Shown: piece by piece, positions 1-64,000 of the stretch
Layout: each line of letters begins with the position of its first letter
How positions within the stretch are numbered: the stretch's first letter is position 1
Assembly: GCA_024276995.1 (NCBI GenBank)
Contig: JAJRWB010000014.1
Span: 71,712 to 135,711 of the forward strand
Direction: 5' to 3'
Length of the DNA stretch: 64,000 nucleotides
Source: Candidatus Eiseniibacteriota bacterium
Lineage (GTDB): Bacteria > Orphanbacterota > Orphanbacteria > Orphanbacterales > Orphanbacteraceae
Position numbers and translations under genes: made by a program
The notes under the pieces: generated by a model
Databases searched by the model: none
Told to the model about the DNA's origin: nothing
Seen by the model: the letters and a program-made list of their open reading frames with translations, nothing else

Positions 1-449
1 TCGGCCTCGGCGCGCGCGACTCGCTCCGTCTCGAAATGGCGTATTGCCTTTACGGGAAGGATATCGATGAGACGGTGAACCCGGTGGAGGCGAAGTTGAC
101 GTGGACGGTGCGCGGGAAGAAAGAGGAGTGGATCGGGAAGGAAGCGTACCGGGAGGTGAAGGAGAAGGGGACCGATCGGCTGCTCACCGGTTTTCTCCTT
201 GGGAAAAAGGAGATACCGAGGCACGGTTTCGATATTCTTCACGAGGGCGCCCGGGTAGGCGTCATCACGAGCGGCGGCTATTCTCCCACGTGCCGGGCGG
301 GGATCGCCCTCGGCTACGTGAACACCGCCGTCGCGACCGCCAGCGAAGGTTTTGAAGTGAACATCCGCGGTCGCCGCGCGCCGGCGACCCCCGTGAGGGG
401 ATCGTTCGTCCCCTCATCGGTGAAGGGGGACGAGGAGGACTCGAAGTGA
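1..449 (+). CDS. gcvT: glycine cleavage system T protein (aminomethyltransferase), C-terminal part; gene begins upstream of the window
   Basis: The ORF 36..449 translation (..GVITSGGYSPTCRAGIALGYV..) matches the GcvT C-terminal domain. The frame stays open to position 1. It is followed by gcvH and gcvP. Confidence 0.8.
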   Translation, partial: GLGARDSLRLEMAYCLYGKDIDETVNPVEAKLTWTVRGKKEEWIGKEAYREVKEKGTDRLLTGFLLGKKEIPRHGFDILHEGARVGVITSGGYSPTCRAGIALGYVNTAVATASEGFEVNIRGRRAPATPVRGSFVPSSVKGDEEDSK

Positions 450-838
450 ACATTCCGGAAGACCGCCAGTACACGAGGGAACACGAGTGGATTCTCGTGG
501 ATGACGGCATCGCCACGATCGGCGTCACCGACTTCGCGCAGTCGGAGCTGGGGGACATCGTGTTCATCGAACTTCCCGACGTCGGCGACGTGATGAGCGC
601 CGACGATACGGTGGCGACCATCGAGGCGGTGAAAACCGTGGCCGATCTCTTCACCCCTTTCCCGGGTAAAGTGGTGGAAGTGAACGAGCGGCTCGCCGAG
701 GATCCCGACCTGGTGAACCGCGATCCGTACGGCGAGGGATGGATCGTTCGGATCGAGGTGGATGGAGAAGGGGAGGTCGGTGACCTGCTCGAAGCGGCGG
801 AGTACAACAGCCTGGTGGAAGAGGAAGGCGCCGACTGA
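446..838 (+). CDS. gcvH: glycine cleavage system H protein (lipoyl carrier)
   Basis: 130-aa ORF with the lipoyl-Lys motif region (..TIEAVKTVADLF..). GTGA overlap with the gcvT stop. Confidence 0.9.
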   Translation: MNIPEDRQYTREHEWILVDDGIATIGVTDFAQSELGDIVFIELPDVGDVMSADDTVATIEAVKTVADLFTPFPGKVVEVNERLAEDPDLVNRDPYGEGWIVRIEVDGEGEVGDLLEAAEYNSLVEEEGAD

Positions 839-863
839 ACGGGGCGGCGCGCGGAGTGCGACG

Positions 864-2237
864 ATGAGCTATATCCCTCACCGCGAGGAAGACCGCCGCC
901 GCATGCTTGATGCGATCGGCGTCGGGGGCATCGACGACCTGATGGAGGAAGTGCCGGAAGAACTCCGGTTTTGCGACGAACTTCCCCTCGGCCGCGCCCT
1001 CTCCCAGCAAGAGCTGATCGAGGAAATCGACCGCGCCGCGGCGCGATGCGCCGGCTCGACGGTCGATGCGTTCCTCGGGGGAGGGATCTACGATCACTAC
1101 ACCCCCTCGCTCGCCGAGGCGACGATGGCGCGTCCCGAGTTCTACTCGGCCTACACGCCCTACCAGGCGGAAGTGAGCCAAGGGACGCTCCAGGCGATGT
1201 TCGAATTCCAGAGCCTCCTATGCGATCTCACGGCGATGCCCCTGGCGAATGCTTCCCTGTACGACGGCGCCACCGCCCTTGTCGAGGCGCTTTGGATGGC
1301 GGTGTCCGAGGGGAAGGGGCGGACCTCCGTGGTGGTGCCGCGAACGCTGAACCCCCGTTACCGGGCGGTGCTTCACTCCCATGTCGCCGGGAGGATGACC
1401 CTCGACGAGGTGGACGTCGACGGCCGGGGCCGGATCGACGAGGCCGCCCTCGCCGCGGCGCTTTCGGACGACACCGCCGCGGTGGTCGTGCAGAACCCGA
1501 ACTACTTCGGCCACCTGGAGGATGTGCGGGCCGTGTCCGAGGCCGCGCACGGCGCCGGGGCGCTGTTGATTCACGTCTTCGAGCCGGTCAGCCTCGCCCT
1601 TCTCGAGCCGCCCGGCGCCGCGGGGGCGGATATCGCCGTGGGCGAGGGCCGCGCCCTCGGATCACCGATCAACTTCGGCGGACCTTTGATCGGCCTTTTC
1701 ACGTGCGCCGAGCGGTTCCTGAGGAAGATGCCGGGAAGGCTCTCTGGACTGACCGAGGACCAGGACGAAAAAAGAGCGTTCACCCTTACCCTCCAGACGA
1801 GGGAGCAGCATATCCGCAGGGGGAAGGCGACGTCGAACATCTGCACCAACCAGCAACTCCTGTCGCTCGGTGCGCTCGTCCATCTCGCCTCTCTCGGTCC
1901 CGAAGGGTTCCGCCGAGCGGCGCTCCTGACGCAGGAAAGGGCGCTCCGGCTGCGCGATGCCCTCGGTGCGGCGGGCGCCGAGTTCCCTTTCCCGGAAACG
2001 CCTTTCTTCCGGGAGTTCGTCGTGCGGATCCCCGAACCTCTCGTCGCGGCGCTCCTGGAAGAGAGGATCGTCCCGGGAATCTCCCTGGAGGGCGACTATC
2101 CCGAGTACGGAAGCTGCCGTCTCGTGGCGGTCACCGAGAAACGCAGCCTCGAATCGATCGATCGCTTCGCCGTGACGGCGGGCCGTTTCATGGAGAAAAG
2201 GACGGGAGGGCGCCATGCCGATTCCGCTCCTCTTTGA
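864..2237 (+). CDS. gcvPA: glycine dehydrogenase (decarboxylating) subunit 1
   Basis: ORF 762..2237. ATG at 864 gives MSYIPHREEDRRRML.., the typical GcvPA N-terminus. PLP-fold motifs are present. The upstream in-frame Met is probably an N-extension artefact. Confidence 0.85.
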   Translation: MSYIPHREEDRRRMLDAIGVGGIDDLMEEVPEELRFCDELPLGRALSQQELIEEIDRAAARCAGSTVDAFLGGGIYDHYTPSLAEATMARPEFYSAYTPYQAEVSQGTLQAMFEFQSLLCDLTAMPLANASLYDGATALVEALWMAVSEGKGRTSVVVPRTLNPRYRAVLHSHVAGRMTLDEVDVDGRGRIDEAALAAALSDDTAAVVVQNPNYFGHLEDVRAVSEAAHGAGALLIHVFEPVSLALLEPPGAAGADIAVGEGRALGSPINFGGPLIGLFTCAERFLRKMPGRLSGLTEDQDEKRAFTLTLQTREQHIRRGKATSNICTNQQLLSLGALVHLASLGPEGFRRAALLTQERALRLRDALGAAGAEFPFPETPFFREFVVRIPEPLVAALLEERIVPGISLEGDYPEYGSCRLVAVTEKRSLESIDRFAVTAGRFMEKRTGGRHADSAPL

Positions 2238-3696
2238 GATCGCCCGAGGGCGAAGCGCCGATCACCTTCCCGCCACCGAGCGGCCGGAGGAGGAGATCGC
2301 ACGCTCTATTCCCGGGAAGTTTCGCAGAGAAGGGCCGCTGCCGATCCCCGAGGTGGCGGAACTCGATCTGGCCCGCCACGTGGAGCGTCTGGCGAAGCGA
2401 AATCATTATATAGAAAAAGATATCTACCCTCTCGGTTCGTGCACGATGAAGTACAACCCGAAGGTGCATGAAAAGGTGGCCGCCGACGGCCGCATCGCCG
2501 CACTCCATCCTCTCCTTCCGGAGAAGCACGTGCAAGGCGCCCTCGGCCTCCTCGTCGAATTGGAGGAAAGTCTCACGGCGATCACCGGCATGGACGGCTT
2601 CACCCTCCAACCGGCGGCGGGGGCGCACGGCGAGTTCACCGCCATGAAGATGATCGATGCGTTCTACCGGAAGAAGGGGGAGAGGAGGATCAAGGTGATT
2701 ACACCCGACTCCGCCCACGGGACGAACCCGGCGTCGGTGCGTCGCGTCGGGTTCGAGGCGGTGGAGGTGAAGAGCAACGAGCGGGGGGAGCTGTCGATCC
2801 GCCGTCTCGAGGAGGTGGCCGACGAATCGACGGCGGCGCTCATGCTGACGCTGCCGAATACGCTCGGGCTCTTCGAAACGCAGCTATCGCGGATCATGGA
2901 AATCATGCACGGTGTGGGGGCGCAGGTCTATCTCGACGGCGCGAATATGAACGCCCTTCTCGGGCTGATCCGGCCTGGGGACGTCGGTTTCGACGTGATG
3001 CATTGCAACGTGCACAAGACCTTCGCCACCCCTCACGGCGGCGGCGGTCCCGGCGCCGGGCCGGTTGGAGTGAAGGAGCACCTCCTCCCCTTTCTTCCCT
3101 CCCCGCGGCCGGAGAGGAGGGAAGGGGGATTCCGGTGGGGCGGAGCATCGCTCGACTCGATCGGCCCCGTGCATTCGTTCTGGGGAAACTTCGGTGTTCT
3201 CCTGAAGGCGTATGCCTATATCCGCCATCTCGGCGCGGCCGGTCTCGTCGAGGTGCAGCGCCACGCCGTGCTCAACGCTAACTACTTGCGGAAGCGGATC
3301 GAGAAAGAGTATCCCGTGCCCTACGAGAGAAGGGCGATGCATGAGTTCGTCTCCTCCGCACTTCGCTTCCGGAGCGCCGGCGTCCACGGCGCGGACATCG
3401 GGAAGAGATTGCTCGACTTCGGATTCTATGCCCCGACAATCGCTTTTCCCCTCATCGTCAAGGAAGCGCTCATGATCGAGCCGACCGAGACGGAGAGCCT
3501 CGAAACGATCGACCGCTTCGCGGACGCGCTTCTGGAGATCGCACGGGAGATCGCCGAGGAACCGGAGACGGTCCGCTCCGCCCCCCACACCACGGCGATT
3601 CGCCGCGTAAACGAGAGTCTCGCGTCGAGGAAACCGGTGCTCCGGTGGACCGGCGCCGCGCCGCCGCGCTGGACATCGCCGCCGCTGGTCGTATAG
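2215..3696 (+). CDS. gcvPB: glycine dehydrogenase (decarboxylating) subunit 2
   Basis: 493-aa ORF carrying ..GSCTMKYNPK.. and NVHKTFATPHGGGGPG (PLP-lysine region). Overlaps the gcvPA end. Confidence 0.9.
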   Translation: MPIPLLFEIARGRSADHLPATERPEEEIARSIPGKFRREGPLPIPEVAELDLARHVERLAKRNHYIEKDIYPLGSCTMKYNPKVHEKVAADGRIAALHPLLPEKHVQGALGLLVELEESLTAITGMDGFTLQPAAGAHGEFTAMKMIDAFYRKKGERRIKVITPDSAHGTNPASVRRVGFEAVEVKSNERGELSIRRLEEVADESTAALMLTLPNTLGLFETQLSRIMEIMHGVGAQVYLDGANMNALLGLIRPGDVGFDVMHCNVHKTFATPHGGGGPGAGPVGVKEHLLPFLPSPRPERREGGFRWGGASLDSIGPVHSFWGNFGVLLKAYAYIRHLGAAGLVEVQRHAVLNANYLRKRIEKEYPVPYERRAMHEFVSSALRFRSAGVHGADIGKRLLDFGFYAPTIAFPLIVKEALMIEPTETESLETIDRFADALLEIAREIAEEPETVRSAPHTTAIRRVNESLASRKPVLRWTGAAPPRWTSPPLVV

Positions 3697-3733
3697 TCGT
3701 ACCGCGAAACGGTAACGCGCCGGGAGAACGCCG

Positions 3734-4719
<986 letters not shown>

Positions 4720-4723
<4 letters not shown>

Positions 4724-5712
4724 GCGGGGGGAAAGAGATCTTCCGCGCGCGCGCAGTGGTGAAGGAGTACATCCCGGGAAGGGGCTTCTTCGGCCGGAGC
4801 CGCCGGCCGGTGCGCGCCCTCGACGGGGTCGACCTTTCGATCGACGAGGGGGAAGTGGTCGCCCTCGTCGGGGAGAGCGGCTCGGGGAAGAGCACCTTCG
4901 CGCGAATAGCCGTCGGTCTCGAGCCGCCGACCTCCGGGTCGATCCGCCTCGGCGGAATCGACATCGCGCCGGGCGACAAGGCGGCGCTACGTGCCGCCCG
5001 CCGGCGGATGCAGATCATTTTCCAAGACCCGTCGGGATCGCTCAACCCGCGGATCACCGCGGGAGAGGCGCTCGCCGAGGTGATCCGCGTCCATCGTCGC
5101 GCTCCGCGCCGCGCGGCGAAAGAAGCCGCCGTCGATCTGCTCGAACGGGTCGGACTCGGCGGCGACGATTATCGACGCTATCCCCACGAGTTCAGCGGGG
5201 GACAGCGCCAGAGAATCGCCATCGCCCGCTCCCTCGCGGCGTCGCCCCGCTTTCTCGTGGCGGACGAGCCACTCTCGGCGCTCGATGTTTCGATTCAGGC
5301 TCAGATCCTTCATCTCCTGATCCGCCTGAAGAAGGAGTTCGCACTGACCCTACTGTTCATCACCCATAATCTGGCGGTCGTGGAAAACATCGCCGACAGG
5401 GTCGCGGTGCTCTACCGCGGGCGGATCCAGGAGGAAGGCCCCGCCGGACTTCTCCTTCGCACGCCGCTCCACCCCTACACGAAGGAACTCGTCGCCGCGG
5501 CGGTTCTTTTCAGGCCGGGCGGCGGGCGCCCCGTCGCCGATCTCTCCTCCGCCGTTCTACCCGATCCTCCGGCGGCGGAAGGGTGCCCCTTCGAGCCGCG
5601 ATGTCCGATCGCCCGGGCGCGCTGCGTCGGCGCGCGGATCGAAGCGATCGACACCGGCGGGGGGAGAAAGGTGGCCTGTCTCAGGGCGACCGGGGAAGAC
5701 ACCCCTGCTTAG
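4720..5712 (+). CDS. ABC transporter ATP-binding protein, oligopeptide/dipeptide (OppF/DppF) type
   Basis: ORF 4108..5712. The conserved part starts near a TTG at 4720 that overlaps the upstream stop. Motifs GESGSGKST, FSGGQRQR and a C-terminal ..CPFEPRCP.. extension. The exact start is uncertain. Confidence 0.75.
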
Positions 5713-5737
5713 AGTGTGATTTTCCAGGGGTTAGCCC

Positions 5738-5766
5738 CTTGACACTCCCTGGGCCGCTTGGTAGAG
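5738..5766 (+). promoter_or_regulatory. sigma-70-type promoter TTGACA-N17-TAGAGT upstream of the TonB-dependent receptor gene
   Basis: Exact TTGACA at 5738-5743, a 17-nt spacer, then TAGAGT at 5761-5766. The SD sequence AAAGGAG and an ATG at 5857 lie downstream. Confidence 0.5.
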
Positions 5767-5856
5767 TGCGCGGAGTGTGCGGCGCAAAAACGGGATCGAT
5801 CCGGGCGGGCGGCCGCACCGTTCGAGAAATGGTTCTTGCCGAAAGGAGCGGAGAGT

Positions 5857-8571
5857 ATGTTCGGAAAGAAAGGTTCTTTCTGGCGTTGCCCCGTACTCCT
5901 CGTATTGCTCGTCCTAGCGGCCGCACCCCCATCGCAGGTTCTAGGGCAAAACCAGGATACCGGGATTCTGTCCGGGACCGTCCGTGACAAGGATACGGGC
6001 AAGCCGATCCCCTGGGCCGATGTGCTCGTCGAGGGAACGGGCAAGGGCGCCGTCGTCCAGGCGAACGGCACGTTCACACTGCCCGGTATCCCGGCCGGGA
6101 TGCACAACATCATCGTCAGCCGGATCGGCTACGAATCGAAGACGACGGAAAACTACAACGTCGTCGCCGGCACCGTGAATCCCCTGAACGTTCTTCTCGC
6201 CCCGCTCGCCACGAGGATGAAAGCGGTCAGCGTGGAAGGGGAAGACGACGAAGTGGACATCGAGTCGTCCACGTCGAGCAACAAGATCACCAAGGAAGAA
6301 TTCAAGGTGAGGGCGATCAACAACGTGACCGACGCCCTCGCGAAACAGCCGGGCGTGATCGTCGATCCGGGAGGCGGTGTCCATGTCCGGGGAAGCCGGA
6401 CCGACGAAACGAAGTACTACGTCGACGGCATGCCGGTGACGAACGCCTTCCAGGCGGGTACGTCGCTCAACGTCTCGTTCGCCGCGCTCTCCGAGATCGA
6501 GCTGCTCAGCGGCGGGTTCGACGCCGAGTATGGAAACGCCTCTTCGGGTATCGTGAATATCACCACCGCGGAGGGAGGACGCACTTTTTCCGGGCTGGTT
6601 CGGTTCTTCACCGACGATTTCGGGGCGCCCGACAAGACGTACTACAACTCGGACGATCTCGCCCTCGCTCTCGGCGGTCCGGTGCTCTCGAAGGATTTGC
6701 GTTTCTACCTGTCGGGCGAAGGGATCTGGAGCAACACGTACCTGCCGGTGAACCGGGAATACAACAAGCACAAGATTCTCGGCATCACCTTCCGCGACAG
6801 GAATGATAATTCGTACCAGGGCCAGGGGAAACTGACCTATTTCTTCACACCCGAGAAAAAACTTTCAACGGAAATGCTTTATACGCGGCGGATCCGTGCG
6901 CCGTACAGGCACACTCTCAGTCGCACCGGTTGGTGGTCCGCCGAGAACCGGCACTGGTGGTTCGAGCCTCTCGATTCGACCTATGTGTTCTACTCCGGCC
7001 CGGAGCATGACACCCGGATCGCGCGGATCGACCAGCAGGCGAGCCTCAGCTGGACGCATACTCTCTCGCCGGAAACGTATTACACCGCCAAGCTGGCGCG
7101 GTTCAGCAGCAACAACCTGGAGAGGGTCGGGCAGAAGAATCCCCGAGACTATCTCCCCTTCTTCGGCACCGAAAACCAGATCGATCCATTGAACCGGTAT
7201 TTCGCCGTGGAGGGAGACTATCCCCTGTACGACGAATACCAGTCCTCCACGGTGACATTGAAAACGGACCTCACGAGCCAGTTCCACCGGAAACACAGGG
7301 GAAAGATGGGGCTGCAGCTCGACTACTACGACATGGCGAATTTCAACGCCCAGTTCCCCGATTCGAACAACATCGAGGGACGGTTTCCCGACAGGTACCA
7401 CGTATACTCGTGGGGGGGTGCCCTGTACGCGCAGGACCGCTTCACATACGAAGGAATGGTGGTGAACGGCGGGCTGCGCTGGGATTTCTATGATCCCGGT
7501 CTCAAGGCGGTCCGGCTCGACAACGAATCGCGTGCGTCCCGCTTCCTTCCGCCGAATGATATCTCCCTCGGCGCGCGGCTCAACTCGCAGATCAGTCCTC
7601 GCCTCGGCATGGCGTACCCGATCACCGACCGGGATGTTCTTCATTTTCATTACGGCCGTTTCTACCAGCTGCCGAGTCTCTCCGACATGTACACCTCCAT
7701 CGGCGTGACGAACCAGACCCCCGGAAGCGTCACGGGGAACGTCAGTCTCGATCCGGTGAAGACGATCAGTTACGAACTCGGCGTCGATCACCAGCTCACG
7801 GGGCTGCTCAATCTCGACATGACGGTTTTCTTCAAGGATATCTTCGGATGGATCGATACGCAGGAAGATCCGAACGGAACGCTGGCGAGCACCGGGGCGG
7901 ACCCGGCGGTCACTTTCGTGAACCAGGCGTACGGCACGGTGAAGGGTCTTGAGTTCAAGCTACGCCGGAAGTTCCGAAACAAGTTCGGCGGCAGCCTGGT
8001 CTACACCCTTTCACGCGCCACCGGGACGCACTCCGATCCGAACACGCAGCTCCTCATCGGTCTCGGCCAGCTGAACCGGAAGCCTCTCGGTGAGAGTCCC
8101 CTCGATTGGGACCGCACCCATACGCTGGTGGGGAACCTGATCCTCTCCGACCCCGGGGTGTGGGAGATCTCCACCGACTTCACATACCAAAGCGGCGCAC
8201 CGTTCACGCCGCAGGAGTTCAACCAGCGGCAGGTCCTCGCGGAGGATGTGAACAGCGGACGGCTGCCGGAAGAATCGTGGCTCGACATCCGGGCGAACAA
8301 GCTCTATTCGATGTACGGGCAGGAATTCAGGCTCTATGTGGAAGGGACGAACCTCCTCGATCGCCGGAATATCGCCACCTTCGATCCGAGCGATTTTCCG
8401 AGCAATACGGGACTCCACGCCGAGTACTATACCGAGGAGGGGCAACTCGGCGGCGCGTACAATCTGCACGAAGTGAATGCGTCGAGCGAGGACCGCTACA
8501 TTCCCCTGAACGACCCAAGGGTATTCGACCCGGGTCGCGCCTTGAAGATGGGTATCATGCTCGACTGGTAG
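5857..8571 (+). CDS. TonB-dependent outer-membrane receptor, SusC/RagA-like, with an N-terminal carboxypeptidase-regulatory-like domain
   Basis: ORF 5758..8571. ATG at 5857 with SD GGAG. Signal peptide MFGKKGSFWRCPVLLVLLVLAAAPPSQVLG. A CarbopepD_reg-like stretch (GILSGTVRD..TGKPIPWADVLVEGTGKGAVVQANGTFTL), plug-domain motifs, and a C-terminal beta-barrel region. Confidence 0.8.
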   Translation: MFGKKGSFWRCPVLLVLLVLAAAPPSQVLGQNQDTGILSGTVRDKDTGKPIPWADVLVEGTGKGAVVQANGTFTLPGIPAGMHNIIVSRIGYESKTTENYNVVAGTVNPLNVLLAPLATRMKAVSVEGEDDEVDIESSTSSNKITKEEFKVRAINNVTDALAKQPGVIVDPGGGVHVRGSRTDETKYYVDGMPVTNAFQAGTSLNVSFAALSEIELLSGGFDAEYGNASSGIVNITTAEGGRTFSGLVRFFTDDFGAPDKTYYNSDDLALALGGPVLSKDLRFYLSGEGIWSNTYLPVNREYNKHKILGITFRDRNDNSYQGQGKLTYFFTPEKKLSTEMLYTRRIRAPYRHTLSRTGWWSAENRHWWFEPLDSTYVFYSGPEHDTRIARIDQQASLSWTHTLSPETYYTAKLARFSSNNLERVGQKNPRDYLPFFGTENQIDPLNRYFAVEGDYPLYDEYQSSTVTLKTDLTSQFHRKHRGKMGLQLDYYDMANFNAQFPDSNNIEGRFPDRYHVYSWGGALYAQDRFTYEGMVVNGGLRWDFYDPGLKAVRLDNESRASRFLPPNDISLGARLNSQISPRLGMAYPITDRDVLHFHYGRFYQLPSLSDMYTSIGVTNQTPGSVTGNVSLDPVKTISYELGVDHQLTGLLNLDMTVFFKDIFGWIDTQEDPNGTLASTGADPAVTFVNQAYGTVKGLEFKLRRKFRNKFGGSLVYTLSRATGTHSDPNTQLLIGLGQLNRKPLGESPLDWDRTHTLVGNLILSDPGVWEISTDFTYQSGAPFTPQEFNQRQVLAEDVNSGRLPEESWLDIRANKLYSMYGQEFRLYVEGTNLLDRRNIATFDPSDFPSNTGLHAEYYTEEGQLGGAYNLHEVNASSEDRYIPLNDPRVFDPGRALKMGIMLDW

Positions 8572-8610
8572 GACCACCGGGTGGTCCGCACCGCTGGGGA
8601 GGCTCGAAAA

Positions 8611-10806
8611 ATGTCTGGCCGTTATGGGAATCGATCAGTAACCGGAGGCGTGGGACGGTTCGCCGGCGGGGCGCCTTGTGCCCTTCTCGTCGTTGCGGTG
8701 CTCCTCGCCGTCATCGCCGGCGTCGGCTCGGCGCGGATGACCGATGAGCAACTCGGCGCGTCGGCACAGATTCCGGAAAACGTCTCTCCCGTGCTCCGGT
8801 TCCTGACGAATTTCCACAACGTGGGGAAACTGATTCTCCATATTTCGAACCAAGGGATCTTCGGCACCTTCGGGACGGCCGATTTCAACGTCGCCCCGTC
8901 CGCGCAATGGCCGCCGGGAGTGCCGCATGAATACCTCTACGCCGCCGGCATCTGGCTGGGGGGCGTGATCGAAACCGAAGGGGGAGATGTCGACACCCTT
9001 GTCTCGGCGGCGGTCTACCAGCGGGAGTTCTGGCCCGACTTTTTCGATCCCCTTGCCACGATCTACGAAACCTGGGAGGGTCGCCCCGGGCGGCAGCGCT
9101 ATTTCGATGACGACGGCGACGGCTCGGTCGACGAAGACGAGATCGACGGCATCAACAACGATCCGTGGAACGACACGCGGATCGACGAGGATCACGCCGC
9201 CATCAGCCAGCAGATGTTCCGCTGCACGTACTATGACACCACCGATTTCAACGATCGGATTTCCGACCCGAGATCGTTCCACTATCCCATCGGGTTGAAG
9301 GTGACCCAGGAGAGCTACCAGTGGGTGGGGCCGAACTGGGACGATTTCGTCGGAATCGACTTCACCATCGAGAATATTTCCCAGAGGAGCATTCGCGCCG
9401 CGTACGTCGGCTTCATGGTCGATTCGGATGTGGGAAACACGAGGCTCACCGATGCGATCTTCAACGATGATCTTTCCAATTTCATCAGCCAGGATACGAC
9501 TTTGATCGTGCCGGGGGCGGAACCGGAGGATCTCAGTTTGAATATCGCCTACATGCGCGATGCCGAGGGAGGAGACGACGGCTCGGACGCCGACGGTCTT
9601 TTCGGTGTCATGTTTCTCGGCCACACCGTCGACTCGAGCGGGATCAACGCGCCGGCGAAGGTGGAGATCCACGCCTACCGGTCATGGTCGAGCGGCGAGG
9701 AGGATCCGGAGGACGACAGGGAGCGGTACCGCTATCTCAGGGGGAACCGGAACGAGCCCCCGGGAAGTCCGATCTGGCTCCAGCATATCGACCCCCCCGA
9801 ATTGAGGCCGGCCGATTACCGGATGCTCGTTTCCGCAGGGCCGTTTCGGGAAATCCTTCCGGGCGACGTGTTGAAGTTCCAGTCGGCCTTCGTCATCCTC
9901 GACAGCAAGGGCCTGAACCGTGACGACGAGAATGTCGTGCGGACCCAAATGCTCGGAAACGCGATCGCCGCGCAACGAATCTTCAACCGCGACTGGACGG
10001 CCGCATCGGCGCCTCCGCCCCCGAACCAACGACTCATACCCGGCGATCACAGGATCACCCTCGAGTGGGACGACTTCTCCGAGCTCACCCCCGACCCCCT
10101 TTCGAGAAAGCTCGATTTCCAGGGGTATGAGATCTGGAAGTCGGTCGGATGGAGGCGCGAAACCGCCGACCCGGGTGACGACACGTGGTTCCTCATCGCC
10201 GATATCGACAAGGAGGAACTGTCCAACTTCGACACCGGCGCCCAGGGGGTGGGAAAATATCGTTACATCGATTCGAAGGATGTGAAAAACGGTTTCCCGT
10301 ACTGGTACGCCGTAGTCGCCTACGATCAGGGCGACCCGGAAGCGGGGATCGCGCCGGAGCACGGCAAATTTTCCCAGGCGAAGCAGCTCGTTTACGCCCG
10401 TTTCAGCCCGACCCGGTCGCTCGACGACGCCGTGGACGTGTACGACGTGGACGAGGCGACGGGCGAAGTGTCGGCGAAGGAGATCCGGACCGTGCAGAAC
10501 GTCCGCGTCGTTCCGAATCCGTACAAGGAGAGGGCGGCCTGGGACGAGAGCGACTCGGCGATGAACCCGACGGGGAGAAAGATCTACTTCGTCAATCTCC
10601 CGGAAAGGGCGACGATTACGATTTACACCCTTGCCGGTGATCTGGTACAGACGATTGAGCACAACTACACCACGAGTCCGGAAATCGACAGAACGTTCTG
10701 GAACCTGGTGTCGAGGAACAATCAGGAAGTGGTGAGCGGAATCTACATCTACCATATCCAGTCGGAGGTGGGAGAGAAGGTGGGACGCTTCGCTATTCTC
10801 CGTTGA
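8611..10806 (+). CDS. secreted surface protein of unknown function with Asp-rich Ca-binding-like repeats, an FN3-like region and a T9SS C-terminal sorting domain (Por_Secre_tail-like)
   Basis: ORF 8581..10806. ATG at 8611 with SD GGGGAGG. Signal peptide. DDDGDGSVDEDEIDGINNDPWND repeats. C-terminus VVPNPY..ATITIYTLAGDLVQTI..VVSGIYIYHIQSE..GRFAILR, typical of T9SS CTDs. Confidence 0.7.
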   Translation: MSGRYGNRSVTGGVGRFAGGAPCALLVVAVLLAVIAGVGSARMTDEQLGASAQIPENVSPVLRFLTNFHNVGKLILHISNQGIFGTFGTADFNVAPSAQWPPGVPHEYLYAAGIWLGGVIETEGGDVDTLVSAAVYQREFWPDFFDPLATIYETWEGRPGRQRYFDDDGDGSVDEDEIDGINNDPWNDTRIDEDHAAISQQMFRCTYYDTTDFNDRISDPRSFHYPIGLKVTQESYQWVGPNWDDFVGIDFTIENISQRSIRAAYVGFMVDSDVGNTRLTDAIFNDDLSNFISQDTTLIVPGAEPEDLSLNIAYMRDAEGGDDGSDADGLFGVMFLGHTVDSSGINAPAKVEIHAYRSWSSGEEDPEDDRERYRYLRGNRNEPPGSPIWLQHIDPPELRPADYRMLVSAGPFREILPGDVLKFQSAFVILDSKGLNRDDENVVRTQMLGNAIAAQRIFNRDWTAASAPPPPNQRLIPGDHRITLEWDDFSELTPDPLSRKLDFQGYEIWKSVGWRRETADPGDDTWFLIADIDKEELSNFDTGAQGVGKYRYIDSKDVKNGFPYWYAVVAYDQGDPEAGIAPEHGKFSQAKQLVYARFSPTRSLDDAVDVYDVDEATGEVSAKEIRTVQNVRVVPNPYKERAAWDESDSAMNPTGRKIYFVNLPERATITIYTLAGDLVQTIEHNYTTSPEIDRTFWNLVSRNNQEVVSGIYIYHIQSEVGEKVGRFAILR

Positions 10807-10876
10807 AAAGGACGGCGCCTGTAACGCCCATGTTCGCGGGGGCGATCGGAAAGTGAATGGAAGGGAGGAGAGAACG

Positions 10877-11854
10877 TTGAAGTCGATGAGGATCTTCCTG
10901 GCCCTCGCCGGGGTCGTCCTGATGCAGGGACCGGCGCAAGGGGGCGAGGTCTTCGCCAAGGTGGGAACCATCGGCGCCCAGTTTCTGAAACTAGGCGTGG
11001 GTGGTCGCGGCGTGGCGATGGGCGATGCGTTCGTCGCCGTGGCGGACGACGCGTCGGCGCTTTACTGGAACCCCGCGGGGATCGCCCAGCTGCAGGGGAA
11101 CAGCCATGTTTTTCTTTCCCATTCCACCTGGCCGGCGGAAATCGGCCATGAATTTGCCGGTTACGTCTTCACATACGGCTCGATTCCCGGTGTGCTCGGC
11201 GTGAGCGTCAACGTGCTGCAGATGGACCCGATGATCCGTACCACCGAGTACCACCCCGATGGGATCAACCTGGCGGGGTCGGAGGAACTCGAGCAGTTCG
11301 ACGCCGGCGATCTCGCCATCGGTTTCAGCTACGCCCAGTTTCTCACCGACAAATTCTCCTTCGGAGGAACGGTGAAGTGGATCCACCAGGGTCTGGAGGA
11401 GGAATTCGCCGAGGGGTTGAACTTCGACTTCGGAACGCTCTACCATACCGGTTTCCGGACGGTCACGGTGGGGATGACGATACAGAATATCGGTCCCGAA
11501 ATGAGCTTCATCGAGCAGCGTTTCTCCCCTCCGACGGCGTTCAAGCTCGGACTTTCGATGGATGCGTTCCGTGCGAACCGCCAGAACCTCCTCGTATCGA
11601 CCGAGTTTAACCACCTGAGTGATAACCAGGAGCGGGCGAACCTCGGCCTGGAGTACGAGTACACCCCTCTCGACAGAGTCTCCCTCGCCCTGCGCGGCGG
11701 TCTGACGCCGAAGCGGGATACGCAGCAGTACGCCTTCGGCTTCGGCGTCCGGTTCCCCACCAGCTCGAACGCCAGCGCGAAAGTGAACTACTCCTACAGC
11801 CAGCTCGATTTACTCGGAGGCGCGCACCAGATCAGTGTCAACCTGATCTACTGA
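10877..11854 (+). CDS. PorV/LptO-like outer-membrane beta-barrel protein (UPF0164 family)
   Basis: ORF 10853..11854. Signal peptide MRIFLALAGVVLMQG. The family motif ..GARGVAMGDAFVAVADDASALYWNPAG... Start taken as TTG 10877 or ATG 10886. Confidence 0.7.
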   Translation: MKSMRIFLALAGVVLMQGPAQGGEVFAKVGTIGAQFLKLGVGGRGVAMGDAFVAVADDASALYWNPAGIAQLQGNSHVFLSHSTWPAEIGHEFAGYVFTYGSIPGVLGVSVNVLQMDPMIRTTEYHPDGINLAGSEELEQFDAGDLAIGFSYAQFLTDKFSFGGTVKWIHQGLEEEFAEGLNFDFGTLYHTGFRTVTVGMTIQNIGPEMSFIEQRFSPPTAFKLGLSMDAFRANRQNLLVSTEFNHLSDNQERANLGLEYEYTPLDRVSLALRGGLTPKRDTQQYAFGFGVRFPTSSNASAKVNYSYSQLDLLGGAHQISVNLIY

Positions 11855-11894
11855 GCCGCGCGCCCGGTGACCGGCGGCCAAGGAGCGAACCGCC

Positions 11895-13394
11895 GTGAAA
11901 CGGTTTCTCACCCTTCTTCTCGTGATCGGGACGACCTTCGCATTGCCGCCGGTGATCCGCGCCGTGCGGGCGGATGGTGAACCGGCTTCCTCGTCGGGCG
12001 ATATCCGCTTCGTGTTCGACACGTCGTCGTTCCGAGGTTCCAACGCCGCCTCGCGGGAAGAGCTCTTCCTCCTCATCCCGAACCGGGAGCTGAAGTTCGT
12101 CAACCGGGGAAACGGACGCCTCGAGGCCGACATCGACGTTCGCGTACTGTTCAGGCGCTGGCCCACCGGGGAGGTTCTTCTCTACAAGACGATCAATGCG
12201 GTTCTCGAGACGCCGTCCAGCGAAGCGGCGAGGGGGATTCACGATCTGGAGGTGCTTCAGAAGCAGTTCTTCATCGAACCGGGACCGTTCGAGGTGGAGG
12301 TCACCGTTGCGGACCGGAACACCAGGGGCTTCGGTTTCTTCCACCTCTTCGGAAGGAGTCCGACGGAGGGAACCGCCTCGGGCCGTTTCGTGGCGAGGCG
12401 GTTCGCCCCGGAGGGACTTCAGCTTTCCGATCTCCTTTTCGCCCGGGGAACGGGAAAATCGATATCCGACGTGGTACCGAACCCGAACCGCCTCTACGGC
12501 GCGATGCTCCCGTCGCTTTCCTATTATTACGAAGCGTACGATCCTCCCGCCGATGGTGGAGATTCACCGGGAGAACTCTTTGTGCGCCACGAGATCGTGG
12601 GAGGCGACGGCACAGTTTATCTGAGGGAGGACCGGATACTCTCGCCCCTGGCCGAGGGGAAGGGATATCGGAACCGGATGAACCACGATCTGCGCTCACT
12701 GCCCGGCGGCGCGTACACCCTCCGGATCACGGCGAGGCCGCAGACACGCTCCGATTCGGTGATCGTCGAGGCGCCGTTTCACGTGGTGTGGCGCAAATCG
12801 GACATCTCCGCGCTGGAGGACGGTTCCGCCGCGGGCGACGAACTCTTCACCGAGATGAACCTCGACGACGAGATCGCCTCGCTCCGATACATTCTCGTTC
12901 CCGATGATCTTTCTCACCTCAAGGGCCTCCCCAGGGAGAAGCAGAAGGAGTGGATCGAGGCGTACTGGAAGGAGAAGGACCCGACGCCCGGAACGGAGGC
13001 GAACGAGCTGCGGATGGAGCATTACAGGAGGATTCAGCACGCGAATCAAAGATTCACCGCCATGCGCCAGAAGGGCATGGATACCGACAGGGGCCAGATC
13101 TACATCCGCTACGGCGAACCGGACGAGATCAGCAGCGGGTATTCGGCGCAATCGTTTATCACCCCCCTCGGGGGGCGCTCGCACCTTTCCGATCAGGCGG
13201 ACGTCACGGGATCACTCGGCGGCTTCAACGTCGAGGAAAAGGCGTACGAAATCTGGACGTATAGCGAACGAGGGCGTTTTCTCGGCGAGCGAAGAAATCG
13301 CGGAGCGGGGCTCGAGCTACGGTTCGTCTTCGTCGACGTGGAGGGTTGGGGCGATTACACCCTCATCCAAAGCACCGACCCGACGGAGTTCTGA
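11895..13394 (+). CDS. GWxTD-domain-like secreted protein
   Basis: GTG start with SD AAGGAG. Signal peptide MKRFLTLLLVIGTTFALPPVIRA. The C-terminal ..VDVEGWGDYTLIQSTDPTEF resembles the GWxTD family motif. This assignment is from memory. Confidence 0.65.
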   Translation: MKRFLTLLLVIGTTFALPPVIRAVRADGEPASSSGDIRFVFDTSSFRGSNAASREELFLLIPNRELKFVNRGNGRLEADIDVRVLFRRWPTGEVLLYKTINAVLETPSSEAARGIHDLEVLQKQFFIEPGPFEVEVTVADRNTRGFGFFHLFGRSPTEGTASGRFVARRFAPEGLQLSDLLFARGTGKSISDVVPNPNRLYGAMLPSLSYYYEAYDPPADGGDSPGELFVRHEIVGGDGTVYLREDRILSPLAEGKGYRNRMNHDLRSLPGGAYTLRITARPQTRSDSVIVEAPFHVVWRKSDISALEDGSAAGDELFTEMNLDDEIASLRYILVPDDLSHLKGLPREKQKEWIEAYWKEKDPTPGTEANELRMEHYRRIQHANQRFTAMRQKGMDTDRGQIYIRYGEPDEISSGYSAQSFITPLGGRSHLSDQADVTGSLGGFNVEEKAYEIWTYSERGRFLGERRNRGAGLELRFVFVDVEGWGDYTLIQSTDPTEF

Positions 13395-13408
13395 GGGGGA
13401 CAAAACGG

Positions 13409-13437
13409 TTGACAATACGGGGCGACCTTCGTAGAGT
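13409..13437 (+). promoter_or_regulatory. sigma-70-type promoter P1 (TTGACA-N17-TAGAGT) of the exbB-exbD-exbD-tonB operon
   Basis: Exact TTGACA at 13409-13414, a 17-nt spacer, then TAGAGT at 13432-13437, in a relatively AT-rich 174-nt intergenic region. Confidence 0.5.
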
Positions 13438-13506
13438 TTAGCTTTCTCAACAGGTTATGAGGTTCATCTTATCACGCTTTTTCGCGGGGAAATCAAATTC
13501 GACGAC

Positions 13507-13535
13507 TTGACGTGCCGTGGCGTCGCGATGATAGT
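13507..13535 (+). promoter_or_regulatory. possible second promoter P2 (TTGACG-N17-GATAGT) overlapping the GTCGCGAT direct repeats
   Basis: TTGACG at 13507-13512, a 17-nt spacer, then GATAGT at 13530-13535, 34 nt before the exbB ATG. The -10 is weaker than P1. Confidence 0.3.
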
Positions 13536-13568
13536 CGCGATAGCGGCCGGCACCGGAGGGGAGAGTTC

Positions 13569-14444
13569 ATGGCGTTTCAGGGCATCACACTGAGGAGCGT
13601 TTTCCGCCGGGGGGCGATCGTCGCCTTCCTTCTTCTCGCTTCATTCGCGTTCGCCGCGGCGCAGGATGCGCAGAGCGCCGCGGACATGCCGATGGACAGC
13701 GGCGCAGTGGCCGATACCATGGCCGGCATGACCGATACCTTGGCGACGGAGACCACCGATTCGCTCGCGGCCGGAATGACCATGGATACCGCCGAGCCGG
13801 AAGGGTTCATGGACCGGATCGCCAACAGCGGTCTCGTCACGCTCTTCCACAACGGCGGCACCTTCATGTGGCCGCTCCTCATCCTCTCGGTGATCGGCCT
13901 CGCCGTTTTCTTCGAGCGCTTCTGGACCTTCTCGAAGGCGAGGACGAATGTTCGTAAGTTCATGGCCCGTATCTCCAACGCGTTGACGAAGGAGGGGATC
14001 GAGGGCGCCATGCGGGTCTGCGAAGAGACGAGGGGACCGATATCCGCGGTGCTGCATGCCGGGTTGATGAAGGCGGGACGCGGTCCGGACGCGATCGAGA
14101 AGGCGATCCAGTCCTCGGGGACGATCGAGATGTCGTTTCTCGAGCGCGGGCTGGTGGTGATCTCCTCGGTGGCCACCATCGGGCCTCTTCTCGGCTTCCT
14201 CGGAACGGTGTCCGGGATGATCAACGCCTTCGAGGCGATCGCCGCCGCGGACCAAGTGAATGCGAAAGTGGTGGCGGGCGGTATCTCCGAAGCGCTGATC
14301 ACCACCGCCGCCGGGCTGATGATCGCGATTCCGGCGCAGGCGGCCTACAACTACTTCGTCGCTCAGATCGATAAGTTCATCATTGAAATGGAAGAGGCGT
14401 CCACCGAGATGATCGACACGCTGATCTCCATGGAGAGCGAGTAG
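13569..14444 (+). CDS. exbB: MotA/TolQ/ExbB proton-channel protein
   Basis: ORF 13512..14444. ATG at 13569 with SD GGAGGGGAG. A cleavable N-terminal region and three TM segments. The conserved C-terminal ..GLMIAIPAQAAYNYF.. motif. Confidence 0.85.
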   Translation: MAFQGITLRSVFRRGAIVAFLLLASFAFAAAQDAQSAADMPMDSGAVADTMAGMTDTLATETTDSLAAGMTMDTAEPEGFMDRIANSGLVTLFHNGGTFMWPLLILSVIGLAVFFERFWTFSKARTNVRKFMARISNALTKEGIEGAMRVCEETRGPISAVLHAGLMKAGRGPDAIEKAIQSSGTIEMSFLERGLVVISSVATIGPLLGFLGTVSGMINAFEAIAAADQVNAKVVAGGISEALITTAAGLMIAIPAQAAYNYFVAQIDKFIIEMEEASTEMIDTLISMESE

Positions 14445-14452
14445 ATCGCGGG

Positions 14453-14857
14453 ATGATTCTGAAGAAGAAAACACGCTCGGAGCCGGAGATCCCCAGTTCG
14501 TCGATGTCGGACGTCGCATTTCTCCTGCTCATTTTCTTCCTGGTGACCACCATTTTCAACCTCGAGCGGGGTCTCGACCTGACGCTGCCGAACTCCCAGT
14601 CGTCGCCGAAGCGGATCAACCCGAAGAATATCTGCGAAATCAAGATCGCCGCCACGGGGAAGATCACCATCGATGACAAGGAAGTGGGACTTCCGGAGAT
14701 CGAAACGATCGTCCGGAAAAGGGCGCTGGAGAACGAGAAGCTCATGTGCGTCATCGAAACCGATCCGAAGGCGTACTACGGTTTCATGGTCGATGTGCTC
14801 GATGAGCTGAAGACGGCGGAGGCCCGGAAGATCACGCTGCGGACGGGGAAGGGGTAG
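14453..14857 (+). CDS. exbD: biopolymer transport protein ExbD/TolR
   Basis: 134-aa ORF with ..SSMSDVAFLLLIFFLVTT.., the typical ExbD N-terminal TM segment. Confidence 0.85.
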   Translation: MILKKKTRSEPEIPSSSMSDVAFLLLIFFLVTTIFNLERGLDLTLPNSQSSPKRINPKNICEIKIAATGKITIDDKEVGLPEIETIVRKRALENEKLMCVIETDPKAYYGFMVDVLDELKTAEARKITLRTGKG

Positions 14858-14859
14858 CG

Positions 14860-15282
14860 GTGAGCCACAAGCGATTCAAGAGGAAGGCGGGGGCGCCGGC
14901 GGTGGTTCCCACATCATCGATGGCGGACATCGCGTTCCTCCTGCTGATCTTCTTCATGGTGAGCACGATTTTCAAGCTCGAGGACGGCCTCCCGGTTAAG
15001 CTGCCGAAGTCGGCGGACGCCGAACAGATCGCCCGGGAGAGAGTGGCGTACATCTGGATCGACAAGAGGGGCGAGCTGTCGATCAACGATAATATGGTCG
15101 ATCTCTCCGCGGTGGGAGGGATCGTACTCGGGAAACTCGCCCAGAATCCCGCGTTGATCATCGCTTTCAAGGCGGACGCGCAGGTGCCGTACGACCGAAT
15201 GGCCGACCTGATGGAGGAGCTGAAGAAGGTGAACGCCACGAAGGTCTCCTTTTCGGCCGACTTCGAGAAGAAAAGGCAGTAG
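14860..15282 (+). CDS. exbD: biopolymer transport protein ExbD/TolR (second copy)
   Basis: 140-aa paralogue with ..SSMADIAFLLLIFFMVSTIF... GTG start after SD GGGGAAGGGG. Confidence 0.85.
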   Translation: MSHKRFKRKAGAPAVVPTSSMADIAFLLLIFFMVSTIFKLEDGLPVKLPKSADAEQIARERVAYIWIDKRGELSINDNMVDLSAVGGIVLGKLAQNPALIIAFKADAQVPYDRMADLMEELKKVNATKVSFSADFEKKRQ

Positions 15283-15284
15283 CG

Positions 15285-15932
15285 ATGCAACAGTTCGCCA
15301 ACATCGAACTGAAACTCAATTTCCGGAAGTACTTCGATGTGGCGCTCATCCTTGCGGTGTTCGCCCATATCGCGGGGTTCTTCCTTTCTCCACGCTACAA
15401 GCCGGTGCCGTACGTTCCCCCACCGGACGACGAGATCGTGGTGATCGAGGAGCTCGAGGAGGTGGAGGTGCCCCTGCCCCCCGTGGAGGTCGCCCGTCCC
15501 CGGATTCCGATTGCCGCGGAATTCGCCGAGGTCGAGATCTCCGAGGAAGCGGATCCGGAGGAGACGATCGAGGACACCGATGTGGATATCGAGAACCCTT
15601 CCGCCGCGAGGCTGAACTATGTCGATCCCGGCGAAGGATCGGAGTTCACTTCGTTCAGCGATCCTCCGATGGAGAAGAGAATCTACAAGCCGGTCTATCC
15701 CGCCATCGCGAAGCAGGCCGGCATCGAAGGAACGGTGGTGGCGAAGGTGTATATCGATGAAAAGGGAAACGTGATCCGGGTCGAGATTCTCCAGTCTCCT
15801 TCGGAGATCTTCATTCAACCGGTGAAGGATGCTCTCTTCCGCAGCCAGTTCTATCCGGCGAAGCAAAGAGATATCCCGGTGAAGAGCACCGTGACCGTTC
15901 CCTTCGATTTCTTCCTGAAAGGGTCGGGCTGA
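15285..15932 (+). CDS. tonB: energy transducer TonB
   Basis: N-terminal TM segment, a Pro/Glu-rich spacer (VPYVPPPDDEIVVIEELEEVEVPLPPVEV) and a C-terminal TonB_C domain (..GIEGTVVAKVYIDEKGNV..VTVPFDF). Confidence 0.8.
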   Translation: MQQFANIELKLNFRKYFDVALILAVFAHIAGFFLSPRYKPVPYVPPPDDEIVVIEELEEVEVPLPPVEVARPRIPIAAEFAEVEISEEADPEETIEDTDVDIENPSAARLNYVDPGEGSEFTSFSDPPMEKRIYKPVYPAIAKQAGIEGTVVAKVYIDEKGNVIRVEILQSPSEIFIQPVKDALFRSQFYPAKQRDIPVKSTVTVPFDFFLKGSG

Positions 15933-16037
15933 TCGCTCCGTTCCGGACGATCGACTCGCCCGAATTCCCCTCCTCCCGGTTTTGGTTTTCCGTGATCCGC
16001 CGGAAGAGGATGACGGGGGGGCAGAAGTGAGCCGCCG

Positions 16038-16688
16038 GTGAGCGATATCGTCGATGTGTTGTTGCGGCCCTCGGAGTTTTTCCGATCTCTCCGGGAACGC
16101 CCCCGCTGGGTCATCGCCATGGCGGTGCTGTTGATCGTTACCGCCGCCGGGATGGTTCTTATTCTGAACGAAACGATCGACTTCGCCCGCCAGGCGGGGT
16201 TGAGCCAGGCGGCGAACGACGATTCCCGCCAGGCGATCGAACGGTTCTTCTCGCACCCCTTCTTCAAGGTATTCATCGTCGTCGCCCCCGGTGGGGCGCA
16301 GCTCTTTTCGGTTCTCCTCTACGGTGCTTTCGCCCTGCTGATCCTCGCCCTGAGCGGCGGGGGCCTCGAGGCGCGGCCGTACGGCCGGATCGTCACCGCC
16401 GGGCTCTGGTCGAAAATGGTCGAGATCCCCCACATGGTTCTTCTCGTCCCCCTCACGAAGATGAAGGGGTCGCCCGAAATCTATTTCGGGCCGGCGGCGT
16501 TCTTCACCGGTGACGTCACCGACCGGTGGTTCCGTTTCGTCGCCGGGTTCGACCTCTTTCAGATCTGGTCGCTCCTCCTGTTCGCCCTCGGCGTGCGGAT
16601 CTGCCTTCACGTTTCCACGCGCCGCGCGGCGGTGGCGGTGATTCTCCCCTGGCTGGTAAGGCAGGCGATCCGGCTCGCCTTGGGGTAG
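16038..16688 (+). CDS. Yip1-domain-like integral membrane protein
   Basis: 216-aa ORF with a GTG start. The N-terminus MSDIVDVLLRPSEFFRSL.. and 4-5 TM helices resemble the Yip1/DUF1282 family. Weak assignment. Confidence 0.45.
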   Translation: MSDIVDVLLRPSEFFRSLRERPRWVIAMAVLLIVTAAGMVLILNETIDFARQAGLSQAANDDSRQAIERFFSHPFFKVFIVVAPGGAQLFSVLLYGAFALLILALSGGGLEARPYGRIVTAGLWSKMVEIPHMVLLVPLTKMKGSPEIYFGPAAFFTGDVTDRWFRFVAGFDLFQIWSLLLFALGVRICLHVSTRRAAVAVILPWLVRQAIRLALG

Positions 16689-16780
16689 AGGAAACACGCG
16701 GGGCATCCCCGGCGTATGGACAGGAGTGAAACGATCGCGGTATGTGGATTCCCCGATGGACCGGTACGGAGGTGTGAGGA

Positions 16781-18118
16781 ATGAATCGATTGAAGCGGAC
16801 AACCCTCGGCGCGGCGTGTCTCCTGCTGGCCGGCACGATCGGCGCGAGCGCCGTTGCGTCGGAGAATGTCCTCCCGGAAGTGAAGCGCCTGGCGGCGGGC
16901 AAACCGGTGACCATCGATGAGTGCGTCAAGATCGCGCTCGCCCTCAACCCATCGCTTCTCGCGTCGGAGCGCGGCGCTTCGGCGAGCGACCGGGCGATCC
17001 TCGAGGCGTACGCGAACTACCTCCCCTCGGTGACCGGGAGGTTCGACGGTTCGCGGACGAGCGGTCAGATCACGGGTCCGTTCGGCAGTCTGAAGAGCGT
17101 GAAATTCGATCGTTTCAGCACGGGGGTCAGCATACGCCAGAACCTGTTCACCTATTCGGGCTACCGATCGATCACGGCGGCGAAGAAGAGTCGCGACGCG
17201 AAATTCGCCGGCGTGGAAGTCAAACGCCAGGAGCTGATTCTCCAGGTGAAGCAGGGATTCCACAACGTGATGAAGACGGAGGATCTTCTCGACGTGGCGA
17301 ACGAGAATCTCGTGGTGGGCGAAGAGCAGTTGAAGCTCGCCGAGAAGCGAAAGGAGGTGGGTGCCGGGGTGATCGCCTACGTCCTGAAGGCGAAGGCGCA
17401 GGTCGAGTCGAACCGGCTCGATGTGATCACCGCCGAGAAGAACGTCGCCACCGCGAAGGCGGAGCTTCTCTCCGCCCTCGGCCTCGACGTTTCCCTTCCT
17501 CTCGTGCTCAGCGAGCCTCCTCCCGTCGAGCCGTCGATCCCCCCCTTCGAGGAGAGCCTCCGCCTGGCGTACGAGAACCGGCCCGACCTTCTCGAGGGCG
17601 ATCTTAACTACCGGGCCGCCCGAGACGGTATCGGCCGGGCCCGCGGGGAGTGGATTCCGTCGCTTTCGGGCAACTTCTCCTACGGATGGCAGGATACGGA
17701 ACTCACCGAGGATTTCCTGGCCGACATCAACCGAACCTGGACCGCCTCGGTCAGCCTGAACATGCCTTTGTTCAACGCCGGCACGCTCTCGCGCATCCGC
17801 CAGAACCGAGCCCTAGCCGAGGAAGCGCACTGGAACCTCGAAAGCACGCGCCAAGCGATCGCCTTCGACGTGCAAGAGGCGATCCTCTCACTCGAGGAAT
17901 CGGCGAAGAAGATGGAAGTGGCCGAAAGAAACGTCTCCGCCGCCCAAGAGGATCTACGCGTTTCCCAGGGGAAGTACAAGCACGGCCTCGTCCCGATTCT
18001 CGATCTCATCGAATCGCAGGCGGCCCTCGCGAAGGCGCGGGCGGAAAAAGTCGAGGCTTTCCACACCTACCTCTCGTCGAGGGCGTCCTACGAGAAGGCG
18101 ATCGGGATCCCGGAGTAG
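16781..18118 (+). CDS. TolC-family outer-membrane efflux protein
   Basis: 445-aa ORF with SD GGAGG. Signal peptide. The coiled-coil repeat pattern typical of OEP/TolC proteins (..[29 protein letters not shown]..). Confidence 0.8.
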
Positions 18119-18120
18119 GG

Positions 18121-18825
18121 GTGAGCCGGGAAGCGATCATCGAGGCGAAAGGCCTCTCGAAGACATACCTCCTCGGCAGGCTCGAAGTGCCCGCCCTCAG
18201 GGGCGTCTCGTTCCGGGTACGCCCGAACGAGTATATCGCCGTGATGGGACCTTCCGGTTCGGGAAAGTCGACCCTCATGAACCTGATCGGCTGCCTCGAC
18301 ACGCCGACCGCGGGGGAATACCGTCTCGACGGTGAACTCGTCTCCGCCATGGACGACGATCAACTCGCCTCGATCCGGAACGGGAAGATCGGCTTCGTCT
18401 TCCAGACGTTCAATCTTCTCCCAAGGGCGGACGCCTTTCAGAACGTCGAGCTTCCGCTGATCTACGCAGGGTTGTCGAAAGCGAAGAGAAGGCGTCGCGT
18501 GGAAGAGGCGATCGAAGCGGTGGGTCTCACCGAAAGGAGCCACCATCGGCCGAGCGAACTCTCCGGCGGACAACGCCAGAGGATCGCCATCGCGAGGGCG
18601 CTCGTGAACCGTCCGGCGCTCCTTCTCGCCGACGAACCGACGGGCAACCTGGACAGCGTCACAGGCGAGGAGATCATGGGGCTCTTCGGGAAGCTCCACG
18701 ACGCGGGGAACACGATCATCCTCGTCACCCACGAGGAATACATCGCCAGGAAGTCGAACCGGCTGATCCGCCTTCGCGACGGACGGATCGAAGAAGACAG
18801 GCCGGTCGGGAGAGTGGAAGGATGA
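18121..18825 (+). CDS. ABC transporter ATP-binding protein, MacB/LolD type (ATPase only)
   Basis: ORF 17650..18825. GTG at 18121 immediately after the tolC stop. Walker [11 protein letters not shown]-loop, signature LSGGQRQR, Walker [13 protein letters not shown] and the H-loop. Confidence 0.85.
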
Positions 18826-19910
18826 CGGTGTCCGACGCCGTCGTCCGCGCGGCCGGGCTTCGCCGCTCCATCGGGCGGATCGCCGCACGGTTCTACCGGC
18901 GCTTCACGAGGGTCGACCTGACGGTTCGTTGCCGGGGGGCGAAGGTGATCGTTTCGGGGGTGTGCACCTCCCGTGGCGCGGCCGGTGAAGTTCGGGCCCT
19001 CACGGAGACGATGAGAGGTGTGGAGGAGCGAATCGAGGGCCCGTGGGGAGGTAGGGAGGGAAAGTTCCTCATCGCCGCCGCGCCGGTCGTTCCCCTTCGG
19101 GACGAGCCGCGCCACGGCGGGTCGATGGTGACCCAGGCGGTGATGGGCGAGACCCTCGAAGAGATCGTTCGCGTGAAAGGGGAGGGGTGGGCTCTCGTAC
19201 GGGGATGGGACGGTTACCTCGGGTATGTGGCTTTGCGCGAAACGACGCCGCTAAGAGGCGAACCGTCGCGGCGGACGGAGCCGGCGGTCCGCGTTACGAC
19301 GCCGATCGCCGCCCTTCGCGAGGCGCCCCGCCGGGACGCGTCGGTGGTCACGCGACTTCCCTTCGATTCGCTTCTGACGTTGGTCCGCCGGACCGATAGC
19401 GATTTCGAACTCGAGTTGCCGTCCGGCGAAAGAGCCTGGCTCGACGGGGCGGACGGTGAGATCGAGAAAGAGCGGCCCCGCCATTACGATCCCGTTGATC
19501 TCATCGCCCGGGCGAGAGAGATGCTCGGCGCACCCTATCTCTGGGGAGGAACCTCTCCTTTCGGATTCGACTGTTCCGGCCTTGTTCAGCGGCTCTTTCT
19601 CCATCACAAGGTTCTCCTCCCCCGCGACGCCGACCTCCAGGCCCGTGCGGTAGGCGATCTTTCTAGAAACCGTACGACCCTTCCGGGGGATCTCCTCTTC
19701 TTCGGTGAGGACCGCGTCGATCACGTGGCGATCTCCCTCGGGGGGGACGATTTTCTCCACGCCTCCGGCTGGGTCCGGATCGAATCGCTTGACGACCGCT
19801 CGCCCCTCTTCCGTGCCGACCTGAAGTCGCGCTTCACCGGATCGGGAAGAGTGAGGAACTTCGGTGCCTCCTCCCACGGAAGCGACCTGTTCGAGGGAGG
19901 GGGGGGGTGA
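18822..19910 (+). CDS. NlpC/P60-family (C40) peptidoglycan endopeptidase with an N-terminal SH3-like region
   Basis: ATGA overlap with the upstream gene. The C-terminal catalytic region ..[32 protein letters not shown].. is the Cys-His C40 signature. Confidence 0.75.
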
Positions 19911-20128
19911 TGTTCGCCGCGTTCTTCCGTTTCCTCTTCGCCCTTTTCCTCTTTCGCATCGCCTGGGGGGTGGGTCGGTGGCTTTTCGGGATCGATTCCT
20001 CCCGCCGCGGTCGCAGGCCGCGGGCGCCGGGCGAAGCAGGTAAAGGAGACGACGCCCCTTTCGGCGGCGCACCGGTGGAGGATGCCGAGTGGGAAGAGGT
20101 CGACCGGGGAAAGGGGAAATCGTCTTGA
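19907..20128 (+). CDS. small membrane protein, DUF4834-like
   Basis: 73-aa ORF overlapping the upstream stop (ATGA). N-terminal TM segment [22 protein letters not shown]. An acidic C-terminus ..VEDAEWEEVDRGK resembles DUF4834 proteins. Confidence 0.35.
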   Translation: MMFAAFFRFLFALFLFRIAWGVGRWLFGIDSSRRGRRPRAPGEAGKGDDAPFGGAPVEDAEWEEVDRGKGKSS

Positions 20129-20154
20129 CGGAGCGGGCGTGCCGTCTCTATAGT
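20125..20154 (+). promoter_or_regulatory. sigma-70-type promoter TTGACG-N18-TATAGT
   Basis: TTGACG at 20125-20130, an 18-nt spacer, then TATAGT at 20149-20154. AGGAGG and an ATG at 20184 follow. Confidence 0.45.
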
Positions 20155-20183
20155 CTGAGCAGGCTCAGGAGGATTGAAACACG

Positions 20184-20567
20184 ATGAAACCGTTGTTTTT
20201 CCGGCGACGTGACGGCGAGCGGAGCATCATGCTCCTCGACGTGGCGGTCGTCGTTTCCGCACTCATTCTCGTCGCCTTGCTGCAGCTTTCCATCATGCAC
20301 AGGAACGCCGTCTTCGCCCAGGAGGAGACGTGCCGGAAGCAGCTGAAGTGGATCGCCCGGGCCGAGGAGCGATACTACGCCTCCCATGCCGAGTACGCCG
20401 ACACGTTTCGGAAACTGGCGCCCTTCTTCAGCGATCTGAACAGCTTTCTCTGCCCGACGTCGCACGAGGTCTATTCCCTCGGTATCGACGAGGTGGGGCG
20501 TTACATGGTGGAGTGCCAGTTCGCGGGGCACGGGGCGATCTTGTCGGGCGATCCGGACTGGGAGTAG
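20184..20567 (+). CDS. hypothetical small membrane-anchored protein (pilin-like N-terminal helix, Cys pair)
   Basis: 127-aa ORF after a promoter and SD. A single N-terminal TM segment (MLLDVAVVVSALILVALLQL) followed by a Cys-containing globular part. No confident family. Confidence 0.4.
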   Translation: MKPLFFRRRDGERSIMLLDVAVVVSALILVALLQLSIMHRNAVFAQEETCRKQLKWIARAEERYYASHAEYADTFRKLAPFFSDLNSFLCPTSHEVYSLGIDEVGRYMVECQFAGHGAILSGDPDWE

Positions 20568-20583
20568 GCCGGAGCCTGGAGGG

Positions 20584-21027
20584 CTACGCCCCGTCTTTCC
20601 AGTGTTTCCGCTCCACGTCCTTGAGAATCCTATCGATCTGCTCTTTCGCGAGCGTCTCGCCGCTCGGTTCGAACAGGACCTTCTGGATCCTACCCCGGTC
20701 GTCCTTTTTGGCGTAGCGGATCGATTTGAGCACCTCGAGAGGGGTGAGAATATCCTTCGATACGCGCACCTCGAGCGGTTCGCCGTCGACATTCTCGTCG
20801 GGACTGTTGAACGGCGACATCCCCAGCGCCCAGCCGTGGGCGAGCATGCCGCACAGAGCGATCCTCAGGCGGTTCCACCCCTCGTCGGTGGACAGGTCGA
20901 TATTTCCCTTGAGCCGGAGAATCAGGCCGTCGACGACGGGCGCCATCTTGTCGACCACGTCGGGTTCGAGGCGGAGTTTCGTCAGGTTGACGAACATCTG
21001 GGAAATGATCTCGCGTGTCTGGGTCAT
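20584..21027 (-). CDS. hypothetical protein (about 147 aa)
   Basis: Minus-strand ORF 20584..21051. ATG at 21027 preceded by SD AAGGAG. The product MTQTREIISQMFVNLTKLRLEPD.. has no TM segment and no recognised domain. Confidence 0.4.
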   Translation of the reverse strand: MTQTREIISQMFVNLTKLRLEPDVVDKMAPVVDGLILRLKGNIDLSTDEGWNRLRIALCGMLAHGWALGMSPFNSPDENVDGEPLEVRVSKDILTPLEVLKSIRYAKKDDRGRIQKVLFEPSGETLAKEQIDRILKDVERKHWKDGA

Positions 21028-21252
21028 GCGCCTTTCTCCTTGGGGAACCACCGGAACGTGTTTCGGGCTACACCCTTATGATCGGTACGGCGGGCCGGTT
21101 TATTTACTCCTTTTCGGTTGACCCGCGGATCGACCCTTGCCTATTGTAGATCGGTAAACCGATCCCCACGGGAACCGTTCCCGGCGCGGGGATGTGAAAG
21201 TTGTTGGAAACAGAAGAGTTCGCCGCGCCGTTGCGGCGAAAGCGGTTTTGAA

Positions 21253-22335
21253 ATGACAGGTTGCATGTTTCGCTTCGTCCCGGGAGTAGCGCTCGCCCTC
21301 TCGCTCATCGTTGCGCCCGCTTCGGTGTGTCGGGCGGACGACTCTCCCGCGGGCAGGTATCTGACCAACGTGGAGCTGATGCATCTCGCCGTGCGGGAAG
21401 CGGTGGCGGATGCTCTCCAAGGGATGCCCGCCGTGGAAGGGGGACGAATCGCGCTTCGTCCGGTGGAAACGTCCGAGATCGACTGGCTCGTCGAGACCGA
21501 GCTGCTCGGGAGGCTCGCGTCGACCGCTTCCGGCGTCCGGCTCTACGAGGGTCGTCGCTCGAATCCGGGCAAAGCGAAACGAAACCGAAAAAGCGAGGAA
21601 ACGCCGGTGATGCCCGCGACGGACAAGCCGCCCGTCTTCAAGAGCGGACCTCCGGTAGGCGTACCCGAACAAGCATGCGAGAAAGGATTGGGAGGTGTCG
21701 TCACGGCCCGGCTCATTGTCAACGAGTCGGGCGGCGTGGCGAATACGGTCATCGAGGAGAGCGCCGGTTCCCCCTTCGACGAGGCGGTGGAGACCGGCGT
21801 GGCCTCCTGGCTATTCGATCCGGCCGGGAAAGATGGGGAGCCGGTGATCGGGACGGTCTACTGCCGTTTCGAGTTTCCGGTGGTCCCGAAGGAAGAGTGC
21901 GGTGAGAAAGCGATCCCCGGGGAATTCCTCGACGGATTCGAACCGAAGGGGGAGGAGACGGCGAAAGCCGCTCCACCGCCGGCCGCGGACGACGTTCCGA
22001 CACTGGCGTACAGGGTTTCGGAACTCGAGTTCCTTTATCCCGGGGCGGGGAGACGATTCGTGATCGGACCGAAGAGAGTCGAGAGGTTCGGGCGAACCCG
22101 GATCGATCTTCGCCTCGAGAAGGGGGGGGACGTGGTCTGGGCCTCCTCGGCGGAACACTACGTTTCCGACCGGGTGCCCGCCGGGGCTCTTCACGAACTC
22201 GAGGGGAGTGGTTACGAGTTCGCCCGTCCGCCGATGCCCGAATCGGGTATCGGAAAGGTCGTGGAACCTCTCGCCGTCGCCGGCGTGCTCGGCGGTATGA
22301 TCGTTCTCTTCTACACGAACCAAGCCGGCGATTGA
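21253..22335 (+). CDS. hypothetical envelope protein with a TonB-C-like domain and a C-terminal membrane anchor
   Basis: ORF 21118..22335. ATG at 21253 or 21268, then the signal peptide FVPGVALALSLIVAPASVCRA. A central stretch ..GGVVTARLIVNESGGVANTVIEESAGSPFDEAVETGVASWLFDPAGKDGEPV.. resembles TonB_C. Hydrophobic C-terminus. Confidence 0.45.
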   Translation: MTGCMFRFVPGVALALSLIVAPASVCRADDSPAGRYLTNVELMHLAVREAVADALQGMPAVEGGRIALRPVETSEIDWLVETELLGRLASTASGVRLYEGRRSNPGKAKRNRKSEETPVMPATDKPPVFKSGPPVGVPEQACEKGLGGVVTARLIVNESGGVANTVIEESAGSPFDEAVETGVASWLFDPAGKDGEPVIGTVYCRFEFPVVPKEECGEKAIPGEFLDGFEPKGEETAKAAPPPAADDVPTLAYRVSELEFLYPGAGRRFVIGPKRVERFGRTRIDLRLEKGGDVVWASSAEHYVSDRVPAGALHELEGSGYEFARPPMPESGIGKVVEPLAVAGVLGGMIVLFYTNQAGD

Positions 22336-22357
22336 CCGAACTCCCGCTGGGCGACGA

Positions 22358-23128
22358 ATGACATACCGTACGGGGGCGGCGTTCGCCGTCCTGATACTGT
22401 TCCTCGTGCTCGCCGGTTGCGGCGGAGGCGAACTCCTCCCCGCCGGAGAACCGGCGGAGCAGCTCGCCGTGGCCGGCGACTACCTGCGGCGGGGGAAGGA
22501 ACTCCGGGCGCTCGAAGCGTACCGGCTCATCGCGCGCAAGTATCCCGGTTCCGAGTGGGAGGAGAAGGCCCGTCTCGGAATCGCCCGCTCGTACAGGAAA
22601 CAGGGCGACTATTTCGCCGCCGTGCAGGAGTACGAATCGTTTCAGCGGCGCTTCTCCCGTTCCCCCCTCGTTTCCGACGCGATGCTCGAAATCGGCCTTT
22701 GCTATGTCGACCAGCAGGCGAAGCCGGAGTACGACCAGGAATGGAACGACAAGGCGATCCGCCAGCTCGAAGATTTCCTCGCGGCGTTCCCGGAAAGCCC
22801 CAGGGCTCAAGAGGCGCGCACGGCCCTTTTCGGAGCGCGGCGACACATCGCCCGAAAGGAGCTGGAGAACGGTATTACGTATGTGAAGCTTCGGCGGTTG
22901 AAGGCGGCCCGTTTCTACTTCGACCTCGTCCGGGAGAACTGGCCCGATACGCCCGAGGCGGCGGAGGCACTCTTCGAAACGGGACGCACCTTCGAGGCCG
23001 AGAAGAAAACCGATGAAGCGCTCTCATCGTACAGGAAGCTGATCGCCGGCTATTCCGATTCCCGTTTTGTGGAGGAAGCCGCGCGGCGCATCGACAGGCT
23101 CGAGAGGGAAGAGGGGAAGGGAAAATGA
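22358..23128 (+). CDS. bamD: outer-membrane protein assembly factor BamD (TPR lipoprotein)
   Basis: Lipoprotein signal with lipobox LAGC. TPR repeats. Typical BamD/YfiO motifs (..KYPGSEWEEKARLGIARSYRKQGDYFAAVQEYESF..). Confidence 0.8.
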   Translation: MTYRTGAAFAVLILFLVLAGCGGGELLPAGEPAEQLAVAGDYLRRGKELRALEAYRLIARKYPGSEWEEKARLGIARSYRKQGDYFAAVQEYESFQRRFSRSPLVSDAMLEIGLCYVDQQAKPEYDQEWNDKAIRQLEDFLAAFPESPRAQEARTALFGARRHIARKELENGITYVKLRRLKAARFYFDLVRENWPDTPEAAEALFETGRTFEAEKKTDEALSSYRKLIAGYSDSRFVEEAARRIDRLEREEGKGK

Positions 23129-23742
23129 GCGGTGTGCCGGTCATCTTCGGCGGTACCTTCGACCCGATCCACACGGCACATCTCTTCGTCGCCGAGGAAG
23201 CGGCCGAAATGGATGACGCCGGTGTCGTCCTCTTCGTGGTCGCCGGATCGCCCCCCCACAAGAGTGTCGAGGAGCTCTCCGACGCGGCGGACCGGCTCGC
23301 CATGGTCCGTCTCGCCATCGACGGGAACCCACGTTTCGACTGCTCCCCCATGGAGATCGAGCGGACGGGTCGATCGTACACGGTCGACACCATCGCCGAG
23401 GTGGCGAAACGATACGGCGCAACGCGCCCGCGTTTTCTCATCGGCTCCGACAGCCTATTCGACCTGCATCTCTGGAAGGATCCCGATACGATTCTGCGCA
23501 GCGCCGAGGTGCTCGTCGTGCCCCGGCCCGGGTTCGATCCTTCTAAAGAGACGGGTATCGCCCACGGGCGGTTTCGCCTTTTGGAGGCGCCGAGAATCGA
23601 TCTCTCGGCCACGGAAATCAGGCGCCGTGTCCGGCGTGGCGACTCGATCCGCTACCTCGTGCCGGAAAGCGTGCGACGTTATATTCAGGAAAAAGGCCTC
23701 TACCGAGAGGCCGGCGGAAAGGACTCCGATCATGTCGCGTGA
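23125..23742 (+). CDS. nadD: nicotinate-nucleotide adenylyltransferase
   Basis: GGTFDPIHTAHL (HxGH motif) and the ..GSDSL.. motif. 205 aa. ATGA overlap with bamD. Confidence 0.85.
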   Translation: MSGVPVIFGGTFDPIHTAHLFVAEEAAEMDDAGVVLFVVAGSPPHKSVEELSDAADRLAMVRLAIDGNPRFDCSPMEIERTGRSYTVDTIAEVAKRYGATRPRFLIGSDSLFDLHLWKDPDTILRSAEVLVVPRPGFDPSKETGIAHGRFRLLEAPRIDLSATEIRRRVRRGDSIRYLVPESVRRYIQEKGLYREAGGKDSDHVA

Positions 23743-25282
23743 TTCTTCGGTTTACACCGAGATCATCGTCAACGCCACGCCGAGCGAAACGAGGGTCGCC
23801 ATCATGGAAGATCATCGGCTCGTGGAATTCTTCGCCGAAAGGGCGGAGTCGGCGCGCCAGGTGGGCGACATCTACAAGGGGCGGGTGAACGCCGTGCTTC
23901 CGGGCATGCAGGCGGCATTCGTCGACATCGGCCTGGAAAAGACCGCCTTCCTCCATGTTTCCGACATGGTGGCGGCCGATACCGACTCGCTCGACGACGG
24001 TCCGTCGCGGCGGAAGGGGGAGCGGCGCTCGAGAAAGGTGCCGAAGGGGGTGTCGATCGAAAACCTGCTGAAGAAAGGCCAGGAGATCATGGTGCAGGTC
24101 ACCAAGGAGCCGATCGGCACGAAAGGACCCCGTGTCACCACGCAAATCTCTTTGCCCGGCCGCTATCTCGTGCTCATGCCGAATGTGGTTCACCTCGGGA
24201 TATCGCGGAAGATCGAGGAGAACGCCGAGCGGACCCGACTTCGCGCCTTGATCGAGGAGGTGGTGCCGAAGAAATTCGGCGTTATCGTACGCACCGTGGC
24301 GATGAAGAAGAAGAAGGGGCAGTTCGTTTCAGACGTGAAATTCCTCGAGAAGATCTGGACGAAGATACAGGGAGCCTATGTGCGCCAACCGTGCCCGTCG
24401 CTCCTTCATAAGGAGGTGGGCCTCACCACCGGGCTGATCCGCGATCTCTTCAACGAGGATGTCGATCGTCTGATCATCGACTCGAAAGGGGAGTACAGGC
24501 AGATCATCGCGTACTTGAACTCCACTTCTCCCGAGCTGAAGGACCGGATCGTTCTCTACGATGAGGAGGCGCCGATTTTCGACGCCTACGAAATCGAGAG
24601 CGAAATCGAAAAGACCCTCTCGCCGAAGGTCTGGCTGAAGCGGGGGGGGTACCTGATCATCGATCACGCCGAGGCGCTCGTGGCGATCGACGTGAACACC
24701 GGGCGCTACACCGGGGACAAGGACCAGGAAGAGACGATCTTCTACACCAATACGGAGGCGGCGAAGGAGATCGCCCGCCAGCTCAGGCTTCGCGACATGG
24801 GCGGCATCATCGTGATCGACTTCATCGACATGGAGAAGGAATCGAACAGGGAAAAGGTCCTCGAGACGCTCCGCGACGCCCTCAGGAGGGACAGGGCGAA
24901 GACGAGGACCTTCCGGGTGAGCGAGCTCGGTCTCGTGGAAATGACCCGCCAGCGGGTGCGCCCGAGCTTGATTCACTACTTCAGCAACATGTGTCCCCAC
25001 TGCAGGGGAACGGGAAAACGTCTCTCCCTCGAATCGCTCGCCCTGAAGGTGGAGCGCCTCCTCCGCCGCGTCGCGACGTATTGCAATGAAAAGAGCGTAT
25101 CGGTTCATCTCCATCCGGAACTCGCCCACTTCCTGGAGGAGAGCCGCGGAGGGCGATTCGACGGGATCCGGAAGCGTTACCATCTCGAGGTGGAGGTGCA
25201 GCAAGATGGATCGGCGGGGCGTGAGGATGTGAGGATTTTCAGCCGGTCGGGACAGGAGCTGACCGATAAGGTATTGTTTTAG
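23732..25282 (+). CDS. rng: ribonuclease G/E family endoribonuclease (Rng/CafA-like)
   Basis: ORF 23132..25282. The conserved protein starts at ATG 23732 (MSRDSSVYTEIIVNATPSETRVAIMED..). S1 domain, the DNase-I-like catalytic core and a Zn-link (CPHCRGTG). Confidence 0.85.
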   Translation: MSRDSSVYTEIIVNATPSETRVAIMEDHRLVEFFAERAESARQVGDIYKGRVNAVLPGMQAAFVDIGLEKTAFLHVSDMVAADTDSLDDGPSRRKGERRSRKVPKGVSIENLLKKGQEIMVQVTKEPIGTKGPRVTTQISLPGRYLVLMPNVVHLGISRKIEENAERTRLRALIEEVVPKKFGVIVRTVAMKKKKGQFVSDVKFLEKIWTKIQGAYVRQPCPSLLHKEVGLTTGLIRDLFNEDVDRLIIDSKGEYRQIIAYLNSTSPELKDRIVLYDEEAPIFDAYEIESEIEKTLSPKVWLKRGGYLIIDHAEALVAIDVNTGRYTGDKDQEETIFYTNTEAAKEIARQLRLRDMGGIIVIDFIDMEKESNREKVLETLRDALRRDRAKTRTFRVSELGLVEMTRQRVRPSLIHYFSNMCPHCRGTGKRLSLESLALKVERLLRRVATYCNEKSVSVHLHPELAHFLEESRGGRFDGIRKRYHLEVEVQQDGSAGREDVRIFSRSGQELTDKVLF

Positions 25283-25329
25283 AAGAGGTTGGATAGGGAG
25301 TTTCCGGGGGGGGCGACCGGTCGCGGCGC

Positions 25330-25358
25330 TTGACACGGCGCCGTGACGATGTTATAAA
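25330..25358 (+). promoter_or_regulatory. near-consensus sigma-70 promoter TTGACA-N17-TATAAA of rplU-rpmA
   Basis: TTGACA at 25330-25335, a 17-nt spacer, then TATAAA at 25353-25358. The ribosomal protein operon follows. Confidence 0.55.
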
Positions 25359-25433
25359 TAGTATTTTGGTCGACGAGCGGCTCACCGGTCGCCGTGCCGG
25401 ATGCGCGGCGGCGTTTCAGGAAGGGGAGAGAAG

Positions 25434-25778
25434 TTGTTTGCCATTTTGGAAACCGGAGGCTTCCAGTATCGGATCGCGCCGGGGGAGGAGATCGAAGTTC
25501 CCAGCATGCGAGTCGAGGTGGGAGAGAAGGTTTCGCTCCCCCACATTCTCGTCTGGGAAAACGAGGGGAAATGTGAAGTCGGAAGGCCGACGGTGACCGA
25601 TGTTTCCGCACAGGCGGAAGTGGTCGCCCACGGTCGGTACCCGAAGATCCTCGTCCAGAAGTTCAAGAGACGGAAGAAGTATCGGCGCCTGATCGGGCAC
25701 CGCACGCCGTACACGAGGCTGCGGATTCTCTCGATCGAACGGCGGGCGGCGAGCGTCGCGGCCGACGAAGAACGTTAG
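25434..25778 (+). CDS. rplU: 50S ribosomal protein L21
   Basis: ORF 25401..25778. TTG at 25434 after SD AAGGGGAG gives MFAILETGGFQYR.., the canonical L21 start. Confidence 0.9.
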   Translation: MFAILETGGFQYRIAPGEEIEVPSMRVEVGEKVSLPHILVWENEGKCEVGRPTVTDVSAQAEVVAHGRYPKILVQKFKRRKKYRRLIGHRTPYTRLRILSIERRAASVAADEER

Positions 25779-25823
25779 TCGAATCCGCCTCGAGCGGCGC
25801 GATTCGAATCAGGAGAGTTGCAG

Positions 25824-26090
25824 ATGGCTCATAAGAAGGGTGTAGGTAGTTCCCGGAACGGGCGGGACAGCCGGTCGCAGCGTCTCGGCGTGAAGCGGAC
25901 CGGCGGGCAGCCGGTACGGGCCGGCATGATCATCATCCGCCAGCGGGGAACGCACTTCATGGCCGGTCAGAACGTCGGACGGGGAGGGGACGACACCCTC
26001 TTCGCCACTGCCGACGGAACGGTTCAGTTCATTTCAAAGGGGAACAGGCGAAAGCTTGTCAACGTGCTGGCGCCCGGCGCGCCGGAGTAG
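25824..26090 (+). CDS. rpmA: 50S ribosomal protein L27
   Basis: [16 protein letters not shown].., the canonical L27 N-terminus. ATG at 25824 after SD AGGAGAG. Confidence 0.9.
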
Positions 26091-26144
26091 GACTGGGAGG
26101 GCATGCCGGTCGCTGTTTCGCCCGGCCCGAATTCGATCGGAAAC

Positions 26145-26173
26145 GGAGGGGAGTCGTATCCCCTCTATTCTTT
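26145..26173 (+). terminator. Rho-independent terminator of rplU-rpmA
   Basis: Stem GAGGGGA (26145-51), loop GTCGTA, stem TCCCCTC (26158-64), followed by TATTCTTTT. Confidence 0.6.
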
Positions 26174-26200
26174 TGGGCCGTATTCCTCCCGGGAGAGCCG

Positions 26201-29446
<3,246 letters not shown>

Positions 29447-29450
<4 letters not shown>

Positions 29451-30478
29451 GCGAAAGGAAGAAACCGGCGGTGGGAGAGGCGATCGTTGCGAGGGCGAAG
29501 GAGGTGATCCGCCTCGAAGCGGCCGCCGTCGCCGGAGTGGAGGAGCGAATCGACGGTACCTTCGTCGAGGCTCTCGATATCCTCTACCGGACCGTATCCG
29601 GCGGTGGCGGTGCGGCGGGGAAGGTGGTGGTCACCGGGCTTGGAAAGTCGGGTCTCGTGGGGCGGAAGATCGCGGCGACATTCAACTCCACCGGCGCCGC
29701 CTCGTTCTTCCTCCACCCGGTCGAGGCGGTGCACGGCGACCTCGGCATGGTGGCGAAAGGGGATGCGGTGATCGTTGTTTCCCGTTCGGGACGCAACGGC
29801 GAGATTACGGCGCTCCTTCCCTCGCTCCGACTCCTCGGCGTGCCGATCATCCTGATCACCTGCGCCGCCGGCGCCGTTTCGGAGCTGGCGGAGAGAGCGA
29901 CCGTCGTGATCGACGTAGGTGACATCACCGAGGCGTGCAGTATGAATCTCGCCCCGACGTCGAGCGCGCTGGCCGCCCTCGCGGTGGGCGACGCGCTCGC
30001 CCTATCGCTCTTCGAGGCCCGCGGCCTTAAGGAGGATGATTTCGCTCGCTTTCATCCGGGGGGCGTGCTCGGAAAGAGGCTTCTTCTCAAGGTGGCCGAT
30101 ATCATGCACCGGGGGGAAGCCGTTCCCCGGGTGGGCGCCGGCGCCCCGATGAAGGAGGTGCTCCTCGAGATCGTGGAGAAGCGGCTCGGCGCCACCACGG
30201 TGGCGGATGACGACGGGACGCTCCTCGGCATCGTGACGGACGGCGATCTGAAACGGCTCCTCCTCCGACACGAGGATTTCTTCGGTCTCACCGCCGGTGA
30301 AGTGATGAGCCGCGCACCGAGAACGATCGGCGAAGACGCCCTCGTGGCGGACGCGATGAAACGGATGCACGAGAGAGAGGACGCGGTGATCAGCTGTCTC
30401 GCCGTGGTCGATCGGTCGGAAAGGGTGATCGGTTTTCTTCACATGTACGACTGTCTGCGGAGCGGCGTCGGCTCGTGA
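29447..30478 (+). CDS. kdsD: arabinose-5-phosphate isomerase (KpsF/GutQ/KdsD family, SIS + tandem CBS)
   Basis: ORF 29276..30478. GTG start overlapping the kdsA stop (GTGA). SIS domain (VVVTGLGKSGLVGRKIAATFNSTGAASFFLHPVEAVHGDLGMV). Two CBS domains. Confidence 0.8.
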
Positions 30479-30508
30479 TCCCTCGGGGAGGGGCCGATCT
30501 TCTCGTTT

Positions 30509-30523
30509 TGGCACATCCTTTGC
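30509..30523 (+). promoter_or_regulatory. sigma-54 (RpoN) -24/-12 promoter element TGGCAC-N5-TTGC
   Basis: TGGCAC at 30509-30514, ATCCT, then TTGC at 30520-30523, followed by T. An exact match to the -24/-12 core, directly upstream of the lpxL-lptC-lptB-rpoN operon. Confidence 0.45.
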
Positions 30524-30552
30524 TTGACATGGCGGAATCCCCCTTATATTGT
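30524..30552 (+). promoter_or_regulatory. sigma-70-type promoter TTGACA-N17-TATTGT immediately downstream of the sigma-54 element
   Basis: TTGACA at 30524-30529, a 17-nt spacer, then TATTGT at 30547-30552. Confidence 0.45.
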
Positions 30553-30601
30553 GTGGACGACACGACTTCCGGCCTGCGGGCCAAGGGGGGAGAGGAACCG
30601 T

Positions 30602-31483
30602 TTGACCCTTCCGACTGCATTGGCATCCGAGGCGATCGGTATCGCCCTCGGGCTCGGGAAGGTCCTGCCCCGCCCCCTGGCGCTTCGCCTATTCAGTGCG
30701 GGCGGAGCGCTCTACCCCTACTTCGACACGGCCGCATGGCGGCGCACCCTTCGAAACCTCCGTCTCGTTTATGGCGAGCGCACGGAGGTGGAGGCGCTTT
30801 GTCGCCAGGTCTACCGCCAGATCGGGCGGAACGTGGTCGATCTCGCGAGGCTGGAAAGATCGCTCCCGGCGGACCTCGACCGGCTCGTGACGGGTGAAGG
30901 GTACGAACGGCTCGACAGGGCGCTCGGGCCGGGTCGGGGGGTGATCGGCATAACGGGCCATATCGGCAATTGGGAGCTTCTCGCCGCCTGGCTAGGGGCG
31001 AAGGGAATTCCCCTCACCGTGATGGCGGCGAAGGTGTTCAGCTCGAGGCTCGACGCAAGGTTGGTCCGGCTGAGGGCGCGCTACGGCGTCCGATCGATCC
31101 TCCGCTCGGACCCGCACTGCCTTCGCCATGCGATCCGCGTCCTCCGGCGCGGGGAGATGCTTGGGTTGCTCATGGATCTCAGCTCGAGATCCGCGCGGGT
31201 CGAAACGTCGTTTCTCGGCCACCCCGCGCGGACCGTGGCAGGTCCGGTCCGCCTGGCCGCGCACACCGGCGCGTCGCTGATTCCCATGGCGTGCTGGCGG
31301 ATCGCCGGAGACCGTTTTCGTGTGCAAATCGAGGAGGCCGTTCCGCTGGTGAAGACCGCGGATGCCGATAGCGATGTGAGGGAGAATACGTGCCGTTGCG
31401 TTCGAACGCTCGAGTCGTTCATCGAGGCCGCCCCTTCCCAGTGGGTGTGGATGCACGATCGATGGGACACGGGCGCCTCATGA
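30602..31483 (+). CDS. lipid A biosynthesis late acyltransferase (LpxL/HtrB/MsbB family)
   Basis: ORF 30524..31483. Family-typical regions (..GVIGITGHIGNWELLAAWL.., ..MLGLLMD..). The start is more likely the TTG at 30602 (SD GGGGGGAGAGG) than the TTG at 30524, which lies inside the promoter. Confidence 0.7.
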   Translation: MTLPTALASEAIGIALGLGKVLPRPLALRLFSAGGALYPYFDTAAWRRTLRNLRLVYGERTEVEALCRQVYRQIGRNVVDLARLERSLPADLDRLVTGEGYERLDRALGPGRGVIGITGHIGNWELLAAWLGAKGIPLTVMAAKVFSSRLDARLVRLRARYGVRSILRSDPHCLRHAIRVLRRGEMLGLLMDLSSRSARVETSFLGHPARTVAGPVRLAAHTGASLIPMACWRIAGDRFRVQIEEAVPLVKTADADSDVRENTCRCVRTLESFIEAAPSQWVWMHDRWDTGAS

Positions 31484-32007
31484 GAAGGGCCGCGCTTTTC
31501 GTCCTCCTCGCCGCCCTGTGGGGCTGCTCCGATCCGGAGCCCCCCGCCGCCGCACGGACGGGCGACATGGCGGTGCAGGAGACGAAGGTCCGCAAGTGGG
31601 TCGAATACCGCGGGGGAAGGATGCTTTGGGAGTTTCGCGGGGAAACGGTACGGTACTACGAAGATCCGGAGAGGGTGGAAGCGGACGGCGTGATCGTCGA
31701 TTTCTACGATGACGAGGAGAACTACTCCTCCACACTGGTGGCGGACTTCGGAAAGATCGACAGGAAAACGAGCAACATGGAGGCATCCGGTTCGGTGGTG
31801 ATGACCAACGTGGACGGGACGAGAATCGAAACGGAGACGATTTTCTACGAAGATGAAGGCGAACGGATCTATACGGATGATTTCGTAACGATCTATCGTG
31901 GAAACGAGAAACTGTGCGGATATGGACTGGAGACGGACACCGGTCTGAACGAAACTAGGATCAGGAGGAACGTGGTGGCCGAGACGGTCGGTGACGACCG
32001 TGGGTGA
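31480..32007 (+). CDS. LptC/LptA-family (OstA-like) periplasmic LPS-transport lipoprotein
   Basis: ORF 31390..32007. ATG at 31480 overlaps the lpxL stop (ATGA). Lipoprotein signal [17 protein letters not shown]. About 175 aa, beta-rich, immediately upstream of lptB. Confidence 0.5.
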
Positions 32008-32020
32008 GTCCCATGCGGCG

Positions 32021-32752
32021 ATGAGCAGGGCGGAGCGGCTCCGTACCGATCGGCTGTCGAAATCGTTCCGGGGACGGGAGGTGGTGCGGGACGTTTCGGT
32101 GGAAGTGAACAGGGGCGAGGTGGTCGGCCTTCTCGGTCCGAACGGCGCCGGGAAGACGACGACGTTCTACATGATCGTCGGGATGATCCGCCCGAAGAGC
32201 GGACGGATTTTTCTCGACGAAATGGACGTAACACCCCTTCCGATGTATCGGCGGGCGCGGAAGGGTATCGGCTACCTTCCGCAGGAGTCGTCGATTTTTC
32301 AGAAACTCACCGTGGAGCAGAACGTGCTGGCCGTACTCGAAACGCTTCCTCTTCGCAAGGTGGAGAGGAAAGAGCGCGCCCGGAAGCTTCTTTGCGAACT
32401 GGGCATCGAAAGCCTGGCGAAATCGAAGGCGTACACCCTGTCGGGAGGCGAAAGGAGACGCGCGGAGATCAGCCGCGCCTTGGCGACGGAGCCGTCGTTT
32501 CTCCTTCTCGACGAGCCGTTCGCCGGCATCGATCCGATCGCTGTGCAGGATATCCAGGAGATCATCGGCTCGTTGCGGGAGAGGGGGATCGGCGTTTTGA
32601 TCACCGATCATAATGTGAGGGAGACCCTCTCGATCACGAATCGTGCATATATTATGTATGAGGGGCGTGTGCTTCTTTCGGGAAGCGCCGCCGATCTCGC
32701 GCGGAACCCGGAAGCCCGCGAGATCTACCTGGGGGAGAAGTTCCAGCTCTAG
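32021..32752 (+). CDS. lptB: LPS export ABC transporter ATP-binding protein LptB
   Basis: [13 protein letters not shown] (Walker A), LSGGERRR and [12 protein letters not shown]. About 243 aa from ATG 32021 ([16 protein letters not shown]..). The alternative GTG at 31991 would overlap the upstream gene. Confidence 0.85.
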
Positions 32753-32777
32753 CCCGGGCGGCGAAAGGGAGGCGGAC

Positions 32778-34226
32778 ATGGAAATGAAGTTGGGCCTTCA
32801 GGCGCGGATGCTGCAGACGCAGAAGCTGGTAATGACGCCCCAGCTCCAGCAGGCGCTCCGTTTTCTCCAGATGCCCACACTCGAGCTGCAGCAGGTTCTG
32901 AAACAGGAAATCCTCCTCAACCCGGTACTCGAAGAGGTGGACGAGATCCTCGACGGCGAAGAGGAGGAGGCGGAGGCGCGCCGGGAAGAGCCGGAAGGGG
33001 CCGCGGAAGGGGCGAAGGAGGACGGCGATGCCCAGGGGGAAGAGAAGCAGCCGGAAATCGACTGGGACGAATACTTCCATTCCCCACAGGATTACAGCTA
33101 CAGGCGGGAGCAGGAAGGGGGGAGGGACGAAACGTACGAGCGGGTCCTGTCCACCACGGTGCTCCTGTCGGAGCATCTTCTCTCGCAGCTTCGCATCTCC
33201 ACCGACGACGACGAGATCCTGCGGATCGGGGAGTTCCTCATCGGCAGCCTCGACGAGCGGGGATTCCTAACCCTCGAGCTTTCCGAGGTAGCGGAATCGG
33301 TCCGCGCCGGCATGGAGAAGGTAAAAGAGGCGCTCGAGCTGATCCAGACATTCGACCCCGCCGGCGTGGGGGCGGCCGATCTACGGGAGTGTCTCCTCCT
33401 CCAGTTCCGCAGCGCCGGCGACGATCAGAGTCTCGCCTTCCGGGTGGTGCGCGATCACTTCGATGATTTCGTGCAGAACCGCTACGCCGAGATCGCGAAG
33501 AAGCTGAAAACCACGGCCGGCGAGATCCAGGACGCTTCCCGCGAGGTGGGCAAGCTGAACCCCCGGCCCGGGATGCTCTACGCCGACGAGGATCCGCGCT
33601 ACATCACGCCCGACCTTGTGGTCGATCGGGTGGGCGATGAGTACGTGGTCTACCTGAATGATCAGAACGTTCCGAGACTTCGCGTCTCCCGTACGTACGA
33701 GAAGTACATTACCGGCGGGAACAGCACCGACAGCACGACGAAGGAATACATCCGGAGCAAGCTGAACGCGGCGAACCAGCTCATCAACACGATCGAGAGG
33801 AGACGCCGCACCATGGTGAAGGTGATGAAGGCGATCGTCGACAACCAGCGGGAGTTCCTGGAGAAGGGAATCCGATTCCTCAAGCCGATGACGCTCCAGC
33901 AGGTGGCGGATGAGATCGGTATGCACGAGTCGACGGTGAGCCGCGTCACGTCGAGCAAGTATGTCCAGACCCCTCGCGGAGTGTTCGAGCTGAAGTTCTT
34001 CTTCTCCTCGAGCATACGATCGTACTCCGGCGAGGATGTGTCCACCAAGGGGGTCAAGGACAGGGTGAGGGAGCTGATCGAAAAGGAGGACAAGGCGCGT
34101 CCATTGAGCGATCAGAAGATCGTGGACCTGTTGAAAAGCGAGGGCTTCATGATCGCACGCAGAACGGTGGCGAAGTACAGGGAACAGATGGGACTGCTTT
34201 CCGCGCGCTACCGGAAACAGTTCTGA
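32778..34226 (+). CDS. rpoN: RNA polymerase sigma-54 factor
   Basis: ORF 32643..34226. ATG at 32778 gives MEMKLGLQARMLQTQKLVMTPQLQQALRFLQMP (region I). The RpoN box ..ARRTVAKYRE.. near the C-terminus. Confidence 0.9.
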   Translation: MEMKLGLQARMLQTQKLVMTPQLQQALRFLQMPTLELQQVLKQEILLNPVLEEVDEILDGEEEEAEARREEPEGAAEGAKEDGDAQGEEKQPEIDWDEYFHSPQDYSYRREQEGGRDETYERVLSTTVLLSEHLLSQLRISTDDDEILRIGEFLIGSLDERGFLTLELSEVAESVRAGMEKVKEALELIQTFDPAGVGAADLRECLLLQFRSAGDDQSLAFRVVRDHFDDFVQNRYAEIAKKLKTTAGEIQDASREVGKLNPRPGMLYADEDPRYITPDLVVDRVGDEYVVYLNDQNVPRLRVSRTYEKYITGGNSTDSTTKEYIRSKLNAANQLINTIERRRRTMVKVMKAIVDNQREFLEKGIRFLKPMTLQQVADEIGMHESTVSRVTSSKYVQTPRGVFELKFFFSSSIRSYSGEDVSTKGVKDRVRELIEKEDKARPLSDQKIVDLLKSEGFMIARRTVAKYREQMGLLSARYRKQF

Positions 34227-34263
34227 TCCAGCGCGACCGGTTGATTCAGAAAGGAGATACGGC

Positions 34264-34800
34264 ATGCAGATCTCGATCACGGCGCGTCATTTCGACCTGA
34301 CCCAGGCACTCAAGGACCGTGCCGAGGGACAATTGGAAAAGCTTTCGAAATATGGAATCGATCTTCACGAGGCGCACGCGGTGCTCTCGGTGGAGAAGTA
34401 TCGCCACAAGGCGGAGATCACCCTGCGCGGCCAGGGTGTCCATCTCACCGGGTCCGCCGAATCGGACGACATGTACACCTCGGTCGACCAGTCGGTCGGA
34501 AAGCTGGAGGAGCAGATCCGGCGACACAAGGAGAAGGCGCGCGATCACAAGGCGCGCAGCGGAAAACCGGTCATGATGGGCGTGATCGGGGCGCCGCCTG
34601 AGACCGGTGCGGAGGGGGCGCGGAAGGTCGATGTGATCCGATCCGATGAAATGATCATCCCCACGCTCACCGTGGAAGAGGCGATCCTCGAGATGGATCA
34701 GAACGGGGACGAGTACCTTCTATTCACCAACTCGGTCACCGACAAGGTGAACATCCTCACCCGACGGGAGGACGGCAACTACGGCATGGTGGAAACCTGA
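34264..34800 (+). CDS. hpf: ribosome hibernation-promoting factor (long HPF)
   Basis: MQISITARHFDLTQALKDRAEGQLEKLSKY.. (sigma-54 modulation/YfiA family) plus a C-terminal dimerisation extension. Confidence 0.9.
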   Translation: MQISITARHFDLTQALKDRAEGQLEKLSKYGIDLHEAHAVLSVEKYRHKAEITLRGQGVHLTGSAESDDMYTSVDQSVGKLEEQIRRHKEKARDHKARSGKPVMMGVIGAPPETGAEGARKVDVIRSDEMIIPTLTVEEAILEMDQNGDEYLLFTNSVTDKVNILTRREDGNYGMVET

Positions 34801-34834
34801 AAGACGCATTCGTGCGACGGGGAAGGACCGATCG

Positions 34835-35782
34835 GTGCGCGGGTTGACTGTTCGAAAATTGTACGAGGACCGCAAGGAGGCGTTTCATTTCGAATGTCTC
34901 ACCGAGGTTCTCGAATCGGAACGGCTGATCACGGTGAGTGATGTCCACCGGCCGGGGTTGATTCTGGCCGGATTCACGAGAAACTTCCTGTCCGAAAGGA
35001 TCCAGATCCTCGGCGAAACGGAGATGCTCTTCCTTGAAACCCTCGATGCGGGACAACACGAGCGGGCGATCGACCGGCTGTTCGAGCAGAAGATGCCGTG
35101 TGTCATCATCGCGAAGGGGCTCGAGTACGACGAGATCCTGATGCGCCGCGCGTCGGAAGCGAGGATTCCGGTGCTCCGCACCCCGCAGTCGACGACGCCG
35201 TTCATCCACGAACTCACGGAGTACCTGGAAAACGCTTTCGCGCCGCAGACCACGGTGCACGGTTCCCTTGTCGATGTGTACGGTGTCGGACTGTTGATCA
35301 CCGGCAGGAGCGGGATCGGGAAGAGCGAGTGCGCCCTTGATCTCGTGGAAAGGGGGCACCGCCTGGTAACCGACGACATGGTGATCGTCACGCGCCGGCA
35401 TAACCTGCTTTATGGTGAAGCGAAAGAGCACCTCCGGTATCATATGGAGATCCGGGGGATCGGAATCATCGATGTGCGGCGCATGTTCGGCGTGCGCGCC
35501 ATCGGGAAGAACAAGAGGATCGACGTCGAGGTGCGGCTTCGCGAATGGAGCGCCGACGTGGAATACGACCGTCTCGGCCTGGAAGAGAGGATGACCACCA
35601 TTCTCGGCAAGAAGATACCGGTGGTCACCATTCCGATCATTCCGGGGAAGAACATCACCGTGCTCGCGGAAGTGGTGGCGATGAATCACCAACTCCGCGT
35701 CCACGGCATCCGGTCGGCGGAGGAATTGAGCGAGAACCTTGTCGGGACGATGGATCGTTCCCGGCGCCGCGCCGGCGGCTGA
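34835..35782 (+). CDS. hprK: HPr kinase/phosphorylase
   Basis: 315 aa. Walker A GRSGIGKSE. HprK signature ..LVTDDMVIV.. and ..MEIRGIGIIDV... Confidence 0.9.
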   Translation: MRGLTVRKLYEDRKEAFHFECLTEVLESERLITVSDVHRPGLILAGFTRNFLSERIQILGETEMLFLETLDAGQHERAIDRLFEQKMPCVIIAKGLEYDEILMRRASEARIPVLRTPQSTTPFIHELTEYLENAFAPQTTVHGSLVDVYGVGLLITGRSGIGKSECALDLVERGHRLVTDDMVIVTRRHNLLYGEAKEHLRYHMEIRGIGIIDVRRMFGVRAIGKNKRIDVEVRLREWSADVEYDRLGLEERMTTILGKKIPVVTIPIIPGKNITVLAEVVAMNHQLRVHGIRSAEELSENLVGTMDRSRRRAGG

Positions 35783-35827
35783 TCCGGAAGAACCGGTTTG
35801 CGCCCTTCAGCGCGGGAAAGCGGTGGA

Positions 35828-36106
35828 ATGAAGGAAAAACGGGTGATTGTCCGGAGGAAGAGGGGAATCCACCTCCGACCGGCGCAGGAAATCGTGAATC
35901 TCACGGGGCAGTTCGCGTGCGACGTGTTCCTCCAGAACGGGTCGTACCGGGTGAACGCGAAGAGTATCATGGGGATCCTCGGTCTCGCCGCCGCCGAGGG
36001 TCATGAGTTGACCATCACCACCGACGGGGTGGACGAGGCGGACGCGCTGAACGAGGTCTTCGATCTCATCGAAAGCGGTTTTCCCAACCTGAAGGAAGAC
36101 GAGTGA
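35828..36106 (+). CDS. ptsH: phosphocarrier protein HPr
   Basis: ORF 35798..36106. ATG at 35828 gives MKEKRVIVRRKRGIHLRPAQ (His-15 motif GIHLRP). A Ser-46 region (..KSIMGILGL..). Confidence 0.85.
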   Translation: MKEKRVIVRRKRGIHLRPAQEIVNLTGQFACDVFLQNGSYRVNAKSIMGILGLAAAEGHELTITTDGVDEADALNEVFDLIESGFPNLKEDE

Positions 36107-37890
36107 CCGGGACGCCGAGCGGGAAGGCCCCCGAGGCGGTCACGACGACGTTGCGTGGGATCGCCGTATCCCCCGGGGTGGCGGTGGGTGAAGTGTTCGT
36201 GCTCGGCTCGCGCGAAGTCGAGGTGGAGGCGCGATCGATCGAACCGTCCGAGGTGGATGACGAGGCGGGGCTCTTCTTCGGCGCTCTCGAATCGACGCGC
36301 TTCGAGATCGAGAAGATCCGCACCCGCTACCGCTCGGTGATCGGCGAGGAACTCGTCCGTGTTTTCGACGCCCAGATCTTGATTCTCGAGGATCCCGTGC
36401 TGCGCGAAGGTACGGTGCAGAGGATTCGGAACGAAAGGCAGGGGGCGGCGGCCGCCTTCCAGGCGATCATATCCGAGGCGATCGTGAACCTCGCCCGCGT
36501 GGAGAACGAGTACCTTCGCGACAGGGTGGAGGATCTTCGGGACGTCCGGCGCCGCGTGTTGCGCCACCTTTCCGGGAAATCGAAGAGCACCCTTTCCCAC
36601 ATCCGCAAGAACGTGATTCTCGTGGCCGATGACCTGACGCCGTCGGAGACGGTTCAGATTCCCCGGAGCAAGGTGAAGGGGTTCGTCACCCGCCAGGGGG
36701 GGCCGACGTCGCACACGGCGATCATGGCTCGGTCGCTCCAGATCCCCGCGGTGGTCGGTGTCGACGAGATTCTCGAGAAGGCGATTCACGGCGATGTCGT
36801 GGTGGTCGACGGGAGCGAGGGGCACGTGGTGCTCCATCCGGACGGCGATCTGCTCCGACGCGCGCGGGCCGCGCAACGTCGATCGGCACGTGTTTCAAAG
36901 GAGAGAAAACGTCTCCGGGAGCTTCCGTCGGTTACGAAGGACGGTGTCTTCATCGAACTACTCGCCAACGTGGAACTCCCGGAGGAGATCCCCGTGGCGG
37001 CGGAGAACCGCGCCGCCGGCATCGGTCTTTTCCGGACCGAGTTCATGTTCTTCCGCCACGGGAAGCTGCCCGACGAGAAGGAGCAGGCGGCGATCTACCG
37101 GAAGGTTCTCCGGCGCATGGCGCCGTGCCGGGTGGTGTTCCGTACCCTCGACGTCGGCGGAGACAAGGTTCTCGACCCGATGAGCGATTCCCTCGAGCCG
37201 AACCCGATGCTCGGATGGCGGGGGATCCGGATCTCCCTCGAACTGAGAGATCTTTTTCGCGGCCAAGTTCGTGCGCTCCTGCGCTCGTCGCCGGCGGGGA
37301 ACCTGGCGATCCTGCTTCCGCTGATCACCACGATGGACGAAGTGCGCGGTGCGAAGAGGATGATCGACGAGGTGCGCAAGGAACTTCTCCTCGAGGGCCA
37401 CACGCTGGCCGATCGCGTGCCGGTGGGCGTGATGATCGAGACGCCGGCGGCGGTTCATCTGGCGGACGCCATCGCGAGGGAAGTCGATTTCATGAGCATC
37501 GGTACGAACGACCTGATCCAGTACGGTCTCGCCGTCGACCGGGACAACATGAAGGTCGCCCACCTGTTCGATCCATTCCATCCCTCGATCTTGGCGATGG
37601 TGAGGATCGTTCTGGAGGCGGGAAAGCTGCGGCGCATACCGGTGAGCATCTGCGGCGAGATGGCGGGAGAGCCGCTTTGCGCCCTCCTGCTGACGGGACT
37701 CGGCGCCCGTTCCCTATCGGTCCATCCCTACCTGATTCCCGATCTGAAACGGCTGTTCAGCCTGATGAACATGTCGGACACGGCGAAGCTCGCCCGCAAG
37801 ACGCGGGGAATGTCGTCGGGCGCCGATATCCGCGAGATGGCGGAGGCGTTCGTTCACCTCCTCGAAAGCGGCGACCCGGCGATCGGCTGA
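36103..37890 (+). CDS. ptsI: phosphoenolpyruvate-protein phosphotransferase (PTS enzyme I)
   Basis: 595 aa. Phospho-His domain (..GGPTSHTAIMARSL..). PEP-utilising TIM-barrel motifs (..GLFRTEFMF.., ..SIGTNDLIQY..). Confidence 0.9.
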   Translation: MTGTPSGKAPEAVTTTLRGIAVSPGVAVGEVFVLGSREVEVEARSIEPSEVDDEAGLFFGALESTRFEIEKIRTRYRSVIGEELVRVFDAQILILEDPVLREGTVQRIRNERQGAAAAFQAIISEAIVNLARVENEYLRDRVEDLRDVRRRVLRHLSGKSKSTLSHIRKNVILVADDLTPSETVQIPRSKVKGFVTRQGGPTSHTAIMARSLQIPAVVGVDEILEKAIHGDVVVVDGSEGHVVLHPDGDLLRRARAAQRRSARVSKERKRLRELPSVTKDGVFIELLANVELPEEIPVAAENRAAGIGLFRTEFMFFRHGKLPDEKEQAAIYRKVLRRMAPCRVVFRTLDVGGDKVLDPMSDSLEPNPMLGWRGIRISLELRDLFRGQVRALLRSSPAGNLAILLPLITTMDEVRGAKRMIDEVRKELLLEGHTLADRVPVGVMIETPAAVHLADAIAREVDFMSIGTNDLIQYGLAVDRDNMKVAHLFDPFHPSILAMVRIVLEAGKLRRIPVSICGEMAGEPLCALLLTGLGARSLSVHPYLIPDLKRLFSLMNMSDTAKLARKTRGMSSGADIREMAEAFVHLLESGDPAIG

Positions 37891-38012
37891 ATCGGCCGAA
37901 GGGACGGTGTACTTGAGGGGCCGGATGGGCTATGATTCGCGGATAGGGGTGGGATCGAGGCGGTCCCGCCCGCCGAAATCCGGCGCCATAACGCAATCTC
38001 AGGGGGAAGCCG

Positions 38013-39155
38013 ATGTCCGTAGAGCATTTATTTACATCTGAATCGGTATCCGAGGGACATCCCGATAAAATCGCCGATCAGATTTCCGATGGAGTTCTCG
38101 ACGAGGTGTTGAGACAGGATTCGAAGGGCCGCGTTGCATGCGAGACCCTCGTGACGACCGGCCTCGTTCTCGTGGCGGGGGAGATGAGCACCGAGGCGTA
38201 CGTCGATGTGCCGAAGGTCGCTCGGGAGACGGTGAAGAAAATCGGCTACGATCGTTCGTCCCTCGGCTTCGATTGGGAGACGTGTGCGGTGATCACCTCG
38301 ATCGACGAGCAGTCCCCCGACATCAGCATGGGAGTCGACACGGGGGGAGCGGGCGACCAGGGACTGATGTTCGGCTACGCGACGAACGAGACGAAGCAGT
38401 ACATGCCGATGCCGATCCAGTTCGCCCACGAAATCGTGAAGCGGATGGCCGATCTTCGCCGGAGCGGGGAGATTCCCTTCCTCCGGCCGGACAGCAAGTC
38501 GCAGGTCACCATCCGCTACGTCGACGATCGCCCCGTCGAGCTTCACACCGTGGTGGTGTCGAGCCAGCACGATCCGGGTGTGAGCCGCGAGCGGATCCGC
38601 GAGGAGATCATCGAGAAAGTGGTGCGCCCCTGCGTACCGGAAGGACTCGGTGTACCCGATTCCGTCCTCTACCACGTGAACCCCACCGGCTCGTTCGTTC
38701 GTGGCGGGCCGCACGCCGATTGCGGTCTTACGGGAAGGAAGATCATCGTCGACACGTACGGGGGAATGGGGAGACACGGCGGGGGCGCCTTCTCCGGGAA
38801 GGATCCGACGAAGGTCGATCGCTCCGCCTGCTACGCGGCGCGTCATATCGCGAAGAACATCGTGGCCTCCGGTTTGGCCGAGCGGTGCGAAGTCCAACTC
38901 GCGTACGCCATCGGTGTCGTGCAGCCGGTATCGATCATGGTGGACACGTATGGCACGGGAAAGATCGACGAGAACCGCCTGGAGCGGATCATACGCGAAA
39001 GGTGGGATCTCTCGCCGAAGGGAATCATCGAGACGTTCAAGCTCCGCCGTCCCATCTACCGGAAGACGGCCGCCTACGGCCATTTCGGGCGGGAGGAAGA
39101 GGAGTTTACCTGGGAGAGTCTCTCCCATGTGGAGGAGTTGAAGAATGCCGTCTGA
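38013..39155 (+). CDS. metK: S-adenosylmethionine synthetase
   Basis: ..[20 protein letters not shown].. and [16 protein letters not shown] are MetK signatures. Confidence 0.9.
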
Positions 39156-40416
39156 CACCGCAGTGAACCATAAGGTCCGTGATCTCGGACTTGCCGCCGA
39201 GGGGAGACTCAAGATCGACTGGGCCGAATCGCGCATGCCCGTGCTGATGGAGCTGAGACGGCGCTACTCGAAGACGAAGCCTCTCGAGGGGACGCGTATC
39301 GCCGGGTGCCTTCACGTGACGAAGGAGACCGCCGTGCTAATGCGCACTCTCGTCGCCGCCGGTGCGAAGATTTCCTGGTCGGGCTGCAACCCGCTCTCCA
39401 CGCAGGACGACGTGGCCGCGGCGCTCGCCGACGAGGGGATCGAAATCTACGCCTGGCACGGGATGAACGTGGAGGAGTTCTACTGGTGCATCGACAGGAC
39501 GATCGACATGGGACCGACGATGACCCTCGATGACGGCGCCGACTTGATCTTCACGATCCACAACCGGTTCGCCGACAAGGCGGCCGGCGTGTGGGGAGGG
39601 ACGGAGGAGACGACCACGGGAGTCCACCGGCTCCGAGCGATGGCCGACGACGGCGCCATGAAATACCCCGTCATCGCGGTGAACGACGCCGAGACGAAGT
39701 GGGATTTCGACAATGTCTACGGCACCGGACAGTCGTCGATCGACGGCATTCTGCGGGCGACGTCGGTGCTCGTGGCGGGAAAGACGTTCGTGGTTGCCGG
39801 TTACGGCCACTGCGGGCGGGGGTGCGCCATGCGGGCGAAGGGTCTCGGCGCGAACGTGGTGGTCACTGAAATCAACCCTGTCGCGGCGCTCCGGGCGACG
39901 CTCGAGGGTTTCCGAGTGATGACCATGGACGACGCCGCCGCCGTGGGCGATATCTTCATCACCGCCACCGGTATGAAGGATGTTCTCGTGGAACGACACT
40001 TCCACTCGATGAAGGATGGTGCGGTGATCTGCAACACGGGCCACTACGATTGCGAGATCAACATCGACGATCTCGAGAAAGCGTCGTCGTCGAAAAGGGA
40101 TATCCGCGAGAACAACGAGGAGTACGTTCTCGATGGCGGGAAGCGGATCTATCTCCTCGCCAAGGGAAGGCTCGTCAACCTGGCGGCCGCCGAGGGACAC
40201 CCCTCGGAAGTGATGGATATGAGCTTCGCCAACCAGTTCCTGGCGATGAAGTTCATTGCCGAGAACCGCGGCAAGCTGGAGAATCGGGTCTACGTCGTCT
40301 CGCCCGACCAGGACCGGGAGATCGCGGCGCTCAAGCTCGAGACGATGGGCTTGGGAATCGACGAACTCACCGAGGAACAGGTCCGCTACGCCACGGACTA
40401 CGCGGCGGGTACCTGA
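39145..40416 (+). CDS. ahcY: adenosylhomocysteinase
   Basis: 423 aa. A NAD-binding segment (..[12 protein letters not shown]..). Overlaps the metK end. Confidence 0.9.
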
Positions 40417-40449
40417 TCGGAGGGGTGATCCGGAATGAAGCGAAGCGGT

Positions 40450-40480
40450 GGGGCGGTCTTTGGGCCGCCCCGTTTTCTTG
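40450..40480 (+). terminator. Rho-independent terminator after ahcY (between convergent ahcY and lptG)
   Basis: GGGGCGG (40450-56), a loop, CCGCCCC (40465-71), followed by GTTTTCTTG. Confidence 0.5.
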
Positions 40481-40482
40481 CC

Positions 40483-41565
40483 TTACTTCCTCGTGAACCG
40501 GAAGAAGATCACCGACCCGAGTAGAAGGAAGATCGCGTTGCCGAGCCACGCGGAGACGACGGGCGGCACGACATCGTTGTAGCCGAGCGACTGGCCGACG
40601 CGGATGGCGAGGTAGTAGACGAAGCAGATCACCAGGGCGAGAGAAAAACCGATGGCGTTCCCTCCCCGTCTCAGGAGCGCCCCGAGAGGAGCGCCGAGAA
40701 GGACGATGATCAGGTTGTTGAAAGGGTACGAAAGCTTCATGTGGAGATCGACTTCTTGCTTTAGGACATCGCCGCCGCTCAGCTTCGCCTTCTCCACGAA
40801 CCGGCGAAGTTCGCCGTAGCTCATCTCCTTCGGTCCCTTGCGGATCTCCGACAGTTCCACCGGGCTTTCCGTCAATTCGGGAAATGCCCGCGAATCGAAC
40901 TCTTCCTCCTCGAGAAGGCGATCGCTGTCGAACACCCTCCGGTAACCGTTGTGAAATGTCCAGATCCCGTTTTCCCAAACCGCTTCCTTCGCATCGATCC
41001 GTTCGACGACGGTAAAGTCGGACAGCCGGGAAATAACGACGTCCCGCATCGTTCCCCTGCCGGTGTCGAGCCGGCCGATGGAGAATATCCGCTCGCCTTC
41101 GCCTATGAAGTTCACGTTCGTATGAATCTTCGAGGAGCGCGCCCTTTCCGGCTTGATCTTCATCCTTTCGATGGTTTTCACGCGAACGGCGCTTTCGGGC
41201 GCCACCGTCTCCCCGCCCAAGAGCGCGAGAAAACTCACCGCGAGACCCGCGGCGAGCACCGGGAGAAGCGATCTGCGGATGCTGATACCGGCGCTCGACG
41301 TGGCGATGAACTCGTTCGCCCGGGCGTGGGAACCGAGGGCGAAAAGGCACGCGAGGAGCATGCATACCGGTAGGGTGAGAAGAACGATTTCCGGAAGACG
41401 GTAAAGATAGTAGAGGAGCACCGTGAGAAACGGAACGCCGTGGTCGATGAAGTTGTCGATCTTCTCGAACAGGTCGATCACGATGAAAATCGACAGGAAC
41501 GACACGATCGAAAGGGCGAGTGTGCGAACGTAGCGACCGAGGATATACGTGTCGAGGATCCGCAT
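40483..41565 (-). CDS. lptG: LPS export ABC transporter permease (LptF/LptG, YjgP/YjgQ family)
   Basis: The minus-strand ORF 40483..41886 translates to MRILDTYILGRYVRTLALSIVSFLSIFIVIDLF.., the typical family N-terminus. The start sits at the position where the upstream paralogue ends. Six TM segments plus a periplasmic beta-jellyroll. Confidence 0.8.
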   Translation of the reverse strand: MRILDTYILGRYVRTLALSIVSFLSIFIVIDLFEKIDNFIDHGVPFLTVLLYYLYRLPEIVLLTLPVCMLLACLFALGSHARANEFIATSSAGISIRRSLLPVLAAGLAVSFLALLGGETVAPESAVRVKTIERMKIKPERARSSKIHTNVNFIGEGERIFSIGRLDTGRGTMRDVVISRLSDFTVVERIDAKEAVWENGIWTFHNGYRRVFDSDRLLEEEEFDSRAFPELTESPVELSEIRKGPKEMSYGELRRFVEKAKLSGGDVLKQEVDLHMKLSYPFNNLIIVLLGAPLGALLRRGGNAIGFSLALVICFVYYLAIRVGQSLGYNDVVPPVVSAWLGNAIFLLLGSVIFFRFTRK

Positions 41566-42953
41566 CACGACGCGTCCCGGCCGCTTCGCCCGGAGGAGAT
41601 CGCCGGGAGGAGGCGAATCCGCCCGGCGGCGCGGGGAAAGCGGAAGAAGCGCATTCTGCCGGCGCTTCGGCGGATCAGGATGATACCGAGACTGCCCATG
41701 AGAACGTTGGCCGCCCACATCGAGACGGCGGGGGGAAGGTAGCCTCTGTCCGCGAGTTTTTCGCCCCCCGTGAGGAAAAGGTAGTAGATCACGAAGAAGG
41801 CGATGCTGAAGCCGGCGCCCACCCCCAGACCGCCTCTCCTCGCGCGGATCCCGAGCGGCCCCCCGAGGAGGACGAAGACGATGCACGCCACGGGAAGGGC
41901 GTATTTCTTGTGGACCTCCACCATGTAGCGGTCGATCTTCTTTTGCCGGTCGTCGATCCTCTTCGAAAGGGCGGCGAGCTCGCGTCCCGAATCACGGATG
42001 GCCCGGCCGTATTCCCGGACGCGGAACGGTTCGATCGATCGTTTTTCCTTTTCCGGGGGACCCATCCTGTGGAGAATATCGAGCCGGGCGGCAATGAAGT
42101 TCGAAATGCTCTTCCTCCCTTCCGCCTCGATCTTGGCGATCTCTTCCCTGTACCCGGAAACCCGTTCGAGCATGTCGGCGGAACTGAGTTCCCTGTCCCC
42201 GCGGGTCTTCTTCTCCGATCGGACGAGATCGGACCCGATATTGGTGATTCTCACCGTGTGGGTTTCGAAGAGGATCCGCTGGTAGCGATCGGGGTTCTTC
42301 GCGTCCACCGCGTGGATCTCGCCGTCCTCGAGGTAGAGGTTGAGCACGTTTCCCCCGTCGGTGAATTCGAGGCGTCCCCGTTTCGCGATGATCGTTTCCT
42401 CTTCCTTGCCGGCGGCGTTCTTCTGGATCGTCACCGACTCGATCTCCGACGTTCTCTCGTTCAGCTTTTCCACGCGGATCGTATATCCTTGAACATTGTT
42501 GAAGGCGCCCGCCTTGATCGCGAGGGCGGGCCGTTTCCTGTGAATACTGATCAGAAGACTCGCGAGTCGATGGTTCGCGTCGGGAAGGACATCGTTGTTG
42601 AACTGGACGAGGAGCGCGGCGACGACGATCGATGCGACGATCGGCGGAGAGAGAATCTGCCACATGCTCATCCCGGCGGCCTTCATGGCGGTGATCTCGT
42701 TGTTCGCCGAAAGCCGGCCGAACGCCATCAGGGCGGCGACGAGTGTCGCCATGGGAACGATGAGCGCCACCATCCATCCGAGGGAGAGGAAGAAGACCTC
42801 CGCCACCACGCCGAGGGCGATTCCCTTCCCGAGAAACAGGTCGATGTAGTCGACGAGCATATCCATGACCAGGATGAAGGTGATCACCGCCATGCCGGCG
42901 AGGAAAGGCCCGATGTGCTGCTTGAGGATGTAGAGGCTCAGGGTACGTGTCAT
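41565..42953 (-). CDS. lptF: LPS export ABC transporter permease (LptF/LptG, YjgP/YjgQ family)
   Basis: The minus-strand ORF 41565..43040 contains MTRTLSLYILKQHIGPFLAGMAVITFILVM.. from the ATG at 42953. Paralogous and adjacent to lptG. Confidence 0.8.
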   Translation of the reverse strand: MTRTLSLYILKQHIGPFLAGMAVITFILVMDMLVDYIDLFLGKGIALGVVAEVFFLSLGWMVALIVPMATLVAALMAFGRLSANNEITAMKAAGMSMWQILSPPIVASIVVAALLVQFNNDVLPDANHRLASLLISIHRKRPALAIKAGAFNNVQGYTIRVEKLNERTSEIESVTIQKNAAGKEEETIIAKRGRLEFTDGGNVLNLYLEDGEIHAVDAKNPDRYQRILFETHTVRITNIGSDLVRSEKKTRGDRELSSADMLERVSGYREEIAKIEAEGRKSISNFIAARLDILHRMGPPEKEKRSIEPFRVREYGRAIRDSGRELAALSKRIDDRQKKIDRYMVEVHKKYALPVACIVFVLLGGPLGIRARRGGLGVGAGFSIAFFVIYYLFLTGGEKLADRGYLPPAVSMWAANVLMGSLGIILIRRSAGRMRFFRFPRAAGRIRLLPAISSGRSGRDAS

Positions 42954-43135
42954 TCCAGCTCCCTTCCAGCATCCCACCTTATAAGATGAACCCCGCCCAC
43001 TCAATCGCCTTTCCATCGATTCGTCTCCGGTGGAGGACAAGCCGTCCCGCTCCGGGTACGTTTGGATCGACGTCGCGCCGGAAACGGGAGAACCGCGGGG
43101 CCGACGGTGTGGTGTGGTTCTTGCATCTCATTGAT

Positions 43136-43152
43136 ACGGCACAGGATACAAT
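43136..43152 (+). promoter_or_regulatory. perfect 17-bp dyad ACAGGAT-ACA-ATCCTGT, a candidate enhancer-binding-protein or regulator site (about -85 relative to the sprA sigma-54 promoter)
   Basis: A palindrome read directly. Its size and distance are typical for a bEBP upstream activating sequence. Confidence 0.35.
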
Positions 43153-43162
43153 CCTGTCCCTC

Positions 43163-43194
43163 CGCGAGCCGCCACGGCGGTTTCCCCTGCCGTG
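43163..43194 (+). other. GC-rich perfect inverted repeat GCCGCCACGGC-N10-GCCGTGGCGGC in the lptF/sprA divergent intergenic region
   Basis: An 11-bp perfect stem with a 10-nt loop. It lies immediately upstream of the sigma-54 -24 element. Confidence 0.4.
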
Positions 43195-43202
43195 GCGGCA
43201 CC

Positions 43203-43217
43203 GATGGCACGACGTTT
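43203..43217 (+). promoter_or_regulatory. sigma-54 (RpoN) -24/-12 promoter element TGGCACG-N4-TTGC upstream of sprA
   Basis: TGGCAC at 43203-43208, GACGT, then TTGC at 43214-43217, followed by G. Matches the consensus including the G after the GC dinucleotide. About 135 nt upstream of the sprA start. Confidence 0.5.
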
Positions 43218-43352
43218 GCGATTCTCATCATGGTTTTCACCCGGCGGCGAGGTCTGTCCGGATGTCTATGGAATCGGTTCATTTCCCCAGGCGGGGGAAG
43301 GGTCGCCGGAAACGGGGATCCCGCGACCCGGCCGCCGGAGAGGTCACCTATC

Positions 43353-46300
43353 TTGGGCAGGGTTTCCACACGCCCTCACCGGGCGATACTTGCCCTTCTC
43401 CTCGGCTCGCTCCTGCAGGCGGGGACGCTGCTCGGCGTTGAGGTGCCGATCCGCGAACCGAGTCTCATCCGGAACTGTGTCGACCGGAATTATCCTCCCC
43501 CCATGGCGGGCGTGGGCGGCGCCCCGTACCCGGAAGGGCCGCTCACGCGCCTCAAGGTGAAGGAGAAGATATCGAAGACGACCACCACCGTGCGGGTCGA
43601 CCTCGATCGCCGCGTCGTGGTGGTGGTCGCCTCGAGGGACGGCGTCCCTCTCACGTGGCCGTGGGTCGGCACCTTCGAGGAGTACCGCGCCGAGTGGGAA
43701 CGATTCGAACGCTTTCGGAAAATGAAAAACATCGGGGTGGGGGGGAAGAAGAAGGGAGGGGGGCCGCGTGAGACGGGCCTTTTCGATATCGACCTTCCGG
43801 TTCGCTTCCCCAAGACGCTGAGCCGCATTATCGGCCAGGGGGCGAACATCAAGGTTTCGGGAAGCGAATCGATCACCTTCTCGGGGGAAACGCGTTACAA
43901 CCTGAAGAACCGGGCGAACGAAGCGGGCGGCCAGAGGATCTTTCCCGAACTCGACATGCGCCAACAGCTCCAGGTGAACCTCACCGGAACGATCGGCCAG
44001 AAGGTGAAAGTCGAGATGCAGCACAACTCCGAATCCCAGGTCCCCCTCGAGAACAGGATCAAACTTCGATACGAGGGTGATGAAGACGAGGTGATCAGCA
44101 AGATCGAGGTGGGGAACACGAACCTGAGTCTCCCGGGAAACCAGTTCGTCAGCTTGAGCGCGCAACAGCAGGGCCTGTTCGGCATCAAGGTGATGGGCAA
44201 GGCGGGAAAGCTCGACTTCACGTCCGTTCTCAGCCAGCAGCAGGGACAGACCGACCGGGAAACGTTCTCCGGCCGGTCGAGGCGCGACTCGGTGGTCATC
44301 GACGACTTGAACTACGTTCGGAACCGCTATTTCGTGGTAAACGACTACGATTCGATCGTCGACATTCGCGTCTTTCTCGACGACGACAACGTGACCAACA
44401 ACGACGGCTCCCAGCTCCCCGGAAAGGCGTTTCTCTACGACACCACCGACGCGTTCAACCGAGACGTTTTCGAGATCGGGGCTTTCGACGAACTCGTCGT
44501 GGCGCAGGACTTTATCATCCTGAAGGAAGTCGGCCTTCTCCAGATGCAGCGCTCCCTCCGGGATAATGAGCAAATCGCCGTCTGGTTCACCCGTTGGAAC
44601 GGCGCCCTCGGTCGGATCGACACGGTCGGCTTCGTTCCCGACCCGGTGCCGGCGGTGTTCGCCGCCGGCGACAGCGTCGAGCTGAAGATGATCCGGCCCC
44701 GTGCCGAGGATTACCGTCCTCCGCCGATCGACGACAGCCAGACCGATTCGAGGTTCGCCCTCACGTGGTACTACCAGCTTCGGAACGTCTACGACTTGAG
44801 GGCGCGGAATATCAAGAAGGAGAACTTCGAGATCACCATCTACCGGAAGGAGCCCGGCGCCACCGAGCGGTTCGACCGCGACGAGAACGGCATACCGTTC
44901 ATCCAGATCATGGGTCTCGACCTGATCGGCGACAACGAGACGAATCTTCCCGATTTCAAAGTCGACGATTTCTACTGGGCATGCGATCCGAGGGTCAATC
45001 CGGGCACGTCGAACCGTCTCGACGAGCGCTTCCGGCCCCTCTCGGCGCCCGACACCCTCGGCCTTCCGCCGGGGAACCTCCCGTTCTGGCCCGACCGGCT
45101 CGTCTATCTGGACGACGGGCTTCTCTGGTTCCCCGATCCTCGCCCGTTCGATCCGCAGTACAACCACCAGAAATGCGGCGACGAGGTGCTCACCCTCGCC
45201 GAGAGGAACCGCACGATCTACGACAAGTACGATCCGAAGGCGACCGACTCGCGCTACGAAATCGAGGTGAAGTACTCCACCGCGCAGTCATCGTTATCCC
45301 TCGGTCGATCGAATATCCTCGAAGGGAGCGAGGTGGTGAAACTGAACGGCCGGACACTCACGCGGGGGACCGATTACCGAATCATCTACGAGATCGGCCA
45401 GATCGAATTCATGACCGACGAAGCGCTTGACGACAACGCCGACATATCGATCGACTTCGAGTACGCTCCTTTTCTCGCGCAGGCGCAGAAATCGCTCATC
45501 GGGACCGCCCTTTCGTACAATATGTCCGACAAGCTGAGCATGTCGGGGATCTTCCTCTACAAAGGGAAACGCACTCCCTTCCGGCGTCCCCGTCTCGGCC
45601 AGGAGCCGTCCCGGATCTTCGTCAGCGGCCTGTCGCTCAACACGAACCGCCAAGTCGATTTTCTCACCCGGTGGATCGATGCCGTGCCCGGCATCCGGGC
45701 GCGGGAGAAGTCGAACCTCTCGCTCTCGTTTGAAACGGCGGCCACCTTCCCGAACCCGAATACGAAGAACGCGATCTATGTCGATGACATGGAAGGAACG
45801 GAAGAGGTCTCTTCGTTCGGCCTCACCCGGCGACAGTGGTACTACATGTCGATTCCCTCGTTGCCGGGGGCGGTGAGCGAACTCGAACCGTCAAACCGCT
45901 TCATCGACGTCGACTGGTACAACCCGAAAAACGCCACCACCCGAGGCGACCTGAACCCCGACCTCACGCAGGACGAGAAGATCAAGTTCATCCCGGTCAT
46001 CGAGGTCGCCCTACGGAAGGGGACGATCGCGAGCGGAGGCGCGGACGGAAGCGGTGGGTGGGGAGGGATCATGCGCCTCGTGTCGAAGACGGGACTCGAT
46101 TTGAAGGACCGGAAGTTTCTCGAGGTGTGGGTGAACGATTTCGGGAAGAACAAGGGCCGGATGCACATCGACATGGGGCTTCTCGGCGAGGACGCGATGT
46201 GGGGCCTCGATCCCCCCAACGGCGAGATCGATACGGAAGACTCGAACCTCGACGGTGTGCTCGACGATTCGGGCAACGACGACCCGCTGCTCGACGAGGA

Positions 46301-49300
46301 CACCGGCTTCGACGGCCTGTTCGACGCGGACGAACCTCCCGGCGCCGAGGATGACAACTGGGCGTACGACGAGAACGAGCCGGACGACTATTCGAGGATC
46401 AACGGGAGCGAGGGAAACGGCTATCTCGACACCGAGGACCTGAACGGGAACGGGGGGAGTCCCGACAGGGAAAAGGGATACTTCCGATTCGATCTCGATT
46501 TCGAGAGTGGTGAGAACGTGGTCGCCCACGGCTTGCAGGAGGAAGGGAAGAACTGGAGGCTCTACAGGATTCCTCTCGCGAAGGCGAAGGCGACGACCAT
46601 CGAAAGCGAGCCGACCTTCGATCAGGGGATCAAGTATGTGCGAATCTGGTTCGAGGGGGTCGACACCACCGACGCCCGCTTCCAGATCGCCTCGATGGAA
46701 GTGACGGGAAACCGCTGGCTCGAAGCGGGGATCCAGGATACATTGGGGAACCGGATCGCCGATTCCGACCTCCCCCCGGACGAGATTTTCGCCGCCGGCG
46801 TGATCAACAACAAGGACGGCGAGGACTATGACGCCCCCCCGGTGGAGATTCTCGTCCAGCGGGGGATCCCGGAGAAGGAACAGTCGCTCCTCGTGCAGTA
46901 CGAAAACATCAGGCCGGGGCACACGGGAACCGTCTTCCGGGCCCTCTTCGAGGACGAGGACTACACCCGCTATGAGCAGATGGAATACTGGGTGCAGCTC
47001 GCCGACCCGAACCGCCCGGAAGAGACCGACGTGTTCGAAGATCCCTTCCCTGTTTTCTTCTATCGTTTCGGCGGCGATTCGCTCAATTTCTACGAGGTGA
47101 GCGACACCCTCGATGGAAGCGGATGGCAGCGGGTGGAGGTCGACCTCGCCGAGATGACGCGCCTCAAGCTGATCGAAGAGAGCGATACGATCTCTTTGTG
47201 GGGGAAGAATGTTCCGGTCCGCTCGAGCGAAAGGGATGGGCGGGTGCTTCGTGTGGTCGGCCAGCCGAGCATGACGAAGGTGAGGCGTCTCACCTTCGGT
47301 GTGATGAACCCGTCGAAGACGAAAGAACTGACCGGCATCATATGGGTCGACGATCTTCGCCTCGTGAACGTGAAAGGGGACGCCGGCTATGCGGCGCGCT
47401 TCGGCCTCGATGTTTCCCTTTCCGATTTTCTTTCGCTCAGCGGCGACCTGCGTGTCGTCGGGAAGGAGTTCCGGCAGCTCACCGGAGGCGGTGGAGGACC
47501 GAGCGGCAGAACGGAGGACAATCCGCGCAAGGGGAGCGACAACCGCTCGCTTTCCCTCAAGGGGAAGGTCAATCTCTCGAAGTTTCTCGAAGGTCCGGGG
47601 ATTACGCTGCCGGTCGACTGGGGATGGTCGTCCACGCTGAGTGCGCCGGAACTGCAGACGGGGTCCGACATCGTTCTCGAGAATCCCGCGGATGAGAAAT
47701 CAGAGAGCCATGCGAAGAACATCGGCATCAACCTCAACCGATCACGCAAGTCGGGGAATCCCTTCCTCTACTACACGCTCGACAACATGAACCTCCGTGT
47801 ATCGGCCGATCGGAAGGAGGCGCTCGGCCCGACGAAGATCGACAGTTCGTGGTCGGTCGGGGTCGACTGGCGCTACACGTACAGCCCGCGGTTCAAGACC
47901 GACCTCACCGTGTTCCGCGACTGGCGGGTGAACCCTCTTCCCAAGAGCGGCCAACTGACGGCGAGCCGAAAACGAAACGAAACGAGAAGCCTCGATGTCC
48001 GCTCCGGGAACACGAGAATCTCCGCGGGGCGCACAACGACGTCGTCCTTCACGTTCGCCATGTCGCCGCTGAACAGCAAGACGGTGGGGACGAATTTCGA
48101 ATTCTCCGCCACGAGGGATCATCTCTATGGGAATCCGCTTTCCATCTTTCCGTCGCTCAACAGCGGGTTCGAAACGAAGCGGAATCACAGCGGCAGCGTG
48201 ACATACACGCCGGGGTTCCGGAAGTATCTCGGGTGGTTGAATCCGAAATTCTCCTACGATACGCGCTTCACAGACGATCAGCCTCCCACGAGGACGGTGA
48301 CGGAGGTCGACCCGGTCACCGGGGAGGTGAGCACCGTGCGGCGGATTCACAACGTGGGGAACCAGAACACGTCCCGCGTCGACTTCTCGGTGAGCCTCCG
48401 TAAGCTCGCCGCCCTGCTTCCCGGCGGGACGAAACAGACCGGTCCCGGGGCGAGGCAGAGCAACGCTCCGCCGGACAGCGCCTCCGCCGCGCCGGCGAAT
48501 AGGAAAGGGCCGGGCGCCTTGTCGATCGCGAAGGCGATCCGTTCCTTCGGTTCGAGGATCGGCGATATTAGCGGATCGGTGGCTTTGAAGAAGAGCTCGG
48601 GGTACAATGATCTTTCGGGGAGGCCCGGCCTCGACTACCAGTTCGGCCTGAAATCGGAGGTGGATGAGAACCTCCAGTTCAACCAGGGAGTGCAAAGGAG
48701 GAGAGCGGACAAGAGCCGGGACCTGCAGACGCGCGCCTCAACGGCGATACGTCTCCCCCGTTCGATGAATCTGCGCCTCTCGTTCAACCGCTCGCTCCAA
48801 AAGAGCGACCAAAGCCGCAACAAGTCGGAAAAGGAATCGATCACCTGGCCGGAATTCAACTATTCGTGGGACGGAATCGAGGATCTGGGAAAGCTCAAGA
48901 AGTACGTCAAGAATGCCTCTCTCAACGTGTCGTACCGCGGAAAGAGGGACCGCTCGGGCGTCTCCCTCTCCGACCTCGACACGGAGAGGAAATCGAAGAG
49001 TTGGTCGCCCCTCGCGCAGATCGACGCCGAGTGGGTGAACGGGCTGAGAAGCCAGGTCTCCGTCGACCAGTCGGAAGAGCGGGATCGGAACCTGAGAGGC
49101 GGGGGTTCGGAGACGATCCGCACGAGCCGGGACGTCACCGGATCGGTGAGCTACACGAAGTCGACCCGCAAGAAGGTGAACATCCCGATCCTCGGGAAGG
49201 GGAGGAAGGGGAGCACCTACACGGCGACCACCACGTTCCGGCTTTCGGTCCGCTACTCCCGTCAGAAGGAGGAGGAACCGAAGCGCGATCTTCTGAATAC

Positions 49301-49463
49301 GAACAGGCGAACATTCGATATATCGCCCTCCGTCTCGTGGACATGGCTGCAGAATCTGTCGGGAAGCCTCGAACTGAGATTCGGGGAGAACAGGGACCTG
49401 AAGAATGAGAACAAGAGTACCCGGACGGTGGGGGCTTCGGTTTCCGCGCTCTTCAAGTTCTAG
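43353..49463 (+). CDS. sprA: T9SS outer-membrane translocon SprA/Sov (cell-surface protein SprA), about 2036 aa
   Basis: One uninterrupted 6.4-kb ORF (43062..49463). The likely start is TTG 43353 after SD GGAGAGG, giving the signal peptide MGRVSTRPHRAILALLLGSLLQAG. The N-terminal SprA-family region (..FPKTLSRIIGQGANIKVSGSESITFSG..), the huge size and the beta-rich C-terminus are consistent with SprA. Confidence 0.8.
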   Translation: MGRVSTRPHRAILALLLGSLLQAGTLLGVEVPIREPSLIRNCVDRNYPPPMAGVGGAPYPEGPLTRLKVKEKISKTTTTVRVDLDRRVVVVVASRDGVPLTWPWVGTFEEYRAEWERFERFRKMKNIGVGGKKKGGGPRETGLFDIDLPVRFPKTLSRIIGQGANIKVSGSESITFSGETRYNLKNRANEAGGQRIFPELDMRQQLQVNLTGTIGQKVKVEMQHNSESQVPLENRIKLRYEGDEDEVISKIEVGNTNLSLPGNQFVSLSAQQQGLFGIKVMGKAGKLDFTSVLSQQQGQTDRETFSGRSRRDSVVIDDLNYVRNRYFVVNDYDSIVDIRVFLDDDNVTNNDGSQLPGKAFLYDTTDAFNRDVFEIGAFDELVVAQDFIILKEVGLLQMQRSLRDNEQIAVWFTRWNGALGRIDTVGFVPDPVPAVFAAGDSVELKMIRPRAEDYRPPPIDDSQTDSRFALTWYYQLRNVYDLRARNIKKENFEITIYRKEPGATERFDRDENGIPFIQIMGLDLIGDNETNLPDFKVDDFYWACDPRVNPGTSNRLDERFRPLSAPDTLGLPPGNLPFWPDRLVYLDDGLLWFPDPRPFDPQYNHQKCGDEVLTLAERNRTIYDKYDPKATDSRYEIEVKYSTAQSSLSLGRSNILEGSEVVKLNGRTLTRGTDYRIIYEIGQIEFMTDEALDDNADISIDFEYAPFLAQAQKSLIGTALSYNMSDKLSMSGIFLYKGKRTPFRRPRLGQEPSRIFVSGLSLNTNRQVDFLTRWIDAVPGIRAREKSNLSLSFETAATFPNPNTKNAIYVDDMEGTEEVSSFGLTRRQWYYMSIPSLPGAVSELEPSNRFIDVDWYNPKNATTRGDLNPDLTQDEKIKFIPVIEVALRKGTIASGGADGSGGWGGIMRLVSKTGLDLKDRKFLEVWVNDFGKNKGRMHIDMGLLGEDAMWGLDPPNGEIDTEDSNLDGVLDDSGNDDPLLDEDTGFDGLFDADEPPGAEDDNWAYDENEPDDYSRINGSEGNGYLDTEDLNGNGGSPDREKGYFRFDLDFESGENVVAHGLQEEGKNWRLYRIPLAKAKATTIESEPTFDQGIKYVRIWFEGVDTTDARFQIASMEVTGNRWLEAGIQDTLGNRIADSDLPPDEIFAAGVINNKDGEDYDAPPVEILVQRGIPEKEQSLLVQYENIRPGHTGTVFRALFEDEDYTRYEQMEYWVQLADPNRPEETDVFEDPFPVFFYRFGGDSLNFYEVSDTLDGSGWQRVEVDLAEMTRLKLIEESDTISLWGKNVPVRSSERDGRVLRVVGQPSMTKVRRLTFGVMNPSKTKELTGIIWVDDLRLVNVKGDAGYAARFGLDVSLSDFLSLSGDLRVVGKEFRQLTGGGGGPSGRTEDNPRKGSDNRSLSLKGKVNLSKFLEGPGITLPVDWGWSSTLSAPELQTGSDIVLENPADEKSESHAKNIGINLNRSRKSGNPFLYYTLDNMNLRVSADRKEALGPTKIDSSWSVGVDWRYTYSPRFKTDLTVFRDWRVNPLPKSGQLTASRKRNETRSLDVRSGNTRISAGRTTTSSFTFAMSPLNSKTVGTNFEFSATRDHLYGNPLSIFPSLNSGFETKRNHSGSVTYTPGFRKYLGWLNPKFSYDTRFTDDQPPTRTVTEVDPVTGEVSTVRRIHNVGNQNTSRVDFSVSLRKLAALLPGGTKQTGPGARQSNAPPDSASAAPANRKGPGALSIAKAIRSFGSRIGDISGSVALKKSSGYNDLSGRPGLDYQFGLKSEVDENLQFNQGVQRRRADKSRDLQTRASTAIRLPRSMNLRLSFNRSLQKSDQSRNKSEKESITWPEFNYSWDGIEDLGKLKKYVKNASLNVSYRGKRDRSGVSLSDLDTERKSKSWSPLAQIDAEWVNGLRSQVSVDQSEERDRNLRGGGSETIRTSRDVTGSVSYTKSTRKKVNIPILGKGRKGSTYTATTTFRLSVRYSRQKEEEPKRDLLNTNRRTFDISPSVSWTWLQNLSGSLELRFGENRDLKNENKSTRTVGASVSALFKF

Positions 49464-50346
49464 CGCGGTCACCGTCGTCCTCGGTCTGGTGTGGGCGATG
49501 CCGTCGTTCGACGGGAGCGTCGCGATGAAATACCTGGAAGAGCAGGTCGCTTTCGGGCCGCGGGTGCCGGGAAGCGACGCGCATCAAAAGACGCTCGCAT
49601 ACATCACCGCCGCCCTCGAAGAGAGCGCGGACCGCGTGACCGGCCGGGACTTCACCCTCGTGAGCGCCCTCACGGGAGATACGACGGTCTGCCGGAACGT
49701 GATCGCCTCGTTCGGCCCCGAACGGAAGGATCGGATCTTCTTCGCCGCCCACTGGGATTCGAGGGCGCTCGCCGACCGGGAAGGGGACGGCGCGAAAAGG
49801 ATGAAGCCGGTGCCGGGGGCGAACGACGGGGCTTCGGGCGTTGCGATTCTTCTCGCCTTGGCGCCCCTTCTGGCGGAAAATCCCCCGCCGGTGGGCGTCG
49901 ATCTTCTCTTTCTCGACGGCGAGGACCAGGGCGTTCCGGGGGATCCCGCCACGTTCTGCGCCGGATCGCAGGCGATGGCCGCCGCGGCGTCGATCACCGG
50001 TTTTCGACCGGCGTGGGGGCTGGTAATCGATCTCGTGGCCGGGAAGAGGGTGAAATACTACCCCGAGGAGCACACCGTCCGCCTCTACCCGGGGTTGATG
50101 AATACCGTCCTCGATATCGTCGAGAAGAAACTGCCCGGCGACGTCGACCGTTCCCGCTAGATCGACGTGTACGACGATCATGTCCCCTTCCTCGAGGCGG
50201 GAATCCCGTGCGCCGTCCTTTTCGGCGCGGGGGACCCGAACTGGCACACCCTCTCCGACATTCCCCGCCACTGTTCGGAAAGGAAGCTCGCGGGCGTGGG
50301 AGGTCTCCTTCTCGAGCTCGTTTACGGCGATTACGAATTGCCTTGA
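49405..50346 (+). pseudogene. glutaminyl-peptide cyclotransferase / M28-family zinc peptidase-like gene interrupted by an in-frame TAG at 50158-50160
   Basis: The ORF 49405..50160 has M28/QC motifs (..FFAAHWDSRA.., ..ANDGASGVAILLALA..). The same frame continues directly after the TAG with the conserved C-terminus IDVYDDHVPFLEAGIPCAVLFGAGDPNWHTLSDIP..LLLELVY and ends at 50346. The N-terminal start is uncertain: ATG 49405 would overlap sprA by 59 nt, and ATG 49495 is the alternative. Confidence 0.6.
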
Positions 50347-50371
50347 CACGATCCGAAAGATCCCTTAGCGT
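50343..50371 (+). promoter_or_regulatory. possible promoter TTGACA-N17-TAGCGT of the rimP-nusA-infB operon
   Basis: TTGACA at 50343-50348 overlaps the stop of the upstream gene. A 17-nt spacer is followed by a weak -10, TAGCGT. Confidence 0.3.
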
Positions 50372-50442
50372 GGTAAAACCCTCGGGCGCCGGCCGTTCGA
50401 GGGCATTCTTATGACTGTTTTCCCGTTACAGGGAGTAGGCCG

Positions 50443-50934
50443 ATGGGGCTCAGGGACATCGAGGAGCGGCTGTTCGAAGGCGTTCGCGCGGACCTCGAGG
50501 ATGCGGGGGTCACCCTTCTCGATGTGGAAGCCCATCCTTCCGGCGCGTCGCTCCTGCTTCGGTTCGTCATCGACGTGGAAGGGGGCGTCACCCTCGACGA
50601 CTGCGTTCGTGTCGACCGGATGATCGGCGCCTTCCTCATGGAAGACGATTTCGTGCGGGAAGATCATACTGTGGAGGTGACCTCCCCCGGCCTCGATCGG
50701 CGGTTGAAACGGGTCGGGGAGTACGACCATTTCCGGGGACGCCGGGCGAGAATCCATCTTGCCGACGGGGGGGACGGTCCGCTCGAACGTAGCGGCATCC
50801 TGGAGGGAACCGACGAAGGGGATGTGCTGCTGGACACGGGAGGCGAAACGGTTCGCATACCCCTGGAGAAGATAGCGAAAGCGAAGCTCCTGTTCGAGGA
50901 GAGGAAGAATACGGCCTCGGGGAGAAAGAGATGA
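50443..50934 (+). CDS. rimP: ribosome maturation factor RimP
   Basis: 163 aa immediately upstream of nusA with a typical RimP N-domain (..LLDVE..LRFVID..GVTLDDC..). ATGA overlap with nusA. Confidence 0.8.
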   Translation: MGLRDIEERLFEGVRADLEDAGVTLLDVEAHPSGASLLLRFVIDVEGGVTLDDCVRVDRMIGAFLMEDDFVREDHTVEVTSPGLDRRLKRVGEYDHFRGRRARIHLADGGDGPLERSGILEGTDEGDVLLDTGGETVRIPLEKIAKAKLLFEERKNTASGRKR

Positions 50935-52394
50935 ACTACGAAGTGATCGAAGCGCTCGGGCAGATCGCCCGGGAGAAGAACGTCGACAAGAGCCTTGTGA
51001 TCGAAACCCTCTGTGCCGGGCTGATCGCGGCGGTGCGCCGCAAGCACGGCGCCATGGTCGAAGTGGACGTCGTCGTCGACGAGGCGAACAGCATGCTCGG
51101 CGTCTTTCTCCTCAAGAACGTGGTCGAGCGCGTGGAGGATCCCGAGCTGGAGGCTTCCCTCGAGGAAGCGCGCGAGTACGACCCGGAACTCGATGTCGGC
51201 CACGTTCTCCATATCGAGCTTTCTGTGGAGGAATTCGGGAGAAACGCGATCCAGGCGGTGAAGCAGGTGGTGGTGCAACGGGTCCGCGAGGCGGAGCGCG
51301 AGAACGTGTACGAAGATTACCACAACCGGATTTCGGAAGTGGTCACCGGCACGGTGCAGCAGGTCGACCGGGGAAACCTCGTGGTCAACCTCGGACGGGC
51401 CGAAGCGCTCCTTCCCTATCGAGAGCAGATCCCCCGCGAGATGTACCGCCAGGGGGACACGATACGCGCGGTGATCATCGAGGTGCAGCGAAACACGAGG
51501 GGCCCGCAGGTGATCCTTTCGAGAACCCATCCTTCGTTTCTCGAGCAGCTCTTCCGCATGGAAGTCCCCGAGGTGTACGAGGGGATCGTCGAGATCCGCG
51601 CCGTGGCCCGGGAGGCGGGAATCCGTTCGAAAATCGCCGTCTTTTCGAGCGACGACCGGATCGATCCGGTCGGGGCGTGCGTCGGGATGAAAGGCTCCCG
51701 CGTGCAGGCGGTGGTACGCGAGCTTTCGGGCGAGCGGATCGATATCGTTCCGTGGTCGGGCGACGACAAGGTACTCGTCACCCGCGCTCTCTCTCCCGCG
51801 AAGGTGATCGACCTCGTGGCGAACGAGGAGGAGAAGAGCATGCTCGTCACCGTGGCGGACGGACAGCTCTCCCTCGCTATCGGCAAGAAGGGGCAGAACG
51901 CCCGCCTCGCCGCCAAGCTGACCGGCTGGAAGATCGACCTCGTGAAGGAAGAGATGGAAGAAGAGGAAGATTCCTCGGTGGACGACTCGGGGATCCCGCT
52001 CATCGGCATCGAGAATCTCCCCGGCGTGGGGCCGAAACTCGCCACGCGGCTCCTGCAGGAGGGAGTCGTCTTCGTCCAGGATCTGAAGAAGTTCGACGTC
52101 GAGCAGCTTTGCGAATTCCCGGGTGTCGGGGAGAAGACGGCGGAGAGGATCCTCGCCTCGGCGGACATCATGCTCGAGGAGGCGGAGAAGGCGATCCGCG
52201 GTCTTCTGGAGGAAGAGGGCGATTCCGGCGAGGAACCGTCCGGTGAGAGTGGGGGCGACGACGACTTCGCCTGGGGTGACGAGACCGGCGAGGAAGATAA
52301 CGGTGACGGGGAAGAAGCGGAGGAGGAGACGGCCGGCGAATCGGAGGAGGCGGACGAGAGCGCAGGGGAAACCGTCGAACCGGCGGATCGGTAG
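50931..52394 (+). CDS. nusA: transcription termination/antitermination factor NusA (with an acidic C-terminal tail)
   Basis: S1 and two KH domains (..IGKKGQNARLAAKLTGWKIDL..). HhH repeats. An acidic C-terminus. Confidence 0.9.
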   Translation: MNYEVIEALGQIAREKNVDKSLVIETLCAGLIAAVRRKHGAMVEVDVVVDEANSMLGVFLLKNVVERVEDPELEASLEEAREYDPELDVGHVLHIELSVEEFGRNAIQAVKQVVVQRVREAERENVYEDYHNRISEVVTGTVQQVDRGNLVVNLGRAEALLPYREQIPREMYRQGDTIRAVIIEVQRNTRGPQVILSRTHPSFLEQLFRMEVPEVYEGIVEIRAVAREAGIRSKIAVFSSDDRIDPVGACVGMKGSRVQAVVRELSGERIDIVPWSGDDKVLVTRALSPAKVIDLVANEEEKSMLVTVADGQLSLAIGKKGQNARLAAKLTGWKIDLVKEEMEEEEDSSVDDSGIPLIGIENLPGVGPKLATRLLQEGVVFVQDLKKFDVEQLCEFPGVGEKTAERILASADIMLEEAEKAIRGLLEEEGDSGEEPSGESGGDDDFAWGDETGEEDNGDGEEAEEETAGESEEADESAGETVEPADR

Positions 52395-52400
52395 GACTCT

Positions 52401-52652
52401 ATGGCCCGACCGGTCCGGACGTGCGTCGGTTGTCGCGGGAGGAAGCCGGCAGAGGAACTGATACGGTTTGTCTCCTCCCCTTCGGGAGGGGTGGGTGTCG
52501 GAAGGCTCCTCCCCGGGCGGGGCTATTACGTCTGCCCCTCGGCGGAGTGCATCGCCCGGTTGGAGAAGCGCCTCCGCGGACGTTTCGACGAGAAGCGGCG
52601 TCGGTGCGCCCTCGAGACGCTCTTCGCCGAGCTGGAGAAAGAGAAGGGATGA
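52401..52652 (+). CDS. YlxR-family (DUF448) RNA-binding protein
   Basis: 83 aa with ..RTCVGCRGRKPAEELIRFV.., between nusA and infB as is typical. Confidence 0.75.
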   Translation: MARPVRTCVGCRGRKPAEELIRFVSSPSGGVGVGRLLPGRGYYVCPSAECIARLEKRLRGRFDEKRRRCALETLFAELEKEKG

Positions 52653-52969
52653 GCGGCGTCGCTCCGATGAAGACCCTTCTCCGTTTCGCGCTTCGCACGG
52701 GACGGTATGTCGTGGGGGAGACGGGCGCGAGAATCCAGGCGGAGAGACGCCGATCGGGGGTCGTCCTCATCGCCCGAGATCTCGACGAACGGCGCGTTGC
52801 GTCGATCACCAAGTGGGCCGGTGCGATACCGGTGCCGGTGGGCGCGCCGTTCGACAAGGCGGCGATGGCCGAAATCGCCGGCCGGCCGGCGTGCAACGTG
52901 ATCTTCGTGTACCACAGGGAACTCGCCCGTGCGATGGTGAATGCTCTTGGCGCACGGGATGAAATCTGA
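52649..52969 (+). CDS. L7Ae/L30e-family RNA-binding protein (YlxQ-like)
   Basis: ORF 52421..52969. ATG at 52649 overlaps the ylxR stop. About 106 aa in the canonical position between ylxR and infB. Confidence 0.6.
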   Translation: MSGVAPMKTLLRFALRTGRYVVGETGARIQAERRRSGVVLIARDLDERRVASITKWAGAIPVPVGAPFDKAAMAEIAGRPACNVIFVYHRELARAMVNALGARDEI

Positions 52970-53001
52970 TAGCTTCTTGTCGTGTGACGAGATAGCCTGG
53001 A

Positions 53002-55260
53002 GTGACTCAATTGGCGAAGAAGCGGATATACCAGATCGCGAAGGAATTCAACGTTTCGAGCGAAGCTCTCCTCAAGATTCTTCGTGACATGAAGATCGAG
53101 GTGAAGAGCCATATGAGTTCGCTCGGCGACGACAGGATCGAGGAGGTCCGGCGCCGGTTCGACGACGAGAAGAAACAGGTGGAGCGGGAGGTCGGTCGCA
53201 AGGAGGAACTCCACAGGGCCGCCGAAAAGGCGAGGAAGAGTCCGCCCGCGGGCGGGGAGAAGCACGCCGACGACAGGAAGGGAAAGGCGCCCGGCGGCGG
53301 CGCTGGTGGGGGCGGGGTGAAAAAGCCCGTCAACCGCCTGGAAAAGCCGTCGCGGGGAAGGCGCAAGGGACGGCGCGGCCACGTGGTGGACGAAAAGACG
53401 GTGCGCGAGAGCGTGAAGAAGACACTCGCCCATCTCGATATCGGCAAACGCCGGCGGAGACGCCGGAAGAGCGTTCCGGCCGACACCCCCGGTGTGGAGG
53501 AGGGGGCGCCGAAGATCCGGATCACCGAACTGGCCACCGTGTCGGAACTCGCGGCGGCGCTCGACATCAACCCGAGCGAGCTGATCGCGAAATGCGTCTC
53601 CTTCGGCCTGATGGTCACCATGAACCGGCGTCTCGACCGGGACACCATCGAAAGCCTCGCCGACGAGTACGGACACGAGGTGGAATTCATTTCAGAATAC
53701 GGGGAGAGCGCCCCCGCCGAAGAAGGGGAGAGGGAAGGGTCCGAGGGGACGGTGCCACGCCATCCGGTGGTCACCATCATGGGCCACGTCGACCACGGGA
53801 AGACGTCGCTCCTCGATCACATTCGAAAATCGAACATCATCGCCGGCGAGCAGGGCGGTATCACGCAACACATCGGTGCGTACGAGGTCGAGACGAGCGC
53901 CGGAAAGATCACGTTCCTCGACACTCCCGGACACGCCGCGTTCAGCGCCATGAGGGCGCGGGGCGCACAGGTGACCGACGTGGTGGTTCTCGTGGTCGCC
54001 GCCGATGACCAGGTAATGCCCCAGACCCGGGAAGCGATCGATCACGCCCGGGCGGCGGGCGTCCCGATCATCGTGGCGATCAACAAGATGGACAAGCCGG
54101 ACGCGGACGCGATGCGGATCAAGCAGCAGCTCGCCGAGCTTGGAGTGCAGGTGGAGGAGTGGGGAGGGAAGACGGTGGCGGTCGAGGTCTCCGCGAAGAC
54201 GGGCGATGGGATCGACCGCCTCCTCGAGATGATTCTTCTCGAGGCGGAGATGCTCGAGCTGCGCGCCGATCCGGGCCGACGGGCCAGGGGTACGGTGGTC
54301 GAGTCGCGTCTTGAGAAGGGGCGCGGCGTGGTGATCACCGTTCTCGTGCAGCAGGGAACGCTCCGTGTGGGAGACCCCTTCGTCGCCGGCGCCCACGCGG
54401 GGAAGGTGCGCGCTCTTTTCGACGAGCGCTCCCGTACGAGAAAAGAGGCGGGCCCGTCGTCGGCCGTCGAGCTTCTCGGCTGCTCGGCGGTTCCCCAGGC
54501 GGGCGATTCGTTCACCGTCTTCGCGGCCGAGCGGGACGCGAAGGAAGTCGCGTCCCGCCGCGCGCAGCAGGCCCGGGAGCAGTCGCTCCGCTACCAGAAG
54601 CGGATGAGCCTCGACGAGCTGTACGCTCAGATCAAGAGTGGAGGCGTGCAGAAGCTCCTCGTGGTGATCAAGGGGGATGTCGACGGCTCGGTGGAAGCGG
54701 TGAGTGACGCGCTCAAGAATCTCTCCACCGACGAGGTGAAGGTGGAGGTGATCGGCAAGGGCGTGGGAAGTATCAGCGAATCGGACGTCCTTCTCGCCGC
54801 CGCGTCGAACGCGGTGATCATCGGGTTCCACACACGGGCCGACACGGGCGCGGCCGTTCTCGCGGAGAGGGAAGGAGTGGACATCCGCTTCTACCAGATC
54901 ATCTACGAAGCGGTGGACGATGTGCGCGCCGCCATGGAAGGACTCCTGGCGCCCGACCTCGAGCAGAAGATTACCGGCACGGTCGAGGTGAGACAGATCT
55001 TCACCATTGGACGCACCACGGTGGTGGCCGGATCGTACGTGCTCACCGGCTCGGTGTCGCGCAACTCGCGTATCCGGGTCATTCGCGACGAACACGTGAT
55101 CTACGAGGGGAAAATCGGCACCCTCCGTCGCTTCAAGGACGATGTCCGCGAAGTGAAGGAGGGATTCGAGTGCGGCATCATCCTGGAAGGCTTCAACGAC
55201 ATCAAGGTGGGCGATATTCTGGAGGCTTTCAGGATCGAGGAGGTCGCGCGGAAACTCTAG
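53002..55260 (+). CDS. infB: translation initiation factor IF-2
   Basis: GTG start. A low-complexity N-terminal region. G domain ([21 protein letters not shown]). C-terminal beta-barrel domains. Confidence 0.9.
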
Positions 55261-55302
55261 ACGCCGGAAACGCGACCCGCCGGTCGCCCGGGAGAAGGCC
55301 GC

Positions 55303-55584
55303 ATGATCGTCGGAACATGCCGGCTGGAGCTGTTCCTTCCCGACTCCGGATCTCTCAAATCGAAGCGGGGTGTGCTCAAGGGTCTCAAGGAGCGGATCCG
55401 CAACCGGTTCAACGTGTCGGTGGCCGAAGTCGATCACCACGATCTGTGGCAGCGCTCCACCCTCGCCGTGGCGGTGGTCTCCACCGGGAAGAGGCATGCC
55501 GATTCGGTACTGACTTCCGTCGTGCGGTTCGTCGAGAAGGAAGGGCGCGCGGAGCTGATCGGATGCGAAACGGAGCTGTACTGA
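55303..55584 (+). CDS. DUF503-family protein (YlxP-like)
   Basis: 93 aa with MIVGTCRLELFLPDSGSLKSKRGVLKGLKERIRNRFNVSVAEV.., the typical DUF503 gene between infB and rbfA. Confidence 0.75.
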   Translation: MIVGTCRLELFLPDSGSLKSKRGVLKGLKERIRNRFNVSVAEVDHHDLWQRSTLAVAVVSTGKRHADSVLTSVVRFVEKEGRAELIGCETELY

Positions 55585-55611
55585 CGGCGGCTCGAGAAGA
55601 TGTGAACGGAT

Positions 55612-55968
55612 ATGACGGGAAGAAGAACCGAGAAGGTCGCTTCCCTCCTTCAGAGGGAGGTGGCGGTTTTCATCGAAAGAAAGGTGAAGAACCCCGGAGT
55701 GGGATTCGTCACCGTCACCGGTGTCCGCCTCGCGGATGACCTGAAGCACGCGAAGATCCTCGTGGTCTGTCGCGGTGACGACGAGCAGAAAGAGCGTTCC
55801 CTCGGCATCCTGAACCGGTGCGTGCCCCACATCCGGCGCGCGCTCAAAAAGGTTCTCACCATCCGGCAGGTGCCGGAGCTGGTGTTCCTTTCCGACCCTT
55901 CCTTCGATCTTGCCGACCGTGTTCACGGGCTGCTCGGCGATATTCGTGATGAGGATCGCCCGGAATGA
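55612..55968 (+). CDS. rbfA: ribosome-binding factor A
   Basis: 118 aa with ..RTEKVASLLQREVAVFIE.. and ..VTVTGVRLADDLKHAKILV... Confidence 0.85.
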   Translation: MTGRRTEKVASLLQREVAVFIERKVKNPGVGFVTVTGVRLADDLKHAKILVVCRGDDEQKERSLGILNRCVPHIRRALKKVLTIRQVPELVFLSDPSFDLADRVHGLLGDIRDEDRPE

Positions 55969-56873
55969 TTCACGGAGTGATGATTCTGAACAAGCCGCGT
56001 GGATGGACGTCCCACGACGCAGTGGCGAAAATCCGGGGGCTCTTCCACCAGCAGGCGGTCGGCCATGCCGGAACGCTCGACCCGAACGCCACCGGCGTGC
56101 TCCTCCTGTGCCTCGGCAAGGCGACCAAGCTCTCCCGGTATTTCATGCAGCTCGAGAAGGAGTACCACGGCTTTTTTCTCTTCGGAGTGTCGACCGACTC
56201 CCAGGACGCCGACGGGAACGTGATCGCCGAGCGCGATGCTTCCGGTGTGACCGAGGAGAGAATCCGGAAGGCTCTCGGTGCCTACCGGGGGGATATTCTG
56301 CAGGTTCCGCCCATGGTTTCCGCCGTGAAGGTGAACGGGAAGCGGCTTTACCGTCTCGCTCGGAAGGGAGAGACGGTAAAGCGCGAACCGAGAAAGATCC
56401 ATGTAAAGACATTCGAACTCCTTCATTTCGACCCTCCCATGGCGGAAGTGCGGATCGTCTGTTCGAAGGGGACTTACGTGAGAACCCTTGCCGCCGATCT
56501 CGGCGAGGAACTCGGCTGTGGTGCCCATCTCCACAAGCTCTGCCGCGCGGCGATCGGCGACTACACGGTGGACGACGCCGTGTCGATGGACGAGCTGATC
56601 GATGCGGCCGAGGAAGGGACGGCGGACCGTTTCGTCGTTCCCCTTTCCTCCGCGGTCGACTCTCTCAAGGAAGGAGTCTTGCGGAGCGGTGTCGACGGGC
56701 GCTGGTCGGTCCCGGCGCTCCCCCGCTCGCTCGCGCTCCTCGAGGAGATCGACCCTCTTCCCCGGGACGGCGAATTCCTGAGAATCATCGACCCGTCGGG
56801 CAAACCGGTCGGCGTCGTCGAAGTGAGTGGAAGCGAGGGCCGTCTCCGGAAGGTTTTCACCGTGGGTCGCTGA
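55965..56873 (+). CDS. truB: tRNA pseudouridine(55) synthase
   Basis: ..ILNKPRGWTSHDAV..GHAGTLDPNATGVLLLCLGKATKL.., with the catalytic Asp in GTLDP. Confidence 0.9.
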   Translation: MIHGVMILNKPRGWTSHDAVAKIRGLFHQQAVGHAGTLDPNATGVLLLCLGKATKLSRYFMQLEKEYHGFFLFGVSTDSQDADGNVIAERDASGVTEERIRKALGAYRGDILQVPPMVSAVKVNGKRLYRLARKGETVKREPRKIHVKTFELLHFDPPMAEVRIVCSKGTYVRTLAADLGEELGCGAHLHKLCRAAIGDYTVDDAVSMDELIDAAEEGTADRFVVPLSSAVDSLKEGVLRSGVDGRWSVPALPRSLALLEEIDPLPRDGEFLRIIDPSGKPVGVVEVSGSEGRLRKVFTVGR

Positions 56874-57835
56874 TGCGTATTGTCCGATCCATCGACGAGG
56901 CTCCCTGCCCCCCGAGAGAAGGGCGGCACCTGTCGATCGGAATCTTCGACGGCGTTCACCTCGGTCATAGGGCGATCATCGGGACGCTCCTTCGCGGTGC
57001 GGCCCGCGAAGGAGCCGAGGCGGCGGTACTCACCTTCGATCCCCACCCGCGATCGTATCTCGGGGCGCGGGCCGTGCGTATTCTCACGCCGCTGGCGGAG
57101 AAATGCGCAATCCTCGGATCGCTCGGAGTCGACCTCATGATCATCCAGCCGTTCGACGCCGCGTTCGCCGCGAGGAAGGGGGAGGAGTTCGTGGAGGACG
57201 TGATCGTAAAGAGGCTCGGCATCGAGAGGCTCGTGGTGGGTTACGACTTTCGTCTCGGAAAAGGACGGGAGGGGGGAAGAAGGCTTCTCACCGACCTCGG
57301 CGGGCGGCACCGGTTCGAAACGGAATTCATCGAGCCGTACGAGTGGAACGGCAGGGCGGTGAAATCGACGTGGGTCCGGGACGAGATCGAGAGAGGAAAC
57401 GTCGCGACGGCCGCGGAGCTTCTCGATCGCTGCTACTCCCTTCCCGGGACGGTTCGTCCCGGCGCCGGAAGGGGAAGGTCGCTCGGCGCGGCGACGGCGA
57501 ACGTGGAGGTCGACGGGAGCGGCCGGCTATGGCCGGCGTTCGGTGTGTACGCCGTGTTCGTCGAACGAAAGGAGGGTGTCTTCCCCGGAGTGGCCAATGT
57601 CGGGGTGAGGCCGACATTCGAGAACGATGCCTCTCCGTCGATCGAGGCGCACCTGTTCGATGTCGACGAATCCCTCGAGGGGGAGACGGTGCGCGTCCAT
57701 TTCGTCGAGCGGATCCGCGACGAAAAGCGTTTCGAGAGCGCCGCGCGCCTCGCCCGGCGGATCAAGCTCGACGTCGCCCGGGGGATGGAAATCCTCTCGG
57801 GAAAGGAGCGTAAAAACCTCTTTACATCCGGCTAA
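56873..57835 (+). CDS. ribF: bifunctional riboflavin kinase / FMN adenylyltransferase
   Basis: ORF 55910..57835. The conserved protein starts at ATG 56873, overlapping the truB stop (TGATG). Motifs ..SIGIFDGVHLGHRAII.. and a riboflavin kinase C-domain (..EAHLFD..). Confidence 0.85.
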   Translation: MRIVRSIDEAPCPPREGRHLSIGIFDGVHLGHRAIIGTLLRGAAREGAEAAVLTFDPHPRSYLGARAVRILTPLAEKCAILGSLGVDLMIIQPFDAAFAARKGEEFVEDVIVKRLGIERLVVGYDFRLGKGREGGRRLLTDLGGRHRFETEFIEPYEWNGRAVKSTWVRDEIERGNVATAAELLDRCYSLPGTVRPGAGRGRSLGAATANVEVDGSGRLWPAFGVYAVFVERKEGVFPGVANVGVRPTFENDASPSIEAHLFDVDESLEGETVRVHFVERIRDEKRFESAARLARRIKLDVARGMEILSGKERKNLFTSG

Positions 57836-57951
57836 GGCTCTGCTACCGTTCGCGGGGGATGGAAGAAATTTTGTAAGGCAGTTGAATGGTAACTGCATGG
57901 AAAGAAAGCTGTTAGACGTCCGCGTTCCGCGGATGCAGGGAGGAAAGTCCG

Positions 57952-58221
57952 TTGCCGCTCTCGAGGGAGTCGAAGAAACAGATCATCGGGCAGTACCAGG
58001 TACATGATAAGGACTCGGGTTCGCCCGAAGTGCAGATCGCCCTTCTCACGGAGCGGATCTCCTATCTGACCGAACATTTCAAGGTGCACAAGAAGGACCA
58101 TCACTCGCGTCGCGGTTTGCTGCGCCTCGTCGGGCGTCGGCGCCGGCTGCTCGATTATCTGAAGTCCAATCAAATCGATCGCTATCGGGTGATCGTCAAA
58201 GAACTCGGTCTCCGGAAGTAG
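57952..58221 (+). CDS. rpsO: 30S ribosomal protein S15
   Basis: TTG start after SD GGGAGGAAAG. ..[35 protein letters not shown].. is canonical S15. Confidence 0.9.
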
Positions 58222-58262
58222 GGGATCGATCCCAAGAGCCGCCATTGCCTCGATGGTTTCGA

Positions 58263-58279
58263 ACGGGACGGTGTCCCGT
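58263..58279 (+). other. hairpin ACGGGAC-GGT-GTCCCGT in the rpsO-pnp intergenic region (candidate RNase III/processing or attenuator structure)
   Basis: A 7-bp perfect stem with a 3-nt loop and no T-tract. It is preceded by the 12-nt palindrome GGGATCGATCCC at 58222-58233. Confidence 0.4.
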
Positions 58280-58353
58280 GCGGGGCCGGATCGACCGGTA
58301 GGGCGGCCGTTGCGCATGCGCAAAAGGTAGTAAGGAAGCAGGAGAAAAAAAGA

Positions 58354-60540
58354 ATGTCAGAAACAGTCCGAGTCGAGGTGGGATCCACCGCACTGGAGTT
58401 CGAAACGGGACGGGTTGCCCGGCAGGCGAACGGCGCGGTGACTGTGCGCCTCGGAGACACCGTCGCCCTCGTTACCGCGGTGGCCACGCATAGTCCGGTG
58501 GAAGACCGGGGCTTCTTCCCCCTCATGGTGGAGTACCGGGAGCGGTTCTACGCCGCCGGCAAGGTGCCGGGCGGGTTTTTCAAAAGAGAATCGAGGCCTT
58601 CCGACAAGGAAACCCTCGCGGCAAGGGGGATCGACCGGCCGATTCGACCTCTTTTCCCGAAAGGTTTCATGCACGAAGTTCAAATCATCGCCACCGTCCT
58701 TTCGAGCGACCAGGAGAACTCCGCCGATGTTCCCGCGCTGAACGGCGCCTCCGCGGCGCTCGCGATCTCGTCGATTCCTGTGGAAAAGACGATCGGCGCC
58801 GTGCGCATCGGGCGGATCGACGGCGAGTTCATCCTCTTTCCCACCCTCGAGCAGCGCGTCGATAGCGAGATCGATCTCGTGGTGGCGGCGGCGCGCGACG
58901 CCATCGTCATGGTGGAGGGGCGTGCGAAAGGGGTGTCGGAAGCGCTCATGGTGGACGCCCTGGAGACCGCCCAGAAAGCGTGCATCCGGATCATCGACGC
59001 CATCGAGGATCTCCGCTCCCGCGCGGGGAAGGAGAAATGGCCCGTCGAGCAGGATGAGGCGGAAAGCGCGATCCGCGAAAAGCTGATCGGCCTTTGCGGC
59101 GATCGGATCCGCGAGGCGAACCGGATCCGGTCGAAGAGCGGCCGGCGCGAGTTTATATCATCGCTCACCGATGAAGCGGTGGCGGCCCTCGAAGGCGATT
59201 ACCCCGGCTACGGGCGGAAGATTTCGAGCATTCTCGACGAGATGATCGGAAGCGACGCGCGGGCGATCATTCTCGACGAGGGGACCCGTCTCGACGGGCG
59301 GGCGACCGACGAGATCCGGCCGATCACATGCGAAGTAAACGTTCTTCCGAGAACCCACGGGTCGGCGATCTTCACGAGGGGCCAGACGCAGGCGCTCGGG
59401 ACGATCACCCTCGGGACGTCGTCCGACGAGCAGCGGGTGGACGACGTGGAAGGGGAGTACAGGAAGGCGTTCATGCTCCACTACAACTTCCCTCCGTTCT
59501 GCGTGGACGAGGTGAAGTTCCTCCGCGGTCCCGCCCGGCGGGAGATCGGCCACGGAACGCTCGCCGAAAGAGCGATCGAGCCGATCATCCCGACGGCGGA
59601 CGATTTCCCCTATACCATCCGCATCGTGTCGGACATCCTGGAATCGAACGGTTCTTCGTCCATGGCGACGGTGTGTGCCGGGACGCTCGCCCTGATGGAC
59701 GCGGGCGTGCCGATCGCCAAGCCGGTGGCGGGCATCGCCATGGGTCTCGTCTCCGACGGCGAACGTGTCCAGATCCTCTCCGACATCCTCGGCGCGGAGG
59801 ACCATTTCGGCGACATGGACTTCAAGGTCGCCGGGACGGAGGACGGCATCAACGCCTTCCAGATGGACTGCAAGACGACCGGTATCAGTTTCGACGTGAT
59901 CCGAAGGGCGCTCGAGCAGGCGAAGGCGGGGAGACTCCACATCCTTTCGATCATGAAGGAAACCCTCGCCGGGCCGAGGGAGGAGATGTCGCCGTACGCG
60001 CCGCGGATCACCGCGATCCAGATCGACGTCGACAAGATCCGCGAGGTGATCGGCCCCGGTGGAAAGATGATCCGGAAGATCACCGAGGACTCGGGTGCGT
60101 CGATCGACATCGAGGACGACGGCACGATCAAGATCGCCTCGGTGTCGGAGGATTCGGCGCGCATCGCCCTCGAGATGATCAAGGCGATCACCGCGGAAGC
60201 GGAAGTCGACCAGGTATACAACGGTACGGTGCGGCGCATCGTTCCTTTCGGTGCCTTCGTCGAGATCCTCCCAGGGAAGGACGGGCTCCTCCACATTTCG
60301 GAGCTCGAATACCGTCGTGTCGAGCGTGTCGAGGACGTGCTCGCCGAGGGAGACAAGATCGAGGTGAAGGTGATCGGCATCGACAGGGAAGGAAAGATCC
60401 GTCTCAGCCGAAAGGCCCTCCTCGAGGCGCCTCCCGGGTACGAGGAGCGGGAGCGGGATCGGGAACGGGGCGGCCGCGACAGGGATCGCGGCGACCGGGG
60501 GCGTGACCGCGGCGGGCGCGACCGCGGAAGAAGGCGCTGA
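58354..60540 (+). CDS. pnp: polyribonucleotide nucleotidyltransferase (PNPase) with an RD/RG-rich C-terminal tail
   Basis: Two RNase PH domains, a KH domain (..VIGPGGKMIRKI..) and an S1 domain, then a 30-aa tail ERERDRERGGRDRDRGDRGRDRGGRDRGRRR. Confidence 0.9.
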   Translation: MSETVRVEVGSTALEFETGRVARQANGAVTVRLGDTVALVTAVATHSPVEDRGFFPLMVEYRERFYAAGKVPGGFFKRESRPSDKETLAARGIDRPIRPLFPKGFMHEVQIIATVLSSDQENSADVPALNGASAALAISSIPVEKTIGAVRIGRIDGEFILFPTLEQRVDSEIDLVVAAARDAIVMVEGRAKGVSEALMVDALETAQKACIRIIDAIEDLRSRAGKEKWPVEQDEAESAIREKLIGLCGDRIREANRIRSKSGRREFISSLTDEAVAALEGDYPGYGRKISSILDEMIGSDARAIILDEGTRLDGRATDEIRPITCEVNVLPRTHGSAIFTRGQTQALGTITLGTSSDEQRVDDVEGEYRKAFMLHYNFPPFCVDEVKFLRGPARREIGHGTLAERAIEPIIPTADDFPYTIRIVSDILESNGSSSMATVCAGTLALMDAGVPIAKPVAGIAMGLVSDGERVQILSDILGAEDHFGDMDFKVAGTEDGINAFQMDCKTTGISFDVIRRALEQAKAGRLHILSIMKETLAGPREEMSPYAPRITAIQIDVDKIREVIGPGGKMIRKITEDSGASIDIEDDGTIKIASVSEDSARIALEMIKAITAEAEVDQVYNGTVRRIVPFGAFVEILPGKDGLLHISELEYRRVERVEDVLAEGDKIEVKVIGIDREGKIRLSRKALLEAPPGYEERERDRERGGRDRDRGDRGRDRGGRDRGRRR

Positions 60541-60726
60541 GAGCGCCGGCGGAAAAACGCCTTTCGAAAGGTTTTCCGGCCCGAAGGGCGGATTCGGACA
60601 CGGCCCTCTCGAAGGAGAGGGTCGTTTCGCATTGTGCGCCCGCCTCCGCTCCACTACGATGAGCGGGTGAACCGCTCGGCCCGTCCCGGGTATGGGAAAC
60701 GGCGAGCCTGGGGGAGAGCGTCGGTG

Positions 60727-61479
60727 ATGACTGTCCTGTGCTACCACCAGGTCGACGACAGGATCGACTTCTCGTGGAACCGGGTTTCTCCCGGCGCCCT
60801 TGAAAGACAGATGGAGATTCTCGAGGAACTTCTCCTCGCAGGGGTCCCCTTCTCCGAAGCGGTCGGCGACGGTGACGGCAGAAAGGTGGGAATCACCTTC
60901 GACGATGCTCTCGCGGGAGCCGCCGAGAAGGGACTCGATGTTCTCTCCCGATTCGGTTTCCGGGCGACCCTTTTCGTGCCCACCGGTTGGGTGGGGGAGA
61001 TGAACCGGTGGGAGACCGGTCTCGTCGGGCGGCGCGCCCGACACGCATCGTGGGACGCCCTTGGGCGGGCGGCGGCCGCCGGCTGGGAGATCGCGTCGCA
61101 CGGCGTGTTCCACCGCGATCTCACCCGGCTTGAGGACGACGAGTGCCTCCGTGAACTCGAATCGTCCCGAGAGGCGATCGAGAAGACGCTCGGCGTGGCC
61201 GCCCGCTCGGTCGCCTGGCCTTTCGGCAGGGTGAACGATGGTGTCATCGCCGCGGCGCGACGCGCCGGCTTCCGGCGCGGCTGTCTTTCCTCGGCCGGGA
61301 AGGCGGGCGACCCGTTCCGCGTGGGAAGGGTCGGCGTCCGGCGGATCGACACGGCGGCCGACTTTCGGGCGAAGGTCGGCGGAGGGGCGCTCTACCCGCT
61401 TCAACTGTGGAAGGATCGCGCCGCGTCCTTCTGCTCCCGCGGAACGGCACGATTCGGCCCGAAGAAAGGATCGGCATGA
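60727..61479 (+). CDS. polysaccharide deacetylase (NodB-homology, CE4 family)
   Basis: ORF 60634..61479. The likely start gives MTVLCYHQV.. Motifs ..ITFDDA.. and ..ASHGVFHRDLT.. are typical CE4 signatures. Confidence 0.65.
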   Translation: MTVLCYHQVDDRIDFSWNRVSPGALERQMEILEELLLAGVPFSEAVGDGDGRKVGITFDDALAGAAEKGLDVLSRFGFRATLFVPTGWVGEMNRWETGLVGRRARHASWDALGRAAAAGWEIASHGVFHRDLTRLEDDECLRELESSREAIEKTLGVAARSVAWPFGRVNDGVIAAARRAGFRRGCLSSAGKAGDPFRVGRVGVRRIDTAADFRAKVGGGALYPLQLWKDRAASFCSRGTARFGPKKGSA

Positions 61480-62384
61480 TGCGTATCTTCGACTATTTCT
61501 TTCTTACCCGGCCGATCGTGCTGATCCCGTCGTGGGCGTTCCTGATCGTCGGTTACCTGCGGGGCATCGAGAAGACCGGTTCGGGGGGCGGCGGCCTTTC
61601 GATGGCCTGGCTTCTCCTCACGCTCGTCCTGTCGGGCGTATACATTGTGAACCAGATTTTCGATCGGGAGACCGACCGGGAGAACGGGAAGCTCTATCTT
61701 CTCGCCGAGGGCCATGTGACGGTAAGGAGCGCCGCCGTCGAAGCGGCGATCCTTATCGCCGCCGGGCTCGTCATTTCTCTCATCGCCCGGCGCGATCATT
61801 TTCTTTGGCTCGCGGCGAGCGCGATCCTCGGTCTCCTCTACTCCGCCGACCCGGTGCGCCTCAAGGGACGCCCGATTCTCGATCTGGCGGCGAACGCCGT
61901 CGGTTACGGCGCCGTTGCCTTTCTGTACGGCTTTTCCCTTTCCGCCCGGGTCGACGGCGAAGCCCTTCTCATGACCGTGCCGTACATGCTTCTCGTCGGG
62001 GCGATCTTCCTCCACACGGCGGTGGTCGACAGCGAAGGGGATGCCGCCGCCGGGCTGCGCACGAGCGCCACCCTCCTCGGCGCGAAGGGCGCGTCGATCG
62101 TCGCCTGGATCCTTCTGGCCGGGGCGTTCTTCGCCGGACTTCTCCTGCGCGAGCCGTATCCCCCCGTGGCGGCGCTGGGGGGTCTCTTTTTCTTCAGCTG
62201 GGGACTCCTCTCGCCGGGGAAGAAAGGGAGTTCACTGAGCTACCAGTGGGGCAGCCTGATCTTCGTTCTTCTCGTGGTGATCCGCTTTCCCCGTTTCGGC
62301 GCTCTCCTGGTGATCGTCTTCGCCGTCACGAGGCTCTACTACCATTTCCGGTTCGGTAAGGTATACCCGCGGCTCGATTTCTAA
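61476..62384 (+). CDS. UbiA-family prenyltransferase (integral membrane)
   Basis: ORF 61407..62384. ATG at 61476 (ATGA overlap with the deacetylase). About 8 TM helices. The Asp-rich motif NQIFDRETDREN. Confidence 0.65.
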   Translation: MMRIFDYFFLTRPIVLIPSWAFLIVGYLRGIEKTGSGGGGLSMAWLLLTLVLSGVYIVNQIFDRETDRENGKLYLLAEGHVTVRSAAVEAAILIAAGLVISLIARRDHFLWLAASAILGLLYSADPVRLKGRPILDLAANAVGYGAVAFLYGFSLSARVDGEALLMTVPYMLLVGAIFLHTAVVDSEGDAAAGLRTSATLLGAKGASIVAWILLAGAFFAGLLLREPYPPVAALGGLFFFSWGLLSPGKKGSSLSYQWGSLIFVLLVVIRFPRFGALLVIVFAVTRLYYHFRFGKVYPRLDF

Positions 62385-63389
62385 GGTCGGCGAACGATCG
62401 GGAACGAGGCGGCGCGCCGCGAAGCGGCCGGGGAGATCCCACTCGAGAGAGGGCGCCGTCTCGGCTCCGGTCATCAGCGACGCCAACGGCTTGTAACTCT
62501 CGGAGAAGAGAATGTATCGTTTCCCGTTTTCGAGAGGCCTGTACCGGATCGCGTGATTGTACAGCTCCGAAAGGCGGTCGAGCGAGAGAAGCTCCTCGGA
62601 GACGAGTTGGTTGAGCGAGGAGGGATAGCGGTCGTTCACCACGCGGTACATCTCGAGAACGATCCTCACGTTCCGGATCTCCCTTTCCGAGTTATACGTC
62701 GCCACGCGATCACCGAGGAGCGGCGAGGCGGTCACCCGTGGACTCGGGGTGAAGAGGAGGGAAAGGAGGAATGCCGCCGCCGGCATGAGGGCGAGGATGA
62801 TCAGGTGAAGCGCCACGCTCCGGCCGGAGAAGGAGATCGGCTGGTTCAGCGTGACCTTTCCGAGGTTCGCCGGGATGCCGGGAAAGACCCGCTTCGGTTC
62901 GAGCCGTGCCGACTCATCCATCCTGCGGACCGCCTCGAGAAGAACCGATTCCACCTTCACGCCGCAACCGGGACCGTACGGGATGACCTCGCTCTCGGGA
63001 GCGAAATCGAAGCGACCCTTTCGCCAGGTAAGCAGTTCGCTCACGACTTCGTGGACGAGATCACGCACGAGGCGCGCCGTTTCGACGGGGGTGATCATCC
63101 CCTCGCGCAGGAGAATCTCGACGAACGGATACTCGGCCCGCGCCTCGAGTCGGATCGCTTTATGGGCCATATGTTCAGGAAGGATACGTCGTTCCATGAT
63201 GAACGCCTTCAGGGGATCGGCCGACGTGACACCCCTGTCCCAGGTCGAGATGATCACCCCTTTCTCGAAGACGAGGGCGATTCTCTCCTTTTCGCCGAAT
63301 AGGCGCAGCACGCCGGTCTTCTCCTGCACGGCGAGAAGCTGGAGCACTTCGGCCACGGGAAAGTCGACGAGATTTCCCCGCAGGCTCAT
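62232..63389 (-). CDS. DUF4388-domain protein with a C-terminal membrane and periplasmic-like region
   Basis: Minus-strand ORF 62232..63977. The conserved protein starts at ATG 63389 after SD GGAGGAACC. N-terminus MSLRGNLVDFPVAEVLQLLAVQEKTGVLRL is the DUF4388 signature. The long N-extension in the ORF track is unlikely. Confidence 0.6.
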   Translation of the reverse strand: MSLRGNLVDFPVAEVLQLLAVQEKTGVLRLFGEKERIALVFEKGVIISTWDRGVTSADPLKAFIMERRILPEHMAHKAIRLEARAEYPFVEILLREGMITPVETARLVRDLVHEVVSELLTWRKGRFDFAPESEVIPYGPGCGVKVESVLLEAVRRMDESARLEPKRVFPGIPANLGKVTLNQPISFSGRSVALHLIILALMPAAAFLLSLLFTPSPRVTASPLLGDRVATYNSEREIRNVRIVLEMYRVVNDRYPSSLNQLVSEELLSLDRLSELYNHAIRYRPLENGKRYILFSESYKPLASLMTGAETAPSLEWDLPGRFAARRLVPDRSPTLEIEPRVYLTEPEMVVEPRDGEDDHQESAETGKADHHEKNEDQAAPLVAQ

Positions 63390-64000
63390 CGGTTCCTCCC
63401 TTCGCGCCGCGCACCGAAATGGCGGCGGATGAGGAGGACCGCGTCGAAGAGAACCGATCCGTAGAGAGGAACGAACACCACCGCGAAGAGGAGGTTCTCG
63501 AGCGGCTCGAGGGCCGGGGCGGAGAGAATGGGGAACGGTTTCACCACCGGTCCGCGGCACGCCCAACCGAGGAGGAAAGCGAGGGCCGGCGCCGCGAAGA
63601 GGACGCCCTTCACATAACGGCCGAGGTAAAGGTGGGCGCCGCCGGGGAAGAGGATTCCAAGACTGAGCGCCACGGGGCGGTGGTACTGCACCGTGCCCGG
63701 GGCCCAACGGAAGGAGTGACTCCCCTCGGCGCACGAGGGACAAACATCGGTCCTGTCCCGGCGGCGGCGGCACTCCCTGCAGATCACGGCGCCGCAGCGA
63801 ACGCATTTCATCGTCCGGGGACGCGTCGCGCCGAAGCGCCACGACACGAACAGGAGGGCGGCTATCGGGATCGCCGCCCATGCCGGCAGGGGAAAGAGGA
63901 GCCGCCGCGTGCTGGAGAGCGACTCGCCCCACGTCAGGCCGTCGCGGCGAGTGCCTCCGGTGAGAAAGCGGTTCCACAGTCGTGACACCGGCAGCGCCTC
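63386..64000 (-). CDS. hypothetical membrane protein with a CxxC..CxxC zinc-ribbon motif; reaches the window end
   Basis: Minus-strand ORF 63386..63988 (MSRLWNRF..). Contains ..MKCVRCGAVICRECRRRRDRTDVCPSC.. plus TM segments. ATGA overlap with the downstream DUF4388 gene. The true start may lie beyond the window. Confidence 0.35.
   Translation of the reverse strand, partial: EALPVSRLWNRFLTGGTRRDGLTWGESLSSTRRLLFPLPAWAAIPIAALLFVSWRFGATRPRTMKCVRCGAVICRECRRRRDRTDVCPSCAEGSHSFRWAPGTVQYHRPVALSLGILFPGGAHLYLGRYVKGVLFAAPALAFLLGWACRGPVVKPFPILSAPALEPLENLLFAVVFVPLYGSVLFDAVLLIRRHFGARREGRNR

Follow-up and report, generated by a model that had tools for sequence, protein, structure and literature searches.

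The window analysed here is a stretch of 64,000 nucleotides from Candidatus Eiseniibacteriota bacterium (GCA_024276995.1, JAJRWB010000014.1:71712-135711), an Eisenbacteria-like organism of the FCB group. Eight genes on the + strand between positions 5,738 and 15,932 encode, in order, a TonB-dependent transporter (TBDT), a secreted protein of an unnamed superfamily (hereafter X), a PorV/PorQ-family outer-membrane barrel, a GWxTD-domain protein, an ExbB/TolQ-family proton channel, two ExbD/TolR-family proteins and a TonB-family protein. All eight lie where the original prediction had placed them and have significant family matches; X has no Pfam match. The first four genes are separated by gaps of 40–47 bp and share one promoter-like site upstream of the TBDT gene (TTGACA-17-TAGAGT, 5739..5767, + strand), a consensus match only, with 10/12 matches and a TG extension. 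A second promoter-like site with identical hexamers (13409..13437, + strand) lies where 174 bp separate the GWxTD stop (13394) from the exbB ATG (13569); 10 sites of this kind occur in the region versus 3.1 ± 1.6 in shuffles. Instead of bracketing the cluster, as had been proposed, the two sites thus split the region into two likely operons. Searches for a riboswitch or regulator hinting at the substrate, and for a cofactor riboswitch or an iron or haem signature, found none. Outside the module, the window also encodes the SprA/Sov T9SS translocon (43062..49463, + strand; TIGR04189, 531 bits, cut-off 200), which the export of X proposed below would need.

The TBDT gene (5857..8571, + strand), whose ATG after a GGAG was read from the sequence in an open reading frame listed from 5758, encodes 904 aa with a signal peptide, a CarboxypepD_reg N-terminal domain (PF13620, 58.9 bits), a plug (PF07715, 51.9 bits; cut-off 23.9) and a 22-strand-type barrel (PF25183, 67.5 bits; cut-off 30), and thus has the plug followed by a large β-barrel that marks a generic TonB-dependent transporter. 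The match to the nearest solved chains is confined to the plug. The earlier description of this protein as SusC-like is borne out for the N-terminal domain and plug but not for membership of the SusC/RagA family, whose model (TIGR04056) is matched at 43.6 bits against a cut-off of 368.25 and over model positions 3–206 of 981 only. The companion claim of a missing SusD-like partner agrees with our scans: none of the 18 proteins scanned from the cluster and its flanks proved SusD-like, and the genes called in 13 related loci include no SusD-type family.

X (8611..10806, + strand; 731 aa) has a signal peptide followed by a β-sandwich of about 400 aa with a D-rich loop (residues ~60–460), an FN3-like domain (~468–600) and a predicted T9SS type-A-like C-terminal domain (CTD, ~630–731). 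The AF2 model (pLDDT 78, pTM 0.73) shows the large β-sandwich, FN3-like domain and CTD; of the folds that the original prediction had proposed to look for, an FN3-like one appears and a SusD fold does not. A PDB sequence search with X gave no match, and Foldseek returned weak matches (TM ≤ 0.27) to generic β-sandwich, FN3 and CTD-like parts only. Neither X nor 43 of 44 diverse relatives drew an enzyme match from Pfam, NCBIfam or PDB, the remaining one matching PA14; X being an unrelated enzyme had been named as the outcome that would speak against the original prediction, and it has no recognisable enzyme domain. The size given for this protein is correct, while its proposed CTD scores just below the cut-off in the window itself (TIGR04183, 21.5 bits; cut-off 23) and draws its sequence support from the family: the CTD of paralogue L041 exceeds the cut-off (23.7 bits), and among 29 members (E ≤ 0.01 for type A) 20 match the PorZ C-terminus, 16 type A and 12 the PorU C-terminus, which X itself matches at E 1e-5. 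The type B model (TIGR04131) fails, being matched by 1/29 (E 0.0074). The motifs PNPY, G676, W697, SGxYxY and GKF are invariant in the family CTD. The X superfamily is large, uncharacterised and unnamed, with ~1,600 clusters at 50% identity (E ≤ 1e-30).

The gene downstream of X (about 10877..11854, + strand) encodes a 14-strand-type barrel that the original prediction correctly called a PorV-family porin; it matches NF033709 at 187.8 bits (cut-off 90) over model positions 3–323 of 326, and its best PDB sequence match is Flavobacterium johnsoniae PorV (6h3i_F, E 5e-4). The start was chosen from the sequence as TTG 10877, 6 nt after a GGAGGAG-type site, with ATG 10886 as the alternative. Scores against the PorV, PorQ and PorV2 equivalogs (NF033710, 68.4 bits, cut-off 250; NF033711, 71.8, cut-off 220; NF052325, 83.2, cut-off 325) all fall below cut-off. 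The barrel is the proposed cognate anchor of X, and it could also be the general shuttle of the organism. Alternatively, it might be a FadL-type channel for hydrophobic molecules that works with the TBDT independently of the X CTD; PorV is itself a FadL-superfamily protein (PMC12578637) and a weak Toluene_X/FadL match was found, but that match is below cut-off (23.6 bits vs 29.7) where the PorV/PorQ model is clearly passed (188 vs 90), and a CTD protein always precedes the barrel, which makes such a channel extremely unlikely.

Synteny was assessed in the 56 species-level loci where the sequence extends past X in both directions, all retrieved via X searches, so that the counts are conditional on the presence of X. 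Both partners, the TBDT directly upstream and the PorV-like barrel directly downstream, are found in 45/56 loci, neither in 11/56 and a single partner in none, five seeming single-partner loci having proved on checking to be ORF-boundary artefacts or to contain a frameshifted X. Type A loci have the order TBDT-X-PorV-GWxTD. In type B loci the order is TBDT-X-PorV-PorV, one barrel leaning to PorV and the other to PorQ, and the Ton genes are ~4 kb off, past two opposite-strand genes. The same four genes as in the window (TBDT, X, PorV, GWxTD) stand beside glycolysis genes in L085 and L090. A paralogous family, X′ (~625 aa, 62–98 bits to X), occurs in the order TBDT-X′-PorV′ in four loci (L084, L087, L088, L089), each with unrelated flanks, and in L084 a single contig carries both an X and an X′ module. 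The X′-module TBDTs score 259–335 bits and the barrels 104–138 bits against their window counterparts, compared with 74 bits for an unrelated TBDT from the same phylum against the window TBDT. The gene order also holds in four diverse superfamily representatives wherever flanking sequence exists, and in 5/8 metagenome loci of the P0283 subfamily. The conserved core is therefore a triad of TBDT, X and PorV/PorQ-family barrel that is kept all-or-none and duplicated as a block, and synteny, whose absence in relatives would have spoken against the original prediction, is conserved across dozens of species-level genomes and in paralogous modules with unrelated flanks.

These data strain the reading in which the genes are adjacent without a joint function, X being a T9SS cargo of the usual kind (an adhesin, for example) within a long conserved housekeeping region (gcv-opp-...-exb-tonB-OEP). 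The order of GcvP, OppDF, Yip1, OEP, ABC and NlpC/P60 is indeed kept in L002, L004–L006 and the window, and orphan X paralogues exist: TBDT and barrel are missing in 11/56 loci, in most of the distant Krumholzibacteriia/Chitinivibrionia-type clade, and in L097 and L100. Some X paralogues thus stand on their own, and a TBDT is not an obligate companion of the family. Yet the triad recurs with wholly different flanks (L085, L087–L091, L094–L096) and has been duplicated as a unit, and TBDT and barrel are co-present or co-absent in 56/56 loci; we consider adjacency without joint function very unlikely.

The remaining five genes had been included in a self-contained eight-gene module, which does not survive the comparison, the core being three genes. 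The GWxTD-domain protein (11895..13394, + strand; 499 aa with a signal peptide) was correctly assigned (TIGR04514, 97.2 bits, cut-off 28; PF20094, 48.8, cut-off 26.9), and its AF2 model (pLDDT 83) contains two Ig-like sandwiches and a helical/β GWxTD domain with weak fold matches only. Its gene follows the PorV-like gene in ~28 type A loci and in L085, L090 and L092, and is missing from type B and X′ triads, a second PorV-like gene taking its place in ~20 loci; it is a lineage-specific accessory of the triad. The energiser genes, all on the + strand, encode the ExbB/TolQ-family channel (13569..14444; PF01618, 113 bits; ATG read from sequence), two ExbD/TolR-family proteins (14453..14857, PF02472, 85.9 bits; 14860..15282, PF02472, 78.6 bits) and the TonB-family protein (15285..15932; PF03544, 59.1 bits; TIGR01352, 43.7 bits). 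MotA/ExbB, ExbD and TonB C-terminal domains are thus encoded together, and all scores against equivalog models (exbB, tolQ, ExbD, TonB) are below cut-off. The set is complete, as had been claimed, but a dedicated role appears unlikely given its own promoter-like site, its absence beside many triads and a second TonB_C protein in the window (21118..22335). It adjoins ~20 of ~29 type A loci, is missing beside roughly one in three of the closest-type loci, stands apart from the triad in type B and is absent beside all X′-type and P0283-type triads. The exbB-exbD-exbD-tonB genes are probably the general Ton system of the cell, not private to this TBDT.

Conserved synteny, repeated modules, the lack of an enzyme domain in X and the presence of SprA together make a T9SS-exported partner of the TBDT the best reading. 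X, with its signal peptide, would cross the inner membrane via Sec, and its type-A-like CTD would route it through the SprA translocon. It would then be neither released nor linked to lipid; with its CTD docked on the cognate barrel, the PorV-like product of the neighbouring gene, X would expose its β-sandwich and FN3 region at the cell surface, beside the transporter. In that position it would capture, or possibly trim, a substrate that the TBDT takes in, powered by TonB, and the GWxTD protein of this lineage would be an extra secreted or periplasmic component from the same operon. We infer the tethering of X on the barrel, its physical association with the TBDT and the role in uptake from gene context in uncultured genomes, and give this three-gene outer-membrane module an even chance of being right. 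What remains of the original prediction is accordingly its central idea, a T9SS-anchored capture protein working with a TBDT, stripped of the eight-gene unit, SusC membership and dedicated Ton set.

Within the same architecture, X could instead be a surface enzyme (e.g. a Ca2+-dependent polysaccharide lyase, a hydrolase or a peptidase) that cuts a polymer and leaves the fragments to the TBDT. Apart from one Arg and one Tyr, the residues invariant across the superfamily N-domain (D271, D273, D286, D287, D317, D365, Y373, D402, R404) are acidic, the fold of this domain is similar to the β-supersandwich of GH116, GH94 and GH65 enzymes and of amine oxidase, and peptide-related genes occur near the window locus and two X′ loci (L084, L087). 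However, the acidic cluster may serve plain Ca2+ binding, the glycoside hydrolase parts matched are non-catalytic N-terminal domains with TM-scores ≤ 0.25, the genes flanking triads vary from triad to triad, and the near-complete lack of enzyme matches among the relatives also weighs against catalysis. We consider an enzymatic X unlikely.

A different reading makes the cluster part of the T9SS machinery, with X and its barrel as the counterpart of PorZ-PorQ or PorU-PorV and the TBDT-like barrel as a secretion accessory, all serving the secretion or attachment of other cargo. The adjacency of porU and porV is normal in Bacteroidota. In the T9SS attachment complex of Porphyromonas gingivalis, PorQ retains PorZ and PorV retains PorU (PMC10202324); T9SS function in this species also needs PG0534, which carries the annotation of a TonB-dependent receptor (PMC5445135). 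X is proposed to resemble these type A CTD proteins in retaining a barrel-bound CTD; the barrel is of about PorQ size (~320 aa), more X-family CTDs match the PorZ C-terminal model than type A, the Foldseek list for X includes PorU (6za2) and PorZ (5m11), and type B loci pair a PorV-leaning with a PorQ-leaning barrel. Against this, X as PorU (NF033707) or PorZ (NF052228) was rejected, the matches being limited to the C-terminal ~90 residues (23.4 bits, cut-off 420; ~28–29 bits, cut-off 260), X lacks the C25 peptidase domain with its conserved Cys/His pair and shows no propeller, and the barrel scores below the PorV, PorQ and PorV2 equivalog cut-offs. No T9SS-linked TBDT model matches the window TBDT; PG0534, compared here by description, is single-copy, machinery-associated and outside repeated cargo-barrel triads. 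The X-barrel pair is moreover tied to a TBDT, and one genome can contain several diverged triads, each complete with TBDT and barrel; substrate-specific modules would be expected to show this pattern, core machinery would not. We consider a machinery role rather improbable.

The tripartite uptake module favoured here shares features with several known systems. As in SusC/SusD (RagA/RagB) of Bacteroidota, a CarboxypepD_reg TBDT gene stands directly beside the gene of a surface-exposed partner, and genomes carry multiple, diversified copies of the module. In contrast to that system, the TBDT fails the SusC/RagA model, the partner combines β-sandwich and FN3 parts with a predicted T9SS CTD and is not a SusD-fold lipoprotein, a PorV-family barrel is the constant third gene, and glycan-utilization genes are not linked. 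Non-SusD lipoproteins are the surface partners of the TBDTs in BtuB-BtuG, HmuR-HmuY and TbpA-TbpB. There, too, a surface protein catches the ligand and passes it to the TBDT, whereas here anchoring would be by T9SS, CTD to barrel. PorV-like barrels that bind retained CTDs, and genetically linked cargo/shuttle pairs, have precedents (PMC10202324, PMC12618676), and in the Bacteroidota BAM complex a surface protein is held by a FadL-like barrel (PMC12578637). In Flavobacterium, type B CTD cargo genes cluster with their own FadL-like barrel (PorP/SprF), the proposed surface anchor (PMC12618676; PMC9143113 as cited in PMC10202324). Those known pairs are adhesin systems without a TBDT, and the CTD here is type-A-like with a barrel of the PorV/PorQ family.

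The gene context of the triad suggests a nutrient-capture design without a SusD-type lipoprotein. We tentatively propose, at somewhat less than even confidence, that tripartite uptake machines of the outer membrane form a general class, so far undescribed, in FCB-group candidate phyla (Eisenbacteria and relatives): a protein secreted by the T9SS and docked on its private PorV-family barrel would take the place of the SusD-type lipoprotein as the partner that captures substrate for the TBDT; if so, the X superfamily would be their diversified ligand-binding component. As separate minor observations, the nearby peptide-related genes of the window are those for OppD/F-type ATPases and NlpC/P60, and DUF1611 and MR_MLE epimerase genes, likewise peptide-related, lie upstream of X′ in L084 and L087.

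The region at 5738..15932 holds eight genes, all on the + strand: a TonB-dependent transporter (TBDT; 5857..8571, ATG after a GGAG site), the 731-residue protein X (8611..10806), which has a signal peptide and no Pfam domain, a PorV/PorQ-family barrel (about 10877..11854), a GWxTD protein (11895..13394), ExbB (13569..14444), two ExbD proteins (14453..14857 and 14860..15282) and TonB (15285..15932). Genes for glycine-cleavage P-protein and for two Opp-type ATPases lie 5' of the cluster, and Yip1, an OEP/TolC-like protein, an ABC ATPase, NlpC/P60 and a second TonB_C-domain protein (405 aa; 21118..22335, +; 5 kb downstream of the cluster TonB) lie 3' of it; the remaining genes of the window (63% G+C) are mostly housekeeping. 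Identical promoter-like sites, TTGACA-17-TAGAGT, occur at 5739 and 13409. The original prediction had two promoters bracketing the cluster, but the second falls inside it, within the 174-bp gap before exbB, and the region therefore divides into two likely operons, TBDT-X-barrel-GWxTD and exbB-exbD-exbD-tonB. Promoter-like sites number 10 in the region vs 3.1 ± 1.6 in shuffles. Four strong σ70-like sites (3670, 5739, 13409 and 20125; +) each precede a gene block and have near-identical hexamers (TTGACA/TGGACA/TTGACG ... TAGAGT/TATAGT); judging from these sequences, promoters of the classical -35/-10 kind seem to operate in this FCB-group organism.

The TBDT, X and the barrel recur together as a triad in related genomes. 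Scanning one genome per species located X relatives at 228 places; 80 loci were then retrieved, with their neighbours labelled by phmmer with the window proteins as queries. Where sequence was available on both sides, both partners flank X in 45 of 56 loci and neither does in the other 11; no locus has a single partner, five apparent cases being ORF-boundary artefacts or a frameshifted X gene. The predicted conservation of the gene neighbourhood is thus borne out for these three genes, with the arrangement repeated amid unrelated flanks. About 28 loci (type A) read TBDT-X-barrel-GWxTD, with the Ton operon directly after in about 20; two further loci have this order adjoining glycolysis genes, with X of 926 and 936 aa. 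Some 20 loci (type B) read TBDT-X-barrel-barrel, then two opposite-strand Pfam-less genes and the Ton operon. In one of them (L031, 14550..18006, -), this pair encodes proteins of 660 and 480 aa, with the second PorV-like gene on one side and the Ton operon on the other; other type B loci have it at the corresponding position, and neither gene has a Pfam or NCBIfam match. A variant with a duplicated transporter, two tandem TBDT paralogues 5' of X, occurs in L038 (3755..9763) and L055 (3893..9917).

A diverged paralogue family, X′, whose members are ~625 aa long, score 62-98 bits against X and share its CTD, is found as TBDT-X′-barrel in four loci (L084, L087, L088 and L089) whose flanks are unrelated in each. 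The TBDTs of these modules score 259-335 bits against the window TBDT, compared with 74 bits for an unrelated TBDT, and their barrels score 104-138 bits against the window barrel; since all three parts are homologous to their window counterparts, the triad was duplicated as a block. X and X′ modules lie ~13 kb apart on one contig (L084). In all of four diverse superfamily representatives the barrel lies downstream, and those with sequence available on the upstream side have the TBDT there. A single-protein metagenome scan for one subfamily (representative P0283) gave eight loci, of which five carry the triad and two are long orphans; the last has a faint TBDT-like match (38 bits) ~1.7 kb upstream, and its contig ends inside X. 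Replication of the triad in diverged modules with unrelated flanks rules out simple phylum-wide gene-order conservation as the cause of the arrangement. Chance adjacency of the three genes is highly improbable, since block duplication and the all-or-none occurrence of TBDT and barrel both contradict it.

The other genes of the cluster appear to lie outside this core. The self-contained eight-gene module originally proposed is not supported, and a dedicated Ton set is unlikely: the Ton genes are preceded by a promoter-like site of their own, many triads lack them, and a second TonB_C protein is encoded nearby. We read exbB-exbD-exbD-tonB as a general energiser that is a frequent neighbour by happenstance. 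The GWxTD protein was likewise dropped as a core part, since triads of type B, of X′ and of the P0283 type lack it and it occurs elsewhere, beside OEP/ABC/MacB genes or, as one distant GWxTD gene (L086), alone. Its structure model comprises two Ig-like domains and a helical/β domain and gave no informative fold match, and no mention of GWxTD was found in the literature search. The order Yip1, OEP/TolC-like, ABC ATPase, NlpC/P60-SH3 is kept beside the Ton operon (window 16038..19910, +; L001, L084 and L087). Relatives have, within this block, a permease of the MacB type as well as a second GWxTD protein, which is shorter (~415 aa). GWxTD proteins are thus found with two different operons related to the outer membrane.

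The transporter, made up of a CarboxypepD_reg N-terminal domain, a plug and a barrel, had been described as SusC-like; the likeness is confined to the N-terminal domain and plug, and it failed the SusC/RagA model (43.6 bits vs 368 needed). X gave no match beyond its CTD in Pfam, NCBIfam and PDB sequence searches. Its AlphaFold2 model (64 homologues; pLDDT 78, pTM 0.73) consists of a ~400-residue β-sandwich with a low-confidence Asp-rich loop, an FN3-like domain and a C-terminal β-sandwich. Foldseek against PDB returned weak matches only (TM ≤ 0.27), among them FN3 arrays, PorU, PorZ, amine oxidase and the non-catalytic N-terminal supersandwich of GH116/GH94/GH65. Residues ~160-195 form an Asp-rich stretch (DDDGDGxxDEDxxDGxxND...IDED) resembling thrombospondin-type-3 Ca2+-binding repeats, which is invariant across the X family and missing in X′. 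Twelve N-domain residues are invariant in both families (W115, D271, D273, G275, D286, D287, D317, D365, Y373, D402, R404 and G410) and could bind Ca2+ or form an active site. This acidic cluster is compatible with X being an enzyme, a fairly unlikely alternative that concerns the role of X and leaves the architecture the same. Searching 1.84 billion cluster representatives with an X profile yielded 1,603 proteins under a threshold of E ≤ 1e-30, or 6,416 when this was relaxed to E ≤ 1e-10, and 43 of 44 diverse relatives had no Pfam match, the sole match being a PA14 domain; X thus belongs to a large unnamed superfamily. Its named relatives come from Candidatus Eisenbacteria metagenome-assembled genomes.

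The predicted T9SS sorting domain is supported at the family level, although the window protein itself, at 21.5 bits, stays under the type A model's cut-off of 23. Among 29 X and X′ proteins, 16 match that model, 20 and 12 match the C-terminal parts of the PorZ and PorU models, respectively, and one matches the type B model; the CTD motifs PNPY, SGxYxY and GKF are invariant. By these profiles, the X family as a whole carries a type-A-like CTD. The window also encodes the T9SS translocon SprA/Sov (43062..49463, +; 2133-aa ORF; TIGR04189, 531 bits vs 200). The ORFs flanking sprA (41520..42989 and 49491..50414) had no NCBIfam match, and no T9SS component besides SprA was recognised among the window ORFs scanned.

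The best-supported reading, which we hold with moderate confidence, is that X would be exported by Sec, then pass through SprA by T9SS translocation, be kept on its cognate PorV/PorQ-family barrel via an uncleaved CTD and cooperate with the TBDT in the capture or processing of a substrate. Retention on a cognate barrel has been described for PorZ-PorQ and PorU-PorV (PMC10202324), and retention of type B cargo on PorP/SprF has been proposed (PMC10202324; PMC12618676). In the Bacteroidota BAM complex, a surface protein is held by a FadL-like barrel (PMC12578637); we considered the barrel as a BamP/BamG-type BAM subunit and set this aside as analogy only, the papers giving no link to PorV-family membership. 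A FadL-type transport role is unlikely for the barrel given its clear PorV/PorQ family score. Alternatively, the triad may be T9SS machinery, with X and the barrel as an analogue of the attachment complex and the TBDT as an accessory like PG0534, a TonB-dependent-receptor-like protein needed for T9SS function in P. gingivalis (PMC5445135). The likeness of the CTD to PorZ and PorU speaks for this, but genomes with several diverged triads and an X without any sortase or propeller domain make it distinctly unlikely.

As to the substrate of the proposed capture or processing, the genes directly 5' of the X′ triad in two loci of one Eisenbacteria clade (L084, 8001..17242; L087, 1155..10884) encode GWxTD2, NlpC/P60(SH3_16), DUF1611 and an MR_MLE-type epimerase. 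Such a combination is reminiscent of murein-peptide catabolism and faintly hints at (muro)peptide uptake; together with the nearby Opp ATPases and NlpC/P60 of the window, these genes hint at a peptide substrate. Other triads have neighbours unrelated to these peptide-type genes. No riboswitch or leader RNA was found in the window, upstream of the TBDT at a relaxed threshold, or in eight related loci.

To our knowledge, a TBDT with a surface partner and a T9SS cargo with its cognate barrel are systems that are known separately, and almost only in Bacteroidota; the triad would join these two kinds. Our literature search returned nothing relevant on T9SS/PorV with a TBDT in Eisenbacteria or related phyla, and full-text search, with incomplete literature coverage, found no description of the TBDT-X-barrel arrangement. 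If true, this reading would mean that evolution has found a second way of positioning a capture protein above a TBDT, one that needs no lipoprotein export to the surface. It would also give the many PorV/PorQ-family paralogues outside Bacteroidota a physiological role, and it would open a first functional route into uncultured Eisenbacteria and into a very large Pfam-less superfamily. The triad offers a concrete three-protein complex for study.

Lone X genes are lineage-specific second copies in Eisenbacteria, plus most of one distant clade, with genomes of Krumholzibacteriia and Chitinivibrionia among its members. Their neighbours (FG-GAP/ASPIC and TPR proteins, GH113, a histidine kinase with a σ54 regulator, and others) were considered as a clue to function and showed no consistent theme. 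Orphan paralogues adjoin FG-GAP/ASPIC-UnbV proteins in L024 and L041; L041 further has a TPR protein and GH113 close by, and there a 394-aa protein 8 kb upstream has a faint PorV-family N-terminal match (34.5 bits). Two ~1,400-aa X-like ORFs without TBDT or barrel neighbours (L097, 2919..7121; L100, 211..4440) align with the P0283-type query only over its residues ~15-600 and may be without the usual C-terminal part. At X homologues of the Krumholzibacteriia/Chitinivibrionia-type clade (L075 and L073), the TBDT is absent. A TPR protein lies 3' of the homologue in L075 (12519..16469), and a histidine kinase follows in both L075 and L073 (8494..9966), with a σ54-dependent response regulator next in L075; a further locus, L077, is similar in its downstream gene sizes.

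Follow-up and report, generated by a model that had tools for sequence, protein, structure and literature searches.

[quoted passage not shown]

41568-42953, minus strand: lptF, LPS export permease (Pfam LptF_LptG, 9e-87)
42976-42981 (-10, TAAGGT) and 42999-43004 (-35, TTGAGT), minus strand: sigma-70-like promoter of lptF, hexamers read from the sequence; blocks CACCTTAT and ACAAC conserved in alignment A4
43353-49463, plus strand: sprA, T9SS outer-membrane translocon Sov/SprA, 2036 aa (TIGR04189, Pfam SprA_N)
49405-50346, plus strand: M28-family (glutaminyl-cyclase-like) gene, overlapping the 3' end of sprA

The sprA product scored 532 bits against the TIGR04189 equivalog model (cutoff 200). 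Its TTG start is preceded by GGAGAGG (43337-43343), M1 forms an invariant column in a 16-sequence alignment, and a signal-peptide-like N-terminal segment follows the TTG. A PorV/PorQ-family gene likewise lies in the window. In every locus for which genes were called, sprA is followed by a Peptidase_M28 gene; that of the window is 63% identical to its orthologue in L001, the closest relative (SprA 71% identical), and is broken by an in-frame TAG (50158-50160), beyond which the frame is conserved. The two genes are probably co-transcribed.

Within the 399-bp non-coding region between lptF and sprA, upstream of sprA and on its strand, lies one element with the form of a sigma-54 promoter:

43205-43219, plus strand: sigma-54 -24/-12 element TGGCACG-ACGT-TTGC, TGGCACGACGTTTGC (exact match, conserved core)

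Its GG and GC dinucleotides stand at the fixed spacing, and the sole deviation from the consensus TGGCACG-N4-TTGCW is the final W, which is G. The element is 134 nt from the sprA TTG, matching the ~135 nt that an earlier sequence-only reading had given as its distance from the 2036-aa ORF, and its position predicts a transcription start for sprA at ~43231 (range 43229-43233). Throughout the 64 kb, TGGCAC-N5-TTGC occurred at two sites versus 0.03 expected, a count reached by none of 100 shuffles; moreover both sites are intergenic and oriented into the downstream gene. At the second one (30509-30523) the -12 is immediately adjacent to a conserved sigma-70-like TTGACA-17-TATTGT, which shows that overlapping arrangements exist in this genome. 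Like sprA, the LPS gene cluster lpxL-lptC-lptB-rpoN bears a conserved sigma-54 site.

Two further candidates in this region were rejected: i) an in-frame ATG at 43230, at the predicted transcription start, which could have served as a leaderless alternative start, is not conserved, being missing in L001 and separated from the sprA start by an sprA-frame stop in the L009 group; ii) CTTGCAT (43120-43126), considered as a second -12 or a -35 box, is present in four lineages only, at variable distance, and across loci neither a fitting -10 nor a GG partner goes with it. A search of the intergenic region and leader against Rfam returned no match at E<=1, and the leader folded no better than its shuffles (z = -0.22).

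Conservation of the element was assessed in 18 related loci (the in-group; SprA 39-71% identical; 213 kb, both strands searched). The motif TGGCA[CT]-N5-TTGC was found in all 18, exactly once in each, always upstream of sprA and on the sprA strand, while the other sprA loci held only three copies in 981 kb (background, about three per 2 Mb of searched strand). Among the 17 distinct orthologous sites the nine positions T-G-G-C-A and T-T-G-C were invariant in every one and the N5 spacer varied, whereas the intergenic DNA around the promoter was otherwise unalignable, with a mean column identity of 43%. In ~250 kb of clade sequence, coding DNA contained no copy of the motif. The two findings that, according to the sequence-only reading, would have spoken against the -24/-12 element, a lack of conservation upstream of orthologous sprA genes and a similar density of matches in coding regions, were thus not obtained. 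The one argument for viewing the element as a functionless match is that any short motif may turn up by chance, and this view is already refuted, with practically no probability left to it, by an expectation of 0.03 per window and by conservation in every in-group locus at a background of ~3 matches per 2 Mb. A sigma-54-like motif, CGGC[AC]GG-N4-[CT]TGCT, that recurs ~250-300 nt ahead of sprA in loci of Zixibacteria and Ignavibacteria was rejected as it falls inside an upstream ORF (L047, 2004-2948), which from its translation we take to be murB.

A different reading accepts the sigma-54 site but regards it as mainly poised or occluding, most sprA transcription coming from another, unrecognised promoter. 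The overlap at 30509-30523 provides a precedent in this genome. Against it, none of the in-group loci showed a conserved or recognisable sigma-70-like promoter ahead of sprA, and in the window none was found between 42800 and 43500. Moreover, in five loci (L010, L088, L090, L126 and L127) the sprA ATG follows only 14 nt after the TTGC, leaving no space for another promoter there. We thus consider such occlusion improbable. As proposed by the sequence-only reading, then, sprA is very probably preceded by a genuine sigma-54 promoter, judging from motif, placement and conservation.

In nine more distant loci the same divergent arrangement of lptF and sprA was accompanied by a conserved sigma-70-type promoter, TTGAC[AG]-17-TAnnnT, and by no sigma-54 site. 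The pattern TTGAC[AG]-16/18-TA...T was present in nine of nine of these out-group loci versus none of the 18 in-group loci; therefore the promoter class differs between the two groups at an orthologous locus. The class of promoter at sprA would thus have been switched during evolution, and the contrast between sigma-54-driven and sigma-70-driven orthologues at one syntenic locus would be a clean case, provided by nature, of one promoter class replacing another.

The window also encodes the sigma factor expected to recognise the sigma-54 promoter of sprA, as had been noted from the sequence:

32778-34226, plus strand: rpoN, sigma-54 (Pfam AID, CBD and DBD; TIGR02395, 443 bits)

Region I is present in the protein and its RpoN box reads ARRTVAKYR. 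The gene sits in the usual lptB-rpoN-hpf-hprK neighbourhood. In at least six further lineages an rpoN orthologue shares a contig with sprA, the contigs being paired by their length and, in three of these lineages, also by record name. Sigma-54 holoenzyme binds a -24/-12 promoter but cannot open it unaided, and hence an AAA+ enhancer-binding activator should be required for sprA expression. No such activator (PF00158) was found among the ~45 window ORFs scanned; the protein that opens the sprA promoter would accordingly be encoded outside the window.

As the binding site of such an activator the sequence-only reading had pointed to a 17-bp palindrome, and it had noted a GC hairpin between the palindrome and the promoter. 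Both sequences, like the -24/-12 element and rpoN, were found in the window where that reading had placed them:

43141-43157, no strand: 17-bp palindrome ACAGGATACAATCCTGT, centre ~82 bp upstream of the predicted start
43168-43199, no strand: GC inverted repeat GCCGCCACGGC-N10-GCCGTGGCGGC, 11-bp perfect arms, 10-nt loop

As an activator binding site the palindrome has two points in its favor: its symmetry is perfect and its location, about -82, fits some activators, and L001 carries a copy of the 10-nt core GATTGTATCC that runs the opposite way. However, neither L001 nor any other lineage has a dyad in the corresponding place. The palindrome is unique as a sequence, and as a class (perfect inverted repeats with 7-bp arms) it is at chance level, such repeats being scattered through most of the 18 orthologous upstream regions without a preferred position. 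Furthermore its position coincides with a conserved AT-rich, IHF-like island. We therefore hold it very unlikely that the palindrome is the activator site, and this part of the earlier proposal is abandoned. The GC hairpin ends 5 bp ahead of the -24 element and folds far better than its shuffles in the window (z = -5.1). As a conserved structure it was rejected, because the 62 nt before the -24 gave a mean z of only -0.57 over 17 lineages and the window alone stands out; on this comparison it is a lineage-specific addition. It was also rejected as an intrinsic terminator, as neither strand carries a T-run and a terminator scan gave no hit there.

Three other features of the intergenic region were conserved:

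43023-43038, no strand: dyad 1, GTCTCC-GGTG-GAGGAC (GT-N12-AC), candidate half of an upstream activating sequence (alignment A4, PWM)
43044-43059, no strand: dyad 2, GTCCCG-CTCC-GGGTAC (alignment A4, PWM)
43120-43157, no strand: AT-rich island between the dyads and the promoter, including the 17-bp palindrome (AT profile)

The two dyads, whose centres are 21 bp apart, the distal one 176 bp and the proximal one 155 bp upstream of the -24 GG, were found as a tandem in all 18 in-group loci, and the G, T, A and C positions of dyad 1 were invariant in the alignment. The tandem emerged from alignment only: k-mer counting for a universal short motif between -230 and -3 gave none above shuffles. A PWM scan of the whole window returned dyad 1 as the best match and dyad 2 as the second-best, and the tandem pattern occurred once per clade locus but only twice in the 981 kb covering the remaining sprA loci. 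A similar match at 34452, inside hpf, is not conserved in L128-L130 and was taken as chance. The consensus of the dyads (GTCyCC-N4-GrGGAC / GTCgCC-N4-GGGTAC) matches no activator site known to us.

As for the island, the AT fraction, averaged over 17 lineages, was 0.44-0.50 at -85 to -55 from the TGG versus ~0.30 in the flanks. On the minus strand of the window it contains an IHF-like sequence, TATCAATGAGATG (43124-43136), a weak match with one mismatch to WATCAANNNNTTR; similarly weak matches (zero to two mismatches) recur at -69 on the plus strand or -81 on the minus strand in ~10 lineages.

The tandem dyad might just as well serve the sigma-70-like promoter of lptFG, as an operator or activator site, or act on both genes. 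One alternative to our model keeps the sigma-54 promoter as real but assigns the dyads to lptFG under a conventional regulator, sprA being activated from elsewhere, through a site with poor conservation or by an activator independent of DNA sites. Activators that need no DNA site exist (FlgR, CtcC-type). The positions of the dyads lend this reading some weight: i) relative to the putative lptF promoter, their centres fall near -60 and -80; ii) the start of dyad 1 is nearly fixed relative to lptF, at 62-77 bp from its ATG in 13 of the 18 loci; iii) between subclades the distance to lptF is steadier than that to the sigma-54 element (-136 to -182).

On the other hand, several observations tie the dyads to the sigma-54 element. 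Inside subclades the distance from dyads to promoter is steady to 1-2 bp (-182/-181/-182 in one set; -170 to -172 in eight lineages). In L001 and L125, 60-70 bp have been inserted on the lptF side, and the distance from the dyads to the sigma-54 element has stayed within 1 bp of that in their relatives. Moreover the three distance classes, which together cover 14 of the 18 loci, differ by ~10 and 31 bp, that is by whole helical turns, so the dyads keep the same helical phase to the -24 GG; the exceptions are the L009 group and L010, with dyads ~0.4 turn out of phase. Finally, tandem dyads two turns apart that are followed by an AT-rich island and then by a -24/-12 promoter are the classical arrangement of an enhancer. 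On this balance the assignment of the dyads to lptFG, with sprA activated by other means, is a possible but less probable account. The tandem dyad appears a better enhancer candidate than the 17-bp palindrome, and the chances are about even that it is the enhancer of the sprA sigma-54 promoter.

Our preferred model is as follows. Transcription of sprA, and probably of the overlapping M28 gene, would run from the sigma-54 promoter at 43205-43219, starting near 43231 and depending on sigma-54 in vivo. The AAA+ enhancer-binding activator would act from the tandem dyad (43023-43038 and 43044-43059) as its most likely enhancer, and would reach the promoter by DNA looping aided by the conserved AT-rich, IHF-like island at ~43120-43157. 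Taken as a whole, this arrangement is likely, and the pore is then probably made only when switched on by an ATP-driven activator. A more speculative extension, which we regard as rather unlikely, is that the single conserved enhancer of tandem GT-N12-AC dyads between lptFG and sprA, together with an envelope-sensing AAA+ activator, couples pore synthesis to LPS export; the sigma-54 switch would then have replaced an ancestral constitutive sigma-70 promoter and made the T9SS pore inducible rather than housekeeping. The conserved sigma-54 promoter by itself would make pore building, in one deep FCB lineage, an all-or-none, signal-gated decision.

To our knowledge, T9SS regulation has been described almost only in Porphyromonas (PorXY/SigP) and a few flavobacteria, with the core components there largely constitutive. 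We also know of no cultured member of the phylum to which this lineage belongs, for which the promoter region offers a defined DNA fragment for in vitro work. Comparative genomics by Francke and colleagues in 2011 reportedly tied sigma-54 regulons to functions of the envelope and outer surface, with sigma-54 as a "controller of the bacterial exterior"; here sprA and the LPS cluster lpxL-lptC-lptB-rpoN both bear conserved sigma-54 sites, and sprA with its candidate enhancer motif would be a concrete, testable addition to that idea.

The locus resembles the classical sigma-54 promoters (glnAp2/NtrC; nifH/NifA with TGT-N10-ACA and IHF; pspA/PspF) in its consensus TGGCACG-N4-TTGC, in the tandem dyad-symmetric sites 100-200 bp upstream and in an AT-rich segment with weak IHF-like matches between these sites and the promoter, but differs in its target, a T9SS translocon gene. 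In Porphyromonas gingivalis the sprA orthologue, sov, is co-transcribed with ruvA under PorXY/SigP (PMC4800418). There too an alternative sigma factor and a signal-transduction input govern the translocon gene; however, SigP is an ECF factor of the sigma-70 family acting at the ruvA promoter, whereas the promoter described here is of the sigma-54 class, with ATP-dependent activation (PMC4800418). Sigma-54 control of a T9SS translocon had been put forward as new, a claim that needs narrowing in view of other T9SS-linked genes: in Flavobacterium psychrophilum a sigma-54 promoter drives the T9SS-linked gliding operon remFG-sprCDBF, as shown by start-site mapping and reporter mutagenesis (PMC9723704). 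For sprA itself the novelty stands as far as the consulted portions of that study's tables go, which do not associate sprA with sigma-54 promoters (SM4) (PMC9723704). The two cases share a sigma-54 -24/-12 element upstream of T9SS or gliding genes within the FCB superphylum. They differ in that remFG-sprCDBF encodes the adhesin SprB and its helpers and has another promoter alongside the sigma-54 one (motif SM5, in that study an alternative sigma-factor motif; PMC9723704), while here the gene downstream is that of the translocon.

The ORF downstream of the -24/-12 element is SprA/Sov (Pfam SprA_N; TIGR04189 equivalog, 532 bits vs a cutoff of 200), and homologues of this protein carry the label Candidatus Eisenbacteria. 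The sequence favours TTG 43353 as its start codon, giving 2036 aa: this codon has GGAGAGG 10 nt before it and a signal-peptide-like segment after it, and residue 1 is invariant across an alignment of 16 sequences; the public annotation (P0001, 1986 aa) starts 50 codons later at ATG 43503 and omits the signal-peptide-like N-terminus. The gene is separated from the divergent lptF by 399 bp in a window of 63% G+C, and is followed by an overlapping M28 peptidase-family gene and then by rimP, nusA and infB. The features of this locus are:

41568-42953, opposite strand to sprA: lptF, upstream of sprA, with lptG beside it
42976-43004, minus strand: lptF-proximal block, sigma-70-like TTGAGT-17-TAAGGT, ~25-50 nt upstream of the lptF ATG
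43023-43038: dyad 1, GTCTCCGGTGGAGGAC, GT-N12-AC
43044-43059: dyad 2, GTCCCGCTCCGGGTAC, GT-N12-AC
43124-43136, minus strand: IHF-like match TATCAATGAGATG in an AT-rich island
43141-43157: 17-bp palindrome ACAGGATACAATCCTGT, inside the AT-rich island
43168-43199: perfect inverted repeat GCCGCCACGGC-N10-GCCGTGGCGGC, 11-bp arms
43205-43219, sprA strand: sigma-54 -24/-12 element TGGCACGACGTTTGC
49405-50346: M28-family gene, overlapping sprA and kept downstream of it in all related loci with called genes

The M28-family gene, possibly glutaminyl-cyclase-like, encodes a DPxWHT motif. Its window copy carries an in-frame TAG (50158-50160) at a Ser of the orthologue in L001, the closest related locus, and the frame is conserved for 61 further codons; nonsense mutation, sequencing error and read-through are all possible readings of the TAG.

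The -24/-12 element upstream of the 2036-aa ORF reads as the sequence-only reading had described it. The 64 kb contain two copies of TGGCAC-N5-TTGC where 0.03 would be expected, a count not reached in any of 100 shuffles; both sites are intergenic, point into the downstream gene and stand alone in the window at a weighted consensus score of 14.5 of 15; weaker matches by the same score were not enriched over shuffles (6 vs 8.3). The in-group used to assess conservation comprised 18 further loci with lptFG divergent from an adjacent sprA and with 39-71% SprA identity to the window protein; membership of in-group and out-group was set by sequence identity, and several in-group loci are closely related, leaving ~15 independent lineages. 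Each of the 18 (4-18 kb) contains TGGCA[CT]-N5-TTGC exactly once, always upstream of sprA and on its strand. In 981 kb covering the sprA loci of other groups (Zixibacteria, Ignavibacteria and others) the pattern turned up three times, never in that position and orientation. In an intergenic alignment with a mean column identity of 43%, T-G-G-C-A and T-T-G-C were invariant in 17 of 17 distinct sequences and the five spacer bases varied, which by sequence is the footprint expected of a sigma-54 site. Moreover, in five loci of a subclade with 40% SprA identity (L010, L088, L090, L126 and L127), the sprA ATG lies exactly 14 nt past TTGC with the signal peptide directly after it; the element must therefore be the promoter there, predicting a near-leaderless mRNA with a leader of 0-5 nt. 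Thus the sigma-54 promoter proposed ahead of sprA is strongly supported by rarity and by conservation in orthologous upstream regions, and we hold it to be very probable.

The divergent lptF-sprA arrangement is kept in an out-group of nine loci (L011, L014-L017, L064, L082, L083 and L089; SprA ~30-34% and LptF ~40-44% identical). None of the nine has a sigma-54-like site or tandem dyads in this region, and all nine conserve a sigma-70-type TTGAC[AG]-17-TA[AG]nnT upstream of sprA, which is found in 0 of the 18 in-group loci. Promoter class, as read from these motifs, thus differs cleanly between two sets of orthologous, syntenic sprA loci, indicating a class switch at an orthologous locus. At the expected sprA start of L017 (~2840-3000) there are four tandem copies of a ~40-nt unit (…atcccgtgtgtttcctgcctggccatctgcggc…).

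The element was conserved in the relatives, but the 17-bp palindrome previously put forward as the activator's upstream activating sequence was not. The palindrome itself is present; what L001 has in common with it is limited to a 10-nt core that runs the other way, and neither L001 nor any other lineage examined has a dyad at this position. Most orthologous regions do contain perfect inverted repeats with 7-bp arms, at positions that are random. We therefore rejected the palindrome as an enhancer in favour of a conserved tandem dyad. The 11-bp GC hairpin noted between palindrome and element does exist; its fold is highly non-random (z = -5.1) and unique in the window, it has no T-run and is not terminator-like, and in other lineages the corresponding segment does not stand out (mean z = -0.57).

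In alignment A4 of the in-group intergenic regions, three islands are conserved: the lptF-proximal block, with the motifs CACCTTAT and ACAAC shared by most in-group lineages, the tandem dyad and the -24/-12 element. The tandem dyad (GT-N12-AC, N5-6, GT-N12-AC; centres 21 bp apart in the window) is present in 18 of 18 in-group loci and gives the two best PWM hits of the whole window; with a relaxed pattern, each clade locus holds a single copy and the 981 kb of other sprA loci hold two. An extra hit inside hpf at 34452 was not conserved and was discarded. Changes in the arms are not compensatory, fitting a protein site rather than an RNA stem. Measured from dyad start to TGG, the window, L001 and L004 stand at -182, -181 and -182; eight lineages fall at -170 to -172, L010 at -158, L088, L090 and L126 at -150 to -152, and the L009 group at -136. 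The three largest classes are ~10 and 31 bp apart, placing 14 of 18 loci in the same helical phase (0.62-0.90 turn). Furthermore, an insertion of 60-70 bp separates lptF from the dyads in L001 and L125, yet the dyads are as far from the sigma-54 element as in their relatives. On the other hand, the dyads start 62-77 bp from the lptF ATG in 13 loci, so they may act on lptFG instead of, or together with, sprA. We give the conserved tandem dyad, rather than the palindrome, about even chances of being the sprA enhancer. The DNA between dyads and promoter becomes richer in AT (0.44-0.50) from -85 to -55 relative to TGG, and IHF-like matches with 0-2 mismatches are found repeatedly at -69(+) or -81(-).

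In the proposed mechanism, sigma-54 holoenzyme would form a closed complex on 43205-43219, and an AAA+ activator would assemble on the tandem dyads, 155-176 bp upstream of -24, contact the polymerase by looping over the AT-rich segment and open the promoter at the expense of ATP. Transcription would start near 43231, yielding a ~120-nt leader, then sprA and probably also the overlapping M28 gene. How the motifs would act is inferred here from the well-established way in which sigma-54 promoters work. Within 43231-43300, the predicted leader has short stretches in common with the nearest relatives (L001, L009, L012 and L121), namely GGTTTNCAC, which lies at the predicted start, TCTATGGA and TTCCCCAGG; its fold was not significant (z = -0.22), and Rfam gave no match. 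No sigma-54 activator gene was found among the scanned ORFs of the window. A 581-aa DUF4388-domain protein at the window edge (62235-63977, minus strand) is not a sigma-54 activator.

The sigma factor gene itself lies in the same window, as had been noted:

32778-34226: rpoN, with region I, core-binding and DNA-binding domains and RpoN box ARRTVAKYR
30509-30523: second consensus sigma-54 site TGGCACATCCTTTGC, downstream neighbour lpxL-like, upstream neighbour kdsD, leading into lpxL-lptC-lptB-rpoN

The surroundings run kdsB-pyrG-kdsA-kdsD, then lpxL-like-lptC-lptB-rpoN-hpf-hprK-ptsH-ptsI, and in at least six lineages an rpoN orthologue lies on a contig that matches the sprA contig in length (by record name the same contig in L001, L004 and L007). 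The second site is conserved, again with a variable spacer, in three other lineages (L128 2730, L129 2729 and L130 2711), suggesting that the clade's sigma-54 recognises the canonical motif. Its -12 TTGC directly adjoins a conserved sigma-70-like TTGACA-17/18-TATnnT (TTGACA-17-TATTGT in the window, to 30552), which hints at dual or competing sigma-54/sigma-70 promoters ahead of rpoN; autoregulation by sigma-54 of its own operon via this site is possible. Elsewhere in the window, an outer-membrane/T9SS-related cluster (5758-13394) has no sigma-54 site nearby:

5758-8571: TonB-dependent-receptor-like protein
8581-10806: 741-aa protein with a weak T9SS C-terminal sorting domain
10853-11854: PorV/PorQ-family protein
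11895-13394: GWxTD-domain protein

In P. gingivalis, the ECF sigma SigP and PorXY govern the sprA orthologue sov, which shares a transcript with ruvA (PMC4800418). Mapped sigma-54 promoters of F. psychrophilum include that of remFG-sprCDBF, confirmed by reporter mutagenesis, and in the available passages of that paper sprA is present in the tables without association to the sigma-54 promoters (SM4) (PMC9723704). Full-text searches joining sigma-54/RpoN with T9SS, or Eisenbacteria with T9SS, gave nothing closer. Sigma-54 regulons are said to concern, in general, the cell exterior. The sprA promoter fits this theme, and is a well-supported case of an already known type of regulatory element.
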